Origin: Minisyncoccota bacterium
GTDB taxonomy: Bacteria; Patescibacteriota; Minisyncoccia; Phycocordibacterales; UBA6899
Assembly (NCBI GenBank): GCA_035583355.1
Contig: DATEZQ010000012.1
Location: 24,683 to 88,682 of the forward strand
Length of the DNA: 64,000 nucleotides
Direction of reading: 5' to 3'
Shown here: piece after piece, positions 1 to 64,000 of the stretch
Layout of the letters: each line of letters opens with the position of its first letter
How positions within the stretch are numbered: position 1 is the stretch's first letter
Notes under the pieces: model-generated
What the model was told of the DNA's origin: nothing
Database searches by the model: none
The model's input: only the letters and a program-made list of their open reading frames with translations
Translations under genes and position numbers: made by a program

Positions 1-36
1 TACGCGTCCCGAGACCACCCGCAAGAATCACAACTT

Positions 37-1146
37 TCATGGGAGCCTCCCGCTCTGATTTTCGAAGGAAAAGTATTCCTCGATCTGCGCAAGCGTGAAC
101 TCGCGCATATTGACGCTGCCATCATAGTACGCCTGGTACCACTTGATGGTTTGCTCTAAAGCACGTTCCACTTTCCACTGCGAAACCCAACCGAGATGAA
201 CGAATGCTTTCGTCACATCGAGTGCGAGACGACTGGTCTCGTGCTTCTCATGGTCGGGGACAACGCGAAGCTCTCCCACACCTGCACAAGCGATGAGTTT
301 CCTCGTCACCTCACCCACAGAGACCCAAGCATCAACGCTCGGACCAAAGTTCCACGGACCTGAGCACTCCACCATTCCCTCTGCAAGTGACTTTCCAAGC
401 TGCAAATAACCGGAGAGAGGTTCAAGCACATGCTCCCAGGGTCGAATCGCATCGGGGTTGCGGAGTGCAACCACCCCATCTCCAGTAAAAATGGCACGAA
501 TAATATCAGGAACAAGACGGTCTTCAGACCAGTCGCCACCCCCGATGACATTCCCCGCACGCGCGATCGCGACAAGCGTCGAATGTTCAATGCCATATTT
601 TTCGGGATTGAAGTAGGAACGCAGATAGGACTGCGTCACGATATCTGCTGCAGCCTTACTCGCACTGTAGGGATCATATCCCCCAAGCGCATCAATCTCT
701 CGATAGGGATGGACCCACTCTCGGTTCTCATACACCTTATCGGTAGTAACGACCACCGCAGAGCGCACCGTCTGAGTCTCTCGAATACTTTCGAGAACGT
801 GCGTCGTGCCCATCACATTTGTCGAGATAGTCAGCAATGGCTCACGATAACTCCTGCGAACCAGGGGTTGCGCCGCGAGATGAAATACGATCTCTGGTTG
901 TGATTCGATCATGACCTCTCGAAGCGCGCCCCTGTCGCGCACATCGACAACGAAGTTGCGCAATGCCGACCGGAGTTCAAATGCGTCAAAGAGATTCGGC
1001 CCACTAGGTGGCGCGAGTGCGACACCAGTGACCTCGGCACCCCAAGAGGAAAGCAGTAGCGCAAGCCAGCCACCCTTAAAACCGGTATGGCCAGTGATGA
1101 GCACCCTCTTACCTCGATAGAACTCTGCGAGCGAATGACGATACAT
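37..1146 (-). CDS. rfbG: CDP-glucose 4,6-dehydratase
   Basis: 369-aa ORF. N-terminal Rossmann motif KRVLITGHTGFKGGWL and extended-SDR catalytic core (TTDKVY ... YDPYSASK), as in CDP-glucose 4,6-dehydratases (RfbG/DdhB). Confidence 0.75.
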   Translation of the reverse strand: MYRHSLAEFYRGKRVLITGHTGFKGGWLALLLSSWGAEVTGVALAPPSGPNLFDAFELRSALRNFVVDVRDRGALREVMIESQPEIVFHLAAQPLVRRSYREPLLTISTNVMGTTHVLESIRETQTVRSAVVVTTDKVYENREWVHPYREIDALGGYDPYSASKAAADIVTQSYLRSYFNPEKYGIEHSTLVAIARAGNVIGGGDWSEDRLVPDIIRAIFTGDGVVALRNPDAIRPWEHVLEPLSGYLQLGKSLAEGMVECSGPWNFGPSVDAWVSVGEVTRKLIACAGVGELRVVPDHEKHETSRLALDVTKAFVHLGWVSQWKVERALEQTIKWYQAYYDGSVNMREFTLAQIEEYFSFENQSGRLP

Positions 1147-1318
1147 GAATACCTCCCTAATGAACAGAACTTATCGAATACTGCATCAAAAGCAGTAGCG
1201 AGTCAATCTAGAAAATATAACCACACATGAGCAACTTTTGTCCCAATCCTTGTGTTTTACAATTAGATAATATGTGGTAGTGTTTGGCCAGTTCTTTCTT
1301 TTACACAAGGAGCAGTAT

Positions 1319-2518
1319 ATGCGCGTCCCCTACGCTTTTTCATTCCACGGCCAAGAAGAGATCGACGCAGTTGTGAATGTCCTCAAGACAGGTACGGCCG
1401 TCGGCAAAGCCACCAAAGCTTTCGAGGCTGATGTGGCCGTTCGTTTCGGCAAAGCTCATGGCATCATGGTGAATTCCGGTTCGTCCGCGAATCTCCTTGC
1501 CATGGAACTCCTCAACCTCCGGCCTGGCGACGAGGTCATCACACCTCTCCTCACCTTCAGTACGGTCGTGGCGCCCATCATCCAGAAGGGCCTTACCCCA
1601 GTATTCGTCGATGTCGAAGAGGGCACCTACGTTGTCGACCCCAAGCGGGTTGAGGCGGCGATTTCGCCCAAGACCAAGGCGCTCATGATCCCCTCGCTGC
1701 TCGGCAACATCCCGAATCTCCGTGAGCTGCGCGACATCGCGCATCTCCATGACCTCGCCCTCATCGAGGATTCCTGCGACACGCTCGGCGGAATGTTCGA
1801 GGGCGAACCGACTGGATCTTACTCGGACATCACCACCACAAGCTTCTACGGCTCCCACATCATCAATGGTGCGGGCGGTGGTGGTATGATCATGGTCCAC
1901 GACAAAAAACTCGCGGAACGCCTCTTGGTGCTCCGTGGCTGGGGCCGCCAATCTTCGCTCTTCGGCGAAGGTATGGAATCCGAGCGCCCCGAGAACCGCT
2001 TTAATGTGGAGCTCGAGGGTATCGCGTACGATCGCAAGTTCGTTTTCTCGGAAATGGGATACAATTTCCTACCGCTCGAGATCTCGGCAGCCTTCGGTCT
2101 CGAACAGCTCAAGCGTCTTCCGGGATTCATGGATACACGCAGAGAGTCCTTCGCTGACCTCCTGGAATTCTTCGGTCAGTACGAACACCTGTTCACGCTA
2201 CCGAAGCAGACCAAGGGCGCAGATGCGATCTGGCTCGCCTTCCCGATCACCATCAAGGAAGGAGCGCCATTCACACGACTCCAGCTCGCGACCTATCTCG
2301 AAGAGTGCGACATCCAGACGAGGCCCATCTTCACGGGCAACATCCTGAAACAGCCAGGCTTCAAGGATATTCCTCACCGCCTCGCCGAATCGGACTACCC
2401 CGTGACGAATCAGATTATGCGTAGTGGCCTCGTGCTTGCCGCGCATCAGGGCCTCACGAAGGAACAACTTTCGTATATGAAAAACTGCATCTCTGAATTC
2501 ATCGCGCGCAAGTCCTAA
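1319..2518 (+). CDS. rfbH: DegT/DnrJ/EryC1/StrS-family enzyme, E1-type CDP-6-deoxy-D-xylo-4-hexulose 3-dehydrase (RfbH/DdhC-like)
   Basis: ATG at 1319 is preceded by AAGGAG; the ORF track begins at 1274. It has the aminotransferase class V fold. The usual PLP-lysine motif SFxxxK is replaced by SFYGSH (His for Lys), the hallmark of E1 dehydrases of 3,6-dideoxyhexose pathways. Confidence 0.65.
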   Translation: MRVPYAFSFHGQEEIDAVVNVLKTGTAVGKATKAFEADVAVRFGKAHGIMVNSGSSANLLAMELLNLRPGDEVITPLLTFSTVVAPIIQKGLTPVFVDVEEGTYVVDPKRVEAAISPKTKALMIPSLLGNIPNLRELRDIAHLHDLALIEDSCDTLGGMFEGEPTGSYSDITTTSFYGSHIINGAGGGGMIMVHDKKLAERLLVLRGWGRQSSLFGEGMESERPENRFNVELEGIAYDRKFVFSEMGYNFLPLEISAAFGLEQLKRLPGFMDTRRESFADLLEFFGQYEHLFTLPKQTKGADAIWLAFPITIKEGAPFTRLQLATYLEECDIQTRPIFTGNILKQPGFKDIPHRLAESDYPVTNQIMRSGLVLAAHQGLTKEQLSYMKNCISEFIARKS

Positions 2519-2645
2519 TTTTTCTTGCAACGCAAAGACCCGCAACACGCGGGTCTTTTTTTACAAAAACGGTAGCCTTGCCATATCGTAATCAAGTGTT
2601 ATTGTGCTAACAGCACAGTACATTCACAGAAACAAGGAGCGCAAT

Positions 2646-3185
2646 ATGCGCATCGAAACGTTGCAAATTCCCAGCATTTTTCTCATCACCCCTCGCCTCC
2701 TGACCGACAATCGAGGAACGTTCGAGAAATCGTTCATCGCGAGTTTATTTAAGTCTCACGGCATGGATACAGAAATCCAGGAAGAATTTGCATCAACCTC
2801 CGAGAGCGGCGTCATCCGCGGAATGCACTTCCAATCGCCACCAATGGCGTGTGCAAAATATGTTTCCGTGACATCAGGAAGCATTCTCGACGTCGTACTC
2901 GACCTAAGGAGATCTGCATCAACGTACGGCACGCATATCACAATCTTGCTCAGTGCAGAAAATCACCAAATGCTTTATATCCCCCAGGGATTTGCTCATG
3001 GCTTTCTCGCCCTTGAAGACAAAACGGTCGTGCGTTATTTGCAGACGAGGGAGTTTTCACCCGACCACGACAAAGGGATTCACTTTGACTCCTTTGGTTG
3101 TGATTGGCAAGTAAGCAACCCCATCTTGTCGAATCGCGACAAGAGCCATCCCCCGCTTTCAGAGTTTGAAACTCCATTCAAGTAA
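2646..3185 (+). CDS. RmlC-like cupin sugar-nucleotide epimerase (dTDP-4-dehydrorhamnose 3,5-epimerase family; possibly CDP-hexulose 5-epimerase)
   Basis: ATG at 2646 is preceded by AAGGAG; the ORF track starts at 2604. It carries an RGMHFQ motif and size/conservation pattern like RmlC (RGLHFQ). Confidence 0.65.
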   Translation: MRIETLQIPSIFLITPRLLTDNRGTFEKSFIASLFKSHGMDTEIQEEFASTSESGVIRGMHFQSPPMACAKYVSVTSGSILDVVLDLRRSASTYGTHITILLSAENHQMLYIPQGFAHGFLALEDKTVVRYLQTREFSPDHDKGIHFDSFGCDWQVSNPILSNRDKSHPPLSEFETPFK

Positions 3186-3199
3186 TTCAGGGAGGTCAC

Positions 3200-4090
3200 A
3201 TGAAAATTCTAGTCACCGGAGCAACGGGTTTCATTGGCAGTAATCTTGTCGAACGATGCATTGAAAATGGCGACGAAATCACTGCACTCATTCGCCCTAC
3301 CACAAATACGACGAAACTCGACACTCGAGTGCGCACGCATAACTTCACGGGCGACATGTACTCAATCGAGGAACTCTTCGCAAAAAATTACTTCAACGGG
3401 GTGATTCACCTCGCGACGCATTTCCTAGCACAACATCGACCACAAGATATTACGCAACTCCTTGAGAGCAACATATCCTTCGGTACGAAGCTCTTGGATG
3501 TCGCCACGCGGCACGAAACGCCTTGGTTCATCAACACGAGTACGTTTGTGCAATACGCAGCAGACGGCACCTACGCCCCCATGAACCTGTATGCGGCGAC
3601 AAAGCAAGCATTTGCGGATATTGTGCGCTACTACGCAGAAACCTCACCGACGACAATCATTGACATCACACTCTTTGACACGTTCGGGAAGGGCGATACC
3701 CGCAGAAAGCTCGCGAATATCCTCCTTGAGGCTGCACAGAAGAAAATGCCACTTGATATGTCTCCGGGCGAACAGATCCTCGACATCAGCCCCATCGAGA
3801 ACATCATCGACGGATTCGAGAGGATGCTTGAGTTACTTTCAAGTCCAGCGCAGACCAATCTTCGAGGAAAGTCATTCGTGCTCTCGTCAGGGGAACAAAT
3901 GACATTGCGTGACTTCGTGGCGCTCTTTGGTCGCATTTGTGGCCACCCCATCGATGCGCGATTTGGCGCCTTGAACTACCGTCCAAGAGAAATCATGCTT
4001 CCACTACAGCATGGACTTATTGTCCCAGGATGGGAGCCACGACTCACCCTTGAGGAAGCACTGACTTCCTTTATCGGTGTGCAGAAATAA
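3200..4090 (+). CDS. NAD-dependent epimerase/dehydratase (SDR); candidate 4-reductase of the CDP-deoxyhexose pathway
   Basis: MKILVTGATGFIGSNLV Rossmann motif, 296 aa, GGAGG RBS. Confidence 0.65.
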   Translation: MKILVTGATGFIGSNLVERCIENGDEITALIRPTTNTTKLDTRVRTHNFTGDMYSIEELFAKNYFNGVIHLATHFLAQHRPQDITQLLESNISFGTKLLDVATRHETPWFINTSTFVQYAADGTYAPMNLYAATKQAFADIVRYYAETSPTTIIDITLFDTFGKGDTRRKLANILLEAAQKKMPLDMSPGEQILDISPIENIIDGFERMLELLSSPAQTNLRGKSFVLSSGEQMTLRDFVALFGRICGHPIDARFGALNYRPREIMLPLQHGLIVPGWEPRLTLEEALTSFIGVQK

Positions 4091-4145
4091 ACCACACATA
4101 CGGCCCTTCACGGGCCGTTTTTCTTATGTTCCTTCATAAGGCAGC

Positions 4146-5186
4146 ATGGGTGCGGAAACCCACACAGAATGCTATAATCGTCTGATGGAATCTCCAGAAT
4201 CTCCAATCCTCACGGTAGTTTTTCCGGTATATAAAGATCATGATTTTCTTAGGAGAGCACTCACCGCACTCAAGCGACAAACGTTTAGATCTTTCAAAGT
4301 GGTCATCATCGACAATGCATCCCCAGTTGGATTCGATGCACTCAGAGAAGAGTTTAAAGCGGAATTTCCCGTTGAAATCACTCGGAACGAAACAAATATT
4401 GGTGCAATGCCGAATATGCTCAAAAGCATCACCTTCCCTGTTGATACAAAATACATACTCTCTCAACATGCCGACGACTTCCTGAAGTCGGATTATCTTG
4501 AACAAGCAATACTACTCCTCGAAAAAAACCCATCCATCTCATGGGTCACAACTGGACCAGAATGGGTTTCGAAAGATATCACATTCACTGAAAAAAGGAT
4601 GGATAGTACTGAGTACATCACCTTCGATGCAGCTGAATTTGCGGAAGCAGTACTGAACTTCACTCCATTCATCTTTGGTGCGGTCATATATCGTAAGGAG
4701 CAGCGAATTTATGACTGGAAATTCAACCTCTACGATGTATTCTGTGATCGCTTCATGCTGGGGACCATTCTTGAACAGTTCAATGCTCATGGAGCTTTTT
4801 TCACAGGAAGGGGGATATTCGAACGTGACCACACACTTGATGTAAGAGACGATCGTGGCTCCACTCTAACCCCTACACATGCAATCAACCTACTTTCTTT
4901 CTATCGAGGCCTCCTCACAAAGAAGTTTCCCCGAAATAAAGTCGACGTTCTCAGTACGAACGCAGCGCTCTACTACCTTAGCACGTTCCCAAGAAGCTTC
5001 TCGCTTCGAGCATTTCTCAAAGAACAAAAGCCTCATCATCTCATAAGCATACATGCAATACGCGGACTCGGCTTATACGCACTTTTCACACGCCTTCTCT
5101 CAAACAGCGCGAAACTAGGATTACTGCGATTCCGAAAGCGTATAAAAAACCTTTTTCACTATAATCGAGTTATAGAAAACACATGA
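4146..5186 (+). CDS. family 2 glycosyltransferase
   Basis: VVFPVYKDHDFLRRALTALKRQTFRSFKVVIIDNASP motif (GT-A fold; DxD region follows). The start may be the ATG at 4185. Confidence 0.6.
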   Translation: MGAETHTECYNRLMESPESPILTVVFPVYKDHDFLRRALTALKRQTFRSFKVVIIDNASPVGFDALREEFKAEFPVEITRNETNIGAMPNMLKSITFPVDTKYILSQHADDFLKSDYLEQAILLLEKNPSISWVTTGPEWVSKDITFTEKRMDSTEYITFDAAEFAEAVLNFTPFIFGAVIYRKEQRIYDWKFNLYDVFCDRFMLGTILEQFNAHGAFFTGRGIFERDHTLDVRDDRGSTLTPTHAINLLSFYRGLLTKKFPRNKVDVLSTNAALYYLSTFPRSFSLRAFLKEQKPHHLISIHAIRGLGLYALFTRLLSNSAKLGLLRFRKRIKNLFHYNRVIENT

Positions 5187-6112
5187 AAGTCATTACACTA
5201 ATCCCAGTCAAAAATGAAGCATGGATCCTACCCTGGACGCTAAAGAATTTTTCTGACTTCTCTGATGTCATCATCATTGCAGACCAGCAATCAACGGATG
5301 CGACTCGAGCAATCTGTGCGCAATTCCCAAAAGTCAAAGTCATTGATAATAACAATCAAGGCCATTCGAACATGGTACGCTGGCTCCTCCTAGATGAGGC
5401 ACGTAAAATTCCAGGAGAAAAACTGATCGTTTTCCTTGATGCAGACGAACCGATTTCACCAAAGGCAATTGAAGCAATGAAAGCAGCATGCACAAGGAAG
5501 CCACTTGCGTTCGTTGCGGACTGGGTACAGCTCATGAACGATGGCACTGTTCATCGTGTTGATGGCGTATGGCGCAAGAGCCTAAAAGCCTTTGCATTCT
5601 ATGATGACGACAAGGTGAAATTTCCACAACAGGTGGTTATTAATGATCATACCGCACGAATCCCTCCAATCACCGACAGTATCTCGATAAGCCTCCCCAT
5701 CCTCCATCTGCACTTCATGGCACTTGAGAGAAATAAGATTAAGCAGGTTTGGTATATGTGTCATGAACTTGCTGCTGGCATACACCCTTATCGTGTGAAC
5801 AACAAGTATGCAATTGCAAAATTTGAAAAGATAGAAACTGAACCAGTTCCTTCGGAATGGCTCGAAGGAGTAACTCTTCCTCCTCATGATGCATTCAATG
5901 CACCAGATATCGAGAGAGAGGAGCGTATTCAAGAACTGTTCAAAGAAAAAGGCATCGCATTCTTTGAACCACTTGATATATGGAATAACATGACACTGCG
6001 AGCACAATTCGAAAAAGAAGTCGGGCGCGCTCCGAATCCCTCGTTGCCACCAAAGTGGCTCGTATCACTCAATGATATGAAAAACTATATCCGATATAAG
6101 CTTCTCAAATAA
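5183..6112 (+). CDS. GT2-like glycosyltransferase
   Basis: VITLIPVKNEAWILPWTL ... IIIADQQSTDAT ... FLDADE (DxD) pattern. The start overlaps the upstream stop (ATGA), indicating translational coupling. Confidence 0.5.
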   Translation: MKVITLIPVKNEAWILPWTLKNFSDFSDVIIIADQQSTDATRAICAQFPKVKVIDNNNQGHSNMVRWLLLDEARKIPGEKLIVFLDADEPISPKAIEAMKAACTRKPLAFVADWVQLMNDGTVHRVDGVWRKSLKAFAFYDDDKVKFPQQVVINDHTARIPPITDSISISLPILHLHFMALERNKIKQVWYMCHELAAGIHPYRVNNKYAIAKFEKIETEPVPSEWLEGVTLPPHDAFNAPDIEREERIQELFKEKGIAFFEPLDIWNNMTLRAQFEKEVGRAPNPSLPPKWLVSLNDMKNYIRYKLLK

Positions 6113-6133
6113 AAGAGGGCTAGTAATACTCAT

Positions 6134-6994
6134 ATGAAAAGAACCATTATCGCCCTTCTTGAGCGCATACTCAACAAAGCAATCCTTGTACTACCCCCAC
6201 AGGTTGTCCGTGGTAACCTTAAAACCGCCGTATACTCAAAACTCGGTTTTTGGTATGTTGGTAATGTATTTAGCGTAGCAGATATCGCATATGGCATTGC
6301 TTACAGCGGTGGATCCGTTGAAGAAAATGGTACGAAGCTCACAATTAACCTGCTTCGCCAGCTCAAACAAAAGAAACAACATCTTGTTTTCTACGATATC
6401 GGCGCAAATACAGGCTACTATGGAATTCTCGCTGCCGCACAAGACCAATCGATACAAGTGCACTCATTTGAACCGCTAGAGGAGCACCTTGAATGCCTTA
6501 CCGAAACTGTAAAACTCAACAACTTCTCTGACCGCATCACAATTCACCCTATTGCTATCGGAGATTCGAAAACGACCGCAGAAATCACGATTGCAGGATC
6601 AGGTTCCAGTCTCGTCAAAGGTTTCAATGGGGACATGAAACTTGCGAAGCGAAATATCACTGTAGAGACTCTTGATGGACTTTCACTTCCCCCTCCTGAT
6701 TTCATAAAGATTGACGTTGAGGGCTTCGAATACCGAGCATTGCTCGGTGGACGAAAGACGATCGCCGCGGCGCACCCTGTGCTTTATATCGAGATTGCAC
6801 ACTCACTCAGCAAGAGAGCGTATATCAATGAAGATTTCCAGAAAATTTTCGACCTACTCGGCGATGAAGGATACACCGCATATCTCCACAAGGGCGAAAA
6901 CCTTGTGAGTATTCCAGAGGTACCCATCGATGGGGCATATATGTACTTATTTATCCACAAAGAGACACCACTCGATCTTCCTTTCGTAAAGTAA
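6134..6994 (+). CDS. FkbM-family methyltransferase
   Basis: FYDIGANTGYYGILAA SAM-binding motif and FEP motif typical of FkbM methyltransferases. Confidence 0.6.
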   Translation: MKRTIIALLERILNKAILVLPPQVVRGNLKTAVYSKLGFWYVGNVFSVADIAYGIAYSGGSVEENGTKLTINLLRQLKQKKQHLVFYDIGANTGYYGILAAAQDQSIQVHSFEPLEEHLECLTETVKLNNFSDRITIHPIAIGDSKTTAEITIAGSGSSLVKGFNGDMKLAKRNITVETLDGLSLPPPDFIKIDVEGFEYRALLGGRKTIAAAHPVLYIEIAHSLSKRAYINEDFQKIFDLLGDEGYTAYLHKGENLVSIPEVPIDGAYMYLFIHKETPLDLPFVK

Positions 6995-7049
6995 TCAGAA
7001 GATAAGAACACCCGTCGAAAATACACATCTTTTAATCAAACTCATATTC

Positions 7050-8162
7050 ATGAAAAATCAAAATTTTTGGTACGGAAAGCGAGTCCTCGTTACTGGGGCA
7101 GACGGATTTGTTGCCGCAAACCTCATAAAGAAGTTACTTGGCCTTGGTGCCGTAGTTGTCGGAACAGTGCGTCATAATCGCCCAATCAAAACACTTGAGT
7201 TGCTCGACGAGGGAGAAGAGAAGAGCTCATCGCCGGATATTGAGTTCAACGATCTGCTCGACTTTGCTGCAACTCGTAGAATTTGTGATAGGCATCAGAT
7301 TGATACAATCTTCCACCTCGCAGCAATTTCAATCGTAAGTAATGCGGCGAATTCTCCCATCTCAACAATCGAGAATAATGTCGAGACTACCTTGAATCTC
7401 CTTGAGGTTGCCCGTACGAACAATATTCCACGTGTGGTTATTGTTTCAACTGACAAAGTGTACGGTGATCATGCAAATGATACCGAGGAAACACTCCCTT
7501 ATCGAGAACACTATGCACTCCGCGGATTGGACGTCTATAGTTCATCTAAAGTTGCAGCAGATATGATTGCACAAACGTACGCATATCAATACAAGCTCCC
7601 AGTGATGATTACACGAGCATGTAATATTTATGGCCCAGGAGACCTCAACTTCACAAGGCTTATACCAAGAACGATAATGCGTCTTATGGAGGGCAAGGCC
7701 CCTGTCATCAATATCGGCAACGAACATGTCCTTCGTGAATATATCTATGTTGATGATGTTGTTGACGCATATCTCTTGCTTGCAGAGAAGACGAATGAGT
7801 ATTATGGACAGAATCTTGAGAATATGCCCTCAAGCGGAGCAAAAACGTACGGATGGTCAGCCTTCAATATCGGCAATTATGACAAGAAGGATCTTGCGGA
7901 AGTCAAGAAGTGTGATCGCATCCAAAGTGTGACCGACATCATTGCACTCTTGGGTGCCCGTATCAAAAAGATAGAACCAGTCATCATTCCTAAGCCAGTG
8001 AATTTCATCGAAATTCCAGATCAATATGCTGATGCAAGCAAGATAAGACAGCTCGGCTTCAGTCCAAAGACGACGATGAGTGATGGAATCGCAAAAACGG
8101 TTGCCTGGTACACAAAGCACCAAGAGCAACTTGCCCCACTTGCAGAAAAATATATGAACTAA
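7050..8162 (+). CDS. NAD-dependent sugar-nucleotide 4,6-dehydratase/epimerase (extended SDR)
   Basis: GKRVLVTGADGFVAANL, STDKVYG, YSSSK motifs; 370 aa. Confidence 0.6.
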   Translation: MKNQNFWYGKRVLVTGADGFVAANLIKKLLGLGAVVVGTVRHNRPIKTLELLDEGEEKSSSPDIEFNDLLDFAATRRICDRHQIDTIFHLAAISIVSNAANSPISTIENNVETTLNLLEVARTNNIPRVVIVSTDKVYGDHANDTEETLPYREHYALRGLDVYSSSKVAADMIAQTYAYQYKLPVMITRACNIYGPGDLNFTRLIPRTIMRLMEGKAPVINIGNEHVLREYIYVDDVVDAYLLLAEKTNEYYGQNLENMPSSGAKTYGWSAFNIGNYDKKDLAEVKKCDRIQSVTDIIALLGARIKKIEPVIIPKPVNFIEIPDQYADASKIRQLGFSPKTTMSDGIAKTVAWYTKHQEQLAPLAEKYMN

Positions 8163-8163
8163 C

Positions 8164-9399
8164 ATGAGTCTTTCTTCCTTCATAAACACACACATGCATC
8201 GCGGAAAAATTTACTGGAACATTCGAGAAGCATATGTGCGTTCTTTCTCATTCATGAAGATGTTAATTGATAAGCCCAGAAAAAATACGAAGAAAAGATT
8301 GCTTTTCTATCATCTTGCTGGACTCGATTTTGGCGGTACCGAAAAATATCTCCAAATACTGGCAAAGCATCTTGATAAGAATAAATATGATGTATATTTT
8401 CTTCATCCCGAGCTCCATGAGGAAGGAGATAAAAGAAAGAGTCGTTTGAACTACATTCGAGATGGTAAGGTAATCGCGATCCCTTTTGCACACGAAAGGG
8501 CAGATGATGTGCCTCCCCACTTCGTTTCTGGTATGAATCCTGAAATTCATGAACTCATCAAAGCATTAAACATCGACATACTCGTAATGGCAGAGGTGGG
8601 TGGCGCGAACTACCCACTCACGACAGTTCGAAATATCCCCATCATCATGATCAATATTTTTGGTGTACCAAATGTGCAAAAAAATATTGTTTACCATATC
8701 TGCATTTCTGAAGAAGTCTCTGCAAAGCTTGAGGGAGTTGTATCAAAAGAAAAACGGGTCGTCTTTCCTGTCCCCTCTGAACCTCCCCTCCCCGAAATGC
8801 TTGCGCGAGGCAAAGCAATTCGAGAGAAATTTGGAATCAAGGATTCCGACTTTGTATTCGGAAGAATAGGTCGCCCATCAGATGGCATCTTTGACCCCAT
8901 CGGGATTAATGCGTTTGAGCTTATCGTGAAGAACCACCCCGAAGCACATTACATCATCATGGCCCCAATGCCTGCATTGAAATCGATTGTGAGCGAACGA
9001 AATATCCCAAATGTACATTACATTGACCCAAGCTACGAAGAAGAAGATATTTGGGGATTCCATGGATCACTCGATGCGCTTGCACACTTCAGATTCGACG
9101 GAGAATCATTCGGACTAAATATCGCAGAGTCAATGATTGCAGGAAATCCAATACTCTCCCACAAGTCGCACATCTGGAATGCACACCTTGAGTATCTCGA
9201 TAGCAATTTTAGTCTAGTAAGCGAGAAAGATGATTTCGCTACATATGCTAAAAATATGGAGTCATTCATTGCAAAGAAGAAAAATAGCGACTTCCAAAAC
9301 ATGCGACGCGCAGCAGAGAAGAAGGGACGTGAACTTTTTCTCATCGATACGACAATGAAGCGATTTGAAGAACTCATCGAGACGGCATTCAATAAATAG
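8164..9399 (+). CDS. group 1 (GT4-like) glycosyltransferase
   Basis: C-terminal FRFDGESFGLNIAESMIAGNPIL motif (E-x7-E-type GT-B donor-binding motif); 411 aa. Confidence 0.5.
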   Translation: MSLSSFINTHMHRGKIYWNIREAYVRSFSFMKMLIDKPRKNTKKRLLFYHLAGLDFGGTEKYLQILAKHLDKNKYDVYFLHPELHEEGDKRKSRLNYIRDGKVIAIPFAHERADDVPPHFVSGMNPEIHELIKALNIDILVMAEVGGANYPLTTVRNIPIIMINIFGVPNVQKNIVYHICISEEVSAKLEGVVSKEKRVVFPVPSEPPLPEMLARGKAIREKFGIKDSDFVFGRIGRPSDGIFDPIGINAFELIVKNHPEAHYIIMAPMPALKSIVSERNIPNVHYIDPSYEEEDIWGFHGSLDALAHFRFDGESFGLNIAESMIAGNPILSHKSHIWNAHLEYLDSNFSLVSEKDDFATYAKNMESFIAKKKNSDFQNMRRAAEKKGRELFLIDTTMKRFEELIETAFNK

Positions 9400-9402
9400 A
9401 TT

Positions 9403-10230
9403 GTGCACAGTCACCCACTTATGAAATTCAGAAAAGCACTCGACAACCCACTCGTTGTATTCTCCTACATCTGGAGACATACCTACCAAAGACTTGTTGC
9501 CGACAAGGATGCAGACATTTATGGAAAAGTACGTTTCTTAAGCGAAACAGAAACTCTTGATGAGCTAATGAACCATAGTCGCTCTATGATTCGTGCAGGA
9601 GATGGGACGTTTGGATATCTCATGGGGGCGAGTATCTATTTCAATAATTGGCACTTTCGCTACAATCGTGCATTTGCGAGAATCCTCCTCTCGTCCCTTA
9701 AAGAAGCTGAGGCTGAGGGTATACTACTTTGCTTTCCCCATGAACAAATAACCCGAAAGAAAGAAGAATACCGATTGGCGAATATTCCCCACGAGTGGTC
9801 CATCTGGATTTCTGCGAAAATTCTTGCGAGGAAACTGCTTCGCGAAGGGTCTACATATGGAAACTCAATGTGCTTTCATCCGAAACACAATAAACACATA
9901 GACTTCCCCAGAATAAAGCACTTCCTTTCGACGCGACATGTCTATATCGTCACTTCTGGTGTTGAACGATTTACCGATATTAAGCTTGGACTAAGCACAA
10001 CCTTCATCGAGGCACCAGCTAATGACGCGTGGAGAGTCTATACACAGCTTGAAGATTCCGTACTTAGAGTAATCAGGACCAACGGCCACCAAAAGAACGA
10101 GGTGCTCATCATGATCTCAGCCGCAGAGGCAGCAAAAGTCATGATCCTTGATCTGCACAGGCAAGGTTATGTGTGCTGGGACACAGGGCAGTTCTTCGAG
10201 CTTGCATGTAAGCAAATAGCGGCACTCTAA
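9403..10230 (+). CDS. putative GT-D (DUF1792-like) glycosyltransferase / hypothetical
   Basis: GTG at 9403 or ATG at 9421. The pattern ETLDEL...RSMIRAGDGTF resembles the R-x-GDGE-F signature I recall for the DUF1792/GT-D family. The gene sits inside the glycan locus. Confidence 0.35.
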   Translation: MHSHPLMKFRKALDNPLVVFSYIWRHTYQRLVADKDADIYGKVRFLSETETLDELMNHSRSMIRAGDGTFGYLMGASIYFNNWHFRYNRAFARILLSSLKEAEAEGILLCFPHEQITRKKEEYRLANIPHEWSIWISAKILARKLLREGSTYGNSMCFHPKHNKHIDFPRIKHFLSTRHVYIVTSGVERFTDIKLGLSTTFIEAPANDAWRVYTQLEDSVLRVIRTNGHQKNEVLIMISAAEAAKVMILDLHRQGYVCWDTGQFFELACKQIAAL

Positions 10231-10244
10231 AGATTCACACTACG

Positions 10245-10275
10245 CAAAAAAACGGCCACCGAGTGGCCGTTTTTG
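10245..10275. terminator. bidirectional intrinsic terminator
   Basis: aaaaaaacggccaccgagtggccgtttttgc between convergent genes. Confidence 0.6.
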
Positions 10276-10279
10276 CTAT

Positions 10280-11212
10280 CTAGAGCGCACGGATAGAATC
10301 AAGCAAGCCAACCGACGGCTCCCAGCCGAACATCTTTTTCGCAAGAGCACTTTCGACGACAACTGACGCAAGAGCTCCTGGTGTAGATTCTTGCACAACT
10401 AAGGAGACTTTTGTATCAGTGACTTCTTCAACTGCCGCAATGACCTGCTTGAGCGTCGTCGCTTTCCCAGAGCCGACATTGAAAGTACCAGACGGGGCAC
10501 CAGGGAGTAACTGCATGAGCCTCAGCACATCACGAATATCCACGAAATCTCTGGCCATTGAACCATCACTCGTCGGGTGATGAATGCCAGAAAGCGTAAT
10601 TGGCTTACCCTTGCGAGCAGCATCAAGCGCGATATCAAGGAAAGTATTCACGCCAGAAGCAGAGGGGGCTGGCCCTACAAGATTTGCCAGTCGAAGTATT
10701 TGAAAATCCGAAATCCACTTCTTCTCAGCATACTCTTGTATGAAACGTTCGCCGAGCAGCTTAGTGAGCGCATACGTTGATGCTGGACCAACAGGACTTG
10801 ATTCATTGAGTTGTGCAACAGGAGTACATGAAGCATAGACCGCCCATGTCGAAGCGAAAACAATATGCTGCACGCCTGCGGCTTTCATCGCCGATAGGAC
10901 AGCACGTGTTCCGTCGATATTCACCGAGCAATACTCCAATGGTATCCGCTCACTCTCGCCAACATTCTTCAGGGATGCAAAATGAAAAACAGAGTCAACG
11001 CTGTTTTCAGTCATTATCTCTGCCAAGCGGCTTTCGTCCCGAATATCAGCGGTAGCATAAACAGCACCACTAGGAAGCCAGGCTGGAATCACCTTACGGC
11101 GCCCAAGCGCGATAACCCTGTCTCCTCGGGCGCAGCAAGCAACGGTGGCCGCAGAGCCGAGTGTGCCATCTGCGCCAGTAATGAGAATAACGCGTGTTTT
11201 GGTCATATTCAT
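10280..11212 (-). CDS. NAD-dependent epimerase/dehydratase (UDP-glucose 4-epimerase-like SDR)
   Basis: RVILITGADGTLGSA Rossmann motif, 310 aa. A shared bidirectional terminator at 10245-10275 serves it and the convergent upstream gene. Confidence 0.65.
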   Translation of the reverse strand: MNMTKTRVILITGADGTLGSAATVACCARGDRVIALGRRKVIPAWLPSGAVYATADIRDESRLAEIMTENSVDSVFHFASLKNVGESERIPLEYCSVNIDGTRAVLSAMKAAGVQHIVFASTWAVYASCTPVAQLNESSPVGPASTYALTKLLGERFIQEYAEKKWISDFQILRLANLVGPAPSASGVNTFLDIALDAARKGKPITLSGIHHPTSDGSMARDFVDIRDVLRLMQLLPGAPSGTFNVGSGKATTLKQVIAAVEEVTDTKVSLVVQESTPGALASVVVESALAKKMFGWEPSVGLLDSIRAL

Positions 11213-11299
11213 ATGATACTCCTAAGTATCTCAAATGAATATACTCCACAAACACAAGCGTTGCAAACGATAATTCTATCTGCTATAGTTCGAATACTT

Positions 11300-12250
11300 A
11301 TGATTACGGGAGAGCACATTTTCATTACTGGTGGAGCTGGATTTCTTGGGAAAAATCTCGTCCGACGCTACTACAAGGATAATGAAATTACCATCTACAG
11401 TAGAGATGAGGCAAAGCATTATTTCCTGAAGAAGGAGTTCCCAAAAATCCACTGTGTCATTGGCGACGTGAGAGATTTTGAACGTCTCAATAATGCGGCC
11501 AGGGGGTGCACGATAGGAATTTTCACCGCATCACTTAAGCAGGTGGAAGCAGTGGACGAGAATCCCGAAGTTGCAATTGAGACGATTATTCAAGGAGGAA
11601 TCAACTCTCGAAAGGTTGCAATCGCAAACAACTTCAAAGCAGCAACATTCATCTCGACAGACAAGAGTCGTGCAGCAACGACCCTCTACGGAGCGATGAA
11701 ATTCGTTGGTGGAGAACTTTTCATTCTCAATGCTGAAAGAGAAAAGCCACTACTCTCGGCGGTCATCTATGGCAACGTATTTAATTCTACAGGCTCCATC
11801 ATCCCACTCATCTGGGATGCTATCGCAAAAAATTACGAGCTTGCGCTCTACGGAGAAGAAATGACACGTTTCATGATCGAGATTGAGGCTGCAATCGATT
11901 GTGTTGAAGTCGCACTCAAGGATACAGGCGCAAGTATTGTCCCCGCCCTCCACTCTATGCGCATAAAAGACCTCTTTGAGATCTATGCTGAGCGCTTTGG
12001 CCTTCGCTACCACGTCGGAGTACCACGTATCTCAGAAAAGCTCCACGAACAAATGATTGCGCATGCAGAAGCACCGCGAACAAGCTTCAATCCAAGTACA
12101 AATATGTACAGGATTCACTACAAGGAGATATCCGGAACCGTGACACTTCCCATTGAGGGATACAGCTCAGAGCACCACCTCCTCACAAAGCAGGAACTGG
12201 ATGCCTTGCTCAAAAAACACGACTATTACAAAGGGAGTCCGTTCATGTAA
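11300..12250 (+). CDS. PseB/CapD-like UDP-sugar 4,6-dehydratase (polysaccharide biosynthesis protein)
   Basis: In-frame ATG at 11300 gives MITGEHIFITGGAGFLGKNLVRRYYKDNEITIYSRDEAKH, typical of PseB/FlaA1/CapD. The ORF-track N-terminus (10982-) overlaps the convergent gene and is rejected. Confidence 0.6.
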   Translation: MITGEHIFITGGAGFLGKNLVRRYYKDNEITIYSRDEAKHYFLKKEFPKIHCVIGDVRDFERLNNAARGCTIGIFTASLKQVEAVDENPEVAIETIIQGGINSRKVAIANNFKAATFISTDKSRAATTLYGAMKFVGGELFILNAEREKPLLSAVIYGNVFNSTGSIIPLIWDAIAKNYELALYGEEMTRFMIEIEAAIDCVEVALKDTGASIVPALHSMRIKDLFEIYAERFGLRYHVGVPRISEKLHEQMIAHAEAPRTSFNPSTNMYRIHYKEISGTVTLPIEGYSSEHHLLTKQELDALLKKHDYYKGSPFM

Positions 12251-12260
12251 CGTTTCTAAT

Positions 12261-12328
12261 AAAAAACGAACATACCTGTTCGTTTTTTTATTTAGTGGAA
12301 ATAAAAACGCCCACACCATGTGGGCGTT
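12261..12328. terminator. two adjacent intrinsic terminators between convergent genes
   Basis: aaaaaacgaacatacctgttcgttttttt and aaaaacgcccacaccatgtgggcgtt. Confidence 0.55.
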
Positions 12329-12347
12329 AACTGAACAAGATCTGAAC

Positions 12348-13202
12348 CTAGAGGTTCGCGAGACTTTCAGTGATGTAATCCCGAATAGAGCGCTCAGCTT
12401 TCCATCCGAACTCACCACGTGCACGCGCCACCTCTACTGATGCACCCATACGGTTACCAGGACGTGGAGGGAGCATCTCGATCGGGCGATTGAACATCTG
12501 CGCGATTTCGAGCACAGTAAAGGCCTCATCGGAACCGAGGCCATAATCATCCCCCTCTCCCTGCTCACCGACACACACGAGTCCACGCACGATGTCTGCA
12601 ACGTGTGTAAAATTTCTCTGCTGCGTGCCTGGGGCGACTACGGGAAGAGGCTTCCCTTCACGCGCAAATGTAAGATACTTCGCGATCAATGTCGCATATT
12701 GCCCTTCAGCAATCTCTCGTGGGCCATAAGCGTTGTAAAAATACGTGATCGCATATCTCAGCCCGTACCAAGAGTGATAATTACGCACCAGTTCAGTGTT
12801 CGCTGCCTTTGTCCAAGCATACGGACTCTGATCACGACCGAGACCACCATCGCCAAACTTTGTACTGCTCCCCGCATAGACGATTTTTGCGCCATGCTTC
12901 CTGCAGAATTCCAGAACAGCGAAGGTACCTCTTACGTTATAGTGATGGACTAATTGTATATCAGCAAAACTTTGTTCCACGCGCGAATACTCACCAAGAT
13001 GGAACACCAACTCGGGCTTTTCGTCGATGAGTGTGGCGATATGCTCGGTGTCCCCGCGGACGTAACGGGCGCCAGAAAAATGATTTGCCTGCGTGCCCGT
13101 GAAGTAATTGTCCAAAACGGTCACCTCATGCCCACGCGCAAGCATTGCCTCGACAAGATGTGAGCCGATAAAACCGGCGCCACCAGTAATGAGTACTTTC
13201 AT
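12348..13202 (-). CDS. NAD-dependent epimerase/dehydratase (SDR)
   Basis: MKVLITGGAGFIGSHLVEAML motif; 284 aa. Confidence 0.65.
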   Translation of the reverse strand: MKVLITGGAGFIGSHLVEAMLARGHEVTVLDNYFTGTQANHFSGARYVRGDTEHIATLIDEKPELVFHLGEYSRVEQSFADIQLVHHYNVRGTFAVLEFCRKHGAKIVYAGSSTKFGDGGLGRDQSPYAWTKAANTELVRNYHSWYGLRYAITYFYNAYGPREIAEGQYATLIAKYLTFAREGKPLPVVAPGTQQRNFTHVADIVRGLVCVGEQGEGDDYGLGSDEAFTVLEIAQMFNRPIEMLPPRPGNRMGASVEVARARGEFGWKAERSIRDYITESLANL

Positions 13203-13294
13203 GTGTTCTCCTTATAAAGATTATCTACCCCAATAACTACCGCATATAGAGAAAAGTTGCAAGACACTTAGCAAAATGCGAACAGACACATACC

Positions 13295-14197
13295 TCAAGA
13301 ACCCTCAGGGAATTGGACCCCATAGACCTCACCAAGCAGATCGAGGTCCTTCTTACTCTCTCTAAGGTACTGACAATTGCGAGCTTCCATTGCACGCAGT
13401 ATTGCTAAGGTTTTATCGTCATTTGGCAACGACCGCTCAAACATTTCCCGTAGTGCCGCAAAATCTTTAATAAAGCAATGACCACCTGCACCCCTACCCT
13501 GCGCTGCACCTGGATGACCACTCGTATCCATGATACGCAAATGTGACGGACCAATGCGTGGATCAGTACCGATTCCTTTCATAATATTTTCCCAACCAAC
13601 ACCATTCGCCGCAGCAAGATCAGCAATGAGATTTGCATAAAGCACTTTTGTAAAAAGAAAACAATTCGCAGCATACTTTATGAGCTCGGCTTCCTTTGCT
13701 GCACAGATCAGTGTAAAAGGAGAAGCAGGAAGTATCGAGAGTACCTGCTCAGCTTTTTGTCGATACTCGACAGTATCTTTTGGAATGCCAATGATATTCC
13801 TCGTTGGATGAGCAGCATCGTATGCAGCTGTCTTCTCAGCGAGAAATTCTGGTGAATGCATAATAAAGAGATCTGGGTATTCTTTCTGTATAGACTCTGT
13901 AGCACCCACCGCCAACGTCGACTTGATCACAACGATCGTTCCTGGGGCGACGAGTCCAACTGCATTGCGCACAATAGAGTCATCGAATCCATCCGGCGTT
14001 GTAGGCGTCGGGACTGCAATGAATATAATCTTACAATTTTTCAACTTAGCCTTATTCTGCACATACGGTTCCTCAAGCGCATAACGTACTACTGCTATTC
14101 CTCGATTTTCAAAATCATTTGAATAATTTTTTCCAATGAACCCTTGTCCTATAAAACCAACGAACTCAGCTCTTGAATCAACGATTTCAGTTGTCAT
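13295..14197 (-). CDS. UDP-glucose/GDP-mannose dehydrogenase family protein (short, 300 aa)
   Basis: Motifs FIAVPTP, EFLAEKTA and the catalytic-Cys motif GGHCFIKD (GGxCxxKD). It lacks the usual C-terminal UDP-binding domain. Confidence 0.5.
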   Translation of the reverse strand: MTTEIVDSRAEFVGFIGQGFIGKNYSNDFENRGIAVVRYALEEPYVQNKAKLKNCKIIFIAVPTPTTPDGFDDSIVRNAVGLVAPGTIVVIKSTLAVGATESIQKEYPDLFIMHSPEFLAEKTAAYDAAHPTRNIIGIPKDTVEYRQKAEQVLSILPASPFTLICAAKEAELIKYAANCFLFTKVLYANLIADLAAANGVGWENIMKGIGTDPRIGPSHLRIMDTSGHPGAAQGRGAGGHCFIKDFAALREMFERSLPNDDKTLAILRAMEARNCQYLRESKKDLDLLGEVYGVQFPEGS

Positions 14198-14269
14198 ATA
14201 TGTATCATAACATGATACTTCATTCTAAAGTCACGCATGAAACACAGCGCCGGAGCGATGTTTTTCAAC

Positions 14270-14941
14270 CTATTCTTGTAACCACTCGATCTCGCCTCTT
14301 CCTTTTTCCCTTAACCAAATATTTGCCTTGCTAAAATGTTTGGAGCCGAAGAAGCCACGATAGGAGGAAAGTGGTGAAGGGTGCGGGGCGGTCAAAATGA
14401 GATGCTTTATTGGGTCAATGTACTGCGCGTACTGCCCGGCGGGCTTTCCCCAGAGCATAAAGACAGCGGGGTTATTTTGGGCTGAAAGCTTTCTGATGAT
14501 TGTTAGGGTGAAGTCCTCCCAACCCTTCTTGGCATGGGAATTCGCTTTATCTTTCACAACTGATAGCACCGTATTGAGTAGCAGCACGCCTTGCCCTGCC
14601 CAGGGGGTCAAATCGCCCGTTTGTGGCGTTTTTAGGCTCAAATCGGAGCTTACCTCGGAAAGGATATTACGAAGCGAGGGAGGCTGTTTTACGCCCTTTT
14701 GGACCGAAAACGCAAGCCCATGAGCCTCACCCTCCCCATGGTATGGATCCTGCCCAAGAATAACTACTTTCACAGACTTTGGTGGACAGAGATTAAGTGC
14801 GGTAAACAACTGTTCGCGCGGAGGGTAAACTTCACCCTTCCTATATTCCCCATCCAAAAAATCACTCAAATCCATTTCGGTCTTCTTGAGTACTTCCTCT
14901 CCAAGAAATTCCTTCCACTCCTGACTGAGATAACTAAACAT
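14270..14941 (-). CDS. ung: uracil-DNA glycosylase (family 1)
   Basis: VVILGQDPYHGEGEAHGLAFSV motif (GQDPYH water-activating loop); 223 aa. Confidence 0.85.
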   Translation of the reverse strand: MFSYLSQEWKEFLGEEVLKKTEMDLSDFLDGEYRKGEVYPPREQLFTALNLCPPKSVKVVILGQDPYHGEGEAHGLAFSVQKGVKQPPSLRNILSEVSSDLSLKTPQTGDLTPWAGQGVLLLNTVLSVVKDKANSHAKKGWEDFTLTIIRKLSAQNNPAVFMLWGKPAGQYAQYIDPIKHLILTAPHPSPLSSYRGFFGSKHFSKANIWLREKGRGEIEWLQE

Positions 14942-15140
14942 CCCTTCATCCTAACAGATAATAAAAGTGCAACAAGTTCGCATTTTGTATTTCATACCTC
15001 GCGTGTCTAGAAATGTAAAAACCGCAGATTTGAGATGTAATTGTGCTGGCTGGAGCAGTGCCGACCGTCGGAGCCGTAGGTGTTCTACGGTGACGAGGCG
15101 GCACTGGGAAGCCAGTGCAAGTACGCTCAAATATGCGGTT

Positions 15141-16604
15141 TTAAGTTATGTCTTCCAAGTTGGAGTCCAACTCTATAAACGTATATTTCTCTGCTTCCGC
15201 ATCTACTTCCCTATTCGGATTAAATCCTTTCGAGAGTGCAATAATGAGTCCCGCAGCGCCGACAAAGAATGCGGCGAGGACCCAATATCCCCACACAGGA
15301 AAACGAAAGCCTTTTGTTACACTCGACATACTCCAGTCACCGAGTGAGGTTGCTGTCGTTGTCGCTGCCTTCCCCAAGACAGGTGGTTGCAGCGCAGAGC
15401 GTGCAAGCGCAAGCTGTGCTGAAGGATAACTATCAACAACAAGCTCCGCTTCGTCATCACTTCCTACAGCAGACATCAGTCTTCCATCAGCACGGAAGAG
15501 TGCGAGCGTCTGCTGCACATACATACCAGTGATGGCATTTGGAAATGTTGCCGCAACCTTCCCAAAGAGTTGTGTCTGCGGAGGAAAAGCAAATGACACA
15601 TTTCCATCACGAAGTGTCCAGCCGGAGATATCTATATCAACAGGAGAAATAATGGACACGTATCCATCAATCCCGGGAAGTGCGGTCACAATATGCACAT
15701 CTTGTGCAATCACTTGCGCTCGCGCGCGTACTTGTGTGCTCAGTCCCTTATATGCCGCAGTGACGATCACAGGATAGGTCCCTGGAAAACGATACGTATG
15801 TGTCACCGCAGTGCCTGTCGCAACCGCGCCGTCACCAAAGTTCCAAGTCACTACCGCATCAGGAAGCATTTCATCATGGAGACCACTTACACTTGCACGT
15901 AAAGCGGTTGGGATGTCTTTGTATATGCGCTCGTTTGAATGCACGACAATACGATAACTTTCACGAGTGACGGTAGTTTTATTTGTAGCAGAGGCACTGC
16001 CCGAAGAAGTACCTGAAACAGTGATGTCCTGCACATTATCTGGAGTATTCGTTGCACTCGATTCAATGACTGGAGTCGTATTATCACCACTTGTATTGTC
16101 CGAAACAGAAGAAGGAGTTGGTGCACCAGGTGTCCCCGCTGCGGTCACCCAGCCTGAGGTGCTGCGCTGCGCAGTTTCCTTCGAAGAGACACTGCCTCCA
16201 ATATTTTTCCAACTTACTCCCCCGATTACCTCATCCACGACTGCACCACTCGCATCGAGCAGATTGAGGGTCATGCCATCATTACTGAGGCCTGTCGAAA
16301 AAGAGGCAATAAGATCAGCAGGAATTTCTGGGATGACATTATCATTCGAACGTTCGATGAGATAGTAGCCGTCAGCCGCAATGGAACCAGTGAGCGCAAT
16401 AGAAATTTTTGCAGGCACGGAAACAATCTTCCAACCTGAAAGAGTAACATCAGAATTACCAGTATTGTGTAATTCAATCCATTCATTTGAAGAACCTGCA
16501 GAGGTTCCCATCCATGCGATCTCATTTATTTCGACAGCTGCAAAACAAACGCTTGGCAGCAAAAAGAGAACGCTCATCGCCAACATTCGATGTAACATAC
16601 ACAA
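15141..16604 (-). CDS. secreted lamin-tail-domain (LTD) protein with C-terminal TM anchor
   Basis: Signal peptide MLAMSVLFLLPSVCFA; the LTD signature is INEIAWMG...EWIELHN. It has Thr/Ser-rich linkers and a C-terminal hydrophobic helix. Confidence 0.45.
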   Translation of the reverse strand: MCMLHRMLAMSVLFLLPSVCFAAVEINEIAWMGTSAGSSNEWIELHNTGNSDVTLSGWKIVSVPAKISIALTGSIAADGYYLIERSNDNVIPEIPADLIASFSTGLSNDGMTLNLLDASGAVVDEVIGGVSWKNIGGSVSSKETAQRSTSGWVTAAGTPGAPTPSSVSDNTSGDNTTPVIESSATNTPDNVQDITVSGTSSGSASATNKTTVTRESYRIVVHSNERIYKDIPTALRASVSGLHDEMLPDAVVTWNFGDGAVATGTAVTHTYRFPGTYPVIVTAAYKGLSTQVRARAQVIAQDVHIVTALPGIDGYVSIISPVDIDISGWTLRDGNVSFAFPPQTQLFGKVAATFPNAITGMYVQQTLALFRADGRLMSAVGSDDEAELVVDSYPSAQLALARSALQPPVLGKAATTTATSLGDWSMSSVTKGFRFPVWGYWVLAAFFVGAAGLIIALSKGFNPNREVDAEAEKYTFIELDSNLEDIT

Positions 16605-16747
16605 ATTATAGCATGCGTGTAATTCATAGAAAATAGCAAACGGTCAAGAAAATCAATAATACTTTATTTTTTTGCAGTAGACCATAATATATTTTAAGTG
16701 GCAAGAATATTGCAAATAAAAAACCACGATTGCTCGTGGTTGTCTTG

Positions 16748-18163
16748 CTAACCCTCTATCTCTACGATAGGAGGAATTTTCACTTTTATGGGACGAAATT
16801 CGCACTTCGGCGATCCTCCTCCCGCGCACTCCTTATCAACGATTACCTTCTTCAAGCGCGAGTTCTGCAACTTGAGATCGGGAACCGTAAATAAAACACT
16901 TTGCAGCCTCGCCTCGAGTGCTCCGCGGAGCCCGCGTGCCCCCATCTTCTTCGAGACCGCTTCTTCAACAACACTTGCAAGCACTTCTTCAGTGATTTCG
17001 AGTTCAACCCCAGCAATACGGAAAAGTTTTTTGTACTGCTTCACGAGTGAACTCTGTGGCTCGATGAGTACACGTTCGAGGTCTTGTCTTGAAAGCGCAT
17101 CGAGTGTTTCAATAACCGGAAAACGGCCACAGAACTCCTCAATGAAACCGTATTTGACAAGGTCCTCAGGAAGTACCTTCTTGCACGATTCCTGCTCTTC
17201 TGTTTTCTTCACAGACGAACTCATGAAGCCGATCTCTTTTGACGATTTTGGCGCACGCTTGATTTTATTAAGACCAGGAAATGCACCACTTCCGATGAAA
17301 AGAATATTTCTCGTATCCATGACACGCTCGAGCTTCGCGCCACTCGGGAGTGGCACTTCAAACGGAACATCCGCTCCTTCGATGATCTTGAGGAATGTCT
17401 GCTGCGCACCGATGCCGCCGACATCAGCGCCGCTGGTTGTTTCCTTGGCGACGATCTTATCGATCTCGTCAACACAAATGATTCCTCGGCCTGCAAGTGC
17501 GAGGTCACCCTCGGCCTGATAGAACAGCTGCCGGAGCGCATCGTTGGAATTCGCCCCAACATATCCTGATGCGGTCACCATGGATGCATCGATGGTTGCA
17601 AACGGGACTTCGAGGTACCGCGCGATTGCCTGCACGAGCAGCGTCTTTCCGCAGCCCGTCGGACCAATGAGGAGGACGTTCGATTTCTCGATGTTCACCT
17701 CCGCTCCTTGAGCCTTTGGATGCTTCAGGTCTTCGCTCTTGGCACGAATGCGCATGTAATGCTGCCAGACGGCGATTGAAAGTGCCCTCTTGGCACGCTC
17801 TTGTCCAATCACAATCTTGTCGAGCATGGCTTGAATGCGACCCGGAGTCATCTTCACGCTTTTGGCGCGAATCTGATTCGCATCTTCCTGAACCGCTTCG
17901 TCATCGAACCACTCAGCAAGACCATAGACGCAGTCCGCGCAAATGAGCGCGAAGCCCGTTGATTGTGCAACCTTCTTCTCTGGGTCGTACAATCCGACGA
18001 GTGTCAGCGCATCAAGAATGTACTGCTTCGCTTCTCCCTGAAAATTCTCTGCGATACAGGGTCCGCGCATCATTGCCTCTGAATCACTGCCACAGAAATA
18101 ACAGCGGCCGAATTGCGGTGGCACCATATCGACAGGTTCGATCTCGGGTAGGCCATCGTGCAT
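16748..18163 (-). CDS. clpX: ATP-dependent Clp protease ATP-binding subunit ClpX
   Basis: N-terminal zinc-binding CYFCGS...CADC, Walker A LIGPTGCGKTLL, IGF-like loop. The start is likely the Met at 18163, because GGAGGA lies within the first four codons of the 18175 ORF. Confidence 0.88.
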   Translation of the reverse strand: MHDGLPEIEPVDMVPPQFGRCYFCGSDSEAMMRGPCIAENFQGEAKQYILDALTLVGLYDPEKKVAQSTGFALICADCVYGLAEWFDDEAVQEDANQIRAKSVKMTPGRIQAMLDKIVIGQERAKRALSIAVWQHYMRIRAKSEDLKHPKAQGAEVNIEKSNVLLIGPTGCGKTLLVQAIARYLEVPFATIDASMVTASGYVGANSNDALRQLFYQAEGDLALAGRGIICVDEIDKIVAKETTSGADVGGIGAQQTFLKIIEGADVPFEVPLPSGAKLERVMDTRNILFIGSGAFPGLNKIKRAPKSSKEIGFMSSSVKKTEEQESCKKVLPEDLVKYGFIEEFCGRFPVIETLDALSRQDLERVLIEPQSSLVKQYKKLFRIAGVELEITEEVLASVVEEAVSKKMGARGLRGALEARLQSVLFTVPDLKLQNSRLKKVIVDKECAGGGSPKCEFRPIKVKIPPIVEIEG

Positions 18164-18285
18164 GTTGTCCTCCAAAAAGTACGCTCTATGCTAAAACTAC
18201 AAGGTTATTGGAGAGCGTCAAGAAAATATGCAGTACACATCACTATTTCAATGGTTAAAAAAACAATAGTCTTGCGACTATTGTT

Positions 18286-20742
18286 TTATTCATTATCTCC
18301 GAGCACCGATCTGAGCTGATCGAGCGGAACCTCTTTCGGCTGCTGCTTCTCCTCAACTGGAGTAGCAACAAGCTGCACTGGTGGCTCTACTCCATCACCC
18401 TCGAGAGCAGGTGCCGCTGCGGTTTTTTCCTGAAGTTTCTTTAGTGCTTCAGCAAGTGCATCAAGCTTCTCTGGGGTGGGACTCTTGTTATCAACACGGG
18501 GCGCCACATTGCGCGCCTCTGACTTTGCAAGTTCACGTTTGAGATTCTCCGTACGCGTGCGATCGACAGGACGTTCTGTACGCATGGAGTCCTTACGCTC
18601 TTCTTTCTTGCCATCATCACGGCGAGTATCCTCTCGTCGAGACTCCTCCCTACGGGGCTCGCGACTAGGAACTGACGGCGGTGCAACATGTTGCTGCGTA
18701 TGTGTCTTTGGACTTACTGGCACCACTACATATTGCGGCCCAAAGGCATGAGGTGACGGGAGCGGAGCTTGTGCAGGAGGATACGGATACTGCATCTGCT
18801 GCGAAGGATATTGCGGATACTGCGGCGCGTAATGCTGCGGATAATATGATTGTTGCGGCGGCGCAGGATACGGATACTGCGGCATTGGCTGCGGAGGATA
18901 ATAGTGTCCCGGCATAGCAGGTGGCAATGCGTAAGGATATCCCGGATGCTGAGGCTGCGCATAAGGAGCAGGATGATATTGCTGTGGCGGTGCGTACTGC
19001 TGCGGAGGCTGCTGCTGGTATTGCGGCGGCATCTGTTGCTGCGGCGCGGCATACTGCTGCTCCTGCTGTGGTTGTTGAGACGGGCGCTGCTGATCATATG
19101 AACCAAAGTTGTCTCGTGATCCCGCAGGAGCTGCATTCACGCGTGCAAGTGCATCACGCAATGCAGGGCCTCCCGGCATTGGTCGCTCACTCTGACGCGG
19201 TGCATACTGTGGTCGATCCTGTCCACCTCGATCATCACTACGCGGAACATAAGAAGGACGATCACCACGGTCGCGATCATTATCACGAGGAGGATATGAC
19301 GGGCGGGGACCTTGTCCACCACCATCACGTGACCCCGAAGAAGATCCTTCATAACGTGGTCGATCAGGACGTGCACCCGGAGAATATTTCTGCGTCTTTG
19401 GCGCATCACTAGTACTCCCCCCTTCTTTTACTGGCCTGAACCACACATTGATGTCGGCATCAACCTGTTCGCGTGGTCTTCCAAACTGCTTTCGGGAAGC
19501 ATCGATGACTTCTGCAAGATAGGTATGCTCGGGCATTGGCGGACGGTCTTCAGTGCGTGCGGAAAACGGAGCGGAACTTGCTCCACGGATCATGAGCTTA
19601 AGGTAGATCTGCGCAAAACCAAGGCTCACGAAATCATCAACAACGAATACTGGCGCAAATTCTTTCTCCAAAACTTCGGCATCCGTAGAACCCACACGGA
19701 AGGTGATCATTGTACCAACGTTTCCAAACACCGCGGAGCGCACTTCGTCCGTCATCTGATCAATATATTGATGTGCGATTGTGAGACAAAGTTTATACTT
19801 ACGTGCCTCAGAGAGAATATCCGCAAACGACTCATTCGCAAAGGATTGAAACTCATCGACATAAAGATAGAATGGTGGGAGTTCCTTGAGCTCTCCTGGC
19901 GTTACTTCGGCGCGGCTCATTGCAGCCAAATACATCTTCGTGATGAGCATAGCACCAAGGAGCGCAGCATTTCCTTCACCAATGCGGCCCTTACTCAAGT
20001 TCACAATGAAGATCTTTCGATTATCCATCATCCAACGAATATCGAATGTGGACTTCTCTTGTCCAACAATGTTACGAATGAGTGGATTTGCAGAAAATTG
20101 TCCAACCTTGTTTTGGATAGCAGATGCAGCTTCTGTTGCGAACTTCTCGGTATACTTCGCAAACTCATCTACCCAGAATGAACGCACAGAGGCATCTTTC
20201 ACGTTATTCACCACCATTTCACGAAAATCCTTGTCAGCGAACATACGATTCACACCAAGGAGTGTCGAGCCGGGAGTTTCAAGTAGTGCAAGGAGTGCAT
20301 TCGAGAGCAAGTATTCCATACGAGCACTCCATGCATCCACCCACACCTTCTTGAAAGCACCCATGAGCCCTGACGCAATGAGTGGTCGCTTCTCTGGTCC
20401 CATATCCTCAAGCACATTCATCGCAAGTGGATACTCCACATCAAATGGTGCAAAGTAGACGACATCATTCACACGTTCCTTTGGAACATACTGCAAAAGC
20501 GCCTCAGCGGTGCCTCCGTGAGGATCGATAAAACAAACTCCTTCCCCATTCTGAATATCTTGAATTGCGAGGTTTTCGAGCAAGGTAGATTTACCCATAC
20601 CCGTCTTACCGATGATGTACATGTGACGCGCACGATCCTCAGCACGAATGCCGAATTTCACGCGTTGTCCACGGAAGTCAGTTTCAGCGAAATAGGTAAT
20701 CTTTTCTTTGTCGTATTTCCAGCTCATAGTGGCGTTATACAT
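18286..20742 (-). CDS. TraD/TraG/VirD4-like (type IV coupling protein / HerA-FtsK superfamily) ATPase with long P/Q/Y-rich C-terminal tail
   Basis: Walker A IIGKTGMGKSTLLENL is followed by CFIDPHG. The C-terminal ~330 aa are a low-complexity proline/glutamine/tyrosine region (PQQYAPPQQYHPAPYAQPQHPGYPY...). Confidence 0.5.
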   Translation of the reverse strand: MYNATMSWKYDKEKITYFAETDFRGQRVKFGIRAEDRARHMYIIGKTGMGKSTLLENLAIQDIQNGEGVCFIDPHGGTAEALLQYVPKERVNDVVYFAPFDVEYPLAMNVLEDMGPEKRPLIASGLMGAFKKVWVDAWSARMEYLLSNALLALLETPGSTLLGVNRMFADKDFREMVVNNVKDASVRSFWVDEFAKYTEKFATEAASAIQNKVGQFSANPLIRNIVGQEKSTFDIRWMMDNRKIFIVNLSKGRIGEGNAALLGAMLITKMYLAAMSRAEVTPGELKELPPFYLYVDEFQSFANESFADILSEARKYKLCLTIAHQYIDQMTDEVRSAVFGNVGTMITFRVGSTDAEVLEKEFAPVFVVDDFVSLGFAQIYLKLMIRGASSAPFSARTEDRPPMPEHTYLAEVIDASRKQFGRPREQVDADINVWFRPVKEGGSTSDAPKTQKYSPGARPDRPRYEGSSSGSRDGGGQGPRPSYPPRDNDRDRGDRPSYVPRSDDRGGQDRPQYAPRQSERPMPGGPALRDALARVNAAPAGSRDNFGSYDQQRPSQQPQQEQQYAAPQQQMPPQYQQQPPQQYAPPQQYHPAPYAQPQHPGYPYALPPAMPGHYYPPQPMPQYPYPAPPQQSYYPQHYAPQYPQYPSQQMQYPYPPAQAPLPSPHAFGPQYVVVPVSPKTHTQQHVAPPSVPSREPRREESRREDTRRDDGKKEERKDSMRTERPVDRTRTENLKRELAKSEARNVAPRVDNKSPTPEKLDALAEALKKLQEKTAAAPALEGDGVEPPVQLVATPVEEKQQPKEVPLDQLRSVLGDNE

Positions 20743-20809
20743 GCATTATAGCACAATTGCATTATGGAAATAACAAAAAACCCGACCGAGAGGTCGTGTT
20801 TTTCTATCA

Positions 20810-22120
20810 CTATTGTGCAGCGGAAATCGGATTTGCGGGCTGGATATATGCAGCATCAGTATAACGATTCGATGGATCCCAAGCCATGTAGCTTTTTACA
20901 CCCACTTTCACACTGCTATTTATTTCTGCACGCACATCAGCCGCAGTATAAATCTTTCCATAATTGAAATCCTGAATCCAAGTTCTATACTTTTCGGGAC
21001 CAAAGCCCTTCGCCTTTGCACGTTCTACTGCCTTACCCATAACGAATTCCGTCAGTGGTCCGGGCACAGTATTTGGATCTTTCCAGTTATTGAAACCCTT
21101 TGGATAATGTGATGGATAGACCATAGGCGCAACAAAATCAAAGTGTGGGAGTATATCTTCGAGATATTGCCCAATACCAAGATCGTCACTTGCAGTCGTC
21201 ACCATACCAAAGATATCCACAGAAGTTGGGATCTTTCGAGAACGCATCTCCTCACCGATATAAGTGAAGAATGTCTTCATGACCATTTGCTTCGTTGTTG
21301 AACTATTGTGTGCAAAGGACATGTTTGCAAGATTTCCATCAGTTGGGAAGCGTACGTAGTCGAAGTTTACTTCATCGAATCCCGCATCATATGCGGCGAC
21401 AGAGACATCACGAATGTATTTCCAGAAATCTTTTGAACTTGGATCAACAAATGCGAGTCCTTTATTATCCTTCCATATTCCCCCGTTATCTTTGCGCTTC
21501 ACTGCCTCATTAGGATGATGATCAGCATAGTAAGGATCCTGCATCACTGCAACACGAGCAATGCGATAAATACCCTTTGCTCCAAGCTCAGCAAGGAACT
21601 CATGCATATCCTTCACAAGACAAGACTTGCCTCCAGTAGGAAAATTTGGATTCCCTAAGTCAACGGAGATGTACCCCGTATAGTCCTTCACATCGATAAC
21701 CAGTGCATTGAGGCTTGAATCTTCGAGCAGCTTTAACATAGGTGCACGCAAACCCGCACCACTTGCGATACAACTTGTCATATACGCTGCACGCACTACA
21801 TCTGGCGTTTTTTGGTGCACAACTATCGGGCGAGTCTTCGGCGAAGTAGTGCCTGAACTTGTGATACTTTGCGCAGAAATAGGAGCAACACCATCGGTTT
21901 TTACATCGATTGGCGTGACTGAGTTTTGTGTTGTCGATGCAGTCGACGATGCGTTCATTGCGGCATTGCGCGCCTCTTCTGCTGCAATCTCTTTTGCGAC
22001 CGCTGTGCGGTCATACGTTACTGTTGCGCCGCCACCAAACGCCATAGAGATCATCAAAAGTGCTGCCAGGATAAGTACTCCCAGCACAAAGTGCTTCATT
22101 GTAGAGGTTTCAGGTTGCAT
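20810..22120 (-). CDS. secreted putative glycoside-hydrolase-like TIM-barrel protein (DUF4015/GHL-like)
   Basis: N-terminal TM/signal sequence and Ser/Thr-rich linker. The conserved core (YxxxVDVKDYTG ... DEVNFDYVRFP) resembles DUF4015 putative glycosyl hydrolases. Confidence 0.35.
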   Translation of the reverse strand: MQPETSTMKHFVLGVLILAALLMISMAFGGGATVTYDRTAVAKEIAAEEARNAAMNASSTASTTQNSVTPIDVKTDGVAPISAQSITSSGTTSPKTRPIVVHQKTPDVVRAAYMTSCIASGAGLRAPMLKLLEDSSLNALVIDVKDYTGYISVDLGNPNFPTGGKSCLVKDMHEFLAELGAKGIYRIARVAVMQDPYYADHHPNEAVKRKDNGGIWKDNKGLAFVDPSSKDFWKYIRDVSVAAYDAGFDEVNFDYVRFPTDGNLANMSFAHNSSTTKQMVMKTFFTYIGEEMRSRKIPTSVDIFGMVTTASDDLGIGQYLEDILPHFDFVAPMVYPSHYPKGFNNWKDPNTVPGPLTEFVMGKAVERAKAKGFGPEKYRTWIQDFNYGKIYTAADVRAEINSSVKVGVKSYMAWDPSNRYTDAAYIQPANPISAAQ

Positions 22121-22128
22121 GAGGAATA

Positions 22129-22746
22129 TTACGAGTGAGTCTCTGCACGCGAGTCCTCAAATGAATTTGTATTTGGCTGAAAGGGTACATCTGCGGGCTG
22201 TACCTGTGCTTCTTCGCTTAACGTGACACGGGCTACATTCTTTCGTACGCGACGCGGTGTCGTCGGATGCGCATATGGGAGTGTACTCGTTGCTGCAGGA
22301 ATCTCATATTGCGGAGTTGCGGGCTGTGCCATGCGTGCGCGCTTGCGGACAGGCGTTTCGATTGGTGATGGAATCACATACTCAGACTGTCGCTCTGCGA
22401 CAATGACGGGAGTGAAAGCTTCTTCCTTCGGATGCGCAACGGGAAGCTCCTGCATCGATGGAACAAAAGGTGAAGGTTTTGCATCGGGGAGAGCATTAGT
22501 TTTTTCCTGCGGAAGCATCTTTGGGCGCTTCGAAAAAAGCAATACTGCGGCCATAAAAAGTCCGAGCACTGTAGTTACGTAGGTATCGATGGAATGGGAA
22601 AATCCAAACCAAGGAAAAGCAGCGATAACGAGTGCGATGCCGATGAGAAGTTTGCGTGCCATACTCGTATTATAGAGTATGTTCTTGTTTTCTTCTAATG
22701 TGGATAGCGCACGTCCATAGGATAAATGAGTTCCGTCAATGACCAA
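22129..22746 (-). CDS. hypothetical membrane protein
   Basis: Hydrophobic helices (LLIGIALVIAAFPWFGF...LGLFMAAVLLF); no recognisable motifs. Confidence 0.35.
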   Translation of the reverse strand: MVIDGTHLSYGRALSTLEENKNILYNTSMARKLLIGIALVIAAFPWFGFSHSIDTYVTTVLGLFMAAVLLFSKRPKMLPQEKTNALPDAKPSPFVPSMQELPVAHPKEEAFTPVIVAERQSEYVIPSPIETPVRKRARMAQPATPQYEIPAATSTLPYAHPTTPRRVRKNVARVTLSEEAQVQPADVPFQPNTNSFEDSRAETHS

Positions 22747-22789
22747 TTTTCATGTAACAAAAATGTTCTCCGTGGGGAGAACATTTTTA

Positions 22790-23470
22790 CTACATTTGAT
22801 TGATTGCGACCACGAATTCACCTCGGACTTTGTCCGGATGGGCAGCGTAATAGGCACGCACTTCCGCTGCGGTACCAATCTGTACTTCCTCAAACATTTT
22901 TGTGAGTTCTCGGCAGGCCGCAACTTTCCGATCTGCGGGAAGATACTTCTCGAGCGACTCAAGTGTCTTTTCGATACGGTGCGGAGATTCGTAAAATACT
23001 ATCGTGCGCTCTGTTTCTGCTATTTCTTTAAAGAGTGTCTCTCTCCCCTTCTTGTGCGGGAGAAAACCGAGAAAAAGAAACTGTGCTGAAGAGAATCCTG
23101 TCGAGACAAGCGCGGTGAGGAGTGCGGAAGCACCCGGAATTGCAATCACCTGCACGTCGGGCAGATGCTCACGTACAAGCTGGACAAGGAGTACCCCAGG
23201 ATCTGAAAGCGTCGGAGTGCCCGCATCAGATACAAGTGCGAGATCTTGACCGTCACGGAGAAGCTCAAGGATATCATCATGTTTCCCTGAACTACTCTGT
23301 GCGTGGTAGCTCATCGTCGGTACATGGATATCATATTTCGCGAGCAGATTCCTCGTCACGCGCGTGTCCTCACAAAGGATCTTATTGACCGATTTGAGGA
23401 CATTTAGCGCCCGCAGCGTGATATCTTCGAGGTTGCCAATTGGAGTAGAGACTATATATAGTGTCGCCAT
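22790..23470 (-). CDS. rsmI: 16S rRNA (cytidine1402-2'-O)-methyltransferase RsmI
   Basis: LYIVSTPIGNLEDITLRAL...ILCEDTRVT motif of the tetrapyrrole-methylase-fold RsmI. Confidence 0.85.
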   Translation of the reverse strand: MATLYIVSTPIGNLEDITLRALNVLKSVNKILCEDTRVTRNLLAKYDIHVPTMSYHAQSSSGKHDDILELLRDGQDLALVSDAGTPTLSDPGVLLVQLVREHLPDVQVIAIPGASALLTALVSTGFSSAQFLFLGFLPHKKGRETLFKEIAETERTIVFYESPHRIEKTLESLEKYLPADRKVAACRELTKMFEEVQIGTAAEVRAYYAAHPDKVRGEFVVAINQM

Positions 23471-23568
23471 AGAGGCATGTTAGCACAATATCCCAATAAT
23501 CAAAAACAAATATTGTGTGCTAAAAAACTCATATTTGTACACATTGTGCGCATGCCAAGACTCGAACT

Positions 23569-23692
23569 TTCTCGTCTTTACCCGTGAACGACTCAGCGCA
23601 GCTGAATCGTGAGTTGATAGCCGCACGGTGGCGCGACCTTGTCGGGCAAGCCAGCCCCGGTGCCCGAAGGGCCTGGCTTTTCAGTGATGCGC
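23569..23692 (-). ncRNA. structured repeat element, copy A (unclassified family)
   Basis: Shares the core GTCGCGCCACCG(Y)GCG(K)C(W)ATCAACTC plus downstream hairpins with copies B (23756-23850) and E (26871-27010). Hairpin stems differ by compensatory changes. Confidence 0.35.
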
Positions 23693-23755
23693 AAATAAAA
23701 AAGCCTTAAATAGATTCATTGATTTACAAGGTGCGCATGCCAAGACTCGAACTTG

Positions 23756-23850
23756 GGACCTCGTTTTACTGGATAGGGCTAGTGCGCAGCAATAGCCCGA
23801 GTTGATTGCCGCGCGGTGGCGCGACCTTGACCAGCAAGCGAGCCTGGTGT
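23756..23850 (-). ncRNA. structured repeat element, copy B
   Basis: Same conserved core. Hairpin GGGCTA-TTGCTGCGCAC-TAGCCC versus AAGCCA-CTGCTGCGCAT-TGGCTT in copy E, indicating covariation. Confidence 0.35.
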
Positions 23851-23883
23851 AAAGAAAAATCCCTATCAAATATTTATGTTCAA

Positions 23884-23959
23884 GGTGCGCATGCCAAGAC
23901 TCGAACTTGGGACCTCGTCATTATCAGTGACGCGCTCTAACCACCTGAGCTACACGCGC
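23884..23959 (-). tRNA. tRNA-Ile (anticodon GAT)
   Basis: The reverse complement folds as a cloverleaf. Acceptor GCGCGTG/CATGCGC, D-arm GCTC-AGGTGGTTA-GAGC, anticodon arm CGTCA-CTGATAA-TGACG, T-arm CCAAG-TTCGAGT-CTTGG, discriminator A. Confidence 0.8.
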
Positions 23960-24010
23960 ACTTTGAACACAAATATTTAATTGGGATCGATTTTTCTTTA
24001 CCTCGCTTTT

Positions 24011-24047
24011 CAGTGACGCGCTCTAACCACCTGAGCTACACGCGCAC
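24011..24047 (-). other. tRNA-Ile(GAT) 5'-half fragment (acceptor 5' strand to anticodon loop)
   Basis: 37 nt identical to positions 1-37 of the adjacent tRNA-Ile, followed by diverged sequence (CACTGAAAAGCGAGG). Confidence 0.6.
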
Positions 24048-24217
24048 TTTGTAAACCAATGAATATATTTAAGACCTAAATCACTCGCTTTCGCGTAGAG
24101 GCAATATACCAAAAATTCAGTGGAAACGCAATAGGTAAAGGCGCAATTCAGGATTACCCTTGACGCACTAATCTGGTCTGTTATGGTTAAAACAGAACTT
24201 CACCACAAGGAGTCCAT

Positions 24218-24553
24218 ATGGACAACCCCTCACTGCTCCTTTCAGGACTTCGCCTCAACAAAGCCCTCCAAGTTTGTGCTCCCGAAGAGCACAAAGCACT
24301 ACACCGAGCGATTGAAAAATTACTCGAAAGTGCAGGCCTCGAGCGCCCTCCCGGGAAAGAGTATGTCGTCACACTGACTGAAATACTCACCACGAGAGAA
24401 ATCACTGGGTCAGTTCGTGGAATGGTGACACTCGACCTTGCGCTCGACGGATTCTTCGATGCGCTCTTCAAGTTTACCCAGAACCGCTCGGACATCAGCG
24501 CGCTTTGCTGCGCTATCGGCCTCTACCGCTCGCGGATCAATCCGCGATCCTAA
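24218..24553 (+). CDS. hypothetical protein
   Basis: 111-aa ORF with AAGGAG RBS, followed by intrinsic terminator 24550-24583. Confidence 0.45.
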   Translation: MDNPSLLLSGLRLNKALQVCAPEEHKALHRAIEKLLESAGLERPPGKEYVVTLTEILTTREITGSVRGMVTLDLALDGFFDALFKFTQNRSDISALCCAIGLYRSRINPRS

Positions 24554-24583
24554 TCAAAAGCCCCATACGTGGGGCTTTTTCTC
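24550..24583. terminator. bidirectional rho-independent terminator
   Basis: aaagccccatacgtggggcttttt hairpin between convergent ORFs. Confidence 0.6.
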
Positions 24584-24585
24584 TA

Positions 24586-25044
24586 TCACGAACGAATGAT
24601 GAGTTCCGGGAATTGTGCTTGTACGAGCGCTGCAGTGCGCTTGCGATTTTCTTCTGCACCAAACTCACTACTCTTACCTTGCACCGCCCACTGCATATCT
24701 TTATCAACATAGGGATCGATCTTTTCAAAATAGCCTCCACCAATACAAGTCACCTTCTCACCCAATTCACCCCCAAGGATATTTACAATATCAGAGTGCA
24801 ATTCTGCCCTCCTGCGCGGAAGCGTAGCAAACAACTCTTCTCCTGTTGCTGTGCGTACAATAACATACTTCCCATCCACAGGCCCCTCATCCTCTTCTGC
24901 AAAATGATAAAAACTAAGCTCGGGCACTACCTCCTTCACTTCGTGCTTCACGTCCTCCTCTGCATTAAGCATCTGCCCTTCAGACACCTCTTCATTTCCT
25001 ATTCTTTCCATCCTGTAATTGTAGCATATACGGTTATTGTGCAT
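24586..25044 (-). CDS. hypothetical acidic protein
   Basis: 152-aa ORF (the alternative start MERIGNEE is 11 codons in); no recognised domain. Confidence 0.35.
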   Translation of the reverse strand: MHNNRICYNYRMERIGNEEVSEGQMLNAEEDVKHEVKEVVPELSFYHFAEEDEGPVDGKYVIVRTATGEELFATLPRRRAELHSDIVNILGGELGEKVTCIGGGYFEKIDPYVDKDMQWAVQGKSSEFGAEENRKRTAALVQAQFPELIIRS

Positions 25045-25137
25045 ACAAATTCTCGCTAGCCAAAGTACACACTTTGCTTGACATTTAATACAACTATGTC
25101 ATAATTTCCATAGACCACATTTCAACAAGGAGACACC

Positions 25138-25545
25138 ATGTCCACCAGTGATTCGCCCGCTCTCGTCAACACAAGGGATTTCCTCGCCAAGCAAGTTCGT
25201 GCACTGCTCATCTGCCTCGCCGTGCTCACAGCAATCCTCCTCCTCGGTCGACCCGACGGAAGGCATCTTTTCCTGCTGGCGCTCTGGGGATTCACCATGT
25301 TTTTTACCTTTAGCGCGACGGCCGGCTTCATCGCAAATCTCATCTCCATCACAGTCCTACTGACTGGCGGAGAAGTGCATCGTAAGACGATACATGCGTT
25401 CACTGCGATTCTGTCTGTCTTCATCGCAATCACTGCGAGCGTGCTGTTCACTACCCTCCTCGGGAAACCAGCTAACCCCACAATCGCCTTCTTCATGATC
25501 ATCTTCGCGGAGCTCGCTGCACACATCAGTGCATTTCAGGACTAG
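25138..25545 (+). CDS. hypothetical membrane protein
   Basis: AAGGAG RBS and three to four hydrophobic helices. Terminator caaaaacgcccacccgggcgtttttt follows at 25555-25585. Confidence 0.45.
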   Translation: MSTSDSPALVNTRDFLAKQVRALLICLAVLTAILLLGRPDGRHLFLLALWGFTMFFTFSATAGFIANLISITVLLTGGEVHRKTIHAFTAILSVFIAITASVLFTTLLGKPANPTIAFFMIIFAELAAHISAFQD

Positions 25546-25609
25546 CTCCCCCTCCCCAAAAACGCCCACCCGGGCGTTTTTTCTTTTACACTCTCTTCGA
25601 CATTATGAC

Positions 25610-26680
25610 CTAATCGCCCGTATCATACTTTTCGAGATACGTATTTAGTTGTCTGTTAACCATGATGAAGGTTGCGCGCTTTGGGAGCTCCTTGAGGAAG
25701 CTTGCGCCAAGATAGGTTGCAGTGCTACGCAACGCACCAAGGAGATCCTGAACGAAAATATGCAGATCTCCCTTGTGGGGAAGCAGTACATAGCGCCCCT
25801 CGCTCGCACGATGCGCATCTTTTTTCCCATAATGTTCGATCATTGCCTTATTTGAAGAGGAGCCGAAATACTCCTTATAGAGCTTTCCATTCTTCTCGAC
25901 TGTTTCTCCCCCACTCTGTTCAAATCCTGAAAAGAGTGAGCCGCACATATTGAAATCAGCACCACCACAAAATGCTTTTGCGATGTCGGAGATATATTGC
26001 TGTCCGCCATCGGCAATGATTCTCCCCACTCCTTGTGCATTTCGAATACCGTGCGCTGCATCCGCGCATTCAATGACCGCAGAGAGTTGCGGATAACCGA
26101 CACCGGTCATGCGCCTAGTAGTACATGCGGCACCTGAGCCAATACCTACCTTAACGATATCCGCACCCGAGAGAATGATCTCTTCAGCCATTTCGTTGGT
26201 CACGATATTCCCTGCGACGATGATATGTTCAGGAAACATTGCACGCACTGACTTGATCGCATCGATGAAACGCTGCAAATATCCATTGGGCACGTCGAGA
26301 CAAATGAATGAAAAATTCTTCATGAGACCAGCGGCATCCATATCGCGGAGTTTCTGCATGTCTTCGTCTCGTATACCTAGGCTGTACGCAACATAATCAG
26401 GGTTATTGAATTGAGCAAAGAATTCCTTGAAATCATCCACCGTATAATACTTATGGAACGTTGTAATGATCTTATATTCTGAGAGCACCCTCGCCATCTC
26501 AAATGTCCCCGAAGAAGCCATGTTTGCGGTCATGATCGGCATACCAGTCCACTCCTTTGGCGAATGATAGAACGTAAACGTTCGCTCCAGTACAACGTCC
26601 TTTCGTGATTCGAGTGTACTTCGCTTTGGCTTGAGGAGTACATCTGCGTAATCCAACTTCATGTCATTATCTATGCGCAT
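25610..26680 (-). CDS. guaC: GMP reductase
   Basis: Near-collinear similarity to GuaC (MRIxxDxKLxxxDVLxxPKRSTLxSRxDVxLERxFTF ... GADIVKVGIGSGAACTTRRMTGVGYPQLSAVIECADAAHG). Confidence 0.8.
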   Translation of the reverse strand: MRIDNDMKLDYADVLLKPKRSTLESRKDVVLERTFTFYHSPKEWTGMPIMTANMASSGTFEMARVLSEYKIITTFHKYYTVDDFKEFFAQFNNPDYVAYSLGIRDEDMQKLRDMDAAGLMKNFSFICLDVPNGYLQRFIDAIKSVRAMFPEHIIVAGNIVTNEMAEEIILSGADIVKVGIGSGAACTTRRMTGVGYPQLSAVIECADAAHGIRNAQGVGRIIADGGQQYISDIAKAFCGGADFNMCGSLFSGFEQSGGETVEKNGKLYKEYFGSSSNKAMIEHYGKKDAHRASEGRYVLLPHKGDLHIFVQDLLGALRSTATYLGASFLKELPKRATFIMVNRQLNTYLEKYDTGD

Positions 26681-26870
26681 ATATCGCCATTATAGCAGTT
26701 GCGGCAAAAGAAAACATGTAAAAACCTACCGCAATCATGAAATACAACATGTAAAGCCCCCATTCATCGAGTATTTAAATATTTGAAAATTTCAAAAATT
26801 TAATAAAAACCATCCAGTTCTTCCCTACTTTGAATCTAGGCGTATGCAAGTACTTGATCAATTCTTGATG

Positions 26871-27010
26871 TCTACCCGTGAACGACTCAGCGCATGAAAT
26901 TCTCTATCGGAAAAAGCCAATGCGCAGCAGTGGCTTGAGTTGATAGACGCGCGGTGGCGCGACTCCTACCGGTATCAGCGCCTGGTGCCGAGTTCTCGAG
27001 GCCGCTGATA
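26871..27010 (-). ncRNA. structured repeat element, copy E (in 16S downstream spacer)
   Basis: Same core and loop motif CTGCTGCGCA. It shares TGCGCTGAGTCGTTCACGGGTA with copy A. It is present in only one of two duplicated spacer units. Confidence 0.35.
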
Positions 27011-27384
27011 TTGCCTCATTTTACTTCAAATAGCGAGACGTTCCCAAAGGGAACGCCCCGAGCGTTGAGAATTCCCATAACCAATATTTAAACATTTGAA
27101 AATTTAAATATTTAACAAAAAGAAAAACACCCTTCCGGGTATTTCTTTACATTGACTACTGAGTGTTACGCAAGTTCTTAATCAATTCTTGATTCACTAT
27201 CAAGATAAGGTTGGAGAATATAAAATTCTCTATTGCCTCATTTTACCCCCTCGCTAACGTATTTGCGAGGAAATCCGACGTGCGACACCAGCACGTTAGG
27301 TCATGACTTAAATGGAATTTCATGATATCCATGTTTCTTGAAGAAACAATCGACGATCAGTGATCATATAAATATGAATCACGC

Positions 27385-28898
<1,514 letters not shown>

Positions 28899-29417
28899 TA
28901 ATTAAAAGTAAAATGAGACAAGAGAGAACTTTCTTTCTTGACCCAACTTTCAATGCTCTTGATTATTACTGTGTTATCGATTACTCGATTTCTCAAAACT
29001 GGAATTACAAATTGATTATGAAATTTGTTATTTTGGTCATTGCCTTTCGTATTACTCATACGGCAGGTTTGACCAGGATCTTGCGTAACACTCAGTTGTC
29101 AAAGTTCTTTACGTCTTTTCGGGGTTTTTGCTTTCGCTGAACTTCGATTGACGTAAGATGCAGTATATACGAATGCCAGGAATAGTCAAGCGATTTCTCC
29201 CCTTTCTTTTTACTGCCCTAGGACTTTATCACACTGAAATACCTATGTCAATACCTTTCTGTTAGTCACTCTATAGAGTACTTTCATAAGCATACTGACT
29301 GACCATTTGAACCACCCTACGCACCTGCATTTCCTCTCCATATATATGTATGTTTGCTGGTGCAAATTCCATGCAGCTGAGCATGAGAAAAACAAAAAGA
29401 ACGCTCATGCGTTCTTT

Positions 29418-29714
29418 TTAATCGGTGAATGGATTCTTGCGGCCGATCGGCTCATCAGGAATAGTAGCCTGACTAAACTTGAGCGATTTGAATTCCGTCA
29501 GCGAGAAGATAGAGCTATCAAGTTGAATCTTATCAAGCTCATTAAGTGCAAGCGTTGTGCGTGCACCAGGCTCATCTGCCTTTGGAACGTTACCACCGGT
29601 AATAGTTTGGATCAACTCCTGTGTACCACCGATATTGTGCATCGTGATATATCCCACAAATATAAGTGCGGGGACCACCATCACGATAAGCATATCAAAG
29701 AGTGTTTGCTTCAT
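29418..29714 (-). CDS. small pilus-assembly-associated protein (PilP-like position)
   Basis: 98 aa with an N-terminal TM helix; the last gene after the pilM-N-O-like genes on the same strand. Confidence 0.3.
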   Translation of the reverse strand: MKQTLFDMLIVMVVPALIFVGYITMHNIGGTQELIQTITGGNVPKADEPGARTTLALNELDKIQLDSSIFSLTEFKSLKFSQATIPDEPIGRKNPFTD

Positions 29715-29715
29715 A

Positions 29716-30237
29716 TTAGTGGAGTGCGTACGTTACGAAACTAATCGAAATTCTCATTGGAGAAGAAAGTGTTTCGCCCGGAGTAATGGACAGCGACGTA
29801 ATATCACGAATCTGTAACCAATACTGAATATCATTCAGGAAATTACGGAAGGTAACATACGGGGCCTCTATCGAGAATGATACATCGTACTGCTGCAACT
29901 GGCTGCTCTTGTCCACTGAAAGCTTCTTGATTGAAGGGTTTGCGAGTGAGAGACCGTGCGATGCTGCAAGATTAGTGAGGTCCATCGTAAGGCGCACATC
30001 ATCCACAGACTCGGGAATCATGATAGCCATACGCTCACTTGCCCCATCAGGGAACTTACTGTAGATGCTATCGAGATTATTAATCTTATCTTGGGCGCGT
30101 GAAGCCTTCTGAATATAGTCTTGTAGCTCAACTTGGCGTGCCTTTTGCTCTCCGATCTTTTGGTACGTCGGATATGCGTATGCAACAATGAGGCCTGCGG
30201 CAAGCGATGAAAATAGGATTGCGGTAATGTAGCGCAT
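29716..30237 (-). CDS. PilO-like type IV pilus assembly protein
   Basis: 173 aa, N-terminal TM then coiled-coil; position after the pilN-like gene. Confidence 0.4.
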   Translation of the reverse strand: MRYITAILFSSLAAGLIVAYAYPTYQKIGEQKARQVELQDYIQKASRAQDKINNLDSIYSKFPDGASERMAIMIPESVDDVRLTMDLTNLAASHGLSLANPSIKKLSVDKSSQLQQYDVSFSIEAPYVTFRNFLNDIQYWLQIRDITSLSITPGETLSSPMRISISFVTYALH

Positions 30238-30238
30238 A

Positions 30239-31054
30239 TTATTGTCCTACGGGTGTTACTGCGGGCTTAGTAATTGGTGCGACCGCTGGCTTTGTGGTAG
30301 TCGACGGAGACGTCTGTGCAGGTGTTGTCGTTGCAGGTTTAGGAGCAACGGGGGTCACTTGCGTTGGAGGAGTGATGATTACGGGAGCTGCTGCAGGCGC
30401 TGCTGCGGGAGCGGGAGCTGCGACAGGTGCCTCCGAGGCAGCAGCACGCTCACGGACCGTTGCAAAGGTTGCATATGTTGGACGAAGCACGAGCCTCATC
30501 GCGATTGCGACGACACCCGTACGGGGGTCAATATGAAAACTTGAAAGTTCGGTATAGAGAATCACGCGATTCTGCGCACGGAAATGTGCGAGCTGCTGAT
30601 AGAGTGCTCCATACCCAATGGCTTCACCAGTGAGTTCCAATGTGTCTCCTGCGGGCACTCCTTCGGGACTCGCTTTCGCATCAGCAACCATCTTCTTATA
30701 TGAGAATTGCGTCCACCTGATTGAAGAAACCGTATGGTCGCTTAAGTAATCAATCACCAGAGAAGGCATTGAATGCTTGTTGAATATTTCACGAGCGAGA
30801 TTTATGCGTTTATCGAGTTGTGCAAGCGTTGCGATCTTATCGAGATCGAAATTCTTTTCTGTACTCTGCAGTGCTGCAGCATAAGCATCAACCTTTCGCT
30901 TTTCCGCACGCAATGCCCACCAGACATATGCGGTTGCACCAATCGCGATGACCGTAATGAATACCGCAAAAATGGTTGCAGCATAGGATCTGCGCGCGCC
31001 ATACTGATAGGTACCTCCCTGCTCGGGGATAAAGCTTGTTTCGATGTTAGCCAT
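30239..31054 (-). CDS. PilN-like fimbrial assembly protein with Pro/Ala/Thr-rich C-terminus
   Basis: Start MANIETSF at 31054; the ORF-track extension to 31156 is rejected. It has a single TM, a PilN-like periplasmic domain and a PAAAPAAAP/TTP-rich tail. Confidence 0.45.
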   Translation of the reverse strand: MANIETSFIPEQGGTYQYGARRSYAATIFAVFITVIAIGATAYVWWALRAEKRKVDAYAAALQSTEKNFDLDKIATLAQLDKRINLAREIFNKHSMPSLVIDYLSDHTVSSIRWTQFSYKKMVADAKASPEGVPAGDTLELTGEAIGYGALYQQLAHFRAQNRVILYTELSSFHIDPRTGVVAIAMRLVLRPTYATFATVRERAAASEAPVAAPAPAAAPAAAPVIITPPTQVTPVAPKPATTTPAQTSPSTTTKPAVAPITKPAVTPVGQ

Positions 31055-31100
31055 AATATACGTATATATTATAACATAAGAGAACGAGGAATATGATACA

Positions 31101-31265
31101 AATGCGAGGGAATAAGGGGATAAGGGAATGAGGTTATGAGGGTATAAGGCAAACATAAAAACTTCATACGCTTAGCGCATGAAGTTTTATACTGTCTAAA
31201 AATTGTATTTATTTCAAACCTTATCCCCTTATTCCCTTATTCCCTTATTCCCTTATTCCCTTGGA
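31101..31265. repeat. imperfect inverted repeat flanking a hairpin, with tandem 8-mer (cccttatt) x4-5
   Basis: gagggaataaggggataagggaatgagg (31101-31128) versus ccttatccccttattcccttattcccttattcccttattccc (31221-31262). The central hairpin is aaaacttcatacgcttagcgcatgaagtttt. Confidence 0.5.
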
Positions 31266-31278
31266 TTTAGTCTTATCC

Positions 31279-32397
31279 TCACTTCCCCATCTTGCGCAAC
31301 GCAAGACCGAGGGAAACGGCAAATTCTGGACCCGCATCAGCAAGATATGGAGCAAGTGCAGGAGGAGTGGTTAAACGTGAGAAACTATCACTGTAGACAA
31401 TTTCACAATCAAAACCTCCACGGGCTACGTCGGGGAGCCCCTTAATAAGTGAGCCTGCACCACAGAGAATCACACGACTCATAGTGACATGATGCTGTTG
31501 CGCATAGCGACGAACGATACGGACTGCTTCACCCAAGATACGCTCGATTGCAAGGCGTGCGATTTCGGCGATTGCGGGATCATTCGGATCTCCGATAAGA
31601 CCATACTCACGCTTCATCTCTTCTGCTTGGAGGAGCGTCACTCCATGCGCACGTGCAAGTGCCTGGGTCACTTCCTGCGAACCAACGGAGAGTAAGTGTG
31701 CGCCACGCACCACGCCATCTTCAACAAGCACAAGCTTCGAGGATGCGGCACCGATATCGAGAATGGCAACAGGCTGACTTTCGCGACCCATGACGGCGCG
31801 AATCGTACTGAATGCCTCGATCTCAAAGGAAGCGGTTTTTGCACCGAGCCCTGTAGCGATGTCTTGGAAGCGCTTCAAAATGTCGTTGTGCACTGCCGCG
31901 AGGAGCACGTCTACCTTTGGTGGACCATTCTTATTGCGTTCTTCTTCATCAGGATCAACATAGTTACGGACGGCCTTTGGAATCACCCAGTGCGAAAGTG
32001 AAACTTCGTTCACATTCATTGGAATATATTTGCGCGCTTCAATAGGCACAATCTCTGCGAGCCGCTTCTCACCAACATCAGGAAGTTCGATCACCGTAAG
32101 CAATGTCGAAGAAAGTGGAAGCGAAAACACCATGTCAGTCGAAGTCACGTTCGCCTCCTTAAAGAGTCCGCGCAATGCTTCAACAATAGTAGGGACAGGA
32201 AGATTGAGTGCTGCCTGGCCGACTTCTACGCCGGCATAAGGTCCAAGTGCAATCTCACCATAGGTCTCAAGAATTGGCTTTGGACTACCGCGCTTTACCT
32301 GCAATACCTTCGCCGAAGAACCGCCGATGTCCACACCGACGACGCTCGCACTCGATTTGTCTCCAAATAAATTACCAAGTTGTTCGAGAAAGCTCAT
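31279..32397 (-). CDS. pilM: type IV pilus assembly ATPase-fold protein PilM
   Basis: Start MSFLEQLGNLFG at 32397. The actin/FtsA-like motif VVGVDIGGSSAKVLQV is typical of PilM. Confidence 0.75.
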   Translation of the reverse strand: MSFLEQLGNLFGDKSSASVVGVDIGGSSAKVLQVKRGSPKPILETYGEIALGPYAGVEVGQAALNLPVPTIVEALRGLFKEANVTSTDMVFSLPLSSTLLTVIELPDVGEKRLAEIVPIEARKYIPMNVNEVSLSHWVIPKAVRNYVDPDEEERNKNGPPKVDVLLAAVHNDILKRFQDIATGLGAKTASFEIEAFSTIRAVMGRESQPVAILDIGAASSKLVLVEDGVVRGAHLLSVGSQEVTQALARAHGVTLLQAEEMKREYGLIGDPNDPAIAEIARLAIERILGEAVRIVRRYAQQHHVTMSRVILCGAGSLIKGLPDVARGGFDCEIVYSDSFSRLTTPPALAPYLADAGPEFAVSLGLALRKMGK

Positions 32398-32507
32398 TTG
32401 TACTCTATTATACAGGGAGAAAATGCAGAATGCCAGTGAAAATCCAGTCATGAGACATGAGCTTGAGTCATGAGGGAATTCAAAAGTAGACATCACCCAC
32501 TTCAAAT

Positions 32508-32639
32508 CATGAAACGGCGAGGATTTTTGTCGGAGGCATTGGATTCGCGCACCTCACCCTACCCCATGAAACAGCGAGGAATTTTTATCCTCATTCACAC
32601 GCTGAATGTACCTTAATGAAACGGCGAGGATTTTTTGGA
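32508..32639 (-). promoter_or_regulatory. three direct repeats (CATGAAACRGCGAGGAWTTTTT) upstream of pilM operon
   Basis: Copies at 32508-32529, 32565-32588 and 32616-32639, spaced 57 and 51 bp, in the comF-pilM intergenic region. Confidence 0.3.
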
Positions 32640-32828
32640 AAGATGCCATGGTCGGACCGAGGAGCGCCAGCGAGGTGTATAGATATACATTGAGCGCGCA
32701 CCGCAGGGAGACCATGGCAGATTTACGAAAAAGACCGCCGCCACTGTAACGGAGACAGAACAAAGCAGTAGCGCAAGCGGGTACGCAGTACCGCTTAAAA
32801 CAAAAGCAGCTGAATACAGCTGCTTTTG

Positions 32829-33479
32829 TTAATGCGCTACTGCGATACCTATCACTTTTTTGGCTCCTGCCTTCTTAAGCAACGCCCGTGCTGCCCGCAT
32901 CGTCTCCCCCGTCGTCACCACATCATCAATGATGACCACATGCTTACCCTGCACGCGCTCAGGATGTTCGACAACAAATGCATCTTTCATATTCATCTCA
33001 CGTGCGCCACGACTCGCGGTCTTCACCTGCTGCCCCGCGCAACATGCCTTCTTTAGCACATCAATCTCCGCAACAATATTAAGGTCATGGGCCTTTGCCG
33101 CCTTCACTACGCCAAGCGCAATCTCAGCGGCATGGTTGTACCCCTTACGCTGATTGCCCTCAATACTTCCAGGAATTGGAATAAGTACAATCTCACCCGC
33201 CTCCTCGGGCTTACGTGCCAACGGTGAAAAGAATTCACGATACAGTGCATTACCAAAGTAATCAGATACTCCGCGGCAGTGACGATATTTGAGATCCTTA
33301 ATCGCCTTATTCACAATCGGTTGACGATACTCAAAGAGCGCAACAAGCCAATCCCCAAGCATCGTCGGCTTCGTAATGATTGTGCGCTCACAAAAAGCGC
33401 AAAGGCTTGCGCCCTTACGGTTACATGCGATGCATTGCTCAGGATAGAGCGCTTCCACAATCTCCGACCACCAACTCAT
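32829..33479 (-). CDS. comF: ComF-family competence protein (phosphoribosyltransferase domain)
   Basis: Start MSWWSEIV at 33479. It has an N-terminal double Cys zinc-ribbon (CIACN...CAFCE) and a C-terminal PRTase motif VVIIDDVVTTGETM. Confidence 0.7.
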   Translation of the reverse strand: MSWWSEIVEALYPEQCIACNRKGASLCAFCERTIITKPTMLGDWLVALFEYRQPIVNKAIKDLKYRHCRGVSDYFGNALYREFFSPLARKPEEAGEIVLIPIPGSIEGNQRKGYNHAAEIALGVVKAAKAHDLNIVAEIDVLKKACCAGQQVKTASRGAREMNMKDAFVVEHPERVQGKHVVIIDDVVTTGETMRAARALLKKAGAKKVIGIAVAH

Positions 33480-33582
33480 ATAGATAGAGCATACGACAAA
33501 AATAGAACGGCGCAAGTTTTCCCAGCAAAAGGAGCAAATGAAAAAACAGAATGCATTGCATTCTGTTTTAATCATACATAGA

Positions 33583-34422
33583 TTAGCGTCCAAAGAGTCG
33601 GAACATCCAACCAAAGACACTGAATCCACCCTCATGAACGGTAAGTGACGTACTTGCAGCAAGATTCACGTCTTGAAGCAATTTGATCTGCGTATCAATA
33701 ACTGCTTGATCTGTACCTGTAGCCATGCGCGTCTTCAGATCTGCAAGCAACTTGATCTGTGCCTCATTGCTTGCGACAAGCTGCTTTGCACTCTCGATCT
33801 CTGCCTGGTCTGGACCAAAGAAGAACTTACGAATCGCTCCGCGCTCCTCTACCTTCTTGAGGCTCTCGCTGATCTTCTCATGATTATCCTCTTGAGACTT
33901 TGCGATTGTGCGCACCTGCGCTCCGATACCCCCTTCGCGATCAGCAACGCTCAAGAGCTCCTGTACTGCCTTTGCAACAGTACTGCGATGCTCTTCGCGC
34001 GTACGTTCACCTCTTGTTGAAGTTGCGGAGTCATCCTCATCATCCTCACGTGAGGACGTAGCGAACTTATCATCATCACGCTCTCGAGATGAGGTTGCCG
34101 ACTTACGACCCTCTTCTCGCTCACGCGTTGAGGTCCCCTGGACATCATCGTCATTACCATCATCACCACGCCTCTCTCTATTCTCCATCTCGACGCGAGC
34201 TCTTGTTGTTGTCGCAGTGAGGCGAACATCAACACGATCCTCATCGTCACGCTCACCCACCTCTTGTGGTCGTGGAGTGCGTCCTTCGACAGAAATATTC
34301 GTCTTAACCTCGAGGTCTCCCTCGACTTTTGTCTGCGTGAGTGTGCGCTCCGCAGCAAGCGCGCTGCCTGCAGCAAAAAGCGCAACACCGAGTAACCCGC
34401 TAATGAATATTGTATTTTTCAT
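33583..34422 (-). CDS. secreted highly charged (R/E/D-rich) low-complexity protein
   Basis: Signal peptide MKNTIFISGLLGVALFAAGSALAA, then a long R/E/D-rich region; no known domain. Confidence 0.4.
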   Translation of the reverse strand: MKNTIFISGLLGVALFAAGSALAAERTLTQTKVEGDLEVKTNISVEGRTPRPQEVGERDDEDRVDVRLTATTTRARVEMENRERRGDDGNDDDVQGTSTREREEGRKSATSSRERDDDKFATSSREDDEDDSATSTRGERTREEHRSTVAKAVQELLSVADREGGIGAQVRTIAKSQEDNHEKISESLKKVEERGAIRKFFFGPDQAEIESAKQLVASNEAQIKLLADLKTRMATGTDQAVIDTQIKLLQDVNLAASTSLTVHEGGFSVFGWMFRLFGR

Positions 34423-34546
34423 GTGTTTTAAGTTAATGCAAAAGAAGGCTCGTAAGCACGCTCCTTCTCAGGTAGTGCTCGCCCTCTCTACACTATCCCT
34501 ATTATAGCACTATCGTGCGAAATAGGGATAGAAAGAAAATGCGAAC

Positions 34547-35323
34547 TTATTTAACACCAAATGCGGTCTTGAGATCTGCAGTTGCCTTCTGCATATCGGT
34601 CTTGAAGGTTGCGAGTGCAGCCTCCACTGCTGCCTTACGTGTCTTGTTCAGCGCCTCGATGCCCGTCTTGATTGCAGCATCGTTACGATTTGCCTTGAAG
34701 ACATTCTGTGCGGCCTTCGCTGCAGCCATGAGCTGTGTGCGCACGGTTGCTGGGGACACATTTGCAGCACAATCTGCCTTTGCCTTTGCGATTGCAGCTT
34801 CAACAGCAGTCCTCAGTGTTGCAGCGCCTGTATCAAGTGAAGTGAACTTCGACTTAATGAGTGCGTCGACACCATCGCGATACGCCTTCACTGCAGCATC
34901 TACTGCGGCAACGCGCTTTGTGGTTGCGGCACCAACTGCATTCTTGTATGCAGTCACTGCGGCCTTCTTCGCATCAGTATCTGCCTTATTCATCAATGCA
35001 TCGTAGCGTGTATCACGCTTCACCTTTGCATCCTCACGATTCTCTGAGCGCTTTAGGTCATGATCAACACGGAGCCCTGCGAGCTTCTGGATACGTGCCT
35101 TCTCCTTTTCATCCTGCTTAGTAGTACGCTCATCCATCTTTGGCTCAAAGCCACGGAGGAGCTTCTGACTATCTGCCACAAGACGAACACAGAAATTATT
35201 CTTATCGATACGTGGCTTCGTACTCGTTGAACTTGTCGACTCTGCAAATACTGCAAGCGGTGAAAGCAGTGCACTGAGCACCACTGCGCCGACGACTGTT
35301 TTATTAAATTGCGATTTCATATG
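34547..35323 (-). CDS. secreted Ala/Lys-rich coiled-coil protein
   Basis: Probable start MKSQFNKT; signal peptide, then A/K-rich helical repeats. Confidence 0.4.
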   Translation of the reverse strand, partial: HMKSQFNKTVVGAVVLSALLSPLAVFAESTSSTSTKPRIDKNNFCVRLVADSQKLLRGFEPKMDERTTKQDEKEKARIQKLAGLRVDHDLKRSENREDAKVKRDTRYDALMNKADTDAKKAAVTAYKNAVGAATTKRVAAVDAAVKAYRDGVDALIKSKFTSLDTGAATLRTAVEAAIAKAKADCAANVSPATVRTQLMAAAKAAQNVFKANRNDAAIKTGIEALNKTRKAAVEAALATFKTDMQKATADLKTAFGVK

Positions 35324-35840
35324 CGGTTGTTTTAACGGTATCATAATTTGAGAGCTCTGCGTTCACTGCAATCTGATCAGACTGATCGCCGAGCACCGTA
35401 GCGGCATCCATATTCGCATCTGCAAGGAATCCTGCAGTGATGCTATCTATTGACGAGGTGTCGACATTCGCAACCGGTCGTGGTGCGACAGGGGCTGGAG
35501 TTGGTGCTGCTGCCGTAGGAGTCACTGATTCCTCAGCAACTGGTGCAACCGCAACCTTATTATTTTCGCCTACGTTATTAGTAACGTTTGGCTTTAAGAC
35601 GAACATGAGCGCGATCACCGCAACAACGGCAACCGGCACTCCAATGAGCATTGTTTTATTCATTATGAATGATACTACAGACTGATAAGGAGAAGGTATT
35701 GGAGCCTTCTCTAATATATGACGACGAAGCATTTCATTTGTGACAGCATCCTTCGTTTCCTTGAAAGACGATGGCGGTGGCACGATCCGTGCAAGTCGTT
35801 CCTTCAATTGTACCTCAATTTTTTGGTCTTCTTGTTCCAT
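35304..35840 (-). CDS. putative anti-sigma factor (membrane-anchored)
   Basis: Immediately downstream of the ECF sigma gene. It has a cytoplasmic N-terminus, a single TM (MLIGVPVAVVAVIALMFVL) and a Pro/Ala-rich extracytoplasmic part. Confidence 0.35.
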   Translation of the reverse strand: MEQEDQKIEVQLKERLARIVPPPSSFKETKDAVTNEMLRRHILEKAPIPSPYQSVVSFIMNKTMLIGVPVAVVAVIALMFVLKPNVTNNVGENNKVAVAPVAEESVTPTAAAPTPAPVAPRPVANVDTSSIDSITAGFLADANMDAATVLGDQSDQIAVNAELSNYDTVKTTAYEIAI

Positions 35841-35846
35841 GGTCTT

Positions 35847-36377
35847 TTATGTAAGGAAATCATGTGGATTGAGCATCCCACCGACTTTCTTGAGCGCTCG
35901 TGAATAAATCTGACGGGCATTAGCAACAGAAACCCCCGCAACCTCTGCGATCGTCTCATGGCTGACGTCTCCCGAAAGCCGCAAGGATACGATGTCTGCT
36001 TCGAGATGCGATAGTTGTGCGAGCGCTGCACTAATAAATTGCTTATCCTCGTTCTTAATCGCCTCCTCCTCGGGGTTCGGCGAATCACTTGCGAATTCAG
36101 GGACCGTGTCGATGCTCACGGTAACCCTCCTCCCGCGGACACGATAATGATCAATCAATGTCGTGCGCGCAATGGTAAACAATAAGCGATGTGCGGGCTC
36201 TCTTTCTCTTGGCCGCTCTTTTTGAAGGAGGAACTTGAGAAAGACCGCTTGCGTCAAATCATTCGCCACCTCATGATCGCTCGTACGGAAAAATAGGTAA
36301 CGAAAAAGCGGCATGAAGAGCTCTCTATAGAGGGCTTCATCTTCTGAAACGTCCGTGCTTAATCCATTCATTTGCAT
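35847..36377 (-). CDS. RNA polymerase sigma-70 factor, ECF subfamily
   Basis: Region 2 (LTQAVFLKFL ... LFTIARTTLIDHYR) and region 4 HTH (SHETIAEVAGVSVANARQIYSRALKKV). Confidence 0.75.
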   Translation of the reverse strand: MQMNGLSTDVSEDEALYRELFMPLFRYLFFRTSDHEVANDLTQAVFLKFLLQKERPREREPAHRLLFTIARTTLIDHYRVRGRRVTVSIDTVPEFASDSPNPEEEAIKNEDKQFISAALAQLSHLEADIVSLRLSGDVSHETIAEVAGVSVANARQIYSRALKKVGGMLNPHDFLT

Positions 36378-36409
36378 AGCAGTGGGACGCGATCTTCCTC
36401 ACATAAAGT

Positions 36410-37609
36410 ATGACGACAAAGACCGCGCAATGTGACAACTCCATTGTAGCAAACATTAGCGAATATGCCTTGCGCTCACGTTTTGAATATATATTCATTA
36501 TATGGTATGCTCTCCCCTATATGCTATTGTTTTCACTTGAACTCACATTCCTCATCATATTCGCAATTTTGCAGCTCCCACAGTTTGGAAAAGCACCTGG
36601 CGGAAGGCGCAAGAGTCGCATGCTACAGTCAGAGAACTATAAACGCGGGAAATTCCACAATCTTGAACCGACTCCGATGATGATCAAGACCGGTGACCAA
36701 ATCGACATCTTCAAGAAATTCTTTTTCAAGAACGTGGGCGATGCGAAACCAAAGACGCGCATGCCGGGAGTAAAGATTGATCTCCATGCATTCGACCCAA
36801 AAGCGAACGTTATGGTCTGGTTCGGACACTCCTCGTATTTCATCCAACAAGATGGGAAGCGTTTTCTCATTGACCCCGTACTTTCGGGATATGCGTCACC
36901 CTTCTCCTTTGCGGTGAAGAACTTCGCAGGTTCAAACGAGTACAGTGCTGCAGATATTCCCGACATTGATTATCTCGTCATCACTCATGATCATTACGAC
37001 CACCTCGATTATCACACTGCAAAAGCACTCAAGGGTAAAGTGGCCATGATCATCACAGGGCTTGGTGTTGGTGCACACCTCGTACACTGGGGATATAAAG
37101 AGTCGCAGATTAAGGAACTCGACTGGCATGAAGAGCTAAAACTTGATGAAGGATTCACCATCCGTGCACTTCCCTCCCGTCACTTTTCGGGCCGTACGTT
37201 CTTCCGCAATCGCACGCTCTGGTGTGCGTTTGCACTCAGTACCCCTAACAAGAAATTCTTCCTTGGTGGCGATGGTGGGTATGGCAAACATTTCAAGATG
37301 ATCGGAGAAAAGTACGGACCATTTGATGTTGCAATACTTGAGAATGGGCAATATAACGAGAGCTGGCGCTACATCCATGCGATGCCCGAAGAGACTGCAC
37401 AAGCGGGGCTCGACCTTGGCGCAAAACTCCTTATGCCTGTCCACTGGGGTAAATTCATCCTTTCTATTCACAGCTGGGATGAACCGATCCGCCGCATCAC
37501 CAAAGCAGCAACTGCAAAAAACATTCCCCTCCTCACTCCCCGCATCGGAGAGAAGATCAACCTCGACCACCCCGCACATACGCATCCTTGGTGGGATGAA
37601 GTAAAATAA
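36410..37609 (+). CDS. MBL-fold metallo-hydrolase (Lactamase_B_2 / NAPE-PLD-like)
   Basis: HDHYDHLD zinc-binding motif and conserved QFGKAPGG N-region. The true start may lie downstream of an N-terminal TM at 36533. Confidence 0.65.
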   Translation: MTTKTAQCDNSIVANISEYALRSRFEYIFIIWYALPYMLLFSLELTFLIIFAILQLPQFGKAPGGRRKSRMLQSENYKRGKFHNLEPTPMMIKTGDQIDIFKKFFFKNVGDAKPKTRMPGVKIDLHAFDPKANVMVWFGHSSYFIQQDGKRFLIDPVLSGYASPFSFAVKNFAGSNEYSAADIPDIDYLVITHDHYDHLDYHTAKALKGKVAMIITGLGVGAHLVHWGYKESQIKELDWHEELKLDEGFTIRALPSRHFSGRTFFRNRTLWCAFALSTPNKKFFLGGDGGYGKHFKMIGEKYGPFDVAILENGQYNESWRYIHAMPEETAQAGLDLGAKLLMPVHWGKFILSIHSWDEPIRRITKAATAKNIPLLTPRIGEKINLDHPAHTHPWWDEVK

Positions 37610-37874
37610 AACCAAGACAAGCGGCCGCAAGGTCACTTGTCTTGGTTTTATATTTGGGTTTGTATCTACTATCTTCCAATTTTACTTATTCCAAAAATAT
37701 GCTAAAGTAACACCACAAAAGCAAGGAATAACCGACCTTATTCAACCGATTGCTATTTGGAGGAAACAATGCGTGGAATTGCTAAAGTGGTCGCGACGAC
37801 CACTCAGCCACTCTGCTATTTACCTTCCTCGTTAGCGGTACTTTCGCAAGAAAGCGCAGGCTAATAAAATATAC

Positions 37875-37961
37875 GGAGACGTGGCTGAGTGGTCGAAAGC
37901 ACCTCACTGCTAACGAGGCATCCCTTTACCGGGATCATGAGTTCGAATCTCATCGTCTCCG
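37875..37961 (+). tRNA. tRNA-Ser (anticodon GCT)
   Basis: Acceptor GGAGACG/CGTCTCC, anticodon loop CTGCTAA, long variable arm (ATCCC-TTTACC-GGGAT), T-arm ATGAG-TTCGAAT-CTCAT, discriminator G. Confidence 0.8.
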
Positions 37962-38020
37962 CAAAAAGAAAAACAACACGCAAGTGTTGTTTTTCTTTTT
38001 GCGGAGACGATGAGATTCGA
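37940..38020. repeat. 81-nt perfect palindrome spanning the tRNA-Ser 3' end, a terminator hairpin and an inverted copy of the tRNA 3' end
   Basis: gttcgaatctcatcgtctccgc + gcaaaaagaaaaacaacac-gcaa-gtgttgtttttctttttgc + gcggagacgatgagattcgaac. Confidence 0.7.
37959..38003. repeat. 43-bp direct repeat DR-left (second copy 39657-39704)
   Basis: gcaaaaagaaaaacaacacgc(a/g)agtgttgttttt(c/g)ttttt is about 40/43 identical between the two copies. Together they bracket a 1.65-kb two-gene module. Confidence 0.55.
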
Positions 38021-38023
38021 ACG

Positions 38024-38200
38024 GATAGGGGTCGGGAAAGGAAGCCCTTTCCCGTCTAGGAGAGCAGGAACCCCTCTTCCCCGAAGAGGGGTTCCGTCGA
38101 GAACCGTGGGTTCTCGAAGCCTTTGGCAGCGCGAGGCTCCTCCGGAGTGCGCCAGCCAAAGGCTGTGAGATTCTCACCCCTTATTAAACAAAAATCTGTC
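38024..38200. ncRNA. GC-rich multi-hairpin element (candidate small RNA or island-border element)
   Basis: Consecutive near-perfect hairpins: gggaaagg-aagc-cctttccc; ggaacccctcttc-ccc-gaagaggggttcc; tcgagaacc-gtg-ggttctcga; gcctttggc...gccaaaggc. The GC content is far above that of the adjacent AT-rich island. Confidence 0.3.
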
Positions 38201-38246
38201 ACTAGTAGCTCTCCAATTCTCTTAGTCTTAACTAGCCTCCTTGCCT

Positions 38247-38690
38247 CTATGAAATCACTTCTTCCACAATTCTTCCGTCTCTATAAACCCAGACGACGTG
38301 CACGCATCTTTTAAGTACTCCAACGAAGATGCCAATTTGGTAATTTAGATTTCTGTAACTCCTTATTTTATTGATATCCGCTACCCCCAATATTGAGCTC
38401 GGGGAGCATTTTTTTATTTCAAATATTGCAAGATTGCGTTCATTTGAACCTCTTCTGTGAATTATTATATCAGGTCGAACAACTGTTCCATCATCATTCA
38501 TTTTTGGTCCAGCTAAGCTTTTGCTATATTCACAGTCTATGTTAAATTCTTGCCCAAAATTACTTTCTAGATACAGAGCAATCCTATGGCTCAGGGTCGG
38601 CTCGTAGATTTTTACATTCATTAGTTCTACCCAGTCATTATCCATAAATAATCGAATTGCGGAACGAATTCCATTTTTTGTATCCTCCAT
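38247..38690 (-). CDS. hypothetical protein with PD-(D/E)xK-like motif
   Basis: 147 aa. RPDIIIHRRG...NLAIFEIKK fits hD-x(n)-E-x-K of restriction-endonuclease-fold nucleases. It lies in AT-rich DNA. Confidence 0.35.
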   Translation of the reverse strand: MEDTKNGIRSAIRLFMDNDWVELMNVKIYEPTLSHRIALYLESNFGQEFNIDCEYSKSLAGPKMNDDGTVVRPDIIIHRRGSNERNLAIFEIKKCSPSSILGVADINKIRSYRNLNYQIGIFVGVLKRCVHVVWVYRDGRIVEEVIS

Positions 38691-38694
38691 ATTA

Positions 38695-39471
38695 CTAGTT
38701 TTCTAATTTGACATATTTCTCTAGTTCAAGTGCAGCATCTCTAATCCCAGATATTTCATATATTAAATCACTGAGTCTATATATCATATCTGATGTTGCC
38801 ACAGACCACTGTTCGCACTGCTTACTCTGGAGGCTCCACAATTCTTTCTCTTTATCTAGGTTTTCTACGGCCTTCTCTTCCTTCTCCCTCAATAATATAT
38901 TTGCGTAATCCCAGTTAATAGTGTCTTTCAATCCATCTGAATGAAGGATCGAACTAAAGTTTTTTAGAATTTCTACCTCAGTAGCAGGTGCATTTATGTA
39001 GTAGCCAAAATCTCCCTTATTACCACCATGCTTATGATTGTTGCCAATATCTGTTATAGGTTTAAATTGAATATCTATTCTATCAATAAGTCCATTTAAC
39101 GACTCAACAACTTCCTCATCACGAGGGATATTCTTTTTAATAAATTTGATAAATCTTAATAATCTTTCTTTATATGCATACACATCAGCATAATATGAGT
39201 GAATATGGTATTGGAGAGCGTCTCCATCAGGTATTGCATCCAGTTCAACGTAAAAGTATTTAAAATATACAGTATACTTTTTTAATTTATTTTCGAACCA
39301 TTCGATTTCAGTTAATCTGTTTATACACTCATTTATATTAACTGTGTTAACGGTCAATAAAAGTGGTCTAATCTTCTGATTGATTTCTGAGATCATATAT
39401 TCTGTTCCCACATTCGTATCTCTAGATATTGAAAGTATACTTTTTATTCTTTGCAAGTGGCTTATTAACAT
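38695..39471 (-). CDS. hypothetical protein
   Basis: 258-aa ORF in AT-rich DNA. It lies 4 nt upstream of, and in a different frame from, the PD-(D/E)xK-like gene; no known domain. Confidence 0.35.
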   Translation of the reverse strand: MLISHLQRIKSILSISRDTNVGTEYMISEINQKIRPLLLTVNTVNINECINRLTEIEWFENKLKKYTVYFKYFYVELDAIPDGDALQYHIHSYYADVYAYKERLLRFIKFIKKNIPRDEEVVESLNGLIDRIDIQFKPITDIGNNHKHGGNKGDFGYYINAPATEVEILKNFSSILHSDGLKDTINWDYANILLREKEEKAVENLDKEKELWSLQSKQCEQWSVATSDMIYRLSDLIYEISGIRDAALELEKYVKLEN

Positions 39472-39656
39472 ACTTAAATTCTATCATGTACTTGCATAAT
39501 CTAAAGTCTAGAATTATTGCGCACCAATCTATTGAATTAGAAGTGCTACGGCCTTTTTGAAAGTGTGGCTAGAAATACCGACCCGCGAGCCTCATAAAAC
39601 GGATCAATATAATCCAAAATAACCTTACAGTACCTACGCCCACGATTACCTCACTC

Positions 39657-39704
39657 ATATGGCCTGCAAAAAGAAAAAACAACACGCGAGTGTTGTTTTT
39701 GTTT
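39657..39704. repeat. 43-bp direct repeat DR-right
   Basis: See DR-left. Confidence 0.55.
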
Positions 39705-39797
39705 TTCCACAGAATCCAATTAATACGAATACCCTCCTTGTTCAGAAACAGCAATTAAATACTTAAGGAATAAAATATTTCACGTACACAGAGAGTT

Positions 39798-41564
39798 CTA
39801 ATCAATTTCACTGTATACGACTTCCCTAAGGAATCTATCTTTTCGAGTAAACGTTGCCCTGGTATGCGCCTGTATGTCGAGCTTGATTTCTTTAGTCCTC
39901 TCTTCATTCTCAATTTTATCCCTATTTAACGTAAGAATATATTGAAAGTTTGACTTTTCCTCTTGCTCTGCGAGAAAATTAAGGCTCTGCACTAGCGTAT
40001 CTTGGTCCACATCAAAAATATTATCATGCACCAATATTGATGGATGTCGCTTCTTCGTATGATTATTAATCATCAATGCAATGTCATAAATAAATACCTT
40101 TTCCCTATCAACGCTATGACTCCCATCTTCAGGAATACGAAAATCGAATTGAACAATTTTTTTACCCTTACCAGACTTTACCGCGGATATATCAAAAGTA
40201 ATTTTGGCATTGCCCATTATATACGAGTGAATATCAGCAAGTGTCCTGTTGAAATCATCGATAACGCTGTTGTAGGACATTATTTCATCTTCAAGGGCAG
40301 ACACGTAGCCATCTCTCTTGCGTTTTAAGACGTTTATCTCATACTCAACACTCTCATGTTCACGCAAATTTGCTTGAGTAATTGATAAATTTTCTTTCCT
40401 CCTAGACATTAATGCGTAACTTTCTTTTAATGAATCAAGGGAACCATTGAAATTTATCATCACAAGCAATGACGACCTTCTCGCGTCTAAAACACTCAAA
40501 CGACTCTGGATTTTTTGCACCTCACTTCTAATCTCGTGAGCACGACCGTCTATAAGGATCTTTTGATAATTCTCAATTTTTTGCTTAAACGCGACAACAT
40601 CACTAATTGACCTTGCAACCAAATCACCAAGCCCCTTTGCAAATTTGTTATACACAAATTGAACTTCGCTAGTATCAATAATTTCCAACTTAGGTATAGA
40701 TTCAATTCTCTGAAGTTCAAACCTTAATGCCGCCCTCTTAATTCGCAGCTGTTCACATTCTAAATCAATATTCCCAAGCTCCTCTTGGTTATTTTGGAAA
40801 ATTGGTTCCATCTTATATTCATCAAGAAGTGAGTTTATTTTTCCGAGCTCAAGCTCAGAATCATTAACTTCGGCCTTGATGTCAGAAATATTTTGATTCC
40901 CAGAACCAGTCAACCTTTTTGTAATATGATTTTTAGTTTTCTGCTTTTCATCAATTTCCTTAAATACCTTTTTTATTCTCCTTATATAGCTAGGATTAAT
41001 TCCGAAAAGGTATAAATGTGGCTTGGTGAGATCTTGGTCAGGGATCTTTTCCCTCAAATCGTAGCAATTTAAAATACTCTTAAATTCTGAATCCTCAGAC
41101 CGTATTAATGGGCCCATAAACTCTCTGAAACTCGGCCTTTCTATATCATCTCCTGAATTGCTGAAAAGCAAATTTCCTAGGTAGGTAGTCGCATCTGCCA
41201 TATTCTTAAACTTTGTAATCTGGCCCTCACATACAATTTCCGGCTTATTCGGCTCTTTTATGGTTCTCCTCAATGTTAACTCCTTCCCGCCGATTGAAAC
41301 GTCAAGACAAATTATTGCGTTATGCGAAAATTTATCAAGCGGGATTTTCATAACCCTGCTATCACTCGAGTCCTTTAAAAGGCAAAAGTTGATAAATTCG
41401 ACTGAGAGCGACTTTCCGACTCCATTTGTTTTTTTATCCTTCCTGGACGTAGACCTTGATTCTGAATCCGGGACCTTCTCTCCAAGAATAATATTTATAC
41501 CATCATAAAAACTGATGGGCTTGAAAGTCTCTGGTTGGCTATATAGCTTATGTAGACGAATCAT
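39798..41564 (-). CDS. SMC/ABC-type ATPase (ABC-three-component-like / DUF2326-like) with coiled-coil insert
   Basis: N-terminal P-loop KKTNGVGKSLSVEF (xxNGxGKS), then about 300 aa of coiled-coil-like sequence. The C-terminal region has a Walker-B-like SILVHDNIFDVD with D-loop. The start overlaps the upstream stop. Confidence 0.5.
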   Translation of the reverse strand: MIRLHKLYSQPETFKPISFYDGINIILGEKVPDSESRSTSRKDKKTNGVGKSLSVEFINFCLLKDSSDSRVMKIPLDKFSHNAIICLDVSIGGKELTLRRTIKEPNKPEIVCEGQITKFKNMADATTYLGNLLFSNSGDDIERPSFREFMGPLIRSEDSEFKSILNCYDLREKIPDQDLTKPHLYLFGINPSYIRRIKKVFKEIDEKQKTKNHITKRLTGSGNQNISDIKAEVNDSELELGKINSLLDEYKMEPIFQNNQEELGNIDLECEQLRIKRAALRFELQRIESIPKLEIIDTSEVQFVYNKFAKGLGDLVARSISDVVAFKQKIENYQKILIDGRAHEIRSEVQKIQSRLSVLDARRSSLLVMINFNGSLDSLKESYALMSRRKENLSITQANLREHESVEYEINVLKRKRDGYVSALEDEIMSYNSVIDDFNRTLADIHSYIMGNAKITFDISAVKSGKGKKIVQFDFRIPEDGSHSVDREKVFIYDIALMINNHTKKRHPSILVHDNIFDVDQDTLVQSLNFLAEQEEKSNFQYILTLNRDKIENEERTKEIKLDIQAHTRATFTRKDRFLREVVYSEID

Positions 41565-41782
41565 ATCTTGAAAATATAAGGCTCCGAAAAATCAACTACT
41601 CCAGATTGATATAGAAATATCAAAGTAAAAATCAATTGGCGATGATTAACTAAACCAACTTGATCTTTCAAACTCAAAACAAGCTCATCGAGGGTGATTT
41701 TTTTTCTTTTTTGAATTCTCTTCAAAATAAGAAACCCTAGATAAGGGGGCGAAACTCCTATTTTTTCATCTTTTGTAATCAT
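41561..41782 (-). CDS. small hypothetical protein (73 aa), middle gene of three-gene cassette
   Basis: Both ends overlap its neighbours by 4 nt (ATGA), indicating translational coupling. Confidence 0.4.
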   Translation of the reverse strand: MITKDEKIGVSPPYLGFLILKRIQKRKKITLDELVLSLKDQVGLVNHRQLIFTLIFLYQSGVVDFSEPYIFKI

Positions 41783-42738
41783 GGAGCGTTCGGGAAAACA
41801 TTACACTTCACCAATTCGTCGAGTAAGTAAAACCTGATTGCCTGATAATCATACTTTTTCTTTGAATTTTTGGAAATTTCATTCTCGAAATATTCAGTGA
41901 GATTAACAAGTGCAACCTCCGCATCCCCATCAGCCTGGGTAAGAAAATCATCACTTCTAATTCGTAGAAAATTCCTCATATACTCGACCTTGGCAGTATC
42001 AAGGCCTAAGGCTCTATCGACTTCAACTCTTGCTGCGCAGTAAATAGGAAGAAGAGAGACTAGTTGCGATTTTAGAAATTCAGATTTCGAAGAGAATCGC
42101 TGCTCGATTTTCCCCTGAGGGTCTGGCTCCTCGCGATACTGTCCATTCGTTAATTCCTTTTTTTCACTAATGTACAGAACCAAATCTGCGATAGTCTCAA
42201 CCTCAGATGCAATTTTGTTTTCAGTTTTAGAATGAGAGCCACCCGAAAATTCCTCCTCAAAAATTTGTAAAATCCTCATGATCTCCCCAGGGGATCCTTT
42301 TGCCCGAACTAAACCTAAGATATCTGTCAAATCCATAATATCCCCTGAATCAAACTTTATTCCTTTAGGGGCAGTAATTGATTTAATTTTACGCTTTTTA
42401 TCTGCAATAATAATAAATTTCAATGTATCATACGAGGAAGAAAGCCCATTGGCGTCAAAAGCTTTTATTGTTTTATCAATTTTTGTTTTACTATTCTCGG
42501 ATGTAACTTGAACGGAAACGCGTTTCTCTTCATCCCCCAGGTCAATAGAGGGGAAGTTCATTCTTAGAATATTTTTATTTTCGAGATTTAAAGCGAGAAT
42601 TTCATTAAGCAGGCGACAGAAAAAATCTTCTAGGTGACTATTTATATCCGTTAGGCCATTTCCATTACTTATCTTAGTTTGCACTTTTATGCGAGCAAGA
42701 TATGCTGTCACCTCATTAATTAAATCTTGCCTATCCAT
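41779..42738 (-). CDS. SMEK-like domain protein (first gene of cassette)
   Basis: The N-terminal region EVTAYLARIKV...LTDINSHLEDFFCRLLNEILALNL...MNFPSIDLGDEEKRVSVQVTS resembles, from memory, N-termini annotated as SMEK domain in ABC-three-component-type conflict systems. Confidence 0.35.
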   Translation of the reverse strand: MDRQDLINEVTAYLARIKVQTKISNGNGLTDINSHLEDFFCRLLNEILALNLENKNILRMNFPSIDLGDEEKRVSVQVTSENSKTKIDKTIKAFDANGLSSSYDTLKFIIIADKKRKIKSITAPKGIKFDSGDIMDLTDILGLVRAKGSPGEIMRILQIFEEEFSGGSHSKTENKIASEVETIADLVLYISEKKELTNGQYREEPDPQGKIEQRFSSKSEFLKSQLVSLLPIYCAARVEVDRALGLDTAKVEYMRNFLRIRSDDFLTQADGDAEVALVNLTEYFENEISKNSKKKYDYQAIRFYLLDELVKCNVFPNAP

Positions 42739-42843
42739 GCTGCAATTATATCATAATTGAAATTGAATTCTCCTTAGCACGTAGTAATATTGTCGAAAAA
42801 ACCGCCAACGCGGTTTTTATTACCTCTTGCATCCTCCTACTCT

Positions 42844-43443
42844 TCAAAAAGTCCCCGTCTTTACTTCTCCAACACGCTCATAGTTAGCAAAGATCACTCC
42901 GCTCGGGGAAACCTTACTGTCTGTGAGCTTAAAGGCTGCAGGAATCGTCCCCTCAGCGAAAAGACGTTTACCTGTGCCCAGGGTAATTGGGAATATTTTT
43001 AGCCAGAGTTCATCAACCAAGTCGTGCTTCCAGAGAGTCTGGGCAAGGTTGCCACTCCCGTACACATGCAGATCGGGACCATCTTGTTTCTTTAGTTCCT
43101 GAATTTTTTCAACCACAGAAGCACCCGAAATCACTACTGAATTTTCCCAAGTTGGATCAAAGAGTGAATGCGATACAACATACTTTTTCATCGTATTTAT
43201 CCCCTGCCATCCATCCGCATGTGTCGGCCAATAGGAAGCAAAGATGTCGTACGTTTTCCTCCCCAAGAGAAGCTCTGATGGTCTGTTCATCTGCTCTGCC
43301 ATAACCGCGTTCCCCAATTCATCAAAATAGGGGACGGTCCAACCGCCGTACTTGAATCCACCGGAAGTATCTTCCTGCGGCCCTCCCGGAGCCTGCATAA
43401 CACCATCGAGTGTTATAAATGTTAAAACAATAATTTTTCTCAT
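42844..43443 (-). CDS. dihydrofolate reductase family protein (RibD C-terminal domain-like)
   Basis: MRKIIVLTFITLDGVMQAPGG...GGWT...LLLGRKTY pattern of YwjB/RibD_C family. Confidence 0.65.
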   Translation of the reverse strand: MRKIIVLTFITLDGVMQAPGGPQEDTSGGFKYGGWTVPYFDELGNAVMAEQMNRPSELLLGRKTYDIFASYWPTHADGWQGINTMKKYVVSHSLFDPTWENSVVISGASVVEKIQELKKQDGPDLHVYGSGNLAQTLWKHDLVDELWLKIFPITLGTGKRLFAEGTIPAAFKLTDSKVSPSGVIFANYERVGEVKTGTF

Positions 43444-43516
43444 ATATATTGACTGCGCTACATTGATAAAAAGGCTTTGAAAGAGACGAGGCTCCTTACA
43501 ATCCGCTCACTGCTCT

Positions 43517-43756
43517 CTACTTCCTCCACCTCGGCGCAAACCTCACGAGCCACGTGAAAAACCTCGCCTTTATCTCCCCCACCCCATTAGCCCTCATCCC
43601 CTCATAACACCTCTTCTGAAACTCCTTCAAATCATTCCCCTCATAACAAAGCTTCCCATCCTTAAAACAATAACTACAATATTTATCACTCCCACTTACC
43701 CCAGGATCCTTGTCCAAAGGCATCAAGCAACTTTCACACATGGGTTTCTTTTTCAT
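43517..43756 (-). CDS. zinc-ribbon domain protein
   Basis: 79 aa with CESC...CSYC cysteine pairs. Confidence 0.4.
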   Translation of the reverse strand: MKKKPMCESCLMPLDKDPGVSGSDKYCSYCFKDGKLCYEGNDLKEFQKRCYEGMRANGVGEIKARFFTWLVRFAPRWRK

Positions 43757-43769
43757 ATGATTATTATAT

Positions 43770-43797
43770 CAAAAACCAGCACGAGGTGCTGGTTTTT
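43770..43797. terminator. conserved-stem terminator hairpin (AAAAACCAGCAC-loop-GTGCTGGTTTTT family)
   Basis: Other members: 47683-47709, 48866-48889, 49356-49390, 49989-50016. CAACAC variants: 37962-38002, 39660-39703, 51402-51428, 52367-52394. Confidence 0.55.
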
Positions 43798-43799
43798 TA

Positions 43800-44264
43800 T
43801 TATGCAACTTTCTTCAGTTCCTTAAAACGCATCCAGATCAAAACGATATATACTACGAACGGAATCCAAGATACAAACAATGAGAAGAAGAAAAGATACG
43901 CAAATAAAGGGGCAAGCGGTGACATAAGGACCATATAGTACACATTACGCAACACAATAAGGCCATAGATTTTACCATCAAATCGCGATTCCGATGTGGT
44001 GAATTTTTTTCTGAATACGAAACTTTCCAAAACAATAAAAATCAAGAAATTTCTTATGTCTGAAGATATCGAACTAAAGTACGAACTTAATTGAACCGTT
44101 CGATCATGCATTATAATAGTGTCCGCAAGTAACATCACTGCAACCAGAATAAAGGTAATGATGTTTAGTCGAGGAATCTTCTCTGTCCAAAATACATTTT
44201 TGATTGGTGCAGCATTTTCTACTGCACTCGCAGCTGGCACTGCAGTCGCGTTTTCATTTTCCAT
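43800..44264 (-). CDS. hypothetical membrane protein
   Basis: 154 aa with four predicted TM helices. Confidence 0.4.
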   Translation of the reverse strand: MENENATAVPAASAVENAAPIKNVFWTEKIPRLNIITFILVAVMLLADTIIMHDRTVQLSSYFSSISSDIRNFLIFIVLESFVFRKKFTTSESRFDGKIYGLIVLRNVYYMVLMSPLAPLFAYLFFFSLFVSWIPFVVYIVLIWMRFKELKKVA

Positions 44265-44326
44265 AACACTATTATATCAAAAAAATACAGGCATCCTCAG
44301 GATGCCTGTAATCGATTGCAGTATTT

Positions 44327-44521
44327 CTAGTCCTTCATGTAGTTCCACTCGAGATCCTCGGGCGGCTCGCCGAGCACCTTCTTGAGCTCCTCGAGCTTCT
44401 CCTTACAACCCTTGGGCATCACGAACGCACCGACATTATCGGCGCCGCTCGCATTCCAGCGCGGATCGGACTTGCTGTACAGCGTCCAAGTGCCTGGGCG
44501 GAGCAATGGAATGAGTACCAT
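44327..44521 (-). CDS. small hypothetical protein (64 aa)
   Basis: MVLIPLLRPGTW... begins 17 nt after the upstream stop, with an AAGAGAGG RBS. The longer ORF-track version (to 44716) is the alternate frame of the upstream gene. Confidence 0.25.
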   Translation of the reverse strand: MVLIPLLRPGTWTLYSKSDPRWNASGADNVGAFVMPKGCKEKLEELKKVLGEPPEDLEWNYMKD

Positions 44522-44537
44522 GTCGTAACCTCTCTTT

Positions 44538-45101
44538 CTAAAACTTCGTTGAAATATGTATTCGCAATGAACGGTACTTCGCCTTTTCTTTCCCGAAGAG
44601 CAATTCGAGTGAGGCCACCTTAATTCTGAACCACAAGAGGAGCCAAAAGATGAAGATCGTGCTTTCGTGCTCGTAGCCAAAGTGCTCGGGCTCGAAGGTC
44701 TTTGGATCATAGCCAAGGTGATACACCTCGGGCCTGTCCTCCGCCTCGATTTGCGTCGTGAGATCTGACTTCCAGAAGTGATGGAACTTCAGCAGTCCTT
44801 CACCAGATTTCCAAATCTTGTAATGCCCTACGCGGTCTTTCTTGATGCCGTAGGAGTGCTCCTTGTGCGTCTCAGCTTCCTTGTCTTCGATACTGACATT
44901 CCCCTGCTCGGCAGTGTGTCCTGAAATGGCGTCTCCACCAGACTTCGTAGTGACACTACTCTCGAGTGCGAAGAATTTCTCCTTATCGAGCGTATCGCCA
45001 TAGGCGATAATCGTCCGCATGGCTGAGCAGTCGCTGTCTTCGCCTGCGATCAGGCGCTCGAGCGCTGCGTTGAGCATGAGCTTATCGACTACAGGATCCA
45101 T
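44538..45101 (-). CDS. hypothetical protein
   Basis: 187-aa ORF with an acidic N-region and a hydrophobic C-terminal stretch. Confidence 0.4.
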   Translation of the reverse strand: MDPVVDKLMLNAALERLIAGEDSDCSAMRTIIAYGDTLDKEKFFALESSVTTKSGGDAISGHTAEQGNVSIEDKEAETHKEHSYGIKKDRVGHYKIWKSGEGLLKFHHFWKSDLTTQIEAEDRPEVYHLGYDPKTFEPEHFGYEHESTIFIFWLLLWFRIKVASLELLFGKEKAKYRSLRIHISTKF

Positions 45102-45193
45102 GAAACCTCCGTAATATTCCTAGAGTAATATACAATATATACTGCCAATTGTCAATTACATTCTTGTATGATCAATCCTTTATAATATATAGC

Positions 45194-45571
45194 ATGAACT
45201 CAATAACATATTTTGAAATCCAAGCCTCGAACCCTCCCGCACTCGTAAAATTCTACTCTTCTATCTTCAACTGGCATTTTGCGCGCGTAGATGGGCTCCC
45301 CATCGAGTATTACCACATCAGCAATGCAGGTATCAACGGCGGACTCCTCCAGCGCCCCATGAAAGTTCCTCCAATGGAATACGGCACCAATGCATTCACC
45401 AACTCAATCGAGGTCGAAAACTTCGACGCAACCGCAAAACTTATCTTGGAGCATGGCGGAACAATCGCCATGGAAAAATTTGCAATCCCCGGAAAATGCT
45501 GGCAGGGATATTTCCTCGATACCGACAATAACGTTTTCGGATTAGTACAAGTCGACCCCAATGCAAAGTAA
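45194..45571 (+). CDS. VOC (glyoxalase/bleomycin-resistance) family protein
   Basis: Start MNSITYFEIQ; beta-alpha-beta-beta-beta paired-module pattern (YFEIQ...FNW...GG...GT...FGL). Confidence 0.5.
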   Translation: MNSITYFEIQASNPPALVKFYSSIFNWHFARVDGLPIEYYHISNAGINGGLLQRPMKVPPMEYGTNAFTNSIEVENFDATAKLILEHGGTIAMEKFAIPGKCWQGYFLDTDNNVFGLVQVDPNAK

Positions 45572-45851
45572 ACAAGTTATCTGTTCTCGTGGACACGAAT
45601 TCACCAAAACACCTGCGACTCCTGTCTGTCCTATCTGCTGGCCCGGATACAAAAAGAATCAACGCATAGACCTCCCTACCGACCTCTCCGCTCCCGCATA
45701 TCGTGCACTGACCGATGCGAACATAACGACCCTCAAGAAACTTGCACAGTACACGGCAGAAGATATTCTTTCATTACATGGAATTGGACCGAGCTCACTC
45801 CCTAAATTGAAACGAGCCTTAGCAGAAAATAATCTTGCATTCAAGCAATAG
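45561..45851 (+). CDS. hypothetical protein (helix-hairpin-helix-like C-terminus)
   Basis: 96 aa; CxxGH...CPIC zinc-ribbon-like N-terminus and an LHGIGPSSLPKL HhH-like motif. Confidence 0.35.
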   Translation: MQSKQVICSRGHEFTKTPATPVCPICWPGYKKNQRIDLPTDLSAPAYRALTDANITTLKKLAQYTAEDILSLHGIGPSSLPKLKRALAENNLAFKQ

Positions 45852-45854
45852 CAT

Positions 45855-46322
45855 ATGCAAAAAATTACCCCTTATCTCTGGTTCGACAGCAATCTCAAAG
45901 AAATCACGGACTACTATCTCTCAGTCTTCCCTGAAGCAACGCTCCATACGAATGGAACGCTCTCCGATACACCTTCGGGTGAAGTCGAGCTCGCAACACT
46001 CACCATCTTCGGACAAGAATTGAACCTCATGACTGCAGGTCCGATGTTCAAATTCACTGAGGCAATCTCTTTTATGATTCACTGTGACACACAAGAGGAG
46101 ATCGATTACTACTGGGAGAAACTTTCCGCGGTTCCTGATGCTGAGCAGTGCGGCTGGTGCAAAGACAAATATGGCCTCTCATGGCAAGTCGCACCAACCG
46201 CCTTGGAGGAGATGCTCGCGTGTGGCGACAAGAAAAAAGTTGCAAGCGTCACCCAAGCATTTCTCAAGATGAAGAAATTCCATATCAGTTTGCTCGAAGA
46301 AGCATTCAATAATCCACAATAA
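45855..46322 (+). CDS. VOC family protein (PhnB-like)
   Basis: ITPYLWFD ... QCGWCKDKYGLSWQV signature of the PhnB/3-demethylubiquinone-9 methyltransferase-like glyoxalase family. Confidence 0.6.
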   Translation: MQKITPYLWFDSNLKEITDYYLSVFPEATLHTNGTLSDTPSGEVELATLTIFGQELNLMTAGPMFKFTEAISFMIHCDTQEEIDYYWEKLSAVPDAEQCGWCKDKYGLSWQVAPTALEEMLACGDKKKVASVTQAFLKMKKFHISLLEEAFNNPQ

Positions 46323-46323
46323 T

Positions 46324-46746
46324 ATGCCACTCAATGTTCTCGCAATATTTATTGCAGCAATTACCGCATTCGTGCTTGGCTTCATGTTCCATGGACCTCT
46401 CCTCGGGAAGCTCTGGATGCGCCTTGCAGATATCCATCCTACCGGCAACGAAAAGCTCAGTGACATGCTCCCGCAGCTCGGATGGAATTTCCTCACAAAT
46501 CTTATTACTGCAGCAATGCTCGCCGTCCTCTATGCATTCACGGAAACTTCGCCTTATCTCTCTGGAGATGGCGCAATCCGCGGCGCACACTTAGGCGTCA
46601 TGGTCTGGGGAGGATTCATCGCGACCTCGTCCGCAGTCGAGGTCATCTGGATGGGGCGCAAGTTCAACCTCTGGCTTTTTGAAGCATGTTGCTCTATGGT
46701 CATCATGGCAATCATGGGTGCAATCATCGCAAGCATGCCCGCATAA
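46324..46746 (+). CDS. DUF1761-family membrane protein
   Basis: The N-terminus VLAIFIAAITAFVLGFMFHGPLLGKLW matches the DUF1761 pattern; four TM helices. Confidence 0.5.
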   Translation: MPLNVLAIFIAAITAFVLGFMFHGPLLGKLWMRLADIHPTGNEKLSDMLPQLGWNFLTNLITAAMLAVLYAFTETSPYLSGDGAIRGAHLGVMVWGGFIATSSAVEVIWMGRKFNLWLFEACCSMVIMAIMGAIIASMPA

Positions 46747-46779
46747 AAGAAAACCCCGCACTTGTGGTGCGGGGATTTT

Positions 46780-47031
46780 TTATGCCTTCGGACGAGTGAG
46801 CCGTGGGACGATGTACTTCTTCGTGATAAGGAAGACGAGGCCTGAGCTGAGCGCGAAGGACGTGACGACGACGATCAACGGACCATGCTGCCCGAGATAG
46901 CCGGTAACGAACTCGTCGAAGGAAGAGGGTGGCAGAAGCAGCTTCCCGTACAGGAAACCGAGGCCGAAGATGGCGGAGAGCGAGACAATCGTGAAGAACA
47001 AACTTGCGAGCAGAAACTGCTTGATATTCAC
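46780..47031 (-). CDS. small membrane protein
   Basis: 83 aa with two hydrophobic helices. Confidence 0.3.
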   Translation of the reverse strand: MNIKQFLLASLFFTIVSLSAIFGLGFLYGKLLLPPSSFDEFVTGYLGQHGPLIVVVTSFALSSGLVFLITKKYIVPRLTRPKA

Positions 47032-47182
47032 TGTACCTCCAAGTCCCCTGAGGGAAATATGAGCAATCTATTCGTAGACTAATAGATATCACCACAGCAG
47101 TCAATGAGCGCTTTTGTTATTGACAAATATGTTATGTGTGGTACGGTTTTCACAGTTGCACCACTTACCTACAGGAGCCCAC

Positions 47183-47656
47183 ATGCGGCGACAACAGTAC
47201 TTCAGGCGTCTTTACCAAAGCATCTCATGCCTTGCTCAGAAGTCCATGCAAACCACGCATGAACTCGACTACCTCGAATCACTCTGCAGCGCCCTACTCC
47301 GGGATGGCAAAAGAGCGACGGACTTCAAGTTCGTCTATGCTCATGCTCGTCCTCGGTCGCAGTCCCGCGTGCAGGCGTACCGAAATCTGCGTCGCCTCGC
47401 GATGCAGCAGAGCATCCGTGCAGGAAGCGTGGGTGAAATCAAGAAGATCTTCGCGGACACTCCGACTGACGTCCGCCCCGTGGTCATCGAGCACTGGATT
47501 GGCCTCGCACGCACGCGAAATGACTTCATGGAGGCATACCGCGCAACCGAAAAACGCGGCATCGCGAACGAAGTCATGCTCCGCAGAAAATTCATTGCGG
47601 CCGCGAGTGCAGTCGGTGTCCTGCTCACCTTCCCCAAGCTGGCGCAAGTCATCTAA
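47183..47656 (+). CDS. hypothetical protein
   Basis: Reading frame with normal composition, followed by a conserved-stem terminator at 47683-47709. The overlapping 237-aa ORF in another frame is S/R-rich and rejected. Confidence 0.3.
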   Translation: MRRQQYFRRLYQSISCLAQKSMQTTHELDYLESLCSALLRDGKRATDFKFVYAHARPRSQSRVQAYRNLRRLAMQQSIRAGSVGEIKKIFADTPTDVRPVVIEHWIGLARTRNDFMEAYRATEKRGIANEVMLRRKFIAAASAVGVLLTFPKLAQVI

Positions 47657-47714
47657 TGCTCCTCGGCTCGAGAAGGCTCCAGCAAAAAACCAGCACTATG
47701 TGCTGGTTTTGAAT

Positions 47715-48818
47715 TTACGCAAGCCTGCGCATCATGTTCGCGCGATACGCATTGAAATCGATAGTCATGAGCGGTCCAGTTTTTGCAAGGCCAACAGGAA
47801 CACCTACCTTCTCCTCGAGCTCATGAATGAATTCGAGTGCGGAGGGTGAAAGCATTTCCTTGTTGTACAACTGTGCATCGAGGTGATCGAGGAAGGTAAG
47901 TGCGATCTCACTCACTCGATTCACCATACATGCGCGTCGCACATTCTCATAACTGAACGTTGCAACCCTTCGCACGGAGCCCGTCACTGAAGTACGCTCC
48001 GTAATGTCATGTACATTTCCTGCACGCCTTGCGACGGCATCCCAAGAAATCTCTTGCGAGCCTGTGCCAAAGCTTCCGCTTGGGCCACCGACACGAATAG
48101 GATACGTCCGCGCGACACCAATGACTTCAACGTCAAAGCCGTAGGGATTCACGCCGCAGCCTGAAAAGAGCGCTTGTGCTGTAGTGTCCCTGCTCGTCAC
48201 ATAAGGGAAATTCCCATGTTCGAGACTAAGGCCAAATCCTTGCGTACCCTCAAAGATGATGAGCTGGTCGCTGTCGAGTTCCCTGTTCAGGAGTTCAACA
48301 GTATCGACAATGAATGGCCGCAGCACGGGAATATCTTTTGCAAACGTGCAGCGGTCACTACGCATGACTTTGTCAGACATTGCCATGCCGATACCGAGAC
48401 CACTCTTTGCAGAAGTGCTCGAGATTCTCTCGGCAAGCGTTGTCGCCTGCTCGTCACGGATTTGCGCGTCAGTAATGACATGCGCGTGCGCGTCGATGAA
48501 GAGACGGTGCCTGATGGGCTCTATCTTTTCAATGAGTGTGATTTCCTTGAGCAGCACAGGAAGACTAATGATGGAAGAAATTCCAATCACGAGCTTCGTG
48601 AGCGGGTTCACCCAACCACAAGGAATCGTACGCATAACATATGGCACGCCATTGTACATGACAGTATGTCCGGCATTCGCCGCACCAATACGTACACATA
48701 CAGAGGCTGCCGCAGAGAGGTAAGCAGCGATTGCACCCTTCCCCTCAGAGCCGAACTGTAGTCCTACGATGGCGATCGCACGCCCTGCTTTTTCAAGTAT
48801 TCGCATGAGTCGCTCCAC
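47715..48818 (-). CDS. purA: adenylosuccinate synthetase (short, archaeal-type)
   Basis: GLQFGSEGKGAIAAYL P-loop, GHTV motif, and the GDEGKG-family architecture; only 367 aa. Confidence 0.75.
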   Translation of the reverse strand: MERLMRILEKAGRAIAIVGLQFGSEGKGAIAAYLSAAASVCVRIGAANAGHTVMYNGVPYVMRTIPCGWVNPLTKLVIGISSIISLPVLLKEITLIEKIEPIRHRLFIDAHAHVITDAQIRDEQATTLAERISSTSAKSGLGIGMAMSDKVMRSDRCTFAKDIPVLRPFIVDTVELLNRELDSDQLIIFEGTQGFGLSLEHGNFPYVTSRDTTAQALFSGCGVNPYGFDVEVIGVARTYPIRVGGPSGSFGTGSQEISWDAVARRAGNVHDITERTSVTGSVRRVATFSYENVRRACMVNRVSEIALTFLDHLDAQLYNKEMLSPSALEFIHELEEKVGVPVGLAKTGPLMTIDFNAYRANMMRRLA

Positions 48819-48903
48819 GGGAACTGATCTTCTTCCATCATAAGCAAAGCACTGTTCGTGTCAACAAAAAAACCAGCACAGTGTGCTGGCGTGTTTCACT
48901 AGT

Positions 48904-49263
48904 TCACACTGTGCTGCCACCATTAGCCAACTTTGAGACACGCACCAAGTCAAGCAAGATGCGATTAAAATCGCGATGGAGCGCACCCCAACTCTTCGTG
49001 CGAGAAGTGGTTGCGGAATTAACATACTCAAGAGATTCCTTGATAAGCTTTGCAAATGCGGTACGTGCCTCTCGGTGGGCCTCGCTATCCGTAAGCTGTA
49101 AGCCAACCACATTAAAATAGCGTAGTATCACACAACGAAGTTCTAATGCGAGCTCACGCTCCTTTTGATTGCGGGCGATCTTGCGGGCTACGGCCACACC
49201 GATCACGATACTGGCAAGTGCAAGCAAATTCGGAAACCAGGCTGATGCGAAAATATTACTCAT
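48904..49263 (-). CDS. hypothetical protein
   Basis: Probable start MSNIFASAWFPNLL; a single TM then a helical region. Confidence 0.3.
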   Translation of the reverse strand: MSNIFASAWFPNLLALASIVIGVAVARKIARNQKERELALELRCVILRYFNVVGLQLTDSEAHREARTAFAKLIKESLEYVNSATTSRTKSWGALHRDFNRILLDLVRVSKLANGGSTV

Positions 49264-49386
49264 CTCCCTCTCCCTCAAATATGTGGCACAAGGACCACAA
49301 AAACCTTCGTCACAATACCACATAATTCATATTTGGCAATACTCTTCTCATTATGTAAAAAACCAGCACATTGTGCTGGTTGTATT

Positions 49387-49929
49387 TTATCGCCCCGCTT
49401 TAAGCAGTGCAGCACAGACGGTCTCTTCCATCGTTCCGTAAATTGGAAAATTGGAATTCGTTCCTCTACAATAATTGCGCGTAATCTGCTTGAGCCCCGG
49501 AAAGCCTGCCTCGGCGCCGATGACGATGCGCAACTTTGGATTGTGCATAAGGTGCCCCCGCCATTCGGCAATCTCACCGTAGGTCTCGAGCGCGTACGGC
49601 TCACCATTCCCACGTGGACGCTCCTTTGATTCCTCAGGGAGCCAGAATACGAGGCAACCTTTCTCGGCAGCGATTTCGATATAGTGTCGCTCCCAGTATT
49701 GCTGGTGTTCGAACTCCCCCATGTGACCATAGATGGAGTGAGGGAGGAGTGGATGATCCTCGGGATACCTGCACGGAAGTGCGGCAGTGAAATGCGGGAT
49801 ATACCCACGCAAGATCGTGCAGAATTTCTGCTGCCAATCATCGCCACCACGGACGGGGCCAGCAAGAAAAAAGAACGGACCATAACTGAAGTCCACAGGA
49901 CTTACCCGTTTCGGTAAATAGATACGCAT
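49387..49929 (-). CDS. nucleoside 2-deoxyribosyltransferase-like protein
   Basis: PFFFLAGPVRGGDDW near the N-terminus resembles the Rossmann-like NDT/DUF4406 family. Confidence 0.45.
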   Translation of the reverse strand: MRIYLPKRVSPVDFSYGPFFFLAGPVRGGDDWQQKFCTILRGYIPHFTAALPCRYPEDHPLLPHSIYGHMGEFEHQQYWERHYIEIAAEKGCLVFWLPEESKERPRGNGEPYALETYGEIAEWRGHLMHNPKLRIVIGAEAGFPGLKQITRNYCRGTNSNFPIYGTMEETVCAALLKAGR

Positions 49930-50018
49930 AAGACCTCCTTTGCTTCTCCCCCTAAAATACAGGACTTTCCTGAATTGGTCGAGGAAATAAAAACCAGCAC
50001 ATATATGCTGGTTTTTGA

Positions 50019-51367
50019 CTACATCTTCATGGCATCGAATGCCTTATCGAGAATGCCGAGCATCGTTTCGTGCATCGAAGGCTTTGCGTCCTTGCCCTCA
50101 CCTGCTGCTTTTACAATAAAGGAGAGTGGACCACTCACTGCACTACTTTTTGCATCAGTTGCCAGATACAGGGTGTTCCCGACCACTTCCATGGTGAGCT
50201 CAAACGGTAATTCCATGATCTGCTCCATGAAGTCAGGAGTAAGGAGTTCAAATGTCTCCATTGAATCACGTTCATCAGCATACACTTCGAACTCTTTGAT
50301 GAAAGCATTACTTTCCATCTCATGCTTTACCAAGCCACTTGGACCAAACTGGAGCAGGTGCTTGCGGCGTACAAGAATATCATTGTGATGGATTGGAAGA
50401 ATAGCTTGCGCAATGAAACAGCTCTTTACCACTTGCCTATTACTATTCATGATATCCATCGTATAGAACTCGACAATCTTGTCGCGGTAATAGCCAACAA
50501 CATGATTGTTGATATCCGTATTCCCGAATCGTGAGTCCTTAAAGAGCTGGCCCTTGTTCGGTAGCATGAGCCAGCCGAAATCAGGATTGTAGTAGAATCC
50601 GTGCTTCTGTGCAAAATGCGCAATGTTTCCATCAAGACTGAATGGATTCTCGGTAGCCTGATGAATAGCATAGAGCTTCCACGTATCCCCACTACGAATG
50701 AAATCCCAAGTCTCCGTAAAGGAGCTATTATCCACAAAGAGCTTCTCTCCTGTCTCCTTTTCAATCAGTTCATCTTTTGCGTCTGCAGAAAACTCTACAG
50801 AGAATGTATCTTTATTATTGTCCGTTTCGTCAGAGAAATATGAAATGGCAGCGCGATTTATCGATTTGATTGTCGTCGGATTCCTGCGCCCTTCATTGTT
50901 GAGCACCGCAAGCTCAAGTGCGATGCGCTTATACATTGAGGGTTCGAGAATCTTCTCGAGTGCGGGGACATCTATTTCACCCCATGCGCGCTGAAACTCA
51001 AGGAATATTTCCTTCGCAAGCGTAACAAGATGTTCTCTGTTCCATGCAGGGTCGCTACTTGCGACAGCATCGACAGAAGCATTCACTGCAGCATCTCTTG
51101 CATCGCGTGCTTTCTTCACATGGATTGCACTATAGATAACAAGCGCAGCGATACCAAAGACAAAAAGCAGCATGAACCATATACATGCGGGGGACGTACA
51201 ACTTCCGCCGGCTCCACCACCACCGCTATATGAACCGCCACCACCACCTCCGCCTCCACCCCCGCCACCACTTGAGCCGCCACCTCCCGCTCGAGCCCAG
51301 GCAATGACCGGCAATACGCCGAGTACAAACAAAGTTGCCCCCAGCTGATATGCGCGTGTTTGTTTCA
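50019..51367 (-). CDS. Tim44-like domain membrane protein with poly-Gly N-region
   Basis: Start MKQTRAYQL at 51367; the ORF-track extension overlaps the pilin gene. It has a TM, a Gly-rich run (GGGGSSGGGGGGGGGGGG), a second TM, then a Tim44-like block DPAWNREHLVTLAKEIFLEFQRAWGEIDV. Confidence 0.45.
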
Positions 51368-51423
51368 TTTTTCTATTTTCGCATGATTTCGCCCTAGGAG
51401 CAAAAACAACACCGAAGTGTTGT

Positions 51424-51918
51424 TTATTGGCAAGGCGCTGGTGCTCGGTAATCAATGCGTGTGACGGTGTTGGTGAGCTCAGAAGGATACCAAAGGGTGA
51501 CTGTATCAAAACCCGCAAAAGGGTTACTTCCATGGGCAGGCGGATAGCAGTAATAGCCGTATGCATATCCATTCGCTGTCGTTGCCGCAGAGCCAGTATT
51601 ATTATTAATCGGATCTCGAGGAACTTTTGAGAATATACTTGATGTTGCGAGAAATGGAATGAAGTCACCTTGCGCGCTGCTATCGATTCCACTCGTGTTT
51701 GACTCACCATAAGCAGAAGTCTGCGGAAGAAATCCTTTCAAGTCAGCATATATTTCGAGTGCAATCTTTATCTGATCGATATCGTGCTTGCGCCGTGCAT
51801 CTCGTGCTTTCGCGCGCGCAGACGTGAGGGTCGACGTGATCATACTCGAAAGCAGCGCGATAAGCGCAATGACGACAAGCAATTCAATCAATGAGAATCC
51901 CTTGGAGTACCTCTTCAT
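51424..51918 (-). CDS. type IV pilin-like protein (prepilin N-terminal cleavage/methylation domain)
   Basis: MKRYSKGFSLIELLVVIALIALLSS class III signal. Confidence 0.7.
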   Translation of the reverse strand: MKRYSKGFSLIELLVVIALIALLSSMITSTLTSARAKARDARRKHDIDQIKIALEIYADLKGFLPQTSAYGESNTSGIDSSAQGDFIPFLATSSIFSKVPRDPINNNTGSAATTANGYAYGYYCYPPAHGSNPFAGFDTVTLWYPSELTNTVTRIDYRAPAPCQ

Positions 51919-51935
51919 ATGATGAGTGTAATATA

Positions 51936-52325
51936 TTAATTCTGCTCTCGTGCTGCGAACAATGGATGTAATTTCTCGTAGCTAAGATACGATACGACGA
52001 GTAGAGCGAATGCACCCACAGAGTAGAGTATCTCAACCTCAAGACCTTCAACGACCAAATGACTAATGAATGCGGAAATGAAATCGAACGCAAATCCAAC
52101 ATATGCCCACTCTCGAATGCGTCGTGGTGTCTGTGGGAGTATGAGCGCTATTGCACCGAGCACCTTGAACGCCATCAGCATGAATGCAAAATAAATAGGA
52201 TAGCCCAGGCTCATAATATCGGTAAGCGCCTCAGGTGACTGCCAATTAATGACCGTGAGTACACCCTCGAAAAATACGAGTGAGGCCGTTGCAATCCAAA
52301 ACAAAGTATAGTACTTCTGCATCAC
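51936..52325 (-). CDS. DoxX-like family membrane protein
   Basis: 129 aa, four TM helices with DoxX-like pattern. Confidence 0.45.
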   Translation of the reverse strand: MMQKYYTLFWIATASLVFFEGVLTVINWQSPEALTDIMSLGYPIYFAFMLMAFKVLGAIALILPQTPRRIREWAYVGFAFDFISAFISHLVVEGLEVEILYSVGAFALLVVSYLSYEKLHPLFAAREQN

Positions 52326-52390
52326 TCTATTTTACACTATAAAATGGAAAAGTTTGATAATAATGCAAAAACAACACCTCCGTGTTGTTT

Positions 52391-53146
52391 TTACAATTTT
52401 CGCCACAAGAGCTCGAATATCTTCTTCTGAAACATTGCTACGGTCTTATTTTGGATAACAGTTGCAGTCTCCGTGTTGTAGTCGATGACCGCCACCTTAT
52501 CTCCATAGATAACTTGGGAGACATTATATTCAAAAAGATCGAAGTCCGGAGGAACCACTTTCACCTCCCTGTCTAGATTGAGCAACTTCGAATTCTTGTT
52601 TTGCTCGTTAGTGATCACGAGCCGCTCGAGCTGCTTCTTATTGCGCAAGAGTCGATATTTCTTTGAAATATATGTCCCTCCCTCGCGCTCGCCATTACGC
52701 ACCTTCGTAGAGCTGTAGCGATAATAGGTGTCTCCAGGATGAAGGCTCATGGCAACATCATCATAGATTGCCTTTATTGCCTCACGCCCCTCACTGTACT
52801 CAACGATTGGTTTCGCACTTCCCTCCCTATGTGCGAGTGCAGTGAGCGTAGCAATATGCTCGTCAAACTTATTGGAGAGCTGCACAAAACGATCCTCGAG
52901 TTTGCGGGGTGGAGCTGCCGCATAGACTTTGTATTTTCCTTTCGGGCGCACAACAACCAGTCCCTCCTGCATGAGCTCTTCGAGTGTTGCGTAGATGACC
53001 ATACGTGTGAGCTTCATTGCACGCGCAATCTCAGAAACACCCGCGGCGCCACTTTGGAGGAGATGCAAATATATCTGACTTCCCCGAACAGTAAGCCCCA
53101 TATTCGCTAAAAACTCTTCGTGTGCTTTTTGTGGATTGATTTCCAT
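52391..53146 (-). CDS. TrmB-family-like HTH transcriptional regulator
   Basis: The N-terminal winged HTH (IYLHLLQSGAAGVSEIARAMKLTRMVIYATLEELMQEGLV) resembles TrmB sugar-responsive regulators. Confidence 0.45.
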   Translation of the reverse strand: MEINPQKAHEEFLANMGLTVRGSQIYLHLLQSGAAGVSEIARAMKLTRMVIYATLEELMQEGLVVVRPKGKYKVYAAAPPRKLEDRFVQLSNKFDEHIATLTALAHREGSAKPIVEYSEGREAIKAIYDDVAMSLHPGDTYYRYSSTKVRNGEREGGTYISKKYRLLRNKKQLERLVITNEQNKNSKLLNLDREVKVVPPDFDLFEYNVSQVIYGDKVAVIDYNTETATVIQNKTVAMFQKKIFELLWRKL

Positions 53147-53302
53147 AAGTTGTATAATTTATATACAACTTAATTAAAGCATAATACCTATATTTATCAA
53201 CGAATTAATTTTGTCTTAATGGAAATTAGTACATATCTGTATATTTTGTGAGCAGATTTCTCTAGTGGTGTTAATATAAAACCAAGAAATAACACCATTT
53301 AT

Positions 53303-53857
53303 ATGAATACCACAGACCCACTCACCATTCTTGTTGATATGGACGGCGTACTCTGCGATTACGCAGGAGCACACATGACAAAGGTCGCGGAGCGCTACCC
53401 ACACCTTACTCCATATATTGGGCAGGCACAGCAGTTCTGGAGCAGCGAACTCGCCTTCCCTGAGGAACACCGTGAAGCAATCGAAGCCATTGCACTCGAA
53501 CCCGGTTTCTTCGAGAACCTTGCGCCAATCGACGGAGCCATCGAGGCTCTACAAGCACTTGTAGCGAAGGGGCACAATGTACGCATCTGTACAGCACCGA
53601 AGAAAATTCATACCTACTGTGTACCCGAGAAATATAACTGGGTCAGAAACCATCTTGGACAAGCATTCGTTGAGCGCGTTATAATGACACGTGACAAAAC
53701 GCTCACCCATGGTGATCTCCTTATTGATGACAAGCCAGTAATCACTGGAGCAGTGAAGCCTCGCTGGGAGCACATCGTCTTCAATCAGCCGTATAATAAG
53801 GAGGTGCCGAATCGACGTATTGACTGGTCAAACTACAAGGATGTCCTCGGAGTCTAA
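53303..53857 (+). CDS. 5'(3')-deoxyribonucleotidase (HAD superfamily, NT5C-like)
   Basis: ILVDMDGVLCD motif I and LLIDDKP motif of NT5C-type deoxynucleotidases. Confidence 0.6.
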   Translation: MNTTDPLTILVDMDGVLCDYAGAHMTKVAERYPHLTPYIGQAQQFWSSELAFPEEHREAIEAIALEPGFFENLAPIDGAIEALQALVAKGHNVRICTAPKKIHTYCVPEKYNWVRNHLGQAFVERVIMTRDKTLTHGDLLIDDKPVITGAVKPRWEHIVFNQPYNKEVPNRRIDWSNYKDVLGV

Positions 53858-53920
53858 AAAATCTGCACTATGCAGATTTTTTGATTGAATTTTCTCATGA
53901 CTTTCACTCATGACTCATGA

Positions 53921-54427
53921 CTATTGCTTGATGGGGCATTTCCCAAACCAGTACGCAGTAGCATCACAGACCTCACTGCTTCCCGGTGGCGTGCAGGTAC
54001 CTACTTCCGTACGTACATCTCCGGGCTTGATTGTCGTATAGGTACCACCATGAATCACGCAATAACGTCCTGCAGGAGACTTGAGCGATGCAACGTTCGC
54101 GCCGGCTTTGGGACATTGGCCTCGACTGAGTGCCCATTCTTCGCATTGATTGCCATTAGGGAAAATACAAACTCCATATTGTGCACCATTAGGATCCGAC
54201 TCTATCTTGAGCACTCCCCCGAGTTGCACACAGTTCTCTGATGCGGGATTTGCCCTATTGACGCCTCCACGAACTACACCTGAGGGCTTCCAGTGCACTG
54301 CAATCGATGGAGTATTCTGCTCGATCTCTGCAACTTGATCCGCTATCTGCCCATAGACAAGTACTGTTAACAATACACCGGAGATAACAAGCACCGCCCA
54401 GCGCGCTTTATCTGAATTAAGGTTCAT
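53921..54427 (-). CDS. DUF333 (putative hemolysin-like) domain protein
   Basis: Signal anchor followed by two Cys-containing DUF333-like repeats (ANPASENCVQLGG...CIFPNGNQCEEWALSRGQC; AGRYCVIHGG). Confidence 0.45.
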   Translation of the reverse strand: MNLNSDKARWAVLVISGVLLTVLVYGQIADQVAEIEQNTPSIAVHWKPSGVVRGGVNRANPASENCVQLGGVLKIESDPNGAQYGVCIFPNGNQCEEWALSRGQCPKAGANVASLKSPAGRYCVIHGGTYTTIKPGDVRTEVGTCTPPGSSEVCDATAYWFGKCPIKQ

Positions 54428-54780
54428 AATAATAAGTTAGATAATAATTAATTGAGTATTATGCGAGTGATGCATACACGAGCAAGCAAAGTGCAAGAAT
54501 AATGACCGATCCAACTGAAAAGACGATAATAAAGTATGGCCTTCGAGAGCTCCATTCTTCGCGCAATTGCACAATGAATGAGGGCTGCGGCGCGCGACTG
54601 ATGTTCTTGCGTAGCTGCAAGCGTTGTCCATTTGTATGCGTACCAAGGTCAACAAAAGCAACGCCAGTTTTGTCTTGCCAGGGTCTGGGATTATAAGAGC
54701 GCGACATAATACTATTCTATTATATAGTGACGAAGGCGCAAGGGGATAGCGTTTTTGAAAAACAAAAATTCTAGCTTACG

Positions 54781-55041
54781 CTAGAATTTTGCAGTACGTA
54801 GAAACTCCGGAATAAGGAACCCGAAACCGATAAGCGGAAGAATCACCAGCGCGGCGATTAGGTAAGATTTCAGTAAACGCTCGCGCCTATAGAGCACGAG
54901 TTCATGCTCGATTCGGCCCAGCATTTCGAGCACGGCACCCAAATCATGCTTCTCGGGCATTGGATCTTCGATGGCAACAAGGGATTTCGCAAATTCCTTT
55001 AGCGGTCCATCATTCCCCTCCTCATGTAACTCCTCTTTCAT
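54781..55041 (-). CDS. small membrane protein
   Basis: 86 aa with a C-terminal TM (LIAALVILPLIGFGFLI). Confidence 0.25.
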   Translation of the reverse strand: MKEELHEEGNDGPLKEFAKSLVAIEDPMPEKHDLGAVLEMLGRIEHELVLYRRERLLKSYLIAALVILPLIGFGFLIPEFLRTAKF

Positions 55042-55217
55042 GCATATATTATACCCTAGGAAGAAGAGGAGAACTAGAGTTTCATCCTTACTTGACCACG
55101 ATTACACTTGTGCTAGTTTCGGTGAAGAACTTTCACAGAGGAGGGTATACGCGAAAAGCCAAAATACACTCTCAAAAACCCAGGTGGCGGAATACCGCAG
55201 TGTTCCGCGGAATACCG

Positions 55218-55625
55218 ATGAATCTCGAGCAGCTCCACGCCCACAAGGCACATCTCAAGAAAATACATAACGACACAATGAGCGCGATCAATATACAGAT
55301 TGCTGCCGCCATAAAGAAGCGTAAAGCAACGTGTGCTATGTGCAATTTCAAGGGAACCCTCGAAGACTGGATCTTCGTACAGACGTTCCGAAATTCCCCA
55401 GGCGAGGGCGTACTGTGCGATACTTGGGAAAAGCTTCCCCCTACCGCATGCATCGTAATCTGCCCCGCCTGTGACGCACACGTTAATGTTGCGGACCACC
55501 TCTTTCATACCGAGTTCATCGAAACGATTGAGGAGGAGGATGTTTCTCCCGATATGGTCTTCTGGAAGCTCTTCGAAAAGTACGGGGATCAACCCATCGA
55601 AACACCAATTCCCGATTCCGACTAA
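55218..55625 (+). CDS. hypothetical Cys-rich protein
   Basis: Start MNLEQLHAHK; CAMC...CPAC pairs suggest a zinc ribbon. Confidence 0.3.
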   Translation: MNLEQLHAHKAHLKKIHNDTMSAINIQIAAAIKKRKATCAMCNFKGTLEDWIFVQTFRNSPGEGVLCDTWEKLPPTACIVICPACDAHVNVADHLFHTEFIETIEEEDVSPDMVFWKLFEKYGDQPIETPIPDSD

Positions 55626-55648
55626 CAAAAACCGCCCCAGGGCGGTTT

Positions 55649-57838
55649 TTATTCATGGTGCGATTGCCCGCGTGCAGCAAGCACTTCGAGAATTGTAGGA
55701 TACTTTTTCAGATTGATATCTGCAGCAAGCATCGCTTTCGCTTCATTGCGTGCCGCTTCCACCATCTTGATATTCTTGATGGCTTCCATACCAATATCTG
55801 AGATACCCCACTGCTTTCCACCACCAAGCTCTCCTGCTCCGCGGAGCATAAGATCCATTTCAGAAAGTTCAAAGCCATTCTTCGCAGTCGTCATGGCTTT
55901 TAATCGTTCGAGTGTCTTTCCCGTCTTTGACTCAGTAAACAAATAACAATGCGCCTGATGTGTACCGCGAATAACGCGACCACGCAATTGATGTAACTGC
56001 GCAAGACCGAAACGCTCAGCGCCTTCAATAAGGATAATCGTTGCATTCGGCACATTCACTCCGACTTCGACGACACTCGTTGCAACGAGAATATCAATCT
56101 TGTGCTTCGAAAACTCATCCATCACCTTATCTTTTTCCGCAGGTTTCATCTTGCTATGTAGTATGCCAATGCGTTTTCCAGGAAAAACGGACTTTCGGAG
56201 ACGCTCGGCTTCTGACTTCACATTACGCATCTGCAAGGCTCCCTCCTTTGCCTCATCTGGCTCATCAATGCGAGGACAAATGACATATGCCTGCCTGCCC
56301 TCGGTCATCAATTCCCGCATATGTTGATAGACGTTCTCTCTATCTTGTGGCGCGACAACATTCGTGATGATCGGCTTACGTCCACTCGGCATCACATCAA
56401 GTAACGTAAGGTCGAGATCACCGTAAAGCGTAAGCGCAAGCGTACGCGGAATCGGCGTCGCCGTCATCGACAAAAGATGCGGGATACGCCCATCTTTCTG
56501 CAAAAGTTTCGCACGCTGATTGGTGCCGAAGCGGTGCTGCTCATCAATAATGACATAGGCGAGATGTTCGAATTCCACCGTCTTAGTCATGAGTGCATGT
56601 GTACCGATGACTACGGCAATCTCGCCATTGGCCACCCACTTAAGGAGTTGCGTGCGTGATATATCGGTCCAACCACTCGGATTCACTTTTGAGGGGAATT
56701 TACGACAGCCTGATCCCGTCATGAGCGCGATTTGAATCCCTGTACCGACGAAATATTTAATGAATGATTCGAAGTGCTGCCCCGCGAGAATTTCTGTTGG
56801 GCACATGTAGGCGACCTGAAGTGTGCCAAAGTTCTGCTGCGGTGGGCGTGTCTTGATGGCTGCGAACACCGTCGCAGCAGCCACTGCAGTCTTTCCTGAG
56901 CCCACGTCTCCCTCAAGAAGGCGGAGCATTGGATGCTCTGAGGCAAAGTCATGAAAGATTCCATCAATTGCGCTTTGCTGTGCATCCGTCAGTGGGAATC
57001 CAAAACACTTCACAAAGTTCGCAACATCCTTTTTGGGAATATCAATTTTCCATGAAGGTGATGCGGCATACTCCATACGTGCCTTCCAGCGCTCGAGTTG
57101 AATAAGGAATATCTCCTCGAATGCGAAACGCTTGCGTGCAACTTCTGCGTGCTTGAGCTCACGTGGCGTATGCAGCCAAATGAGTGCGGTTCCAAGAGGT
57201 GGAAGATTATAACGGGCGAGAATTTCCTCGGGTATTGGATCAACAATACTATCTGCAACACCAGAGGCGAGGATCTTTTTGATCTTATGATAGATCCATG
57301 TCGAAGTGATGCCCTTAGTCTCTGGATAGACAGGGAAAAATCGATCATCACTCGCAAGGCCACCATCGGCAAAAAGTGAAGGAACAAGTCCATTGGGAAT
57401 TTCGGCGATCTTTTCAATCTCCGGATTAATAAGTGTCATGACTCCACTCCTCTGCGAAAGCTCCCCTGATGCGCGCACCTTATCGCCGACCGCAACAAGC
57501 TTTGCCATATAGGGTTGATGGAACCATACGAGTTTTATCTTTCCCGAAAGTTCGCGCATTGTCGCCTCACCCATTGGGACTTTGCTACGGAAACTTTTCT
57601 TCGTTTCTACTTTTTCGATTTGTCCGTAAAGACTGACACGTGTACCGAGCGCAGCGAGATCTGCGGAGGTAGCCTTCCCTGCATCGACATGTCGCGCTGG
57701 GAAATGATAGAGAATATCGCGGACCGTCAAAATTCCTAAGCGCTTTAGTGCAGTTAATTGAGCGGGAGCAATACGGCCAGTTTTTGAAATCGGGTCATCG
57801 GGATGCATGATAATCCTATTATACATGACGGCAATCAT
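55649..57838 (-). CDS. recG: ATP-dependent DNA helicase RecG
   Basis: Wedge domain, SF2 helicase motifs (GDVGSGKT, DEQHRFG, TATPIPRT) and 729-aa length. Confidence 0.85.
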   Translation of the reverse strand: MIAVMYNRIIMHPDDPISKTGRIAPAQLTALKRLGILTVRDILYHFPARHVDAGKATSADLAALGTRVSLYGQIEKVETKKSFRSKVPMGEATMRELSGKIKLVWFHQPYMAKLVAVGDKVRASGELSQRSGVMTLINPEIEKIAEIPNGLVPSLFADGGLASDDRFFPVYPETKGITSTWIYHKIKKILASGVADSIVDPIPEEILARYNLPPLGTALIWLHTPRELKHAEVARKRFAFEEIFLIQLERWKARMEYAASPSWKIDIPKKDVANFVKCFGFPLTDAQQSAIDGIFHDFASEHPMLRLLEGDVGSGKTAVAAATVFAAIKTRPPQQNFGTLQVAYMCPTEILAGQHFESFIKYFVGTGIQIALMTGSGCRKFPSKVNPSGWTDISRTQLLKWVANGEIAVVIGTHALMTKTVEFEHLAYVIIDEQHRFGTNQRAKLLQKDGRIPHLLSMTATPIPRTLALTLYGDLDLTLLDVMPSGRKPIITNVVAPQDRENVYQHMRELMTEGRQAYVICPRIDEPDEAKEGALQMRNVKSEAERLRKSVFPGKRIGILHSKMKPAEKDKVMDEFSKHKIDILVATSVVEVGVNVPNATIILIEGAERFGLAQLHQLRGRVIRGTHQAHCYLFTESKTGKTLERLKAMTTAKNGFELSEMDLMLRGAGELGGGKQWGISDIGMEAIKNIKMVEAARNEAKAMLAADINLKKYPTILEVLAARGQSHHE

Positions 57839-57909
57839 TCTCTAGCTATATATATTTATAGCCGTTTCTGGGCATTTTGTGATAAAAGTACATGCTATAC
57901 TGTTGCATT

Positions 57910-58494
57910 ATGGACTGTACAAATAGAAAAAAGGGATTCACGCTCATTGAACTCCTTGTCACCATCGCGATCATTTCCCTACTCTCCTCCATCGTCCTTG
58001 CAACACTGAGGACCGCAAAAGATAAGGCGAAGGTTGCGCAGACTATTGCACAGGTACATCAAATAGAAACGGCATTTAATCTTATCTATGATAAGTATGG
58101 ATGCTGGCCGCTGGAAGCGACAACCTCGGCTGCATGCGCGAGTACGACAATCATCAACCCTTGGATCTACACGGAACTCTACCCCACCAATGTCTGGTCT
58201 ATTCGTGATTACATGACCACAAAGACCTCATTCCCTTTTGATCCTACAAAAGAGTGGGCATACAGTAATAATGGGACAGACGAAACGGACTGCACGAGTG
58301 AAACCGATGGGGTTATCATCTATGTGCTTGATGCTCCGTACACCGCATACGAGAAACTTGAAACCGCTATCGACGAGACTACTGAAGCGAATCTCTATTC
58401 TGCGCAAGCGAAATATTGTGGACACATACAGTTCGAGTGGGCGAATGCGAGTGGAGGAAATATCTACTATCAGATATCGAGAACAACAAGATAA
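57910..58494 (+). CDS. type IV pilin-like protein
   Basis: KGFTLIELLVTIAIISLLSSIVLATL prepilin signal; start MDCTNRKKG. Confidence 0.7.
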   Translation: MDCTNRKKGFTLIELLVTIAIISLLSSIVLATLRTAKDKAKVAQTIAQVHQIETAFNLIYDKYGCWPLEATTSAACASTTIINPWIYTELYPTNVWSIRDYMTTKTSFPFDPTKEWAYSNNGTDETDCTSETDGVIIYVLDAPYTAYEKLETAIDETTEANLYSAQAKYCGHIQFEWANASGGNIYYQISRTTR

Positions 58495-58533
58495 AGAAAA
58501 CGCCCCCAATTGGGGGCGTGTTTTCGTGTTGTA

Positions 58534-59964
58534 CTACTTCATCGCGAGCAACTGGCTCGCCTTTTCGGACAGCGGTGAGCGTTCCGACTTCTCGAGCGTG
58601 ATGTGCGCGAAACGAGTGGTGCCGCGGAACCTGCTGATCAGGAACGAGAGCCCGCTCGTGTGTTCGGAAACGTAGGCGGTCTCGTCAATCTGCGCGAGGT
58701 TGCCTTCGATAACGAACTTCGTACCCTTTCCTGCACGAGTAATGAGCAGTTCGATATCCTGGGGAGTTCGGTTCTGCGCTTCGCCAACAATAACATAGCG
58801 GCGATGCCTCGTCCGTCCGCGCTCATGCGCGATTGCTTCGGAGGTAATGTAGGCCTCCTCGGTAGCCTTACGAGTAACGTTACGCACGCCATCATCAGGG
58901 TCGAAGAGCACGTCGAGACTGTCCGCGTACGGGGCCATCCACGGCTTCAGCTTATCCCCCACGTCTCCGGGGAGGAATCCGAGCTCCTTGCGCCCGACGA
59001 CATCCTGGGAAAGCATGATATTGATTTCGTCGTAACGCTCAGGGCGATCCCCTCCTTCAGCAGTCTGTTCGAGACCTGCGGCGAGAGAGAGGAGTGTCTT
59101 GCCTGAACCAGGCAATCCGTTGAGCACCACGATGTCGATTTCCGGATTCATGAGTGCCCACATTGCCAAACCCTGCCTCAGATTCTTTTCCTTGAGGCCG
59201 AAGACGCGATGGCCGTTTGAATACGACCAGACCGTGACGAGCTCGACGCCGACCTCAGTAGAGGAGAGCACGAATGCTCTCTTGAAAGGGGCGCCGGGAT
59301 CGGCCGAGATGGCGAAGTTGCCGGTCAGGAAACGCGGATCAGGTGGCAGGAAATAGTGCTCGATCGAGTTGATGTTCTCGGTCCTGAAGTCAAGACCTTG
59401 GAAATACCCAATCGGGAGCTCTTCGACACCAGAACCGAGCAGCACGCTGTCATCGAAAACTGCGCCCGTCGAATATTCTTCGGCGACGAATCCGAGCAGT
59501 CCGCACTTGATGCGGAAGTTGGTGTCCATGGATACCACGATGATTTTGTGGTCCTGGAAACGGGCTTCTTTCTGAAGCCCATCGACGATGCTCAGAATGA
59601 GGTTATCCTTCTTGCGCTCGTCGAAACATTCGAGTAGGCTGACGCGCACGCGCACGTCTTGGAAGAAGATCTTGCCGGTGGCATCGCCCGCACGTTCGTG
59701 TTCGGTGATCGAGATTCCTGCGGTAGCGGGAAGTTTTTCCCTCACGGCGATCGCGCGGAACTGGTCCAGCGAATTTGCGGACATGCGCGCATGGCGCTGA
59801 GCCATCGTGCCGCCCTTCTTGTTGTTGTCGAGTTCTTCGATAACCGGGAGGCAGATGAAAATATCATTGTCCTGGAAATGGAATAGAGACAGCGGATTGT
59901 GCATGAGCACATTCGTATCGAGAACGAACAACTTCTTGCGATCAGCGGCCGGAGTCTTGGGCAT
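58534..59964 (-). CDS. PhoH-like ATPase with N-terminal PIN domain (YlaK/PhoL-like)
   Basis: PIN motif LFVLDTNVLMHNP...EELD; P-loop LNGLPGSGKTLLSLAAGL. Confidence 0.8.
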   Translation of the reverse strand: MPKTPAADRKKLFVLDTNVLMHNPLSLFHFQDNDIFICLPVIEELDNNKKGGTMAQRHARMSANSLDQFRAIAVREKLPATAGISITEHERAGDATGKIFFQDVRVRVSLLECFDERKKDNLILSIVDGLQKEARFQDHKIIVVSMDTNFRIKCGLLGFVAEEYSTGAVFDDSVLLGSGVEELPIGYFQGLDFRTENINSIEHYFLPPDPRFLTGNFAISADPGAPFKRAFVLSSTEVGVELVTVWSYSNGHRVFGLKEKNLRQGLAMWALMNPEIDIVVLNGLPGSGKTLLSLAAGLEQTAEGGDRPERYDEINIMLSQDVVGRKELGFLPGDVGDKLKPWMAPYADSLDVLFDPDDGVRNVTRKATEEAYITSEAIAHERGRTRHRRYVIVGEAQNRTPQDIELLITRAGKGTKFVIEGNLAQIDETAYVSEHTSGLSFLISRFRGTTRFAHITLEKSERSPLSEKASQLLAMK

Positions 59965-60118
59965 GGTCGGAATCCTCTAGAAAGCGCTGGTCACTACTGT
60001 GGCTCAGCGGGGTTGTTGGGAAAGTACGATTTACTGCATTAGTTCTACCACCATCACCGAACCTGGCAAGGGATAATTTGTATAGCTAAAAAGACACTGT
60101 GGTATACTTCTTTATACC

Positions 60119-60589
60119 ATGTCTTCCATCCACAACTTTGAAGAGCTCGCTATGTGGCAAAAAGCACGCCTACTTACCAAGGGTGTATATATCGCACTAC
60201 GAGAATGCCGCGATGGTGGATACAAAGACCAAATACAGAGAGCGAGTGTTTCGGTCATGAGCAACATTGCGGAGGGATTCGAGCGGGGAACGAAAAATGA
60301 ATTTATTAATTATCTCTATATCGCAAAAGGGTCTGCGGGTGAAGTACGTGCGCAGCTCTATGCAGGGCTTGATATCGGATATTTAAATATTGAAACATTT
60401 GAATATTTAAAGGATCTCGCGACGCAATGCTCAAAGCTCATACATTCGTTCACGGAAAAAGTAAAAGCGAATGATAGAAGCGGCATTCAATACAAACGCC
60501 CAGAATACATAGACCCGATGGAATCCATTACGAAGGAGCATGATCCGGCGTTGTGGGAAAAGCTGTATGGGAAGAAAGGGTCTACATAA
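60119..60589 (+). CDS. four-helix-bundle protein (23S rRNA intervening-sequence protein family)
   Basis: Signature WQKARLLTKGVY...QIQRASVSVMSNIAEGFERGTKNEFINYLYIAKGSAGEVRAQL. Confidence 0.65.
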   Translation: MSSIHNFEELAMWQKARLLTKGVYIALRECRDGGYKDQIQRASVSVMSNIAEGFERGTKNEFINYLYIAKGSAGEVRAQLYAGLDIGYLNIETFEYLKDLATQCSKLIHSFTEKVKANDRSGIQYKRPEYIDPMESITKEHDPALWEKLYGKKGST

Positions 60590-60627
60590 AACCAAGGAAA
60601 TGCTTTCGCATTTCCTTGGTTATTTTG

Positions 60628-60676
60628 TCCATCCAGCACGACTCGAACGTGCGACCGGCCGTGTATAACATCGGCC
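60628..60676 (-). other. partial tRNA 3' copy (anticodon arm through acceptor 3' strand), diverged from adjacent tRNA-Ile(TAT)
   Basis: TTATACACGGCC-GGTC-GCACG-TTCGAGT-CGTGC-TGGATGG parallels the 3' two-thirds of the neighbouring tRNA. It lacks a D-arm and a matching 5' acceptor strand. Confidence 0.45.
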
Positions 60677-60682
60677 ATTTTG

Positions 60683-60755
60683 TCCGCCCTGCAGGACTCG
60701 AACCTGCGACCAGTCGTGTATAAGACGACCGCTCTACCAACTGAGCTAAGGGCGG
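60683..60755 (-). tRNA. tRNA-Ile (anticodon TAT; AUA-decoding)
   Basis: The reverse complement folds as a clean 73-nt cloverleaf. Acceptor CCGCCCT/AGGGCGG (C1:G72), D-arm GCTC-AGTTGGTA-GAGC, anticodon arm GTCGT-CTTATAC-ACGAC, T-arm GCAGG-TTCGAGT-CCTGC, discriminator A. Confidence 0.6.
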
Positions 60756-61012
60756 ATATATTTGAGAAAGGGCGGACAATGACGCCAGGCGATGTTGCTG
60801 GTCACAGTCTCGCCACCGCGAGGCAAATCAACTCACGGTAATGCATACATTACCGTTTTCCAGTAAGACGCTGCACCTTATTTGCGAAAGAATACCTCGA
60901 TTTCTCTTGGATGCTTTGTAGTTTAGCAGAATACGCAAACCTCGCAACCTGAATCCCCTCCCAATCCACACCCATACATCCTCCATAGTATTTTATGTTA
61001 TACTAATGGCAT

Positions 61013-61699
61013 ATGGAAAATGACATTCAAACCCCACGCGACGAGGTGACCGAAACCTCATCAGTCGCACAGAGTCTCACTAAGGAGCTCGCTATTACGC
61101 GCATCACAAAGGAGTTCGCAGCACAGATTGCACGCGAGGTAACCGCAGCGGAGATTATTCTCTTTGCAGCAGCATTCGCTACATTGCCACTCATGGATTT
61201 CATTGCAAAGGCATTTGGCTCACTCGGTAGCGCAACACAAGTTCTGTATGCAATCGTTCCAGCAGCAGCATTTGCACTTGGCTACTGGTTCTCAAAGGAT
61301 AAAGTAACCGCGGTTGGAGTATTCCTCCATTCAATCGCTGCGATTGCACTCCTCATGGCCGCAATCGCACTCCTTCCTATGGTTCCAGGAATGCAGCAGG
61401 TACTCACTGGTCCAGGCACCATCGCACTTGGCATGCCAATCTTGACCTTTATCTTCCTTTTCGCAGCAGCACGTGTACCAAACACAGGCGCAAGCTACAT
61501 CTTTGCTTCTATCGCAGCAATGATGATCTTCTTCCTTTCTGCAGCACAGCTCCTTGGCATTCCATGCAACAATGCACTCCTCAGCAACTCAGATAAGGCA
61601 GCACAGATCTGTTCTGCAACTCCTTATGTCCAGAACACACTCATCCCTGTAGCGATCTTCATCCTTGGCTACTTCACGTTCCAAGCAAAGAAGGCATAA
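61013..61699 (+). CDS. hypothetical membrane protein
   Basis: 228 aa, about five TM helices, followed by a terminator at 61700-61738. Confidence 0.4.
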   Translation: MENDIQTPRDEVTETSSVAQSLTKELAITRITKEFAAQIAREVTAAEIILFAAAFATLPLMDFIAKAFGSLGSATQVLYAIVPAAAFALGYWFSKDKVTAVGVFLHSIAAIALLMAAIALLPMVPGMQQVLTGPGTIALGMPILTFIFLFAAARVPNTGASYIFASIAAMMIFFLSAAQLLGIPCNNALLSNSDKAAQICSATPYVQNTLIPVAIFILGYFTFQAKKA

Positions 61700-61735
61700 T
61701 AAAAAATAACCACTCATGTGAGTGGTTATTTTTTA

Positions 61736-63958
61736 TTATTGATTCATATCATTACGCTTCACCCGCTTTTGCGTTCGTGACGCATTTGGGGTAATAGTGT
61801 GTTCCACTGAATCATGACGTACAACAGGTACGACCGGTTGTTCTCCGGGAGGGATGACGTGCTCCTCTGGTGCGCGCTCTACCGCCTCTGGAGTAGGTAC
61901 TTCATCCACTGAGGCAGATTTAATGACCTGCGTGCGCTCATTTTTTGCGGGTGCGATTGGCTTCGCTACACCAGCAATACCGCTACGCGAAATCAAATAT
62001 GCTTCTTCACCATGGCGCTTCTTTGGACGAATGCCTGAGAGAATAAGAATCTGCTCGTACTCTTCACGCTCCATCGTCTCCTTCTCCACAAGTGCAGTCG
62101 CGATTGCATCAAGTACGTTCTTATACTGCGCAAGAAGTGCACGCACGCGCTTTAATTGTTCATTCATGATACGCGACACCTCAGAGTCTATGCGAGATGC
62201 AACCTCTTGAGAGTAATCACCGTCATATCCTCTGCGGTTAAGCATCGGTACTCCACCTTGTTCAAAGGCAACGGGCCCAATGAGTGCGGACATGCCGTAC
62301 TTCGAAACCATGTCTCGTGCAAGATTTGTCGCAACCGCAAGATCATTTGATGGACCAGTAGTAAGGTCATCGAACATCATCTCCTCAGCGACATATCCCC
62401 CAAGTGACACTGCAATATCATCGAGAAATTCGTTACGCGTATGGAAACGACGTTCCTCTGTGGGAAGCTTGAGTGTATAACCCGCAGCATGGCCACGAGA
62501 AATGATTGAGATCTTATGGACAGGATCAGCATACGGAAGCAGTGATGCAACAAGTGCATGACCTCCCTCGTGATACGCAGTCACCTTCTTCTCATCCTCA
62601 GAGAGAATATGACTCTTACGCTCTGGACCAATCATTACCTTCTCTATCGAACGAATGAAGTCGAACTGTGCGACATGCTTGCGATTCTCTCGCGCAGCCA
62701 AGATTGCTGCTTCATTCACGAGCGAATAGAGGTCAGCCCCTGAGAATCCAGGTGTACGCTCTGCAACCGTACGCAGCACCACATCTTCTGCGAGTTTCTT
62801 GTTACGTACATGGACGCCGAGAATTTCCTCACGGTCCGCAAGATCAGGAAGATCGAGCGTCACGCGACGATCGAAGCGACCGGGACGGAGCAGCGCAGTG
62901 TCGAGCACATCAGGGCGATTCGTTGCAGCCATGACGATAACTTTTTCGTTTGGCTCAAAACCATCCATCTCAACGAGGATCTGATTGAGCGTTTGCTCGC
63001 GCTCATCATTACCACCACCCATACCTGCACCACGCGCACGACCTACGGCATCGATTTCATCAACGAAGATGATGGCGGGAGCCTCTTTCTTTGCAAGACG
63101 GAAAAGGTCACGTACGCGACTTGCGCCGACTCCGACAAACATTTCAACGAACTCCGAACCAGAGAGATGGAAGAATGGTACCCCTGCCTCACCTGCAACT
63201 GCACGCGCAAGCAACGTCTTTCCTGTTCCTGGTGCGCCCATGAGCATGACACCCTTTGGAATCTGCGCACCAATATCGAGGAACTTCTTCGGCTCTTTAA
63301 GGAAATCCACGATCTCTCGCAATTCCTCCTTCGCCTCCTTCGCACCTGCGACATCTGCAAAGGTGATGCGCTGCGCAGTATCATCAGGATAGATGATGCG
63401 TGCCTTGCTCTGACCAAATGAGAATGCCTGCATTGGACCTCCTTGTTTTGACTGTCTCGTCATGAACCAAAGAATTCCAAAGAGAAGTAGTATAGGGAAA
63501 AGGAATGGCGCAAGTGCCATGAACCAATATCCAAATCCAGATGGCTCTACAAGCGTGAGTTTGAATGTCGCAAGATCCTCAGCAGTAAGGCCGAAGTTCT
63601 TGAACGTCTCAGTGAGTGATGACTCGAGCTCTTTCTTTGCAGTCTTCTCGATAGACTTTCCTGTAGCGGGATCACTCTCGTGATAGATAACGGTAAGTGC
63701 GTCACCATCTACCTTCACTTCACTCACTGCCTGATGATGAATATCAAGAGCAAGCTGCGAAAGCGGAATGACACTATTATCTGCCGTCTTACGATGATCC
63801 GTAAAATATGAATATCCCCAAGCAAAGAGGAGGAATACGATAATCAAGGTCAACAAATTCGAAAGAAAAGGAGCGGGGGTCGGAAGCTGCGGCTGCTTGC
63901 CATTTCCATCTTCACCCTGCCCCTTTTTCATTGGGTTTGGTAGCTGCATATGTGGCAA
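61736..63958 (-). CDS. ftsH: ATP-dependent zinc metalloprotease FtsH
   Basis: Two N-terminal TMs, AAA module ([17 protein letters not shown], second region of homology) and zinc-binding HEGGHA. Confidence 0.9.
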
Positions 63959-64000
63959 TTATAACACAGGAGTTTCTTGGCGCGTAAGGTGTTTATATCA

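What the first reader, a model, noticed from the sequence alone, without database searches (positions are those of the whole stretch)
39798..42738. Translationally coupled three-gene cassette (SMEK-like protein, 73-aa protein, SMC/ABC-type ATPase) in an AT-rich island: candidate undescribed defence system
Three minus-strand genes overlap by 4 nt at both junctions (ATGA). The last gene encodes a 588-aa protein. It has an N-terminal SMC/RecF-type P-loop (NGVGKS), about 300 aa of coiled-coil-like sequence, and a C-terminal Walker-B/D-loop region (SILVHDNIFDVD). This is the layout of SMC/ABC-type ATPases used by Lamassu, Septu/Gabija-like and ABC-three-component conflict systems.

The first gene's N-terminus (FPSIDLGDEEKRVSVQVTS, preceded by a conserved helical block) resembles, from my memory of database annotations, SMEK-domain proteins that partner such ATPases. 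The 73-aa middle gene is unusually small for the middle component of known ABC-3C or Lamassu cassettes.

The DNA is strongly AT-rich relative to its flanks. It sits beside a tRNA gene and carries no integrase. The combination may represent a compact or new variant of an NTP-dependent anti-phage system.
Basis: partly seen in the sequence, partly recalled or inferred. Interest (0 to 1): 0.85.

Follow-up and report, generated by a model that had tools for sequence, protein, structure and literature searches.

The report
Lamassu (ABC-3C) defence operon, SMEK nuclease
The three overlapping genes are real. They form an ordinary member of an already described anti-phage system (type II "short" Lamassu, also called ABC-3C) with a SMEK/Mrr-like nuclease effector, not an undescribed system.

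Summary
Observation confirmed. Three minus-strand genes (319, 73 and 588 aa) overlap by ATGA at both junctions. They lie in a 36% GC island (flanks 48-49%) that starts next to tRNA-Ser.

Interpretation not supported. The cassette matches an already catalogued system:
- The 319-aa protein has a SMEK_N domain (Pfam E 1e-38). This is a restriction-endonuclease-fold domain, homologous to the solved Kordia pAgo "Mrr" domain. A helical C-terminal domain follows it.
- The 73-aa protein is a divergent ABC-3C middle component 6. Of the 45 aligned family members, 40 hit Pfam MC6, and the 44 relatives are 65-100 aa. Its size is therefore typical, not unusually small.

The same three genes, in the same order, occur in all 10 related loci examined, from Patescibacteria, Firmicutes, Omnitrophica and a Rhizobium plasmid. 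RefSeq labels a more distant Vibrio plasmid version as "ABC-three component system". A 2025 Lamassu survey lists SMEK among short-Lamassu effectors.

Likely mechanism, by analogy: an LmuB dimer plus LmuC holds LmuA inactive, DNA ends release it, and the nuclease aborts infection.

Minor open points: the LmuA C-terminal domain is not in Pfam, Walker B is always HDN, and no SMEK-type Lamassu appears to have been tested. Interest is low.

The parts
42745..42753 (-). Putative extended -10 promoter element TGATATAAT, ending 6 nt before the LmuA start codon. This suggests a leaderless or near-leaderless mRNA.
   Evidence: Read directly from the sequence. No Shine-Dalgarno motif within 15 nt of any of the three starts. 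A pattern match only, not tested.
41779..42738 (-). lmuA: 319-aa effector protein with a SMEK_N nuclease domain and a helical C-terminal domain.
   Evidence: ORF. Pfam SMEK_N E 1.1e-38. 100% identical to a public protein named 'SMEK domain-containing protein [Candidatus Paceibacterota bacterium]'. AF2 model pLDDT 85.6.
42244..42738 (-). SMEK_N domain (residues 1-165): restriction-endonuclease-fold (Mrr-like) nuclease domain. Invariant residues are E37, D66, Q77, T79 and K86.
41782..42213 (-). LmuA C-terminal helical domain (residues 176-319), with an invariant C-terminal motif (I)KCNVFPN. Presumed docking and oligomerisation domain.
41561..41782 (-). lmuC: 73-aa middle component, a divergent member of ABC-3C MC6, basic (pI 9.6).
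   Evidence: Pfam MC6 E 0.017, 15.5 bits, below the cut-off of 27.2. All 7 syntenic homologues hit MC6, best E 1.8e-8. A full HMMER scan found 44 homologues of 65-100 aa. 40 of the 45 aligned members hit MC6 at E<=0.01. pI.
39798..41564 (-). lmuB: 588-aa SMC/Rad50-like ABC ATPase (DUF2326), the 'short' LmuB type, without a zinc hook.
41409..41432 (-). Walker A / P-loop, K45-T-N-G-V-G-K-S52.
   Evidence: K45, T46, G48, V49, G50 and K51 are invariant; N47 and S52 are nearly invariant.
40005..40037 (-). Deviant Walker B plus D-loop, I510-L-V-H-D514-N515-I-F-D-V-D520. Asn replaces the catalytic Glu.
   Evidence: H513, D514, N515, I516, V519 and D520 are invariant. The motif hhHDN occurs in 117 of 117 homologues.
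39675..39700 (-). Intrinsic terminator of the operon: 11-bp stem and T-run, bidirectional.
   Evidence: It lies about 100 nt after the lmuB stop codon.
38200..42840 (.). AT-rich island (GC 0.36) holding this operon and a separate two-gene cassette, next to tRNA-Ser(gct) at 37875-37962.

Best explanation
This is a type II 'short' Lamassu system (synonym: ABC-three-component, ABC-3C, system) in the order lmuA-lmuC-lmuB. It is carried on a small AT-rich defence island of a Patescibacteria (Candidatus Paceibacterota) genome.

**Shown here**
- LmuB is a Rad50/SMC-like ABC ATPase whose closest solved fold is Vibrio cholerae LmuB.
- LmuC belongs to the MC6 middle-component family.
- LmuA carries an N-terminal SMEK/Mrr-like restriction-endonuclease-fold domain and a helical C-terminal domain.
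- The three genes are tightly packed, co-occur and co-vary across phyla.

**Inferred by analogy with the solved V. cholerae, Salmonella and Bacillus Lamassu complexes**
- An asymmetric LmuB dimer, with one LmuC, holds one LmuA monomer inactive through its C-terminal domain.
- LmuB and LmuC bind DNA ends or replication intermediates produced by a phage or plasmid.
- Slow ATP turnover by the deviant Walker B site (HDN) releases LmuA.
- Released LmuA oligomerises through its C-terminal domain, which brings SMEK nuclease domains together.
- Indiscriminate DNA cleavage then follows, and the infection is aborted.

The ATGA overlaps, and the lack of ribosome-binding sites before lmuC and lmuB, suggest translational coupling that keeps the subunits in proportion.
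For: **Family assignments**
- SMEK_N E 1e-38, DUF2326 E 7e-24 and MC6 sub-threshold.
- MC6 by transitivity: 7 of 7 syntenic homologues and 40 of 45 aligned family members hit it.

**Fold**
- It is homologous to the solved Kordia SMEK/'Mrr' domain, E 3.5e-35. That domain's pAgo complex has reported nuclease activity (PMC12205087; PMC10810196).

**Synteny**
- All 10 loci with an LmuB of at least 35% identity carry A, C and B contiguously in the same order. Identities fall in parallel across the three proteins.

**Public annotation and literature**
- RefSeq naming of a Vibrio plasmid triad as an ABC-three component system.
- ABC-3C equals type II Lamassu.
- Short LmuB is about 600 aa, SMEK is a short-Lamassu effector, Walker B is deviant and the zinc hook is optional.
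- The mechanism for the Vibrio system is described.

**Context**
- AT-rich island.
- Relatives sit beside restriction-modification genes, OLD-family, nSTAND and integrase genes, and on plasmids.
Against: - No experiment exists on this locus. None on any SMEK-type Lamassu was found in the literature held here.
- The 73-aa protein itself scores below Pfam's MC6 cut-off.
- No solved Lamassu protein is detectable by sequence for LmuB, LmuC or the CTD. The mechanistic transfer therefore rests on fold and architecture only.
- The SMEK active site lacks the canonical (D/E)xK. It reads D66...Q77-V-T79 with K86.
- Walker B has Asn where the survey reports Q/S/T/E.
- PADLOC v2 files the ATPase only as the candidate PDC-M68B, not as Lamassu.
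Confidence: 0.82

Rival explanations
1. A truly undescribed defence system, or a compact new variant distinct from ABC-3C/Lamassu.
For: - PADLOC v2 has no Lamassu hit, only the candidate PDC-M68B.
- The middle protein is below the Pfam cut-off.
- The LmuA CTD has no Pfam family.
Against: - All three components map to ABC-3C families, directly or through close homologues.
- The fold of the ATPase is closest to LmuB.
- The architecture is the same as the RefSeq-annotated ABC-3C triad.
- SMEK is already listed as a short-Lamassu effector.
- The sizes are typical.
Confidence: 0.05
2. A Lamassu-like sensor whose effector works differently from the Vibrio Cap4 paradigm. The SMEK domain could cleave RNA or ssDNA, nick DNA, or be activated without CTD tetramerisation. 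The HDN ATPase could act as an ATP-binding switch that hardly hydrolyses ATP.
For: - The active site is non-canonical: D...QxT plus K86.
- Only weak collateral activity on dsDNA and ssDNA is reported for the Kordia SMEK-APAZ complex.
- The CTD is unrelated in sequence to CTD10 and to solved LmuA CTDs.
- Asn after the Walker B Asp is invariant in 117 of 117 homologues.
Against: - The overall architecture, fold and gene order are those of type II Lamassu.
- Solved type I and type II systems with unrelated CTDs still share the sequestration and release logic.
Confidence: 0.1
3. A housekeeping Rad50/SbcC-like DNA-repair or chromosome-maintenance module rather than an immune system.
Against: - There is no Mre11/SbcD partner. 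The partners are a SMEK nuclease and an MC6 protein.
- It lies in an AT-rich island.
- Its distribution is patchy across phyla, and it occurs on plasmids and next to integrases and restriction-modification genes.
- The top fold hit is LmuB itself.
Confidence: 0.02

Closest known systems
ABC-3C system of the SMEK_N / MC6 / DUF2326 type (Krishnan, Burroughs, Iyer & Aravind 2020, NAR 48:10045; paper not held here). Examples: Rhizobium sp. ZX09 plasmid NZ_CP031365.1 and Vibrio alginolyticus plasmid NZ_CP135970.1.
   Same: - Same three genes in the same order, with similar sizes (320-338, 78-80 and 570-576 aa) and overlapping junctions.
- The Rhizobium triad is homologous over the full length of all three proteins, including the CTD, E 4.8e-39.
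   Different: - The Vibrio LmuA carries Pfam CTD10, which is not detectably related to the CTD here. Its LmuB is only 22% identical.
- The window's MC and CTD fall below or outside the Pfam models.
Type II short Lamassu, V. cholerae DdmABC / LmuACB (PDB 9NY5, 9NYG, 9UXL) and Salmonella LmuACB (9HQU, 9HQX).
   Same: - Gene order is effector, small middle protein, SMC-like ATPase.
- LmuB is about 600 aa with a deviant Walker B and no zinc hook.
   Different: - The effector is SMEK/Mrr-like instead of Cap4.
- The middle component is MC6 instead of MC3, and the CTD is not CTD7.
- LmuB belongs to Pfam DUF2326 rather than DUF3732.
- No sequence-level similarity is detectable.
- The Walker B follower residue is N rather than Q/S/T/E.
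SMEK-APAZ effector of the short pAgo system of Kordia jejudonensis (PDB 26bh, 'Mrr domain').
   Same: - The nuclease domain is homologous, E 3.5e-35.
- The conserved residues E, D, Q-x-T and K are all shared.
   Different: The sensor platform is entirely different: a guide-loaded Argonaute with an APAZ domain instead of an SMC-like ATPase with a middle component. Only the effector module is shared.
Rad50-Mre11 / SbcCD DNA-repair complex.
   Same: - It is the proposed ancestor of Lamassu (abstract).
   Different: - There is no Mre11/SbcD phosphoesterase and no zinc hook.
- The coiled coil is much shorter.
- It is paired with a sequestered toxic effector.
PADLOC candidate system PDC-M68.
   Same: The ATPase matches PDC-M68B over its full length, E 6.8e-57.
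   Different: - This is a computational candidate label only.
- LmuA and LmuC gave no PDC-M68 hit.

Membership tests
ABC-3C / type II (short) Lamassu | SMC/Rad50-like ABC ATPase (LmuB) of about 600 aa, with Walker A and a deviant Walker B flanking a coiled coil | tested here: met
   - 588 aa.
- Walker A KTNGVGKS and Walker B LVHDN are invariant.
- The coiled coil spans about residues 192-450.
- Pfam DUF2326.
ABC-3C / type II (short) Lamassu | Small middle component (LmuC/MC family) encoded between the effector and ATPase genes | tested here: met
   - A 73-aa gene sits between the two.
- Its own Pfam MC6 score is only 15.5 bits, below the cut-off of 27.2.
- All 7 syntenic homologues, and 40 of the 45 aligned family members, hit MC6. 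Membership is therefore by transitive homology.
ABC-3C / type II (short) Lamassu | LmuA with a variable N-terminal effector domain | tested here: met
   - SMEK_N E 1e-38.
- SMEK is listed among short-Lamassu effectors.
ABC-3C / type II (short) Lamassu | LmuA C-terminal ABC-3C CTD that docks on LmuB and LmuC | tested here: inconclusive
   - A helical domain with highly conserved motifs is present.
- None of 27 members hits a Pfam CTD family.
- It is not similar to CTD10.
ABC-3C / type II (short) Lamassu | Conserved co-occurrence and order of lmuA-lmuC-lmuB | tested here: met
   10 of 10 related loci from several phyla and a plasmid.
ABC-3C / type II (short) Lamassu | LmuA1:LmuB2:LmuC1 complex, DNA-end sensing and anti-phage/abortive-infection phenotype | not testable with these tools
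   This needs biochemistry and phage assays. No multimer prediction tool was available.
PD-(D/E)xK (restriction-endonuclease fold) nucleases, Mrr-like | Alpha-beta-beta-beta-alpha-beta core fold | tested here: met
   [not shown]
PD-(D/E)xK (restriction-endonuclease fold) nucleases, Mrr-like | Canonical catalytic D ... (D/E)-x-K triad | tested here: inconclusive
   - D66 is invariant, but the next strand reads Q77-V-T79. An invariant K86 follows on the next helix, and E37 is invariant on helix 1.
- The same residues occur in the Kordia domain, which is reported to be active.
- The geometry was not inspected.
Type I Lamassu (lmuA-lmuB only) | Two-gene system lacking a middle component | tested here: not met
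   A conserved middle gene is present.
Long Lamassu | LmuB of about 800 aa, Walker B hhhhDD and a single CxxC zinc hook | tested here: not met
   588 aa, Walker B HDN, and no CxxC.
Septu / Gabija | PtuA/PtuB or GajA/GajB protein families | tested here: not met
   - No PADLOC hit.

The most novel reading that the evidence does not exclude
This clade spans Patescibacteria, Firmicutes and Rhizobium plasmids. It combines three features: a SMEK nuclease with a non-canonical active site, an uncatalogued LmuA C-terminal domain ending in an invariant KCNVFPN motif, and an LmuB whose Walker B is always HDN. It could be a mechanistically distinct Lamassu branch. LmuB might act as an ATP-binding switch with little hydrolysis. 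Effector release or assembly might differ from the Cap4 tetramer model. If so, the locus would show an abortive-infection system working in ultra-small episymbiotic bacteria.
Probability: 0.1. Interest if true: 0.45.

Novelty: new member of a known kind. Interest (0 to 1): 0.2.

Why it matters
The value is mainly for annotation. The locus should be labelled as a short type II Lamassu/ABC-3C system with a SMEK nuclease, and the 'hypothetical' 73-aa protein as LmuC (MC6-like).

Three points add modest interest:
- Many of the closest named relatives are from Patescibacteria (CPR). An SMC-based abortive-infection system is therefore circulating among bacteria with very small genomes.
- I found no experimentally studied SMEK-type Lamassu.
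- The CTD type found here and the invariant HDN Walker B are not covered by current Pfam models or by the motif summary in the 2025 survey.

None of this changes the picture of how Lamassu works.

Tried and rejected
- **Word-index search with the 73-aa protein.** It found only itself, so that search was wasted. The exhaustive HMMER scan and synteny were needed instead.
- **Genome-collection scan with LmuB alone.** It returned a single locus.
- **Sequence searches of the PDB.** LmuB as a single sequence and as a profile, the MC profile and the LmuA CTD all found no Lamassu structure. Only fold comparison linked LmuB to solved LmuB.
- **Krishnan et al. 2020.** The paper could not be read; it is not held. 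Statements about ABC-3C rest on Pfam and RefSeq names and on papers that cite it.
- **Test of the window CTD against Pfam CTD10 through the Vibrio homologue.** Rejected, hhalign E 0.19.
- **tRNA-targeted integrative element.** Considered, but no direct repeat of the tRNA 3' end and no integrase were found.
- **Rfam scan of the island.** Only the tRNA was found.
- **PD-lambda-3.** It is not described in the text of Vassallo et al. held here. The 258-aa neighbour has no hit in any library.
Full report
**1. Observation**

- Both junctions are ATGA overlaps.
- GC is 0.367 for the operon and 0.36 for the 38200-42840 island, against 0.48-0.49 on both flanks.
- tRNA-Ser(gct) lies at 37875-37962. It is separated from the operon by another two-gene cassette (38247-39471) in the same island.
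- No integrase-like ORF is present.
- No direct repeat of the tRNA 3' end marks the other border.
- An extended -10 element (TGATATAAT) ends 6 nt before the first ATG. None of the three starts has a nearby Shine-Dalgarno motif.
- An 11-bp-stem terminator follows the last gene at 39675-39700.

Together these features describe one transcription unit with probable translational coupling.

**2. What the proteins are**

*The 319-aa protein (LmuA)*
- Residues 10-142 match Pfam SMEK_N (E 1.1e-38) and NCBIfam SMEK_N (E 1.3e-28).
- The same region matches the solved 'Mrr domain from Kordia jejudonensis Mrr-APAZ pAgo' (PDB 26bh). E is 7.8e-17 with the single sequence and 3.5e-35 with a family profile.
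- The invariant residues are E37, D66, Q77, T79 and K86. This is a non-canonical version of the D...(D/E)xK site.
- The Kordia domain shares these residues. Its Argonaute complex is reported to have nuclease activity on dsDNA and ssDNA (PMC12205087; PMC10810196).
- Residues 176-319 form an all-helical domain with many invariant positions and an invariant C-terminal KCNVFPN motif.

*The 588-aa protein (LmuB)*
- It matches Pfam DUF2326 (E 7.4e-24) and PADLOC PDC-M68B over its full length (E 6.8e-57).
- Its model (pLDDT 84.6) has a split ABC head and long helices over residues 192-450.
- Walker A is KTNGVGKS and Walker B/D-loop is LVHDNIFDVD. Both are invariant, Asn follows the Walker B Asp in 117 of 117 homologues, and there is no CxxC zinc hook.

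*The 73-aa protein (LmuC)*
- It scores only 15.5 bits against Pfam MC6 ('ABC-3C system Middle Component 6'), below the cut-off of 27.2.
- The equivalent genes in seven syntenic loci are clearly homologous, with 16 invariant positions. All seven sequences hit MC6, best E 1.8e-8.
- An exhaustive HMMER scan found 44 representative homologues of 65-100 aa.
- Of the 45 sequences in that alignment, 40 hit MC6 at E<=0.01.
- The protein is basic, pI 9.6.

**3. Conservation of the cassette**

LmuB homologues are abundant: 992 at E<=1e-5 among the scored candidates. The window's own three proteins are in NCBI from a 'Candidatus Paceibacterota bacterium' MAG.

Homologues of all three window proteins lie contiguously, in the order A-C-B, in every one of 10 loci with an LmuB of 35-59% identity. 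These loci come from:
- Patescibacteria, including Gottesmanbacteria
- Brevibacillus laterosporus
- Paenibacillus polymyxa
- an Omnitrophica MAG
- a Mariniphaga MAG
- a JGI metagenome contig
- a conjugative Rhizobium plasmid

Identities fall in parallel across the three proteins. In one public record the middle gene was simply not called.

Neighbours in these loci include integrases, a DpnII restriction-modification pair, an OLD-family ATPase, an Mrr-nSTAND protein and IS66. Fifty-four plasmids carry a DUF2326 relative. This is the usual setting of a mobile defence system.

**4. Comparison with what is known**

- Reviews and structural papers state that ABC-3C systems (Krishnan et al. 2020) are the same thing as type II Lamassu. 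The gene order is lmuA, lmuC, lmuB, with V. cholerae DdmABC as the prototype (PMC10586767; bioRxiv 10.1101/2025.06.23.660979).
- Haudiquet et al. (PNAS 2025, PMC12663957) divide Lamassu into long and short types. In the short type, LmuB is about 600 aa, Walker B is deviant, and there are zero to two zinc hooks. They list SMEK among the effector domains specific to short Lamassu.

The statement that a 73-aa middle gene is unusually small is wrong, because that is the normal size for MC6.

**5. Mechanism**

*Shown here:* the domain identities, the folds, the operon structure and the co-evolution of the three genes.

*Inferred from the solved Vibrio, Salmonella and Bacillus complexes:*
- An asymmetric LmuB dimer plus one LmuC sequesters one LmuA through its C-terminal domain.
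- LmuB and LmuC bind DNA ends or phage replication intermediates.
- Slow ATP hydrolysis promotes release of LmuA.
- LmuA oligomerises through its C-terminal domain and activates the nuclease.
- Non-specific DNA degradation and abortive infection follow.

I put about 0.8 on 'Lamassu/ABC-3C with a nuclease effector that works broadly in this way'. My confidence is lower for individual steps such as tetramer formation or the substrate of the SMEK domain.

**6. What is not fully ordinary**

- The LmuA C-terminal domain has no Pfam family in any of 27 members. It is shared with the Rhizobium homologue (E 4.8e-39) but is unrelated to CTD10 of the Vibrio SMEK protein (E 0.19).
- No solved Lamassu component is detectable by sequence.
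- PADLOC v2 treats the ATPase only as a candidate, PDC-M68B.
- The Walker B follower is Asn, whereas the survey reports Q/S/T/E.
- I found no experimental study of a SMEK-type Lamassu.

These are sub-family details, not a new kind of system.

**7. Verdict**

The interpretation as an undescribed system is not supported. The locus is a new member of a known kind, and its interest is low (0.2).

Noticed in passing
window 37941-38022: A perfect 39-nt inverted repeat with a 4-nt loop. The left arm is the last 22 nt of tRNA-Ser(gct) plus half of a terminator hairpin. The right arm includes an inverted copy of the tRNA 3' end (I1). This is not the direct-repeat signature expected of a tRNA-integrated element, and its origin is unexplained.
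   Followed up: partly
window 37963-38007 and 39669-39713: A 45-nt direct repeat at 84% identity of the same A-rich/T-rich terminator hairpin (D2). The second copy is the terminator of the Lamassu operon. The two copies bracket the two-gene cassette at 38247-39471, which hints that the cassette was inserted or duplicated at the terminator.
   Followed up: partly
window 38247-39471 (minus strand): A separate two-gene cassette at GC 0.34. The first gene (38695-39471) encodes a 258-aa protein with no hit in Pfam, NCBIfam or PADLOC. The second (38247-38690), starting 4 nt later, encodes a 147-aa protein that matches PADLOC PD-Lambda-3_A (E 1.7e-14) and has a PD...EIK nuclease-like motif. It may be a second small defence system whose partner protein is uncharacterised.
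   Followed up: partly
window 38023-38200: A GC-rich stretch full of short hairpins (for example 38112-38127 / 38155-38170) between the inverted tRNA end and the cassette. It has no convincing ORF and no Rfam match.
   Followed up: partly
window 42739-42800: An extended -10 element (TGATATAAT) ends 6 nt before the lmuA ATG, and no Shine-Dalgarno motif is present, which suggests a leaderless mRNA. Upstream, a hairpin terminator (AAAAACCGCGTTGGCGGTTTTTT) ends the preceding RibD_C gene.
   Followed up: no
L002 6765-8033; L004 6835-8806: In two Patescibacteria relatives, a convergently oriented Trypsin_2 protein plus a small unknown ORF sits immediately downstream of lmuB. This may be another conserved defence module. 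It is absent from the window.
   Followed up: no
L009 3777-3995: The middle (LmuC) gene exists in the Omnitrophica MAG but was not called in the public gene set. Small MC genes are probably under-annotated.
   Followed up: yes
window 40005-40037 (LmuB residues 510-520): In 117 of 117 homologues the residue after the Walker B Asp is Asn (motif hhHDN). This residue is not among the Q/S/T/E reported for short Lamassu.
   Followed up: partly
window 41782-42213 (LmuA residues 176-319): The C-terminal domain has an invariant terminal KCNVFPN motif. It is absent from Pfam and is distinct from the CTD10 found on a Vibrio SMEK-type LmuA.
   Followed up: partly

Follow-up and report, generated by a model that had tools for sequence, protein, structure and literature searches.

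Probable replacement of a tRNA-Ile(UAU) gene by insertion into its own anticodon loop in a Patescibacteria genome

What is the diverged partial tRNA copy that lies beside a complete tRNA-Ile gene in this genome, and how did it come to be there? The stretch of DNA that we analysed (64 kb, hereafter the window) contains three tRNAs, one of which the original prediction had described as a 73-nt tRNA-Ile with a genomic UAU anticodon and a C1:G72 first pair. ARAGORN and the Rfam tRNA model agree on this gene, the former reporting tRNA-Ile(tat) at 60682–60755 and the latter (RF00005) matching 60683–60755, both on the minus strand, with 71.5 bits (E = 2.3e-15; gathering score 29). The resident sequence (CCGCCCTTAGCTCAGTTGGTAGAGCGGTCGTCTTATACACGACTGGTCGCAGGTTCGAGTCCTGCAGGGCGGA, 73 nt) has the acceptor stem CCGCCCT/AGGGCGG, from which the C1:G72 pair is read directly, followed by discriminator A73 with no encoded CCA. 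Its 7-nt anticodon loop, CTTATAC, presents the UAU anticodon together with U33 and A37, every stem is Watson–Crick paired, and the minimum free energy is −33.2 kcal/mol (z = −3.1). The identity elements of isoleucine tRNAs in Escherichia coli are A73, C4:G69, U12:A23, and C29:G41; by inspection, the resident tRNA has all four, and its position 38 is C rather than A. Judged by these features, the gene at 60683–60755 is predicted to be functional and to encode a genuine AUA-reading tRNA-Ile. Across 61 long ORFs of the window, the frequency of AUA is 11.0 per 1000 codons, or 15.6% of Ile codons, and the SGGxDS PP-loop motif, searched as a check for tilS, is absent from the ORFs of the 64-kb window.

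A genomic UAU tRNA-Ile is rare in classical bacteria (PMC3575796), and the original prediction had called it rare in bacteria at large. The statement holds for the classical groups but not for the host's phylum, the Patescibacteria (CPR, Paceibacterota), where the gene is common and has conserved synteny with ftsH and recG. An FtsH identical to that of the host is listed in NCBI under Candidatus Paceibacterota. A scan of one genome per species returned at least 120 UAU tRNA-Ile matches, and most of the matches listed carry Patescibacteria group names. RecG and/or ftsH lie within the tRNA-Ile(UAU) locus in 46 cases, and in 18 loci ftsH ends 27–187 nt upstream of the tRNA on the same strand; orthologues in the order ftsH, tRNA-Ile(UAU), recG occupy matching genomic positions across CPR loci and in three relatives of the host (L365–L367). 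The genomic UAU tRNA-Ile beside ftsH/recG is common and anciently syntenic in the phylum, for which it is an ordinary, essential gene. UAU-based decoding of AUA, regarded as exceptional in bacteria, is the rule in a very large radiation of bacteria, at a conserved ftsH-linked position; we found no description of UAU tRNA-Ile usage in CPR in the literature. In Mycoplasma mobile and a few other bacteria without tilS, a tRNA-Ile(UAU) likewise decodes AUA (Taniguchi et al. 2013, PMC3575796). Both systems read AUA with a UAU anticodon encoded in the genome and not with a lysidine-modified CAU tRNA, but the CPR gene is phylum-wide and ftsH/recG-syntenic instead of a sporadic, late change within a clade, and the tRNA-Ile(UAU) of the window additionally differs in carrying C1:G72.

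The adjacent 3′-partial copy that had been predicted is real. Downstream of the resident tRNA, the minus strand reads CAAAAT, GGCCGATG, TTATACACGGCCGGTCGCACGTTCGAGTCGTGCTGGATGGAC, and AAAAT, and the block at 60627–60668 (minus strand) is homologous to nt 33–74 of the tRNA. It matches the resident gene at 35 of 42 positions (BLAST E = 2e-4 within the window), with the 52:62 pair altered on both sides from G:C to C:G and TGGATGG as its acceptor 3′ strand. Against the functional tRNA-Ile(UAU) of relative L367, the same block is identical to nt 33–74 at all 42 positions. Because the relic is 100% identical to a working gene of relatives while the nearby intergenic DNA has diverged, either the event was very recent or the relic is under selection. 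Working tRNA and relic are separated by a 14-nt spacer at 60669–60682 (minus strand; CAAAATGGCCGATG, read from the sequence), which we read as the putative trailer of an inserted tRNA segment; a CAAAAT trailer also follows a C1-type tRNA-Ile(UAU) in locus L258. GGCCG in the spacer can pair with CGGCC in the relic, so that the native fragment might begin at nt 27 instead of nt 33, which would shift the breakpoint.

Relatives of the host were reached through homologues of FtsH and of the neighbouring four-helix-bundle protein; a PhoH2-based search of species genomes for related loci gave nothing usable. By tblastn, FtsH is 87% identical to that of the window in L365, 76% in L366, and 73% in L367, and each of these three has a tRNA-Ile(UAU) between the same flanking genes with the acceptor CCATCCA/TGGATGG. 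This native allele is retained by L365–L368 and by L030, and the resident gene differs from it in acceptor-stem, anticodon-stem, and T-stem pairs. C1:G72 is a lineage trait, because native and replacement alleles of the host clade both have it; a sample of 113 other tRNA-Ile(UAU) genes contained the pair 27 times. The most informative relative, L368, has a four-helix-bundle protein 90% identical to that of the window and the same PhoH2 neighbour and orientation. There, the gene stop is followed by the terminator and then by the native tRNA, which continues unbroken past the anticodon loop and into the D arm. Collinearity of the window with L368 extends to ...GTGTATAA, beyond which the window has the spacer and the replacement tRNA instead. 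The L368 contig stops inside the tRNA at about nt 19, and the comparison covers the tRNA from there to its 3′ end. The locus comparison proposed along with the original prediction shows a native tRNA in relatives, unbroken in L368. Two Logan assemblies, independent of each other and built from separate sequencing runs, show the same arrangement as the window. No donor with the exact replacement allele was found; the closest sequences were L017 (66 of 73 positions) and a tRNA on a viral contig identical at nt 8–48.

Given the observed identity of the relic with the relatives' tRNA, the uninterrupted allele, the breakpoint, and the recurrence of the pattern in other CPR loci, we consider it probable that an insertion carrying a complete replacement tRNA split the native tRNA-Ile(UAU) and that the adjacent copy is the displaced native 3′ half. 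The native gene, with its acceptor CCATCCA/TGGATGG, would have been broken in the anticodon loop at the TTA of CTTATAC, a break that can be placed between nt 32/33 and nt 35/36. The insert of ∼195 bp would comprise the complete tRNA-Ile(UAU) with acceptor CCGCCCT/AGGGCGG, a short leader and trailer, and one copy of a structured repeat, E. The inserted tRNA would then have taken over decoding, the native 5′ half would mostly have been deleted afterwards, and the native 3′ half would survive as a trailer ahead of the terminator. To judge from its stems, the resident tRNA is a replacement (xenologous) allele, foreign in both halves. A probable remnant of the native 5′ half lies at 60864–60877 (minus strand), where GGTGCAGCGTCTTA matches native GGTAGAGCAGCCGTCTTA of L365–L368 by eye with two small deletions and zero substitutions; as a 14-nt match with two gaps it is the weakest piece of the reconstruction and could be spurious. 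The flank of this E copy had also been considered as a match to tRNA-Ile(GAU) exons, a candidate that we dropped because the reverse complement of the 5′ half of the native tRNA-Ile(UAU) fits better. Read in this way, the relic would provide a dated before-and-after case of a foreign allele supplanting an essential single-copy tRNA gene by insertion into the anticodon loop of that gene.

The copy of E at this site (E#4, 60764–60863, plus strand) has three helices and a 5′ hairpin and sits antisense to the tRNA, within the split native gene. Covariance model R1 scores 85.6 bits at 60782–60872, 12 of 24 pairs covary over five copies, and the plus-strand fold of E#4 has z = −3.15. There are four copies in the window, one strong match in L367, and two weak matches in L366. 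E sits inside tRNA-Ile anticodon loops in the tRNA-Ile(GAU) region of the window, where its copies lie in the nested gene and in a downstream fragment, in tRNA-Ile(UAU) of the window, and in L367. Four copies are flanked on both sides by TAA/TTA, with one-base deviations in two of them. In 59900–61100 and 23300–27450, Rfam searched at permissive thresholds (E ≤ 10 / E ≤ 5) detected neither group I introns nor ribozymes nor any further family, and 200 other CPR or metagenome loci had no match to the E covariance model. A search of viral contigs with the E core motif returned a single match within a GC-rich coding region, which we judged to be chance. E is a clade-specific structured repeat. An IS200/IS605-like reading was considered; no terminal inverted repeats were seen by eye, and no transposase was identified. 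We infer that the insert is a small non-autonomous mobile segment, tolerated in an essential single-copy tRNA gene since it brought a working copy. The case for mobility comes from the distribution only, because no transposase, integrase, or homing endonuclease lies adjacent and E lacks terminal inverted repeats.

The original prediction had likened the partial copy to an att-site footprint. In that scenario, a phage or island integrated into the tRNA 3′ half, which was regenerated from attP, and the displaced half is an attR left after later loss of the element. Of the features expected of an att pair, a directly repeated 3′ part of the tRNA is present (60627–60668, nt 33–74), and the fragment, which extends from the anticodon loop past the 3′ end to take in a few trailer bases, is the block that anticodon-loop-targeting tyrosine integrases duplicate according to the accounts taken up in PMC9897764 (Williams 2002, Reiter 1989); comparable orphan 3′ halves occur in non-CPR genomes as well (L032, L067, L071, L081). 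The two copies, however, are only 14 nt apart, with no element or recombinase between or beside them. The neighbouring genes encode PhoH2, the four-helix-bundle protein, an uncharacterised 228-aa protein, and FtsH, with no integrase or phage family in Pfam. Integrase capture predicts a native 5′ strand (CCATCCA) joined to an element-derived 3′ strand, whereas both acceptor strands are foreign (CCGCCCT/AGGGCGG), and in many related loci the 5′ half is duplicated too, which integrase recombination does not produce. A classical footprint is thus distinctly unlikely; what stands of the likeness is that the copy marks a DNA insertion into a tRNA gene, not as attL or attR but as the in-situ relic of the native gene. 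Still less credible, and in our judgement very improbable, is a local tandem duplication of the resident tRNA's 3′ half followed by neutral decay: CAAAAT follows both copies, and true duplications that include the trailer occur elsewhere (L248), but the fragment equals the relatives' functional tRNA at 42 of 42 positions and the resident at only 35 of 42, the differences are compensated stem changes and not random decay, and in L368 the fragment sequence belongs to an intact gene at the same position.

The retained 3′ half could instead be a selected functional RNA, serving as a trailer processing or stability signal, a small RNA resembling a tRNA half, or one piece of a split tRNA. We regard this as unlikely, yet it would account for the contrast between a nearly vanished 5′ half and a relic that is 100% identical to the working gene of relatives, and an intact T-arm in the 3′ copy beside a decayed 5′ copy recurs in L005, L258, L301, and L355; lying between the tRNA and the terminator, the relic should also be co-transcribed. 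Against it, the partner 5′ half (CCATCCA...) is absent from the window, 3′ copies elsewhere vary from identical to plainly decayed, as relics of differing age would, and the fragment folded on its own is unremarkable (z = −1.0). The 5′ remnant, moreover, differs by deletions only, which fits a recent event. As for an assembly artefact from mixed strains with different tRNA alleles, the data are metagenomic and the L368 contig does break within the tRNA, but the junctions are shared by two independent assemblies of different sequencing runs, and the spacer and E copy are unique sequence rather than strain variants; this explanation is hardly plausible at all.

The insertion reading does not stand on a single locus. 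Self-fragments occur near 41 of the 1,785 tRNAs in all the loci that we fetched, and at least 15 of the 41 are nested: the 5′ copy stops at nt 35–38, and the 3′ copy begins at nt 33–37. In an unbiased species sample, fragments accompany 7 of 113 tRNA-Ile(UAU) genes versus 1 of 182 other tRNAs. Acceptor stems differ between the inner and outer copies in several nested loci, each internally complementary; one locus (L256) has two successive 3′ halves, and the window's own tRNA-Ile(GAU) shows the same nested architecture as its tRNA-Ile(UAU). The pattern is seen in other CPR lineages and in other tRNAs too, and our literature searches turned up no account of nested tRNA genes. Leader–trailer complementarity, taken as an alignment score (an energy-based version was swamped by GC-rich loci), has a median of 10 for fragment-flanked tRNAs vs 4.75 for the others (Mann–Whitney p = 8e-7). 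The inserted tRNA of the window scores 6 and is without the helix present in most other nested loci. The "I5" hairpin, which precedes several tRNA-Ile(UAU) genes of Paceibacteria, was recovered at its own seed loci only. We tentatively suggest that Patescibacteria may harbour small non-autonomous tRNA-bearing segments that insert into cognate tRNA anticodon loops and are usually leader–trailer paired, repeated rounds of which would give "Russian-doll" genes and horizontal allele replacement among lineages. As each insert brings a working copy, it could hit an essential single-copy gene. If the inserts are mobile, they would represent a previously undescribed route for tRNA genes between genomes, a source of annotation errors (tRNA halves and pseudo-tRNAs), and a way to study how bacteria with reduced genomes cope with insertions in indispensable genes.

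Insertions into tRNA genes are known from several other settings. Integrative elements that target tRNAs regenerate their target (Reiter 1989, Williams 2002, in PMC9897764). As they are portrayed there, these elements share with the present locus the entry of foreign DNA into tRNA genes, in many cases within the anticodon loop, the preservation of function by sequence from the element, and a displaced fragment that remains. In contrast to the elements of that account, the insert in the window is ∼0.2 kb, integrase-free, and carries a whole tRNA gene instead of the 3′ part; the working tRNA is non-chimeric, and related loci duplicate the 5′ half and can nest more than once. Group I introns have been described in Patescibacteria tRNA genes, at position 35/36 (Nakagawa et al. 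2026, PMC13011429), with the same phylum, the same preference for the anticodon loop, and flanking tRNA halves that escape standard annotation. Unlike these introns, the inserts lack an Rfam group I match and are too short (about 80–200 nt). E, moreover, is antisense to tRNA-Ile(UAU), an orientation impossible for an RNA intron that speaks against the group I reading, and with an intact tRNA inside the insert splicing is not needed. Intron-containing, split, and permuted tRNA genes of archaea have interruptions in or near the anticodon loop. The nested genes resemble them in this position and in the helices between sequences flanking the tRNA body, but the host of the window is bacterial. Outer halves have decayed in several loci, which identifies them as relics and not expressed exons. 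A bulge-helix-bulge at the junctions, assessed by hand, was dropped, as the register lacks two 3-nt bulges around a 4-bp helix.

On the other side of the relic, convergent with the tRNA, lies the gene for the 156-aa four-helix-bundle protein (60119–60589, plus strand). The ORF is a clear member of the "23S rRNA intervening sequence protein" family, matching PF05635 with E = 2.6e-30 (105.2 bits; cut-off 33.8) and TIGR02436 with E = 1.3e-27 (96.2 bits; cut-off 24). The original prediction had tied this gene to 23S rRNA intervening sequences; the family assignment stands, but the gene is not in such a sequence. It lies between PhoH2 and the tRNA, and no LSU rRNA match was found anywhere in the window. 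At least 7,909 homologues have E ≤ 1e-10 in the database; the best 120 of these are 58–90% identical, and every source named among them is a CPR group. In CPR, the form of 152–156 aa with a C-terminal extension is very abundant. Among close relatives the gene is distributed patchily, gene by gene: tblastn gave no match at the syntenic site in L365–L367, and L368 shares the gene along with its PhoH2 neighbour. Since L368 has it beside an unbroken native tRNA, the gene arrived before the tRNA event, a further departure from the 23S setting. Proteins of this family are related to the Avd proteins of diversity-generating retroelements, and no reverse transcriptase match was found in the six neighbouring proteins scanned. 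Members sometimes occur inside RNA-gene arrays (L270). Between the gene and the relic, a terminator scan located a 14-bp hairpin with T-runs on both strands (60590–60621), probably a bidirectional terminator shared by the four-helix-bundle gene and the tRNA transcript; the minus-strand fold of 60580–60682 has z = −5.6.

We called tRNA genes with ARAGORN and the Rfam tRNA model. ARAGORN found three in the whole window, among them a minus-strand tRNA-Ile(tat) at 60682-60755 (71.5 bits with the Rfam model), so that the predicted tRNA-Ile with a UAU anticodon and a C1:G72 pair was borne out. All of its cloverleaf pairs are Watson-Crick; the acceptor stem is CCGCCCT/AGGGCGG, the anticodon loop is CTTATAC, and CCA is not encoded. 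By inspection, it carries C4:G69, U12:A23, C29:G41, and A73, the isoleucine identity elements known from work in E. coli. AUA is used at 11.0 per 1000 codons.

A protein identical to the window’s FtsH is listed in NCBI under Candidatus Paceibacterota. Scanning a UAU tRNA-Ile pattern against one genome per species gave at least 120 matches, and those listed are mostly from Patescibacteria (Kaiser-, Nomura-, Taylor-, Saccharibacteria, and others), with some from Planctomycetota, Dormibacterota, and small archaea. Matches on viral contigs were likewise numerous, the count being a lower bound. The rarity ascribed to this anticodon holds against classical bacteria, where AUA is handled by tilS and a CAU tRNA (PMC3575796), but not within Patescibacteria, which dominate among the matches listed. 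In a sample of 113 predicted tRNA-Ile(UAU) genes of other organisms, 27 start with C1. The end of ftsH lies 27-187 nt upstream on the same strand in 18 loci, and ftsH and/or recG fall inside the fetched stretch in 46. In Patescibacteria (CPR), the tRNA sits immediately 3′ of ftsH, often with recG convergent (loci L013, L014, L025, L047, L053, L065, L073, L091, L111, L113, and others). From taxon spread and synteny together, tRNA-Ile(UAU) is an ancient, vertically retained piece of the phylum’s translation apparatus, and the working tRNA belongs to a known kind and occupies the usual position for the phylum. The literature searched yielded no description of its use in CPR. In many other bacteria, tilS adjoins ftsH, and the AUA-decoding function may therefore have kept its genomic address.

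Downstream of the working tRNA, the minus strand reads CAAAAT, then GGCCGATG, and then a 42-nt block (60627-60668) homologous to tRNA nt 33-74, with AAAAT again on its far side. This is the partial 3′ copy that had been predicted beside the tRNA. Next comes a strong 14-bp hairpin (60590-60621), which the convergent 156-aa gene shares. Relatives found through FtsH homologues (L365, 88% identical by protein search and 87% by tblastn; L366, 76%; L367, 73%) all have tRNA-Ile(UAU) between a membrane-protein gene and PhoH2/recG. Their acceptor, shared with the more distant L030, is CCATCCA/TGGATGG and differs from that of the window tRNA. The partial copy is identical to nt 33-74 of the L367 tRNA at 42 of 42 positions, versus only 35 of 42 for the window’s own tRNA; where copy and working tRNA differ, the stem changes are compensated, affecting 52:62, three positions of the acceptor, and the 3′ strand of the anticodon stem.

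L368, the locus of the best homologue of the neighboring four-helix-bundle protein (90% identical), is nearer than L365-L367. It has PhoH2, the four-helix-bundle gene, a terminator, and the native tRNA, oriented as in the window; this tRNA is unbroken from nt 74 across the anticodon loop and into the D arm, at which point the contig stops. Window and L368 are collinear until ...GTGTATAA, after which the window enters a 14-nt spacer and the CCGCCCT-type tRNA. Taken with the identity between the partial copy and the relatives’ tRNA, this break in collinearity establishes that the anticodon loop is where the native gene was interrupted and that the tRNA now in use represents a replacement allele; the partial copy is its relic. 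An 8-nt gap past the working tRNA leads to a 100-nt structured repeat on the opposite strand (60764-60863), a copy of the element E described below. Beyond it lies TAAGACGCTGCACC. Read as its reverse complement, this stretch agrees with native nt 18-35 apart from two small deletions and is, less certainly, a remnant of the native 5′ half. The whole insert is ∼195 bp, with TTA at both junctions, and the split-gene structure recurs in two independent assemblies. The terminator beside the relic has diverged past recognition between window and L368 while the relic still matches the relatives’ working gene throughout, which points to an event in the very recent past or to selection acting on the relic. 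In L366 (10620-10740) and L367 (4742-4800), the intact tRNA-Ile(UAU) is immediately preceded by a unit made of the native 5′ half (nt 1-35) plus 25-29 nt, present once or twice in tandem, and is followed by truncated 3′ fragments (TATACACGGCCGGTCGCA...).

In an unbiased species sample, self-fragments were found at 7 of 113 tRNA-Ile(UAU) genes and 1 of 182 other tRNAs among the matches listed. A metagenome scan for a tRNA T-arm, a short gap, and TATAC...T-arm found many more; over all fetched loci, fragments accompany 41 of 1,785 tRNAs, of which at least 15 are nested, that is, complete between flanking 5′ and 3′ tRNA halves. Nesting was also met for tRNA-Val, tRNA-Met, and tRNA-Ser. The 5′ copies at nested loci end at nt 35-38 and the 3′ copies begin at nt 33-37. 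Inner and outer acceptor stems are different yet each internally complementary in L046/L256, L123, L079, L352, L027, and the window tRNA-Ile(UAU), so that two functional alleles came together there; in L305, L343, L097, and the window tRNA-Ile(GAU), the copies are identical or nearly so. L256 has two 3′ halves in succession, each with an anticodon-stem strand that pairs with a different 5′ copy. At fragment-bearing loci, the leader and trailer of the inner tRNA usually pair, lengthening the acceptor stem (median pairing score 10 versus 4.75 for other tRNAs, p = 8e-7). A conserved hairpin of ∼65 nt with GA-rich symmetric internal loops, “I5” (L005 2331-2411, L258, L301, and L355), has a decayed outer 5′ half (...CTTA) on one side and the inner tRNA-Ile(UAU) with its leader on the other, and the closing helix of the hairpin covaries (ACAAGT/ACTTGT versus CCTGGT/ACCAGG). 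The outer 5′ halves in L064 (tRNA-Val UAC) and L097 (tRNA-Ile UAU) hold a second, hairpin-forming insertion of ∼80-90 nt in the D loop, with TTAG duplicated in L097. On a viral contig (L213, IMGVR_UViG_3300020577_001758) that also codes for an RNA ligase, amidoligases, and a RimK-like protein, a tRNA-Ile(UAU) at 9828-9903 with acceptor GCATCCT equals the working tRNA at nt 8-48, a possible hint that phages carry such alleles.

E is a structured repeat of ∼90-110 nt confined to the window’s clade. Its conserved three-helix fold comprises a closing helix, the hairpin GTCGCGCcaccGCGCGGC, single-stranded AATCAACTC, and a variable hairpin, with covariation at 12 of 24 pairs. Besides the copy in the split gene (plus strand), copies lie on the minus strand at 23760-23850, 23572-23662, and 26898-26988, the last downstream of the 16S gene; a further copy is in L367 at 4555-4647. 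Where flanks are recognizable, E lies in tRNA-Ile anticodon loops at TTA/TAA with the trinucleotide on both sides, and both orientations with respect to the tRNA occur; it behaves like a DNA-level insertion. We found no inverted terminal repeats in E and no matching Rfam family.

All three window tRNAs have pieces of themselves nearby. The nested tRNA-Ile(GAU) (23884-23959, minus strand, as are its copies; whole region 23546-24045) has a 100% identical outer copy of nt 1-36 50 nt upstream (24010-24045) and an outer copy of nt 42-76 119 nt downstream (23730-23764), the latter preceded by E. A further 3′ fragment is located at 23546-23569, and the E copy at 23572-23662, which comes without a tRNA, is inside an additional tRNA-Ile(GAU) fragment. 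The leader (23960-24009) is complementary to the start of the trailer. At the end of the plus-strand tRNA-Ser(GCU), its last 22 nt and a terminator arm together make up a perfect palindrome of 40 bp (37941-38022), in which those 22 nt recur inverted at 38001-38022. An inverted copy of its nt 7-21 lies upstream (37797-37811), and a hairpin run and an unannotated ORF block (38247-42738) follow the palindrome.

What is established here is a native gene split, a complete foreign allele inside the split, and a geometry that recurs. The original prediction saw in the partial copy an att-like footprint, as a classical integrase would leave at a tRNA. Two defining predictions of that model fail: neither an element nor a recombinase is present at the locus, and the working tRNA is not chimeric; the 5′-half copies at other loci would also go unexplained. 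Local tandem duplication is contradicted by the identity of the relic with the relatives’ alleles. The block is better read as what is left of a native tRNA gene whose replacement took place inside it. We favor insertion into the native gene of a small segment bearing its own tRNA, which would make the break in an essential single-copy gene tolerable, much as integrative elements regenerate their tRNA targets. In the literature searched, we found no description of nested tRNA genes or of a repeat that seeks anticodon loops; both seem undescribed.

The gene convergent with the tRNA encodes, as predicted, a four-helix-bundle protein (156 aa, clear PF05635/TIGR02436). It belongs to a 152-156-aa form for which a threshold of E ≤ 1e-10 gives at least 7,909 homologues; identity ranges from 58 to 90% among the best 120, and every source name given is a CPR group. 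Their contexts are unrelated (after secA, among hypothetical genes, or inside a 31-tRNA array), and the gene is missing at the syntenic site in L365-L367, consistent with repeated gain and loss. It was already there before the tRNA event, being beside the native tRNA in L368. A functional tie to the tRNA was not seen beyond the common terminator, and six neighboring proteins scanned gave no reverse transcriptase match. In the array (L270 7700-8180), the PF05635-type gene lies between tRNA-Asn and tRNA-Gly.

The family’s usual 23S intervening-sequence context does not apply, as the gene is not within a 23S gene here. No 23S gene comes after the 16S gene (27389-28905, minus strand), and LSU rRNA had no match within the 64-kb window. 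A 356-aa ORF (25610-26680) occupies part of the interval between 16S and tRNA-Ile(GAU) (23960-27388). At its 3′ end, the 16S gene reads GGAUCAAUUCCAAU in the alignment against the consensus GGAUCACCUCCUUU, with a possibly unreliable last-base alignment, and the anti-Shine-Dalgarno sequence may be altered.
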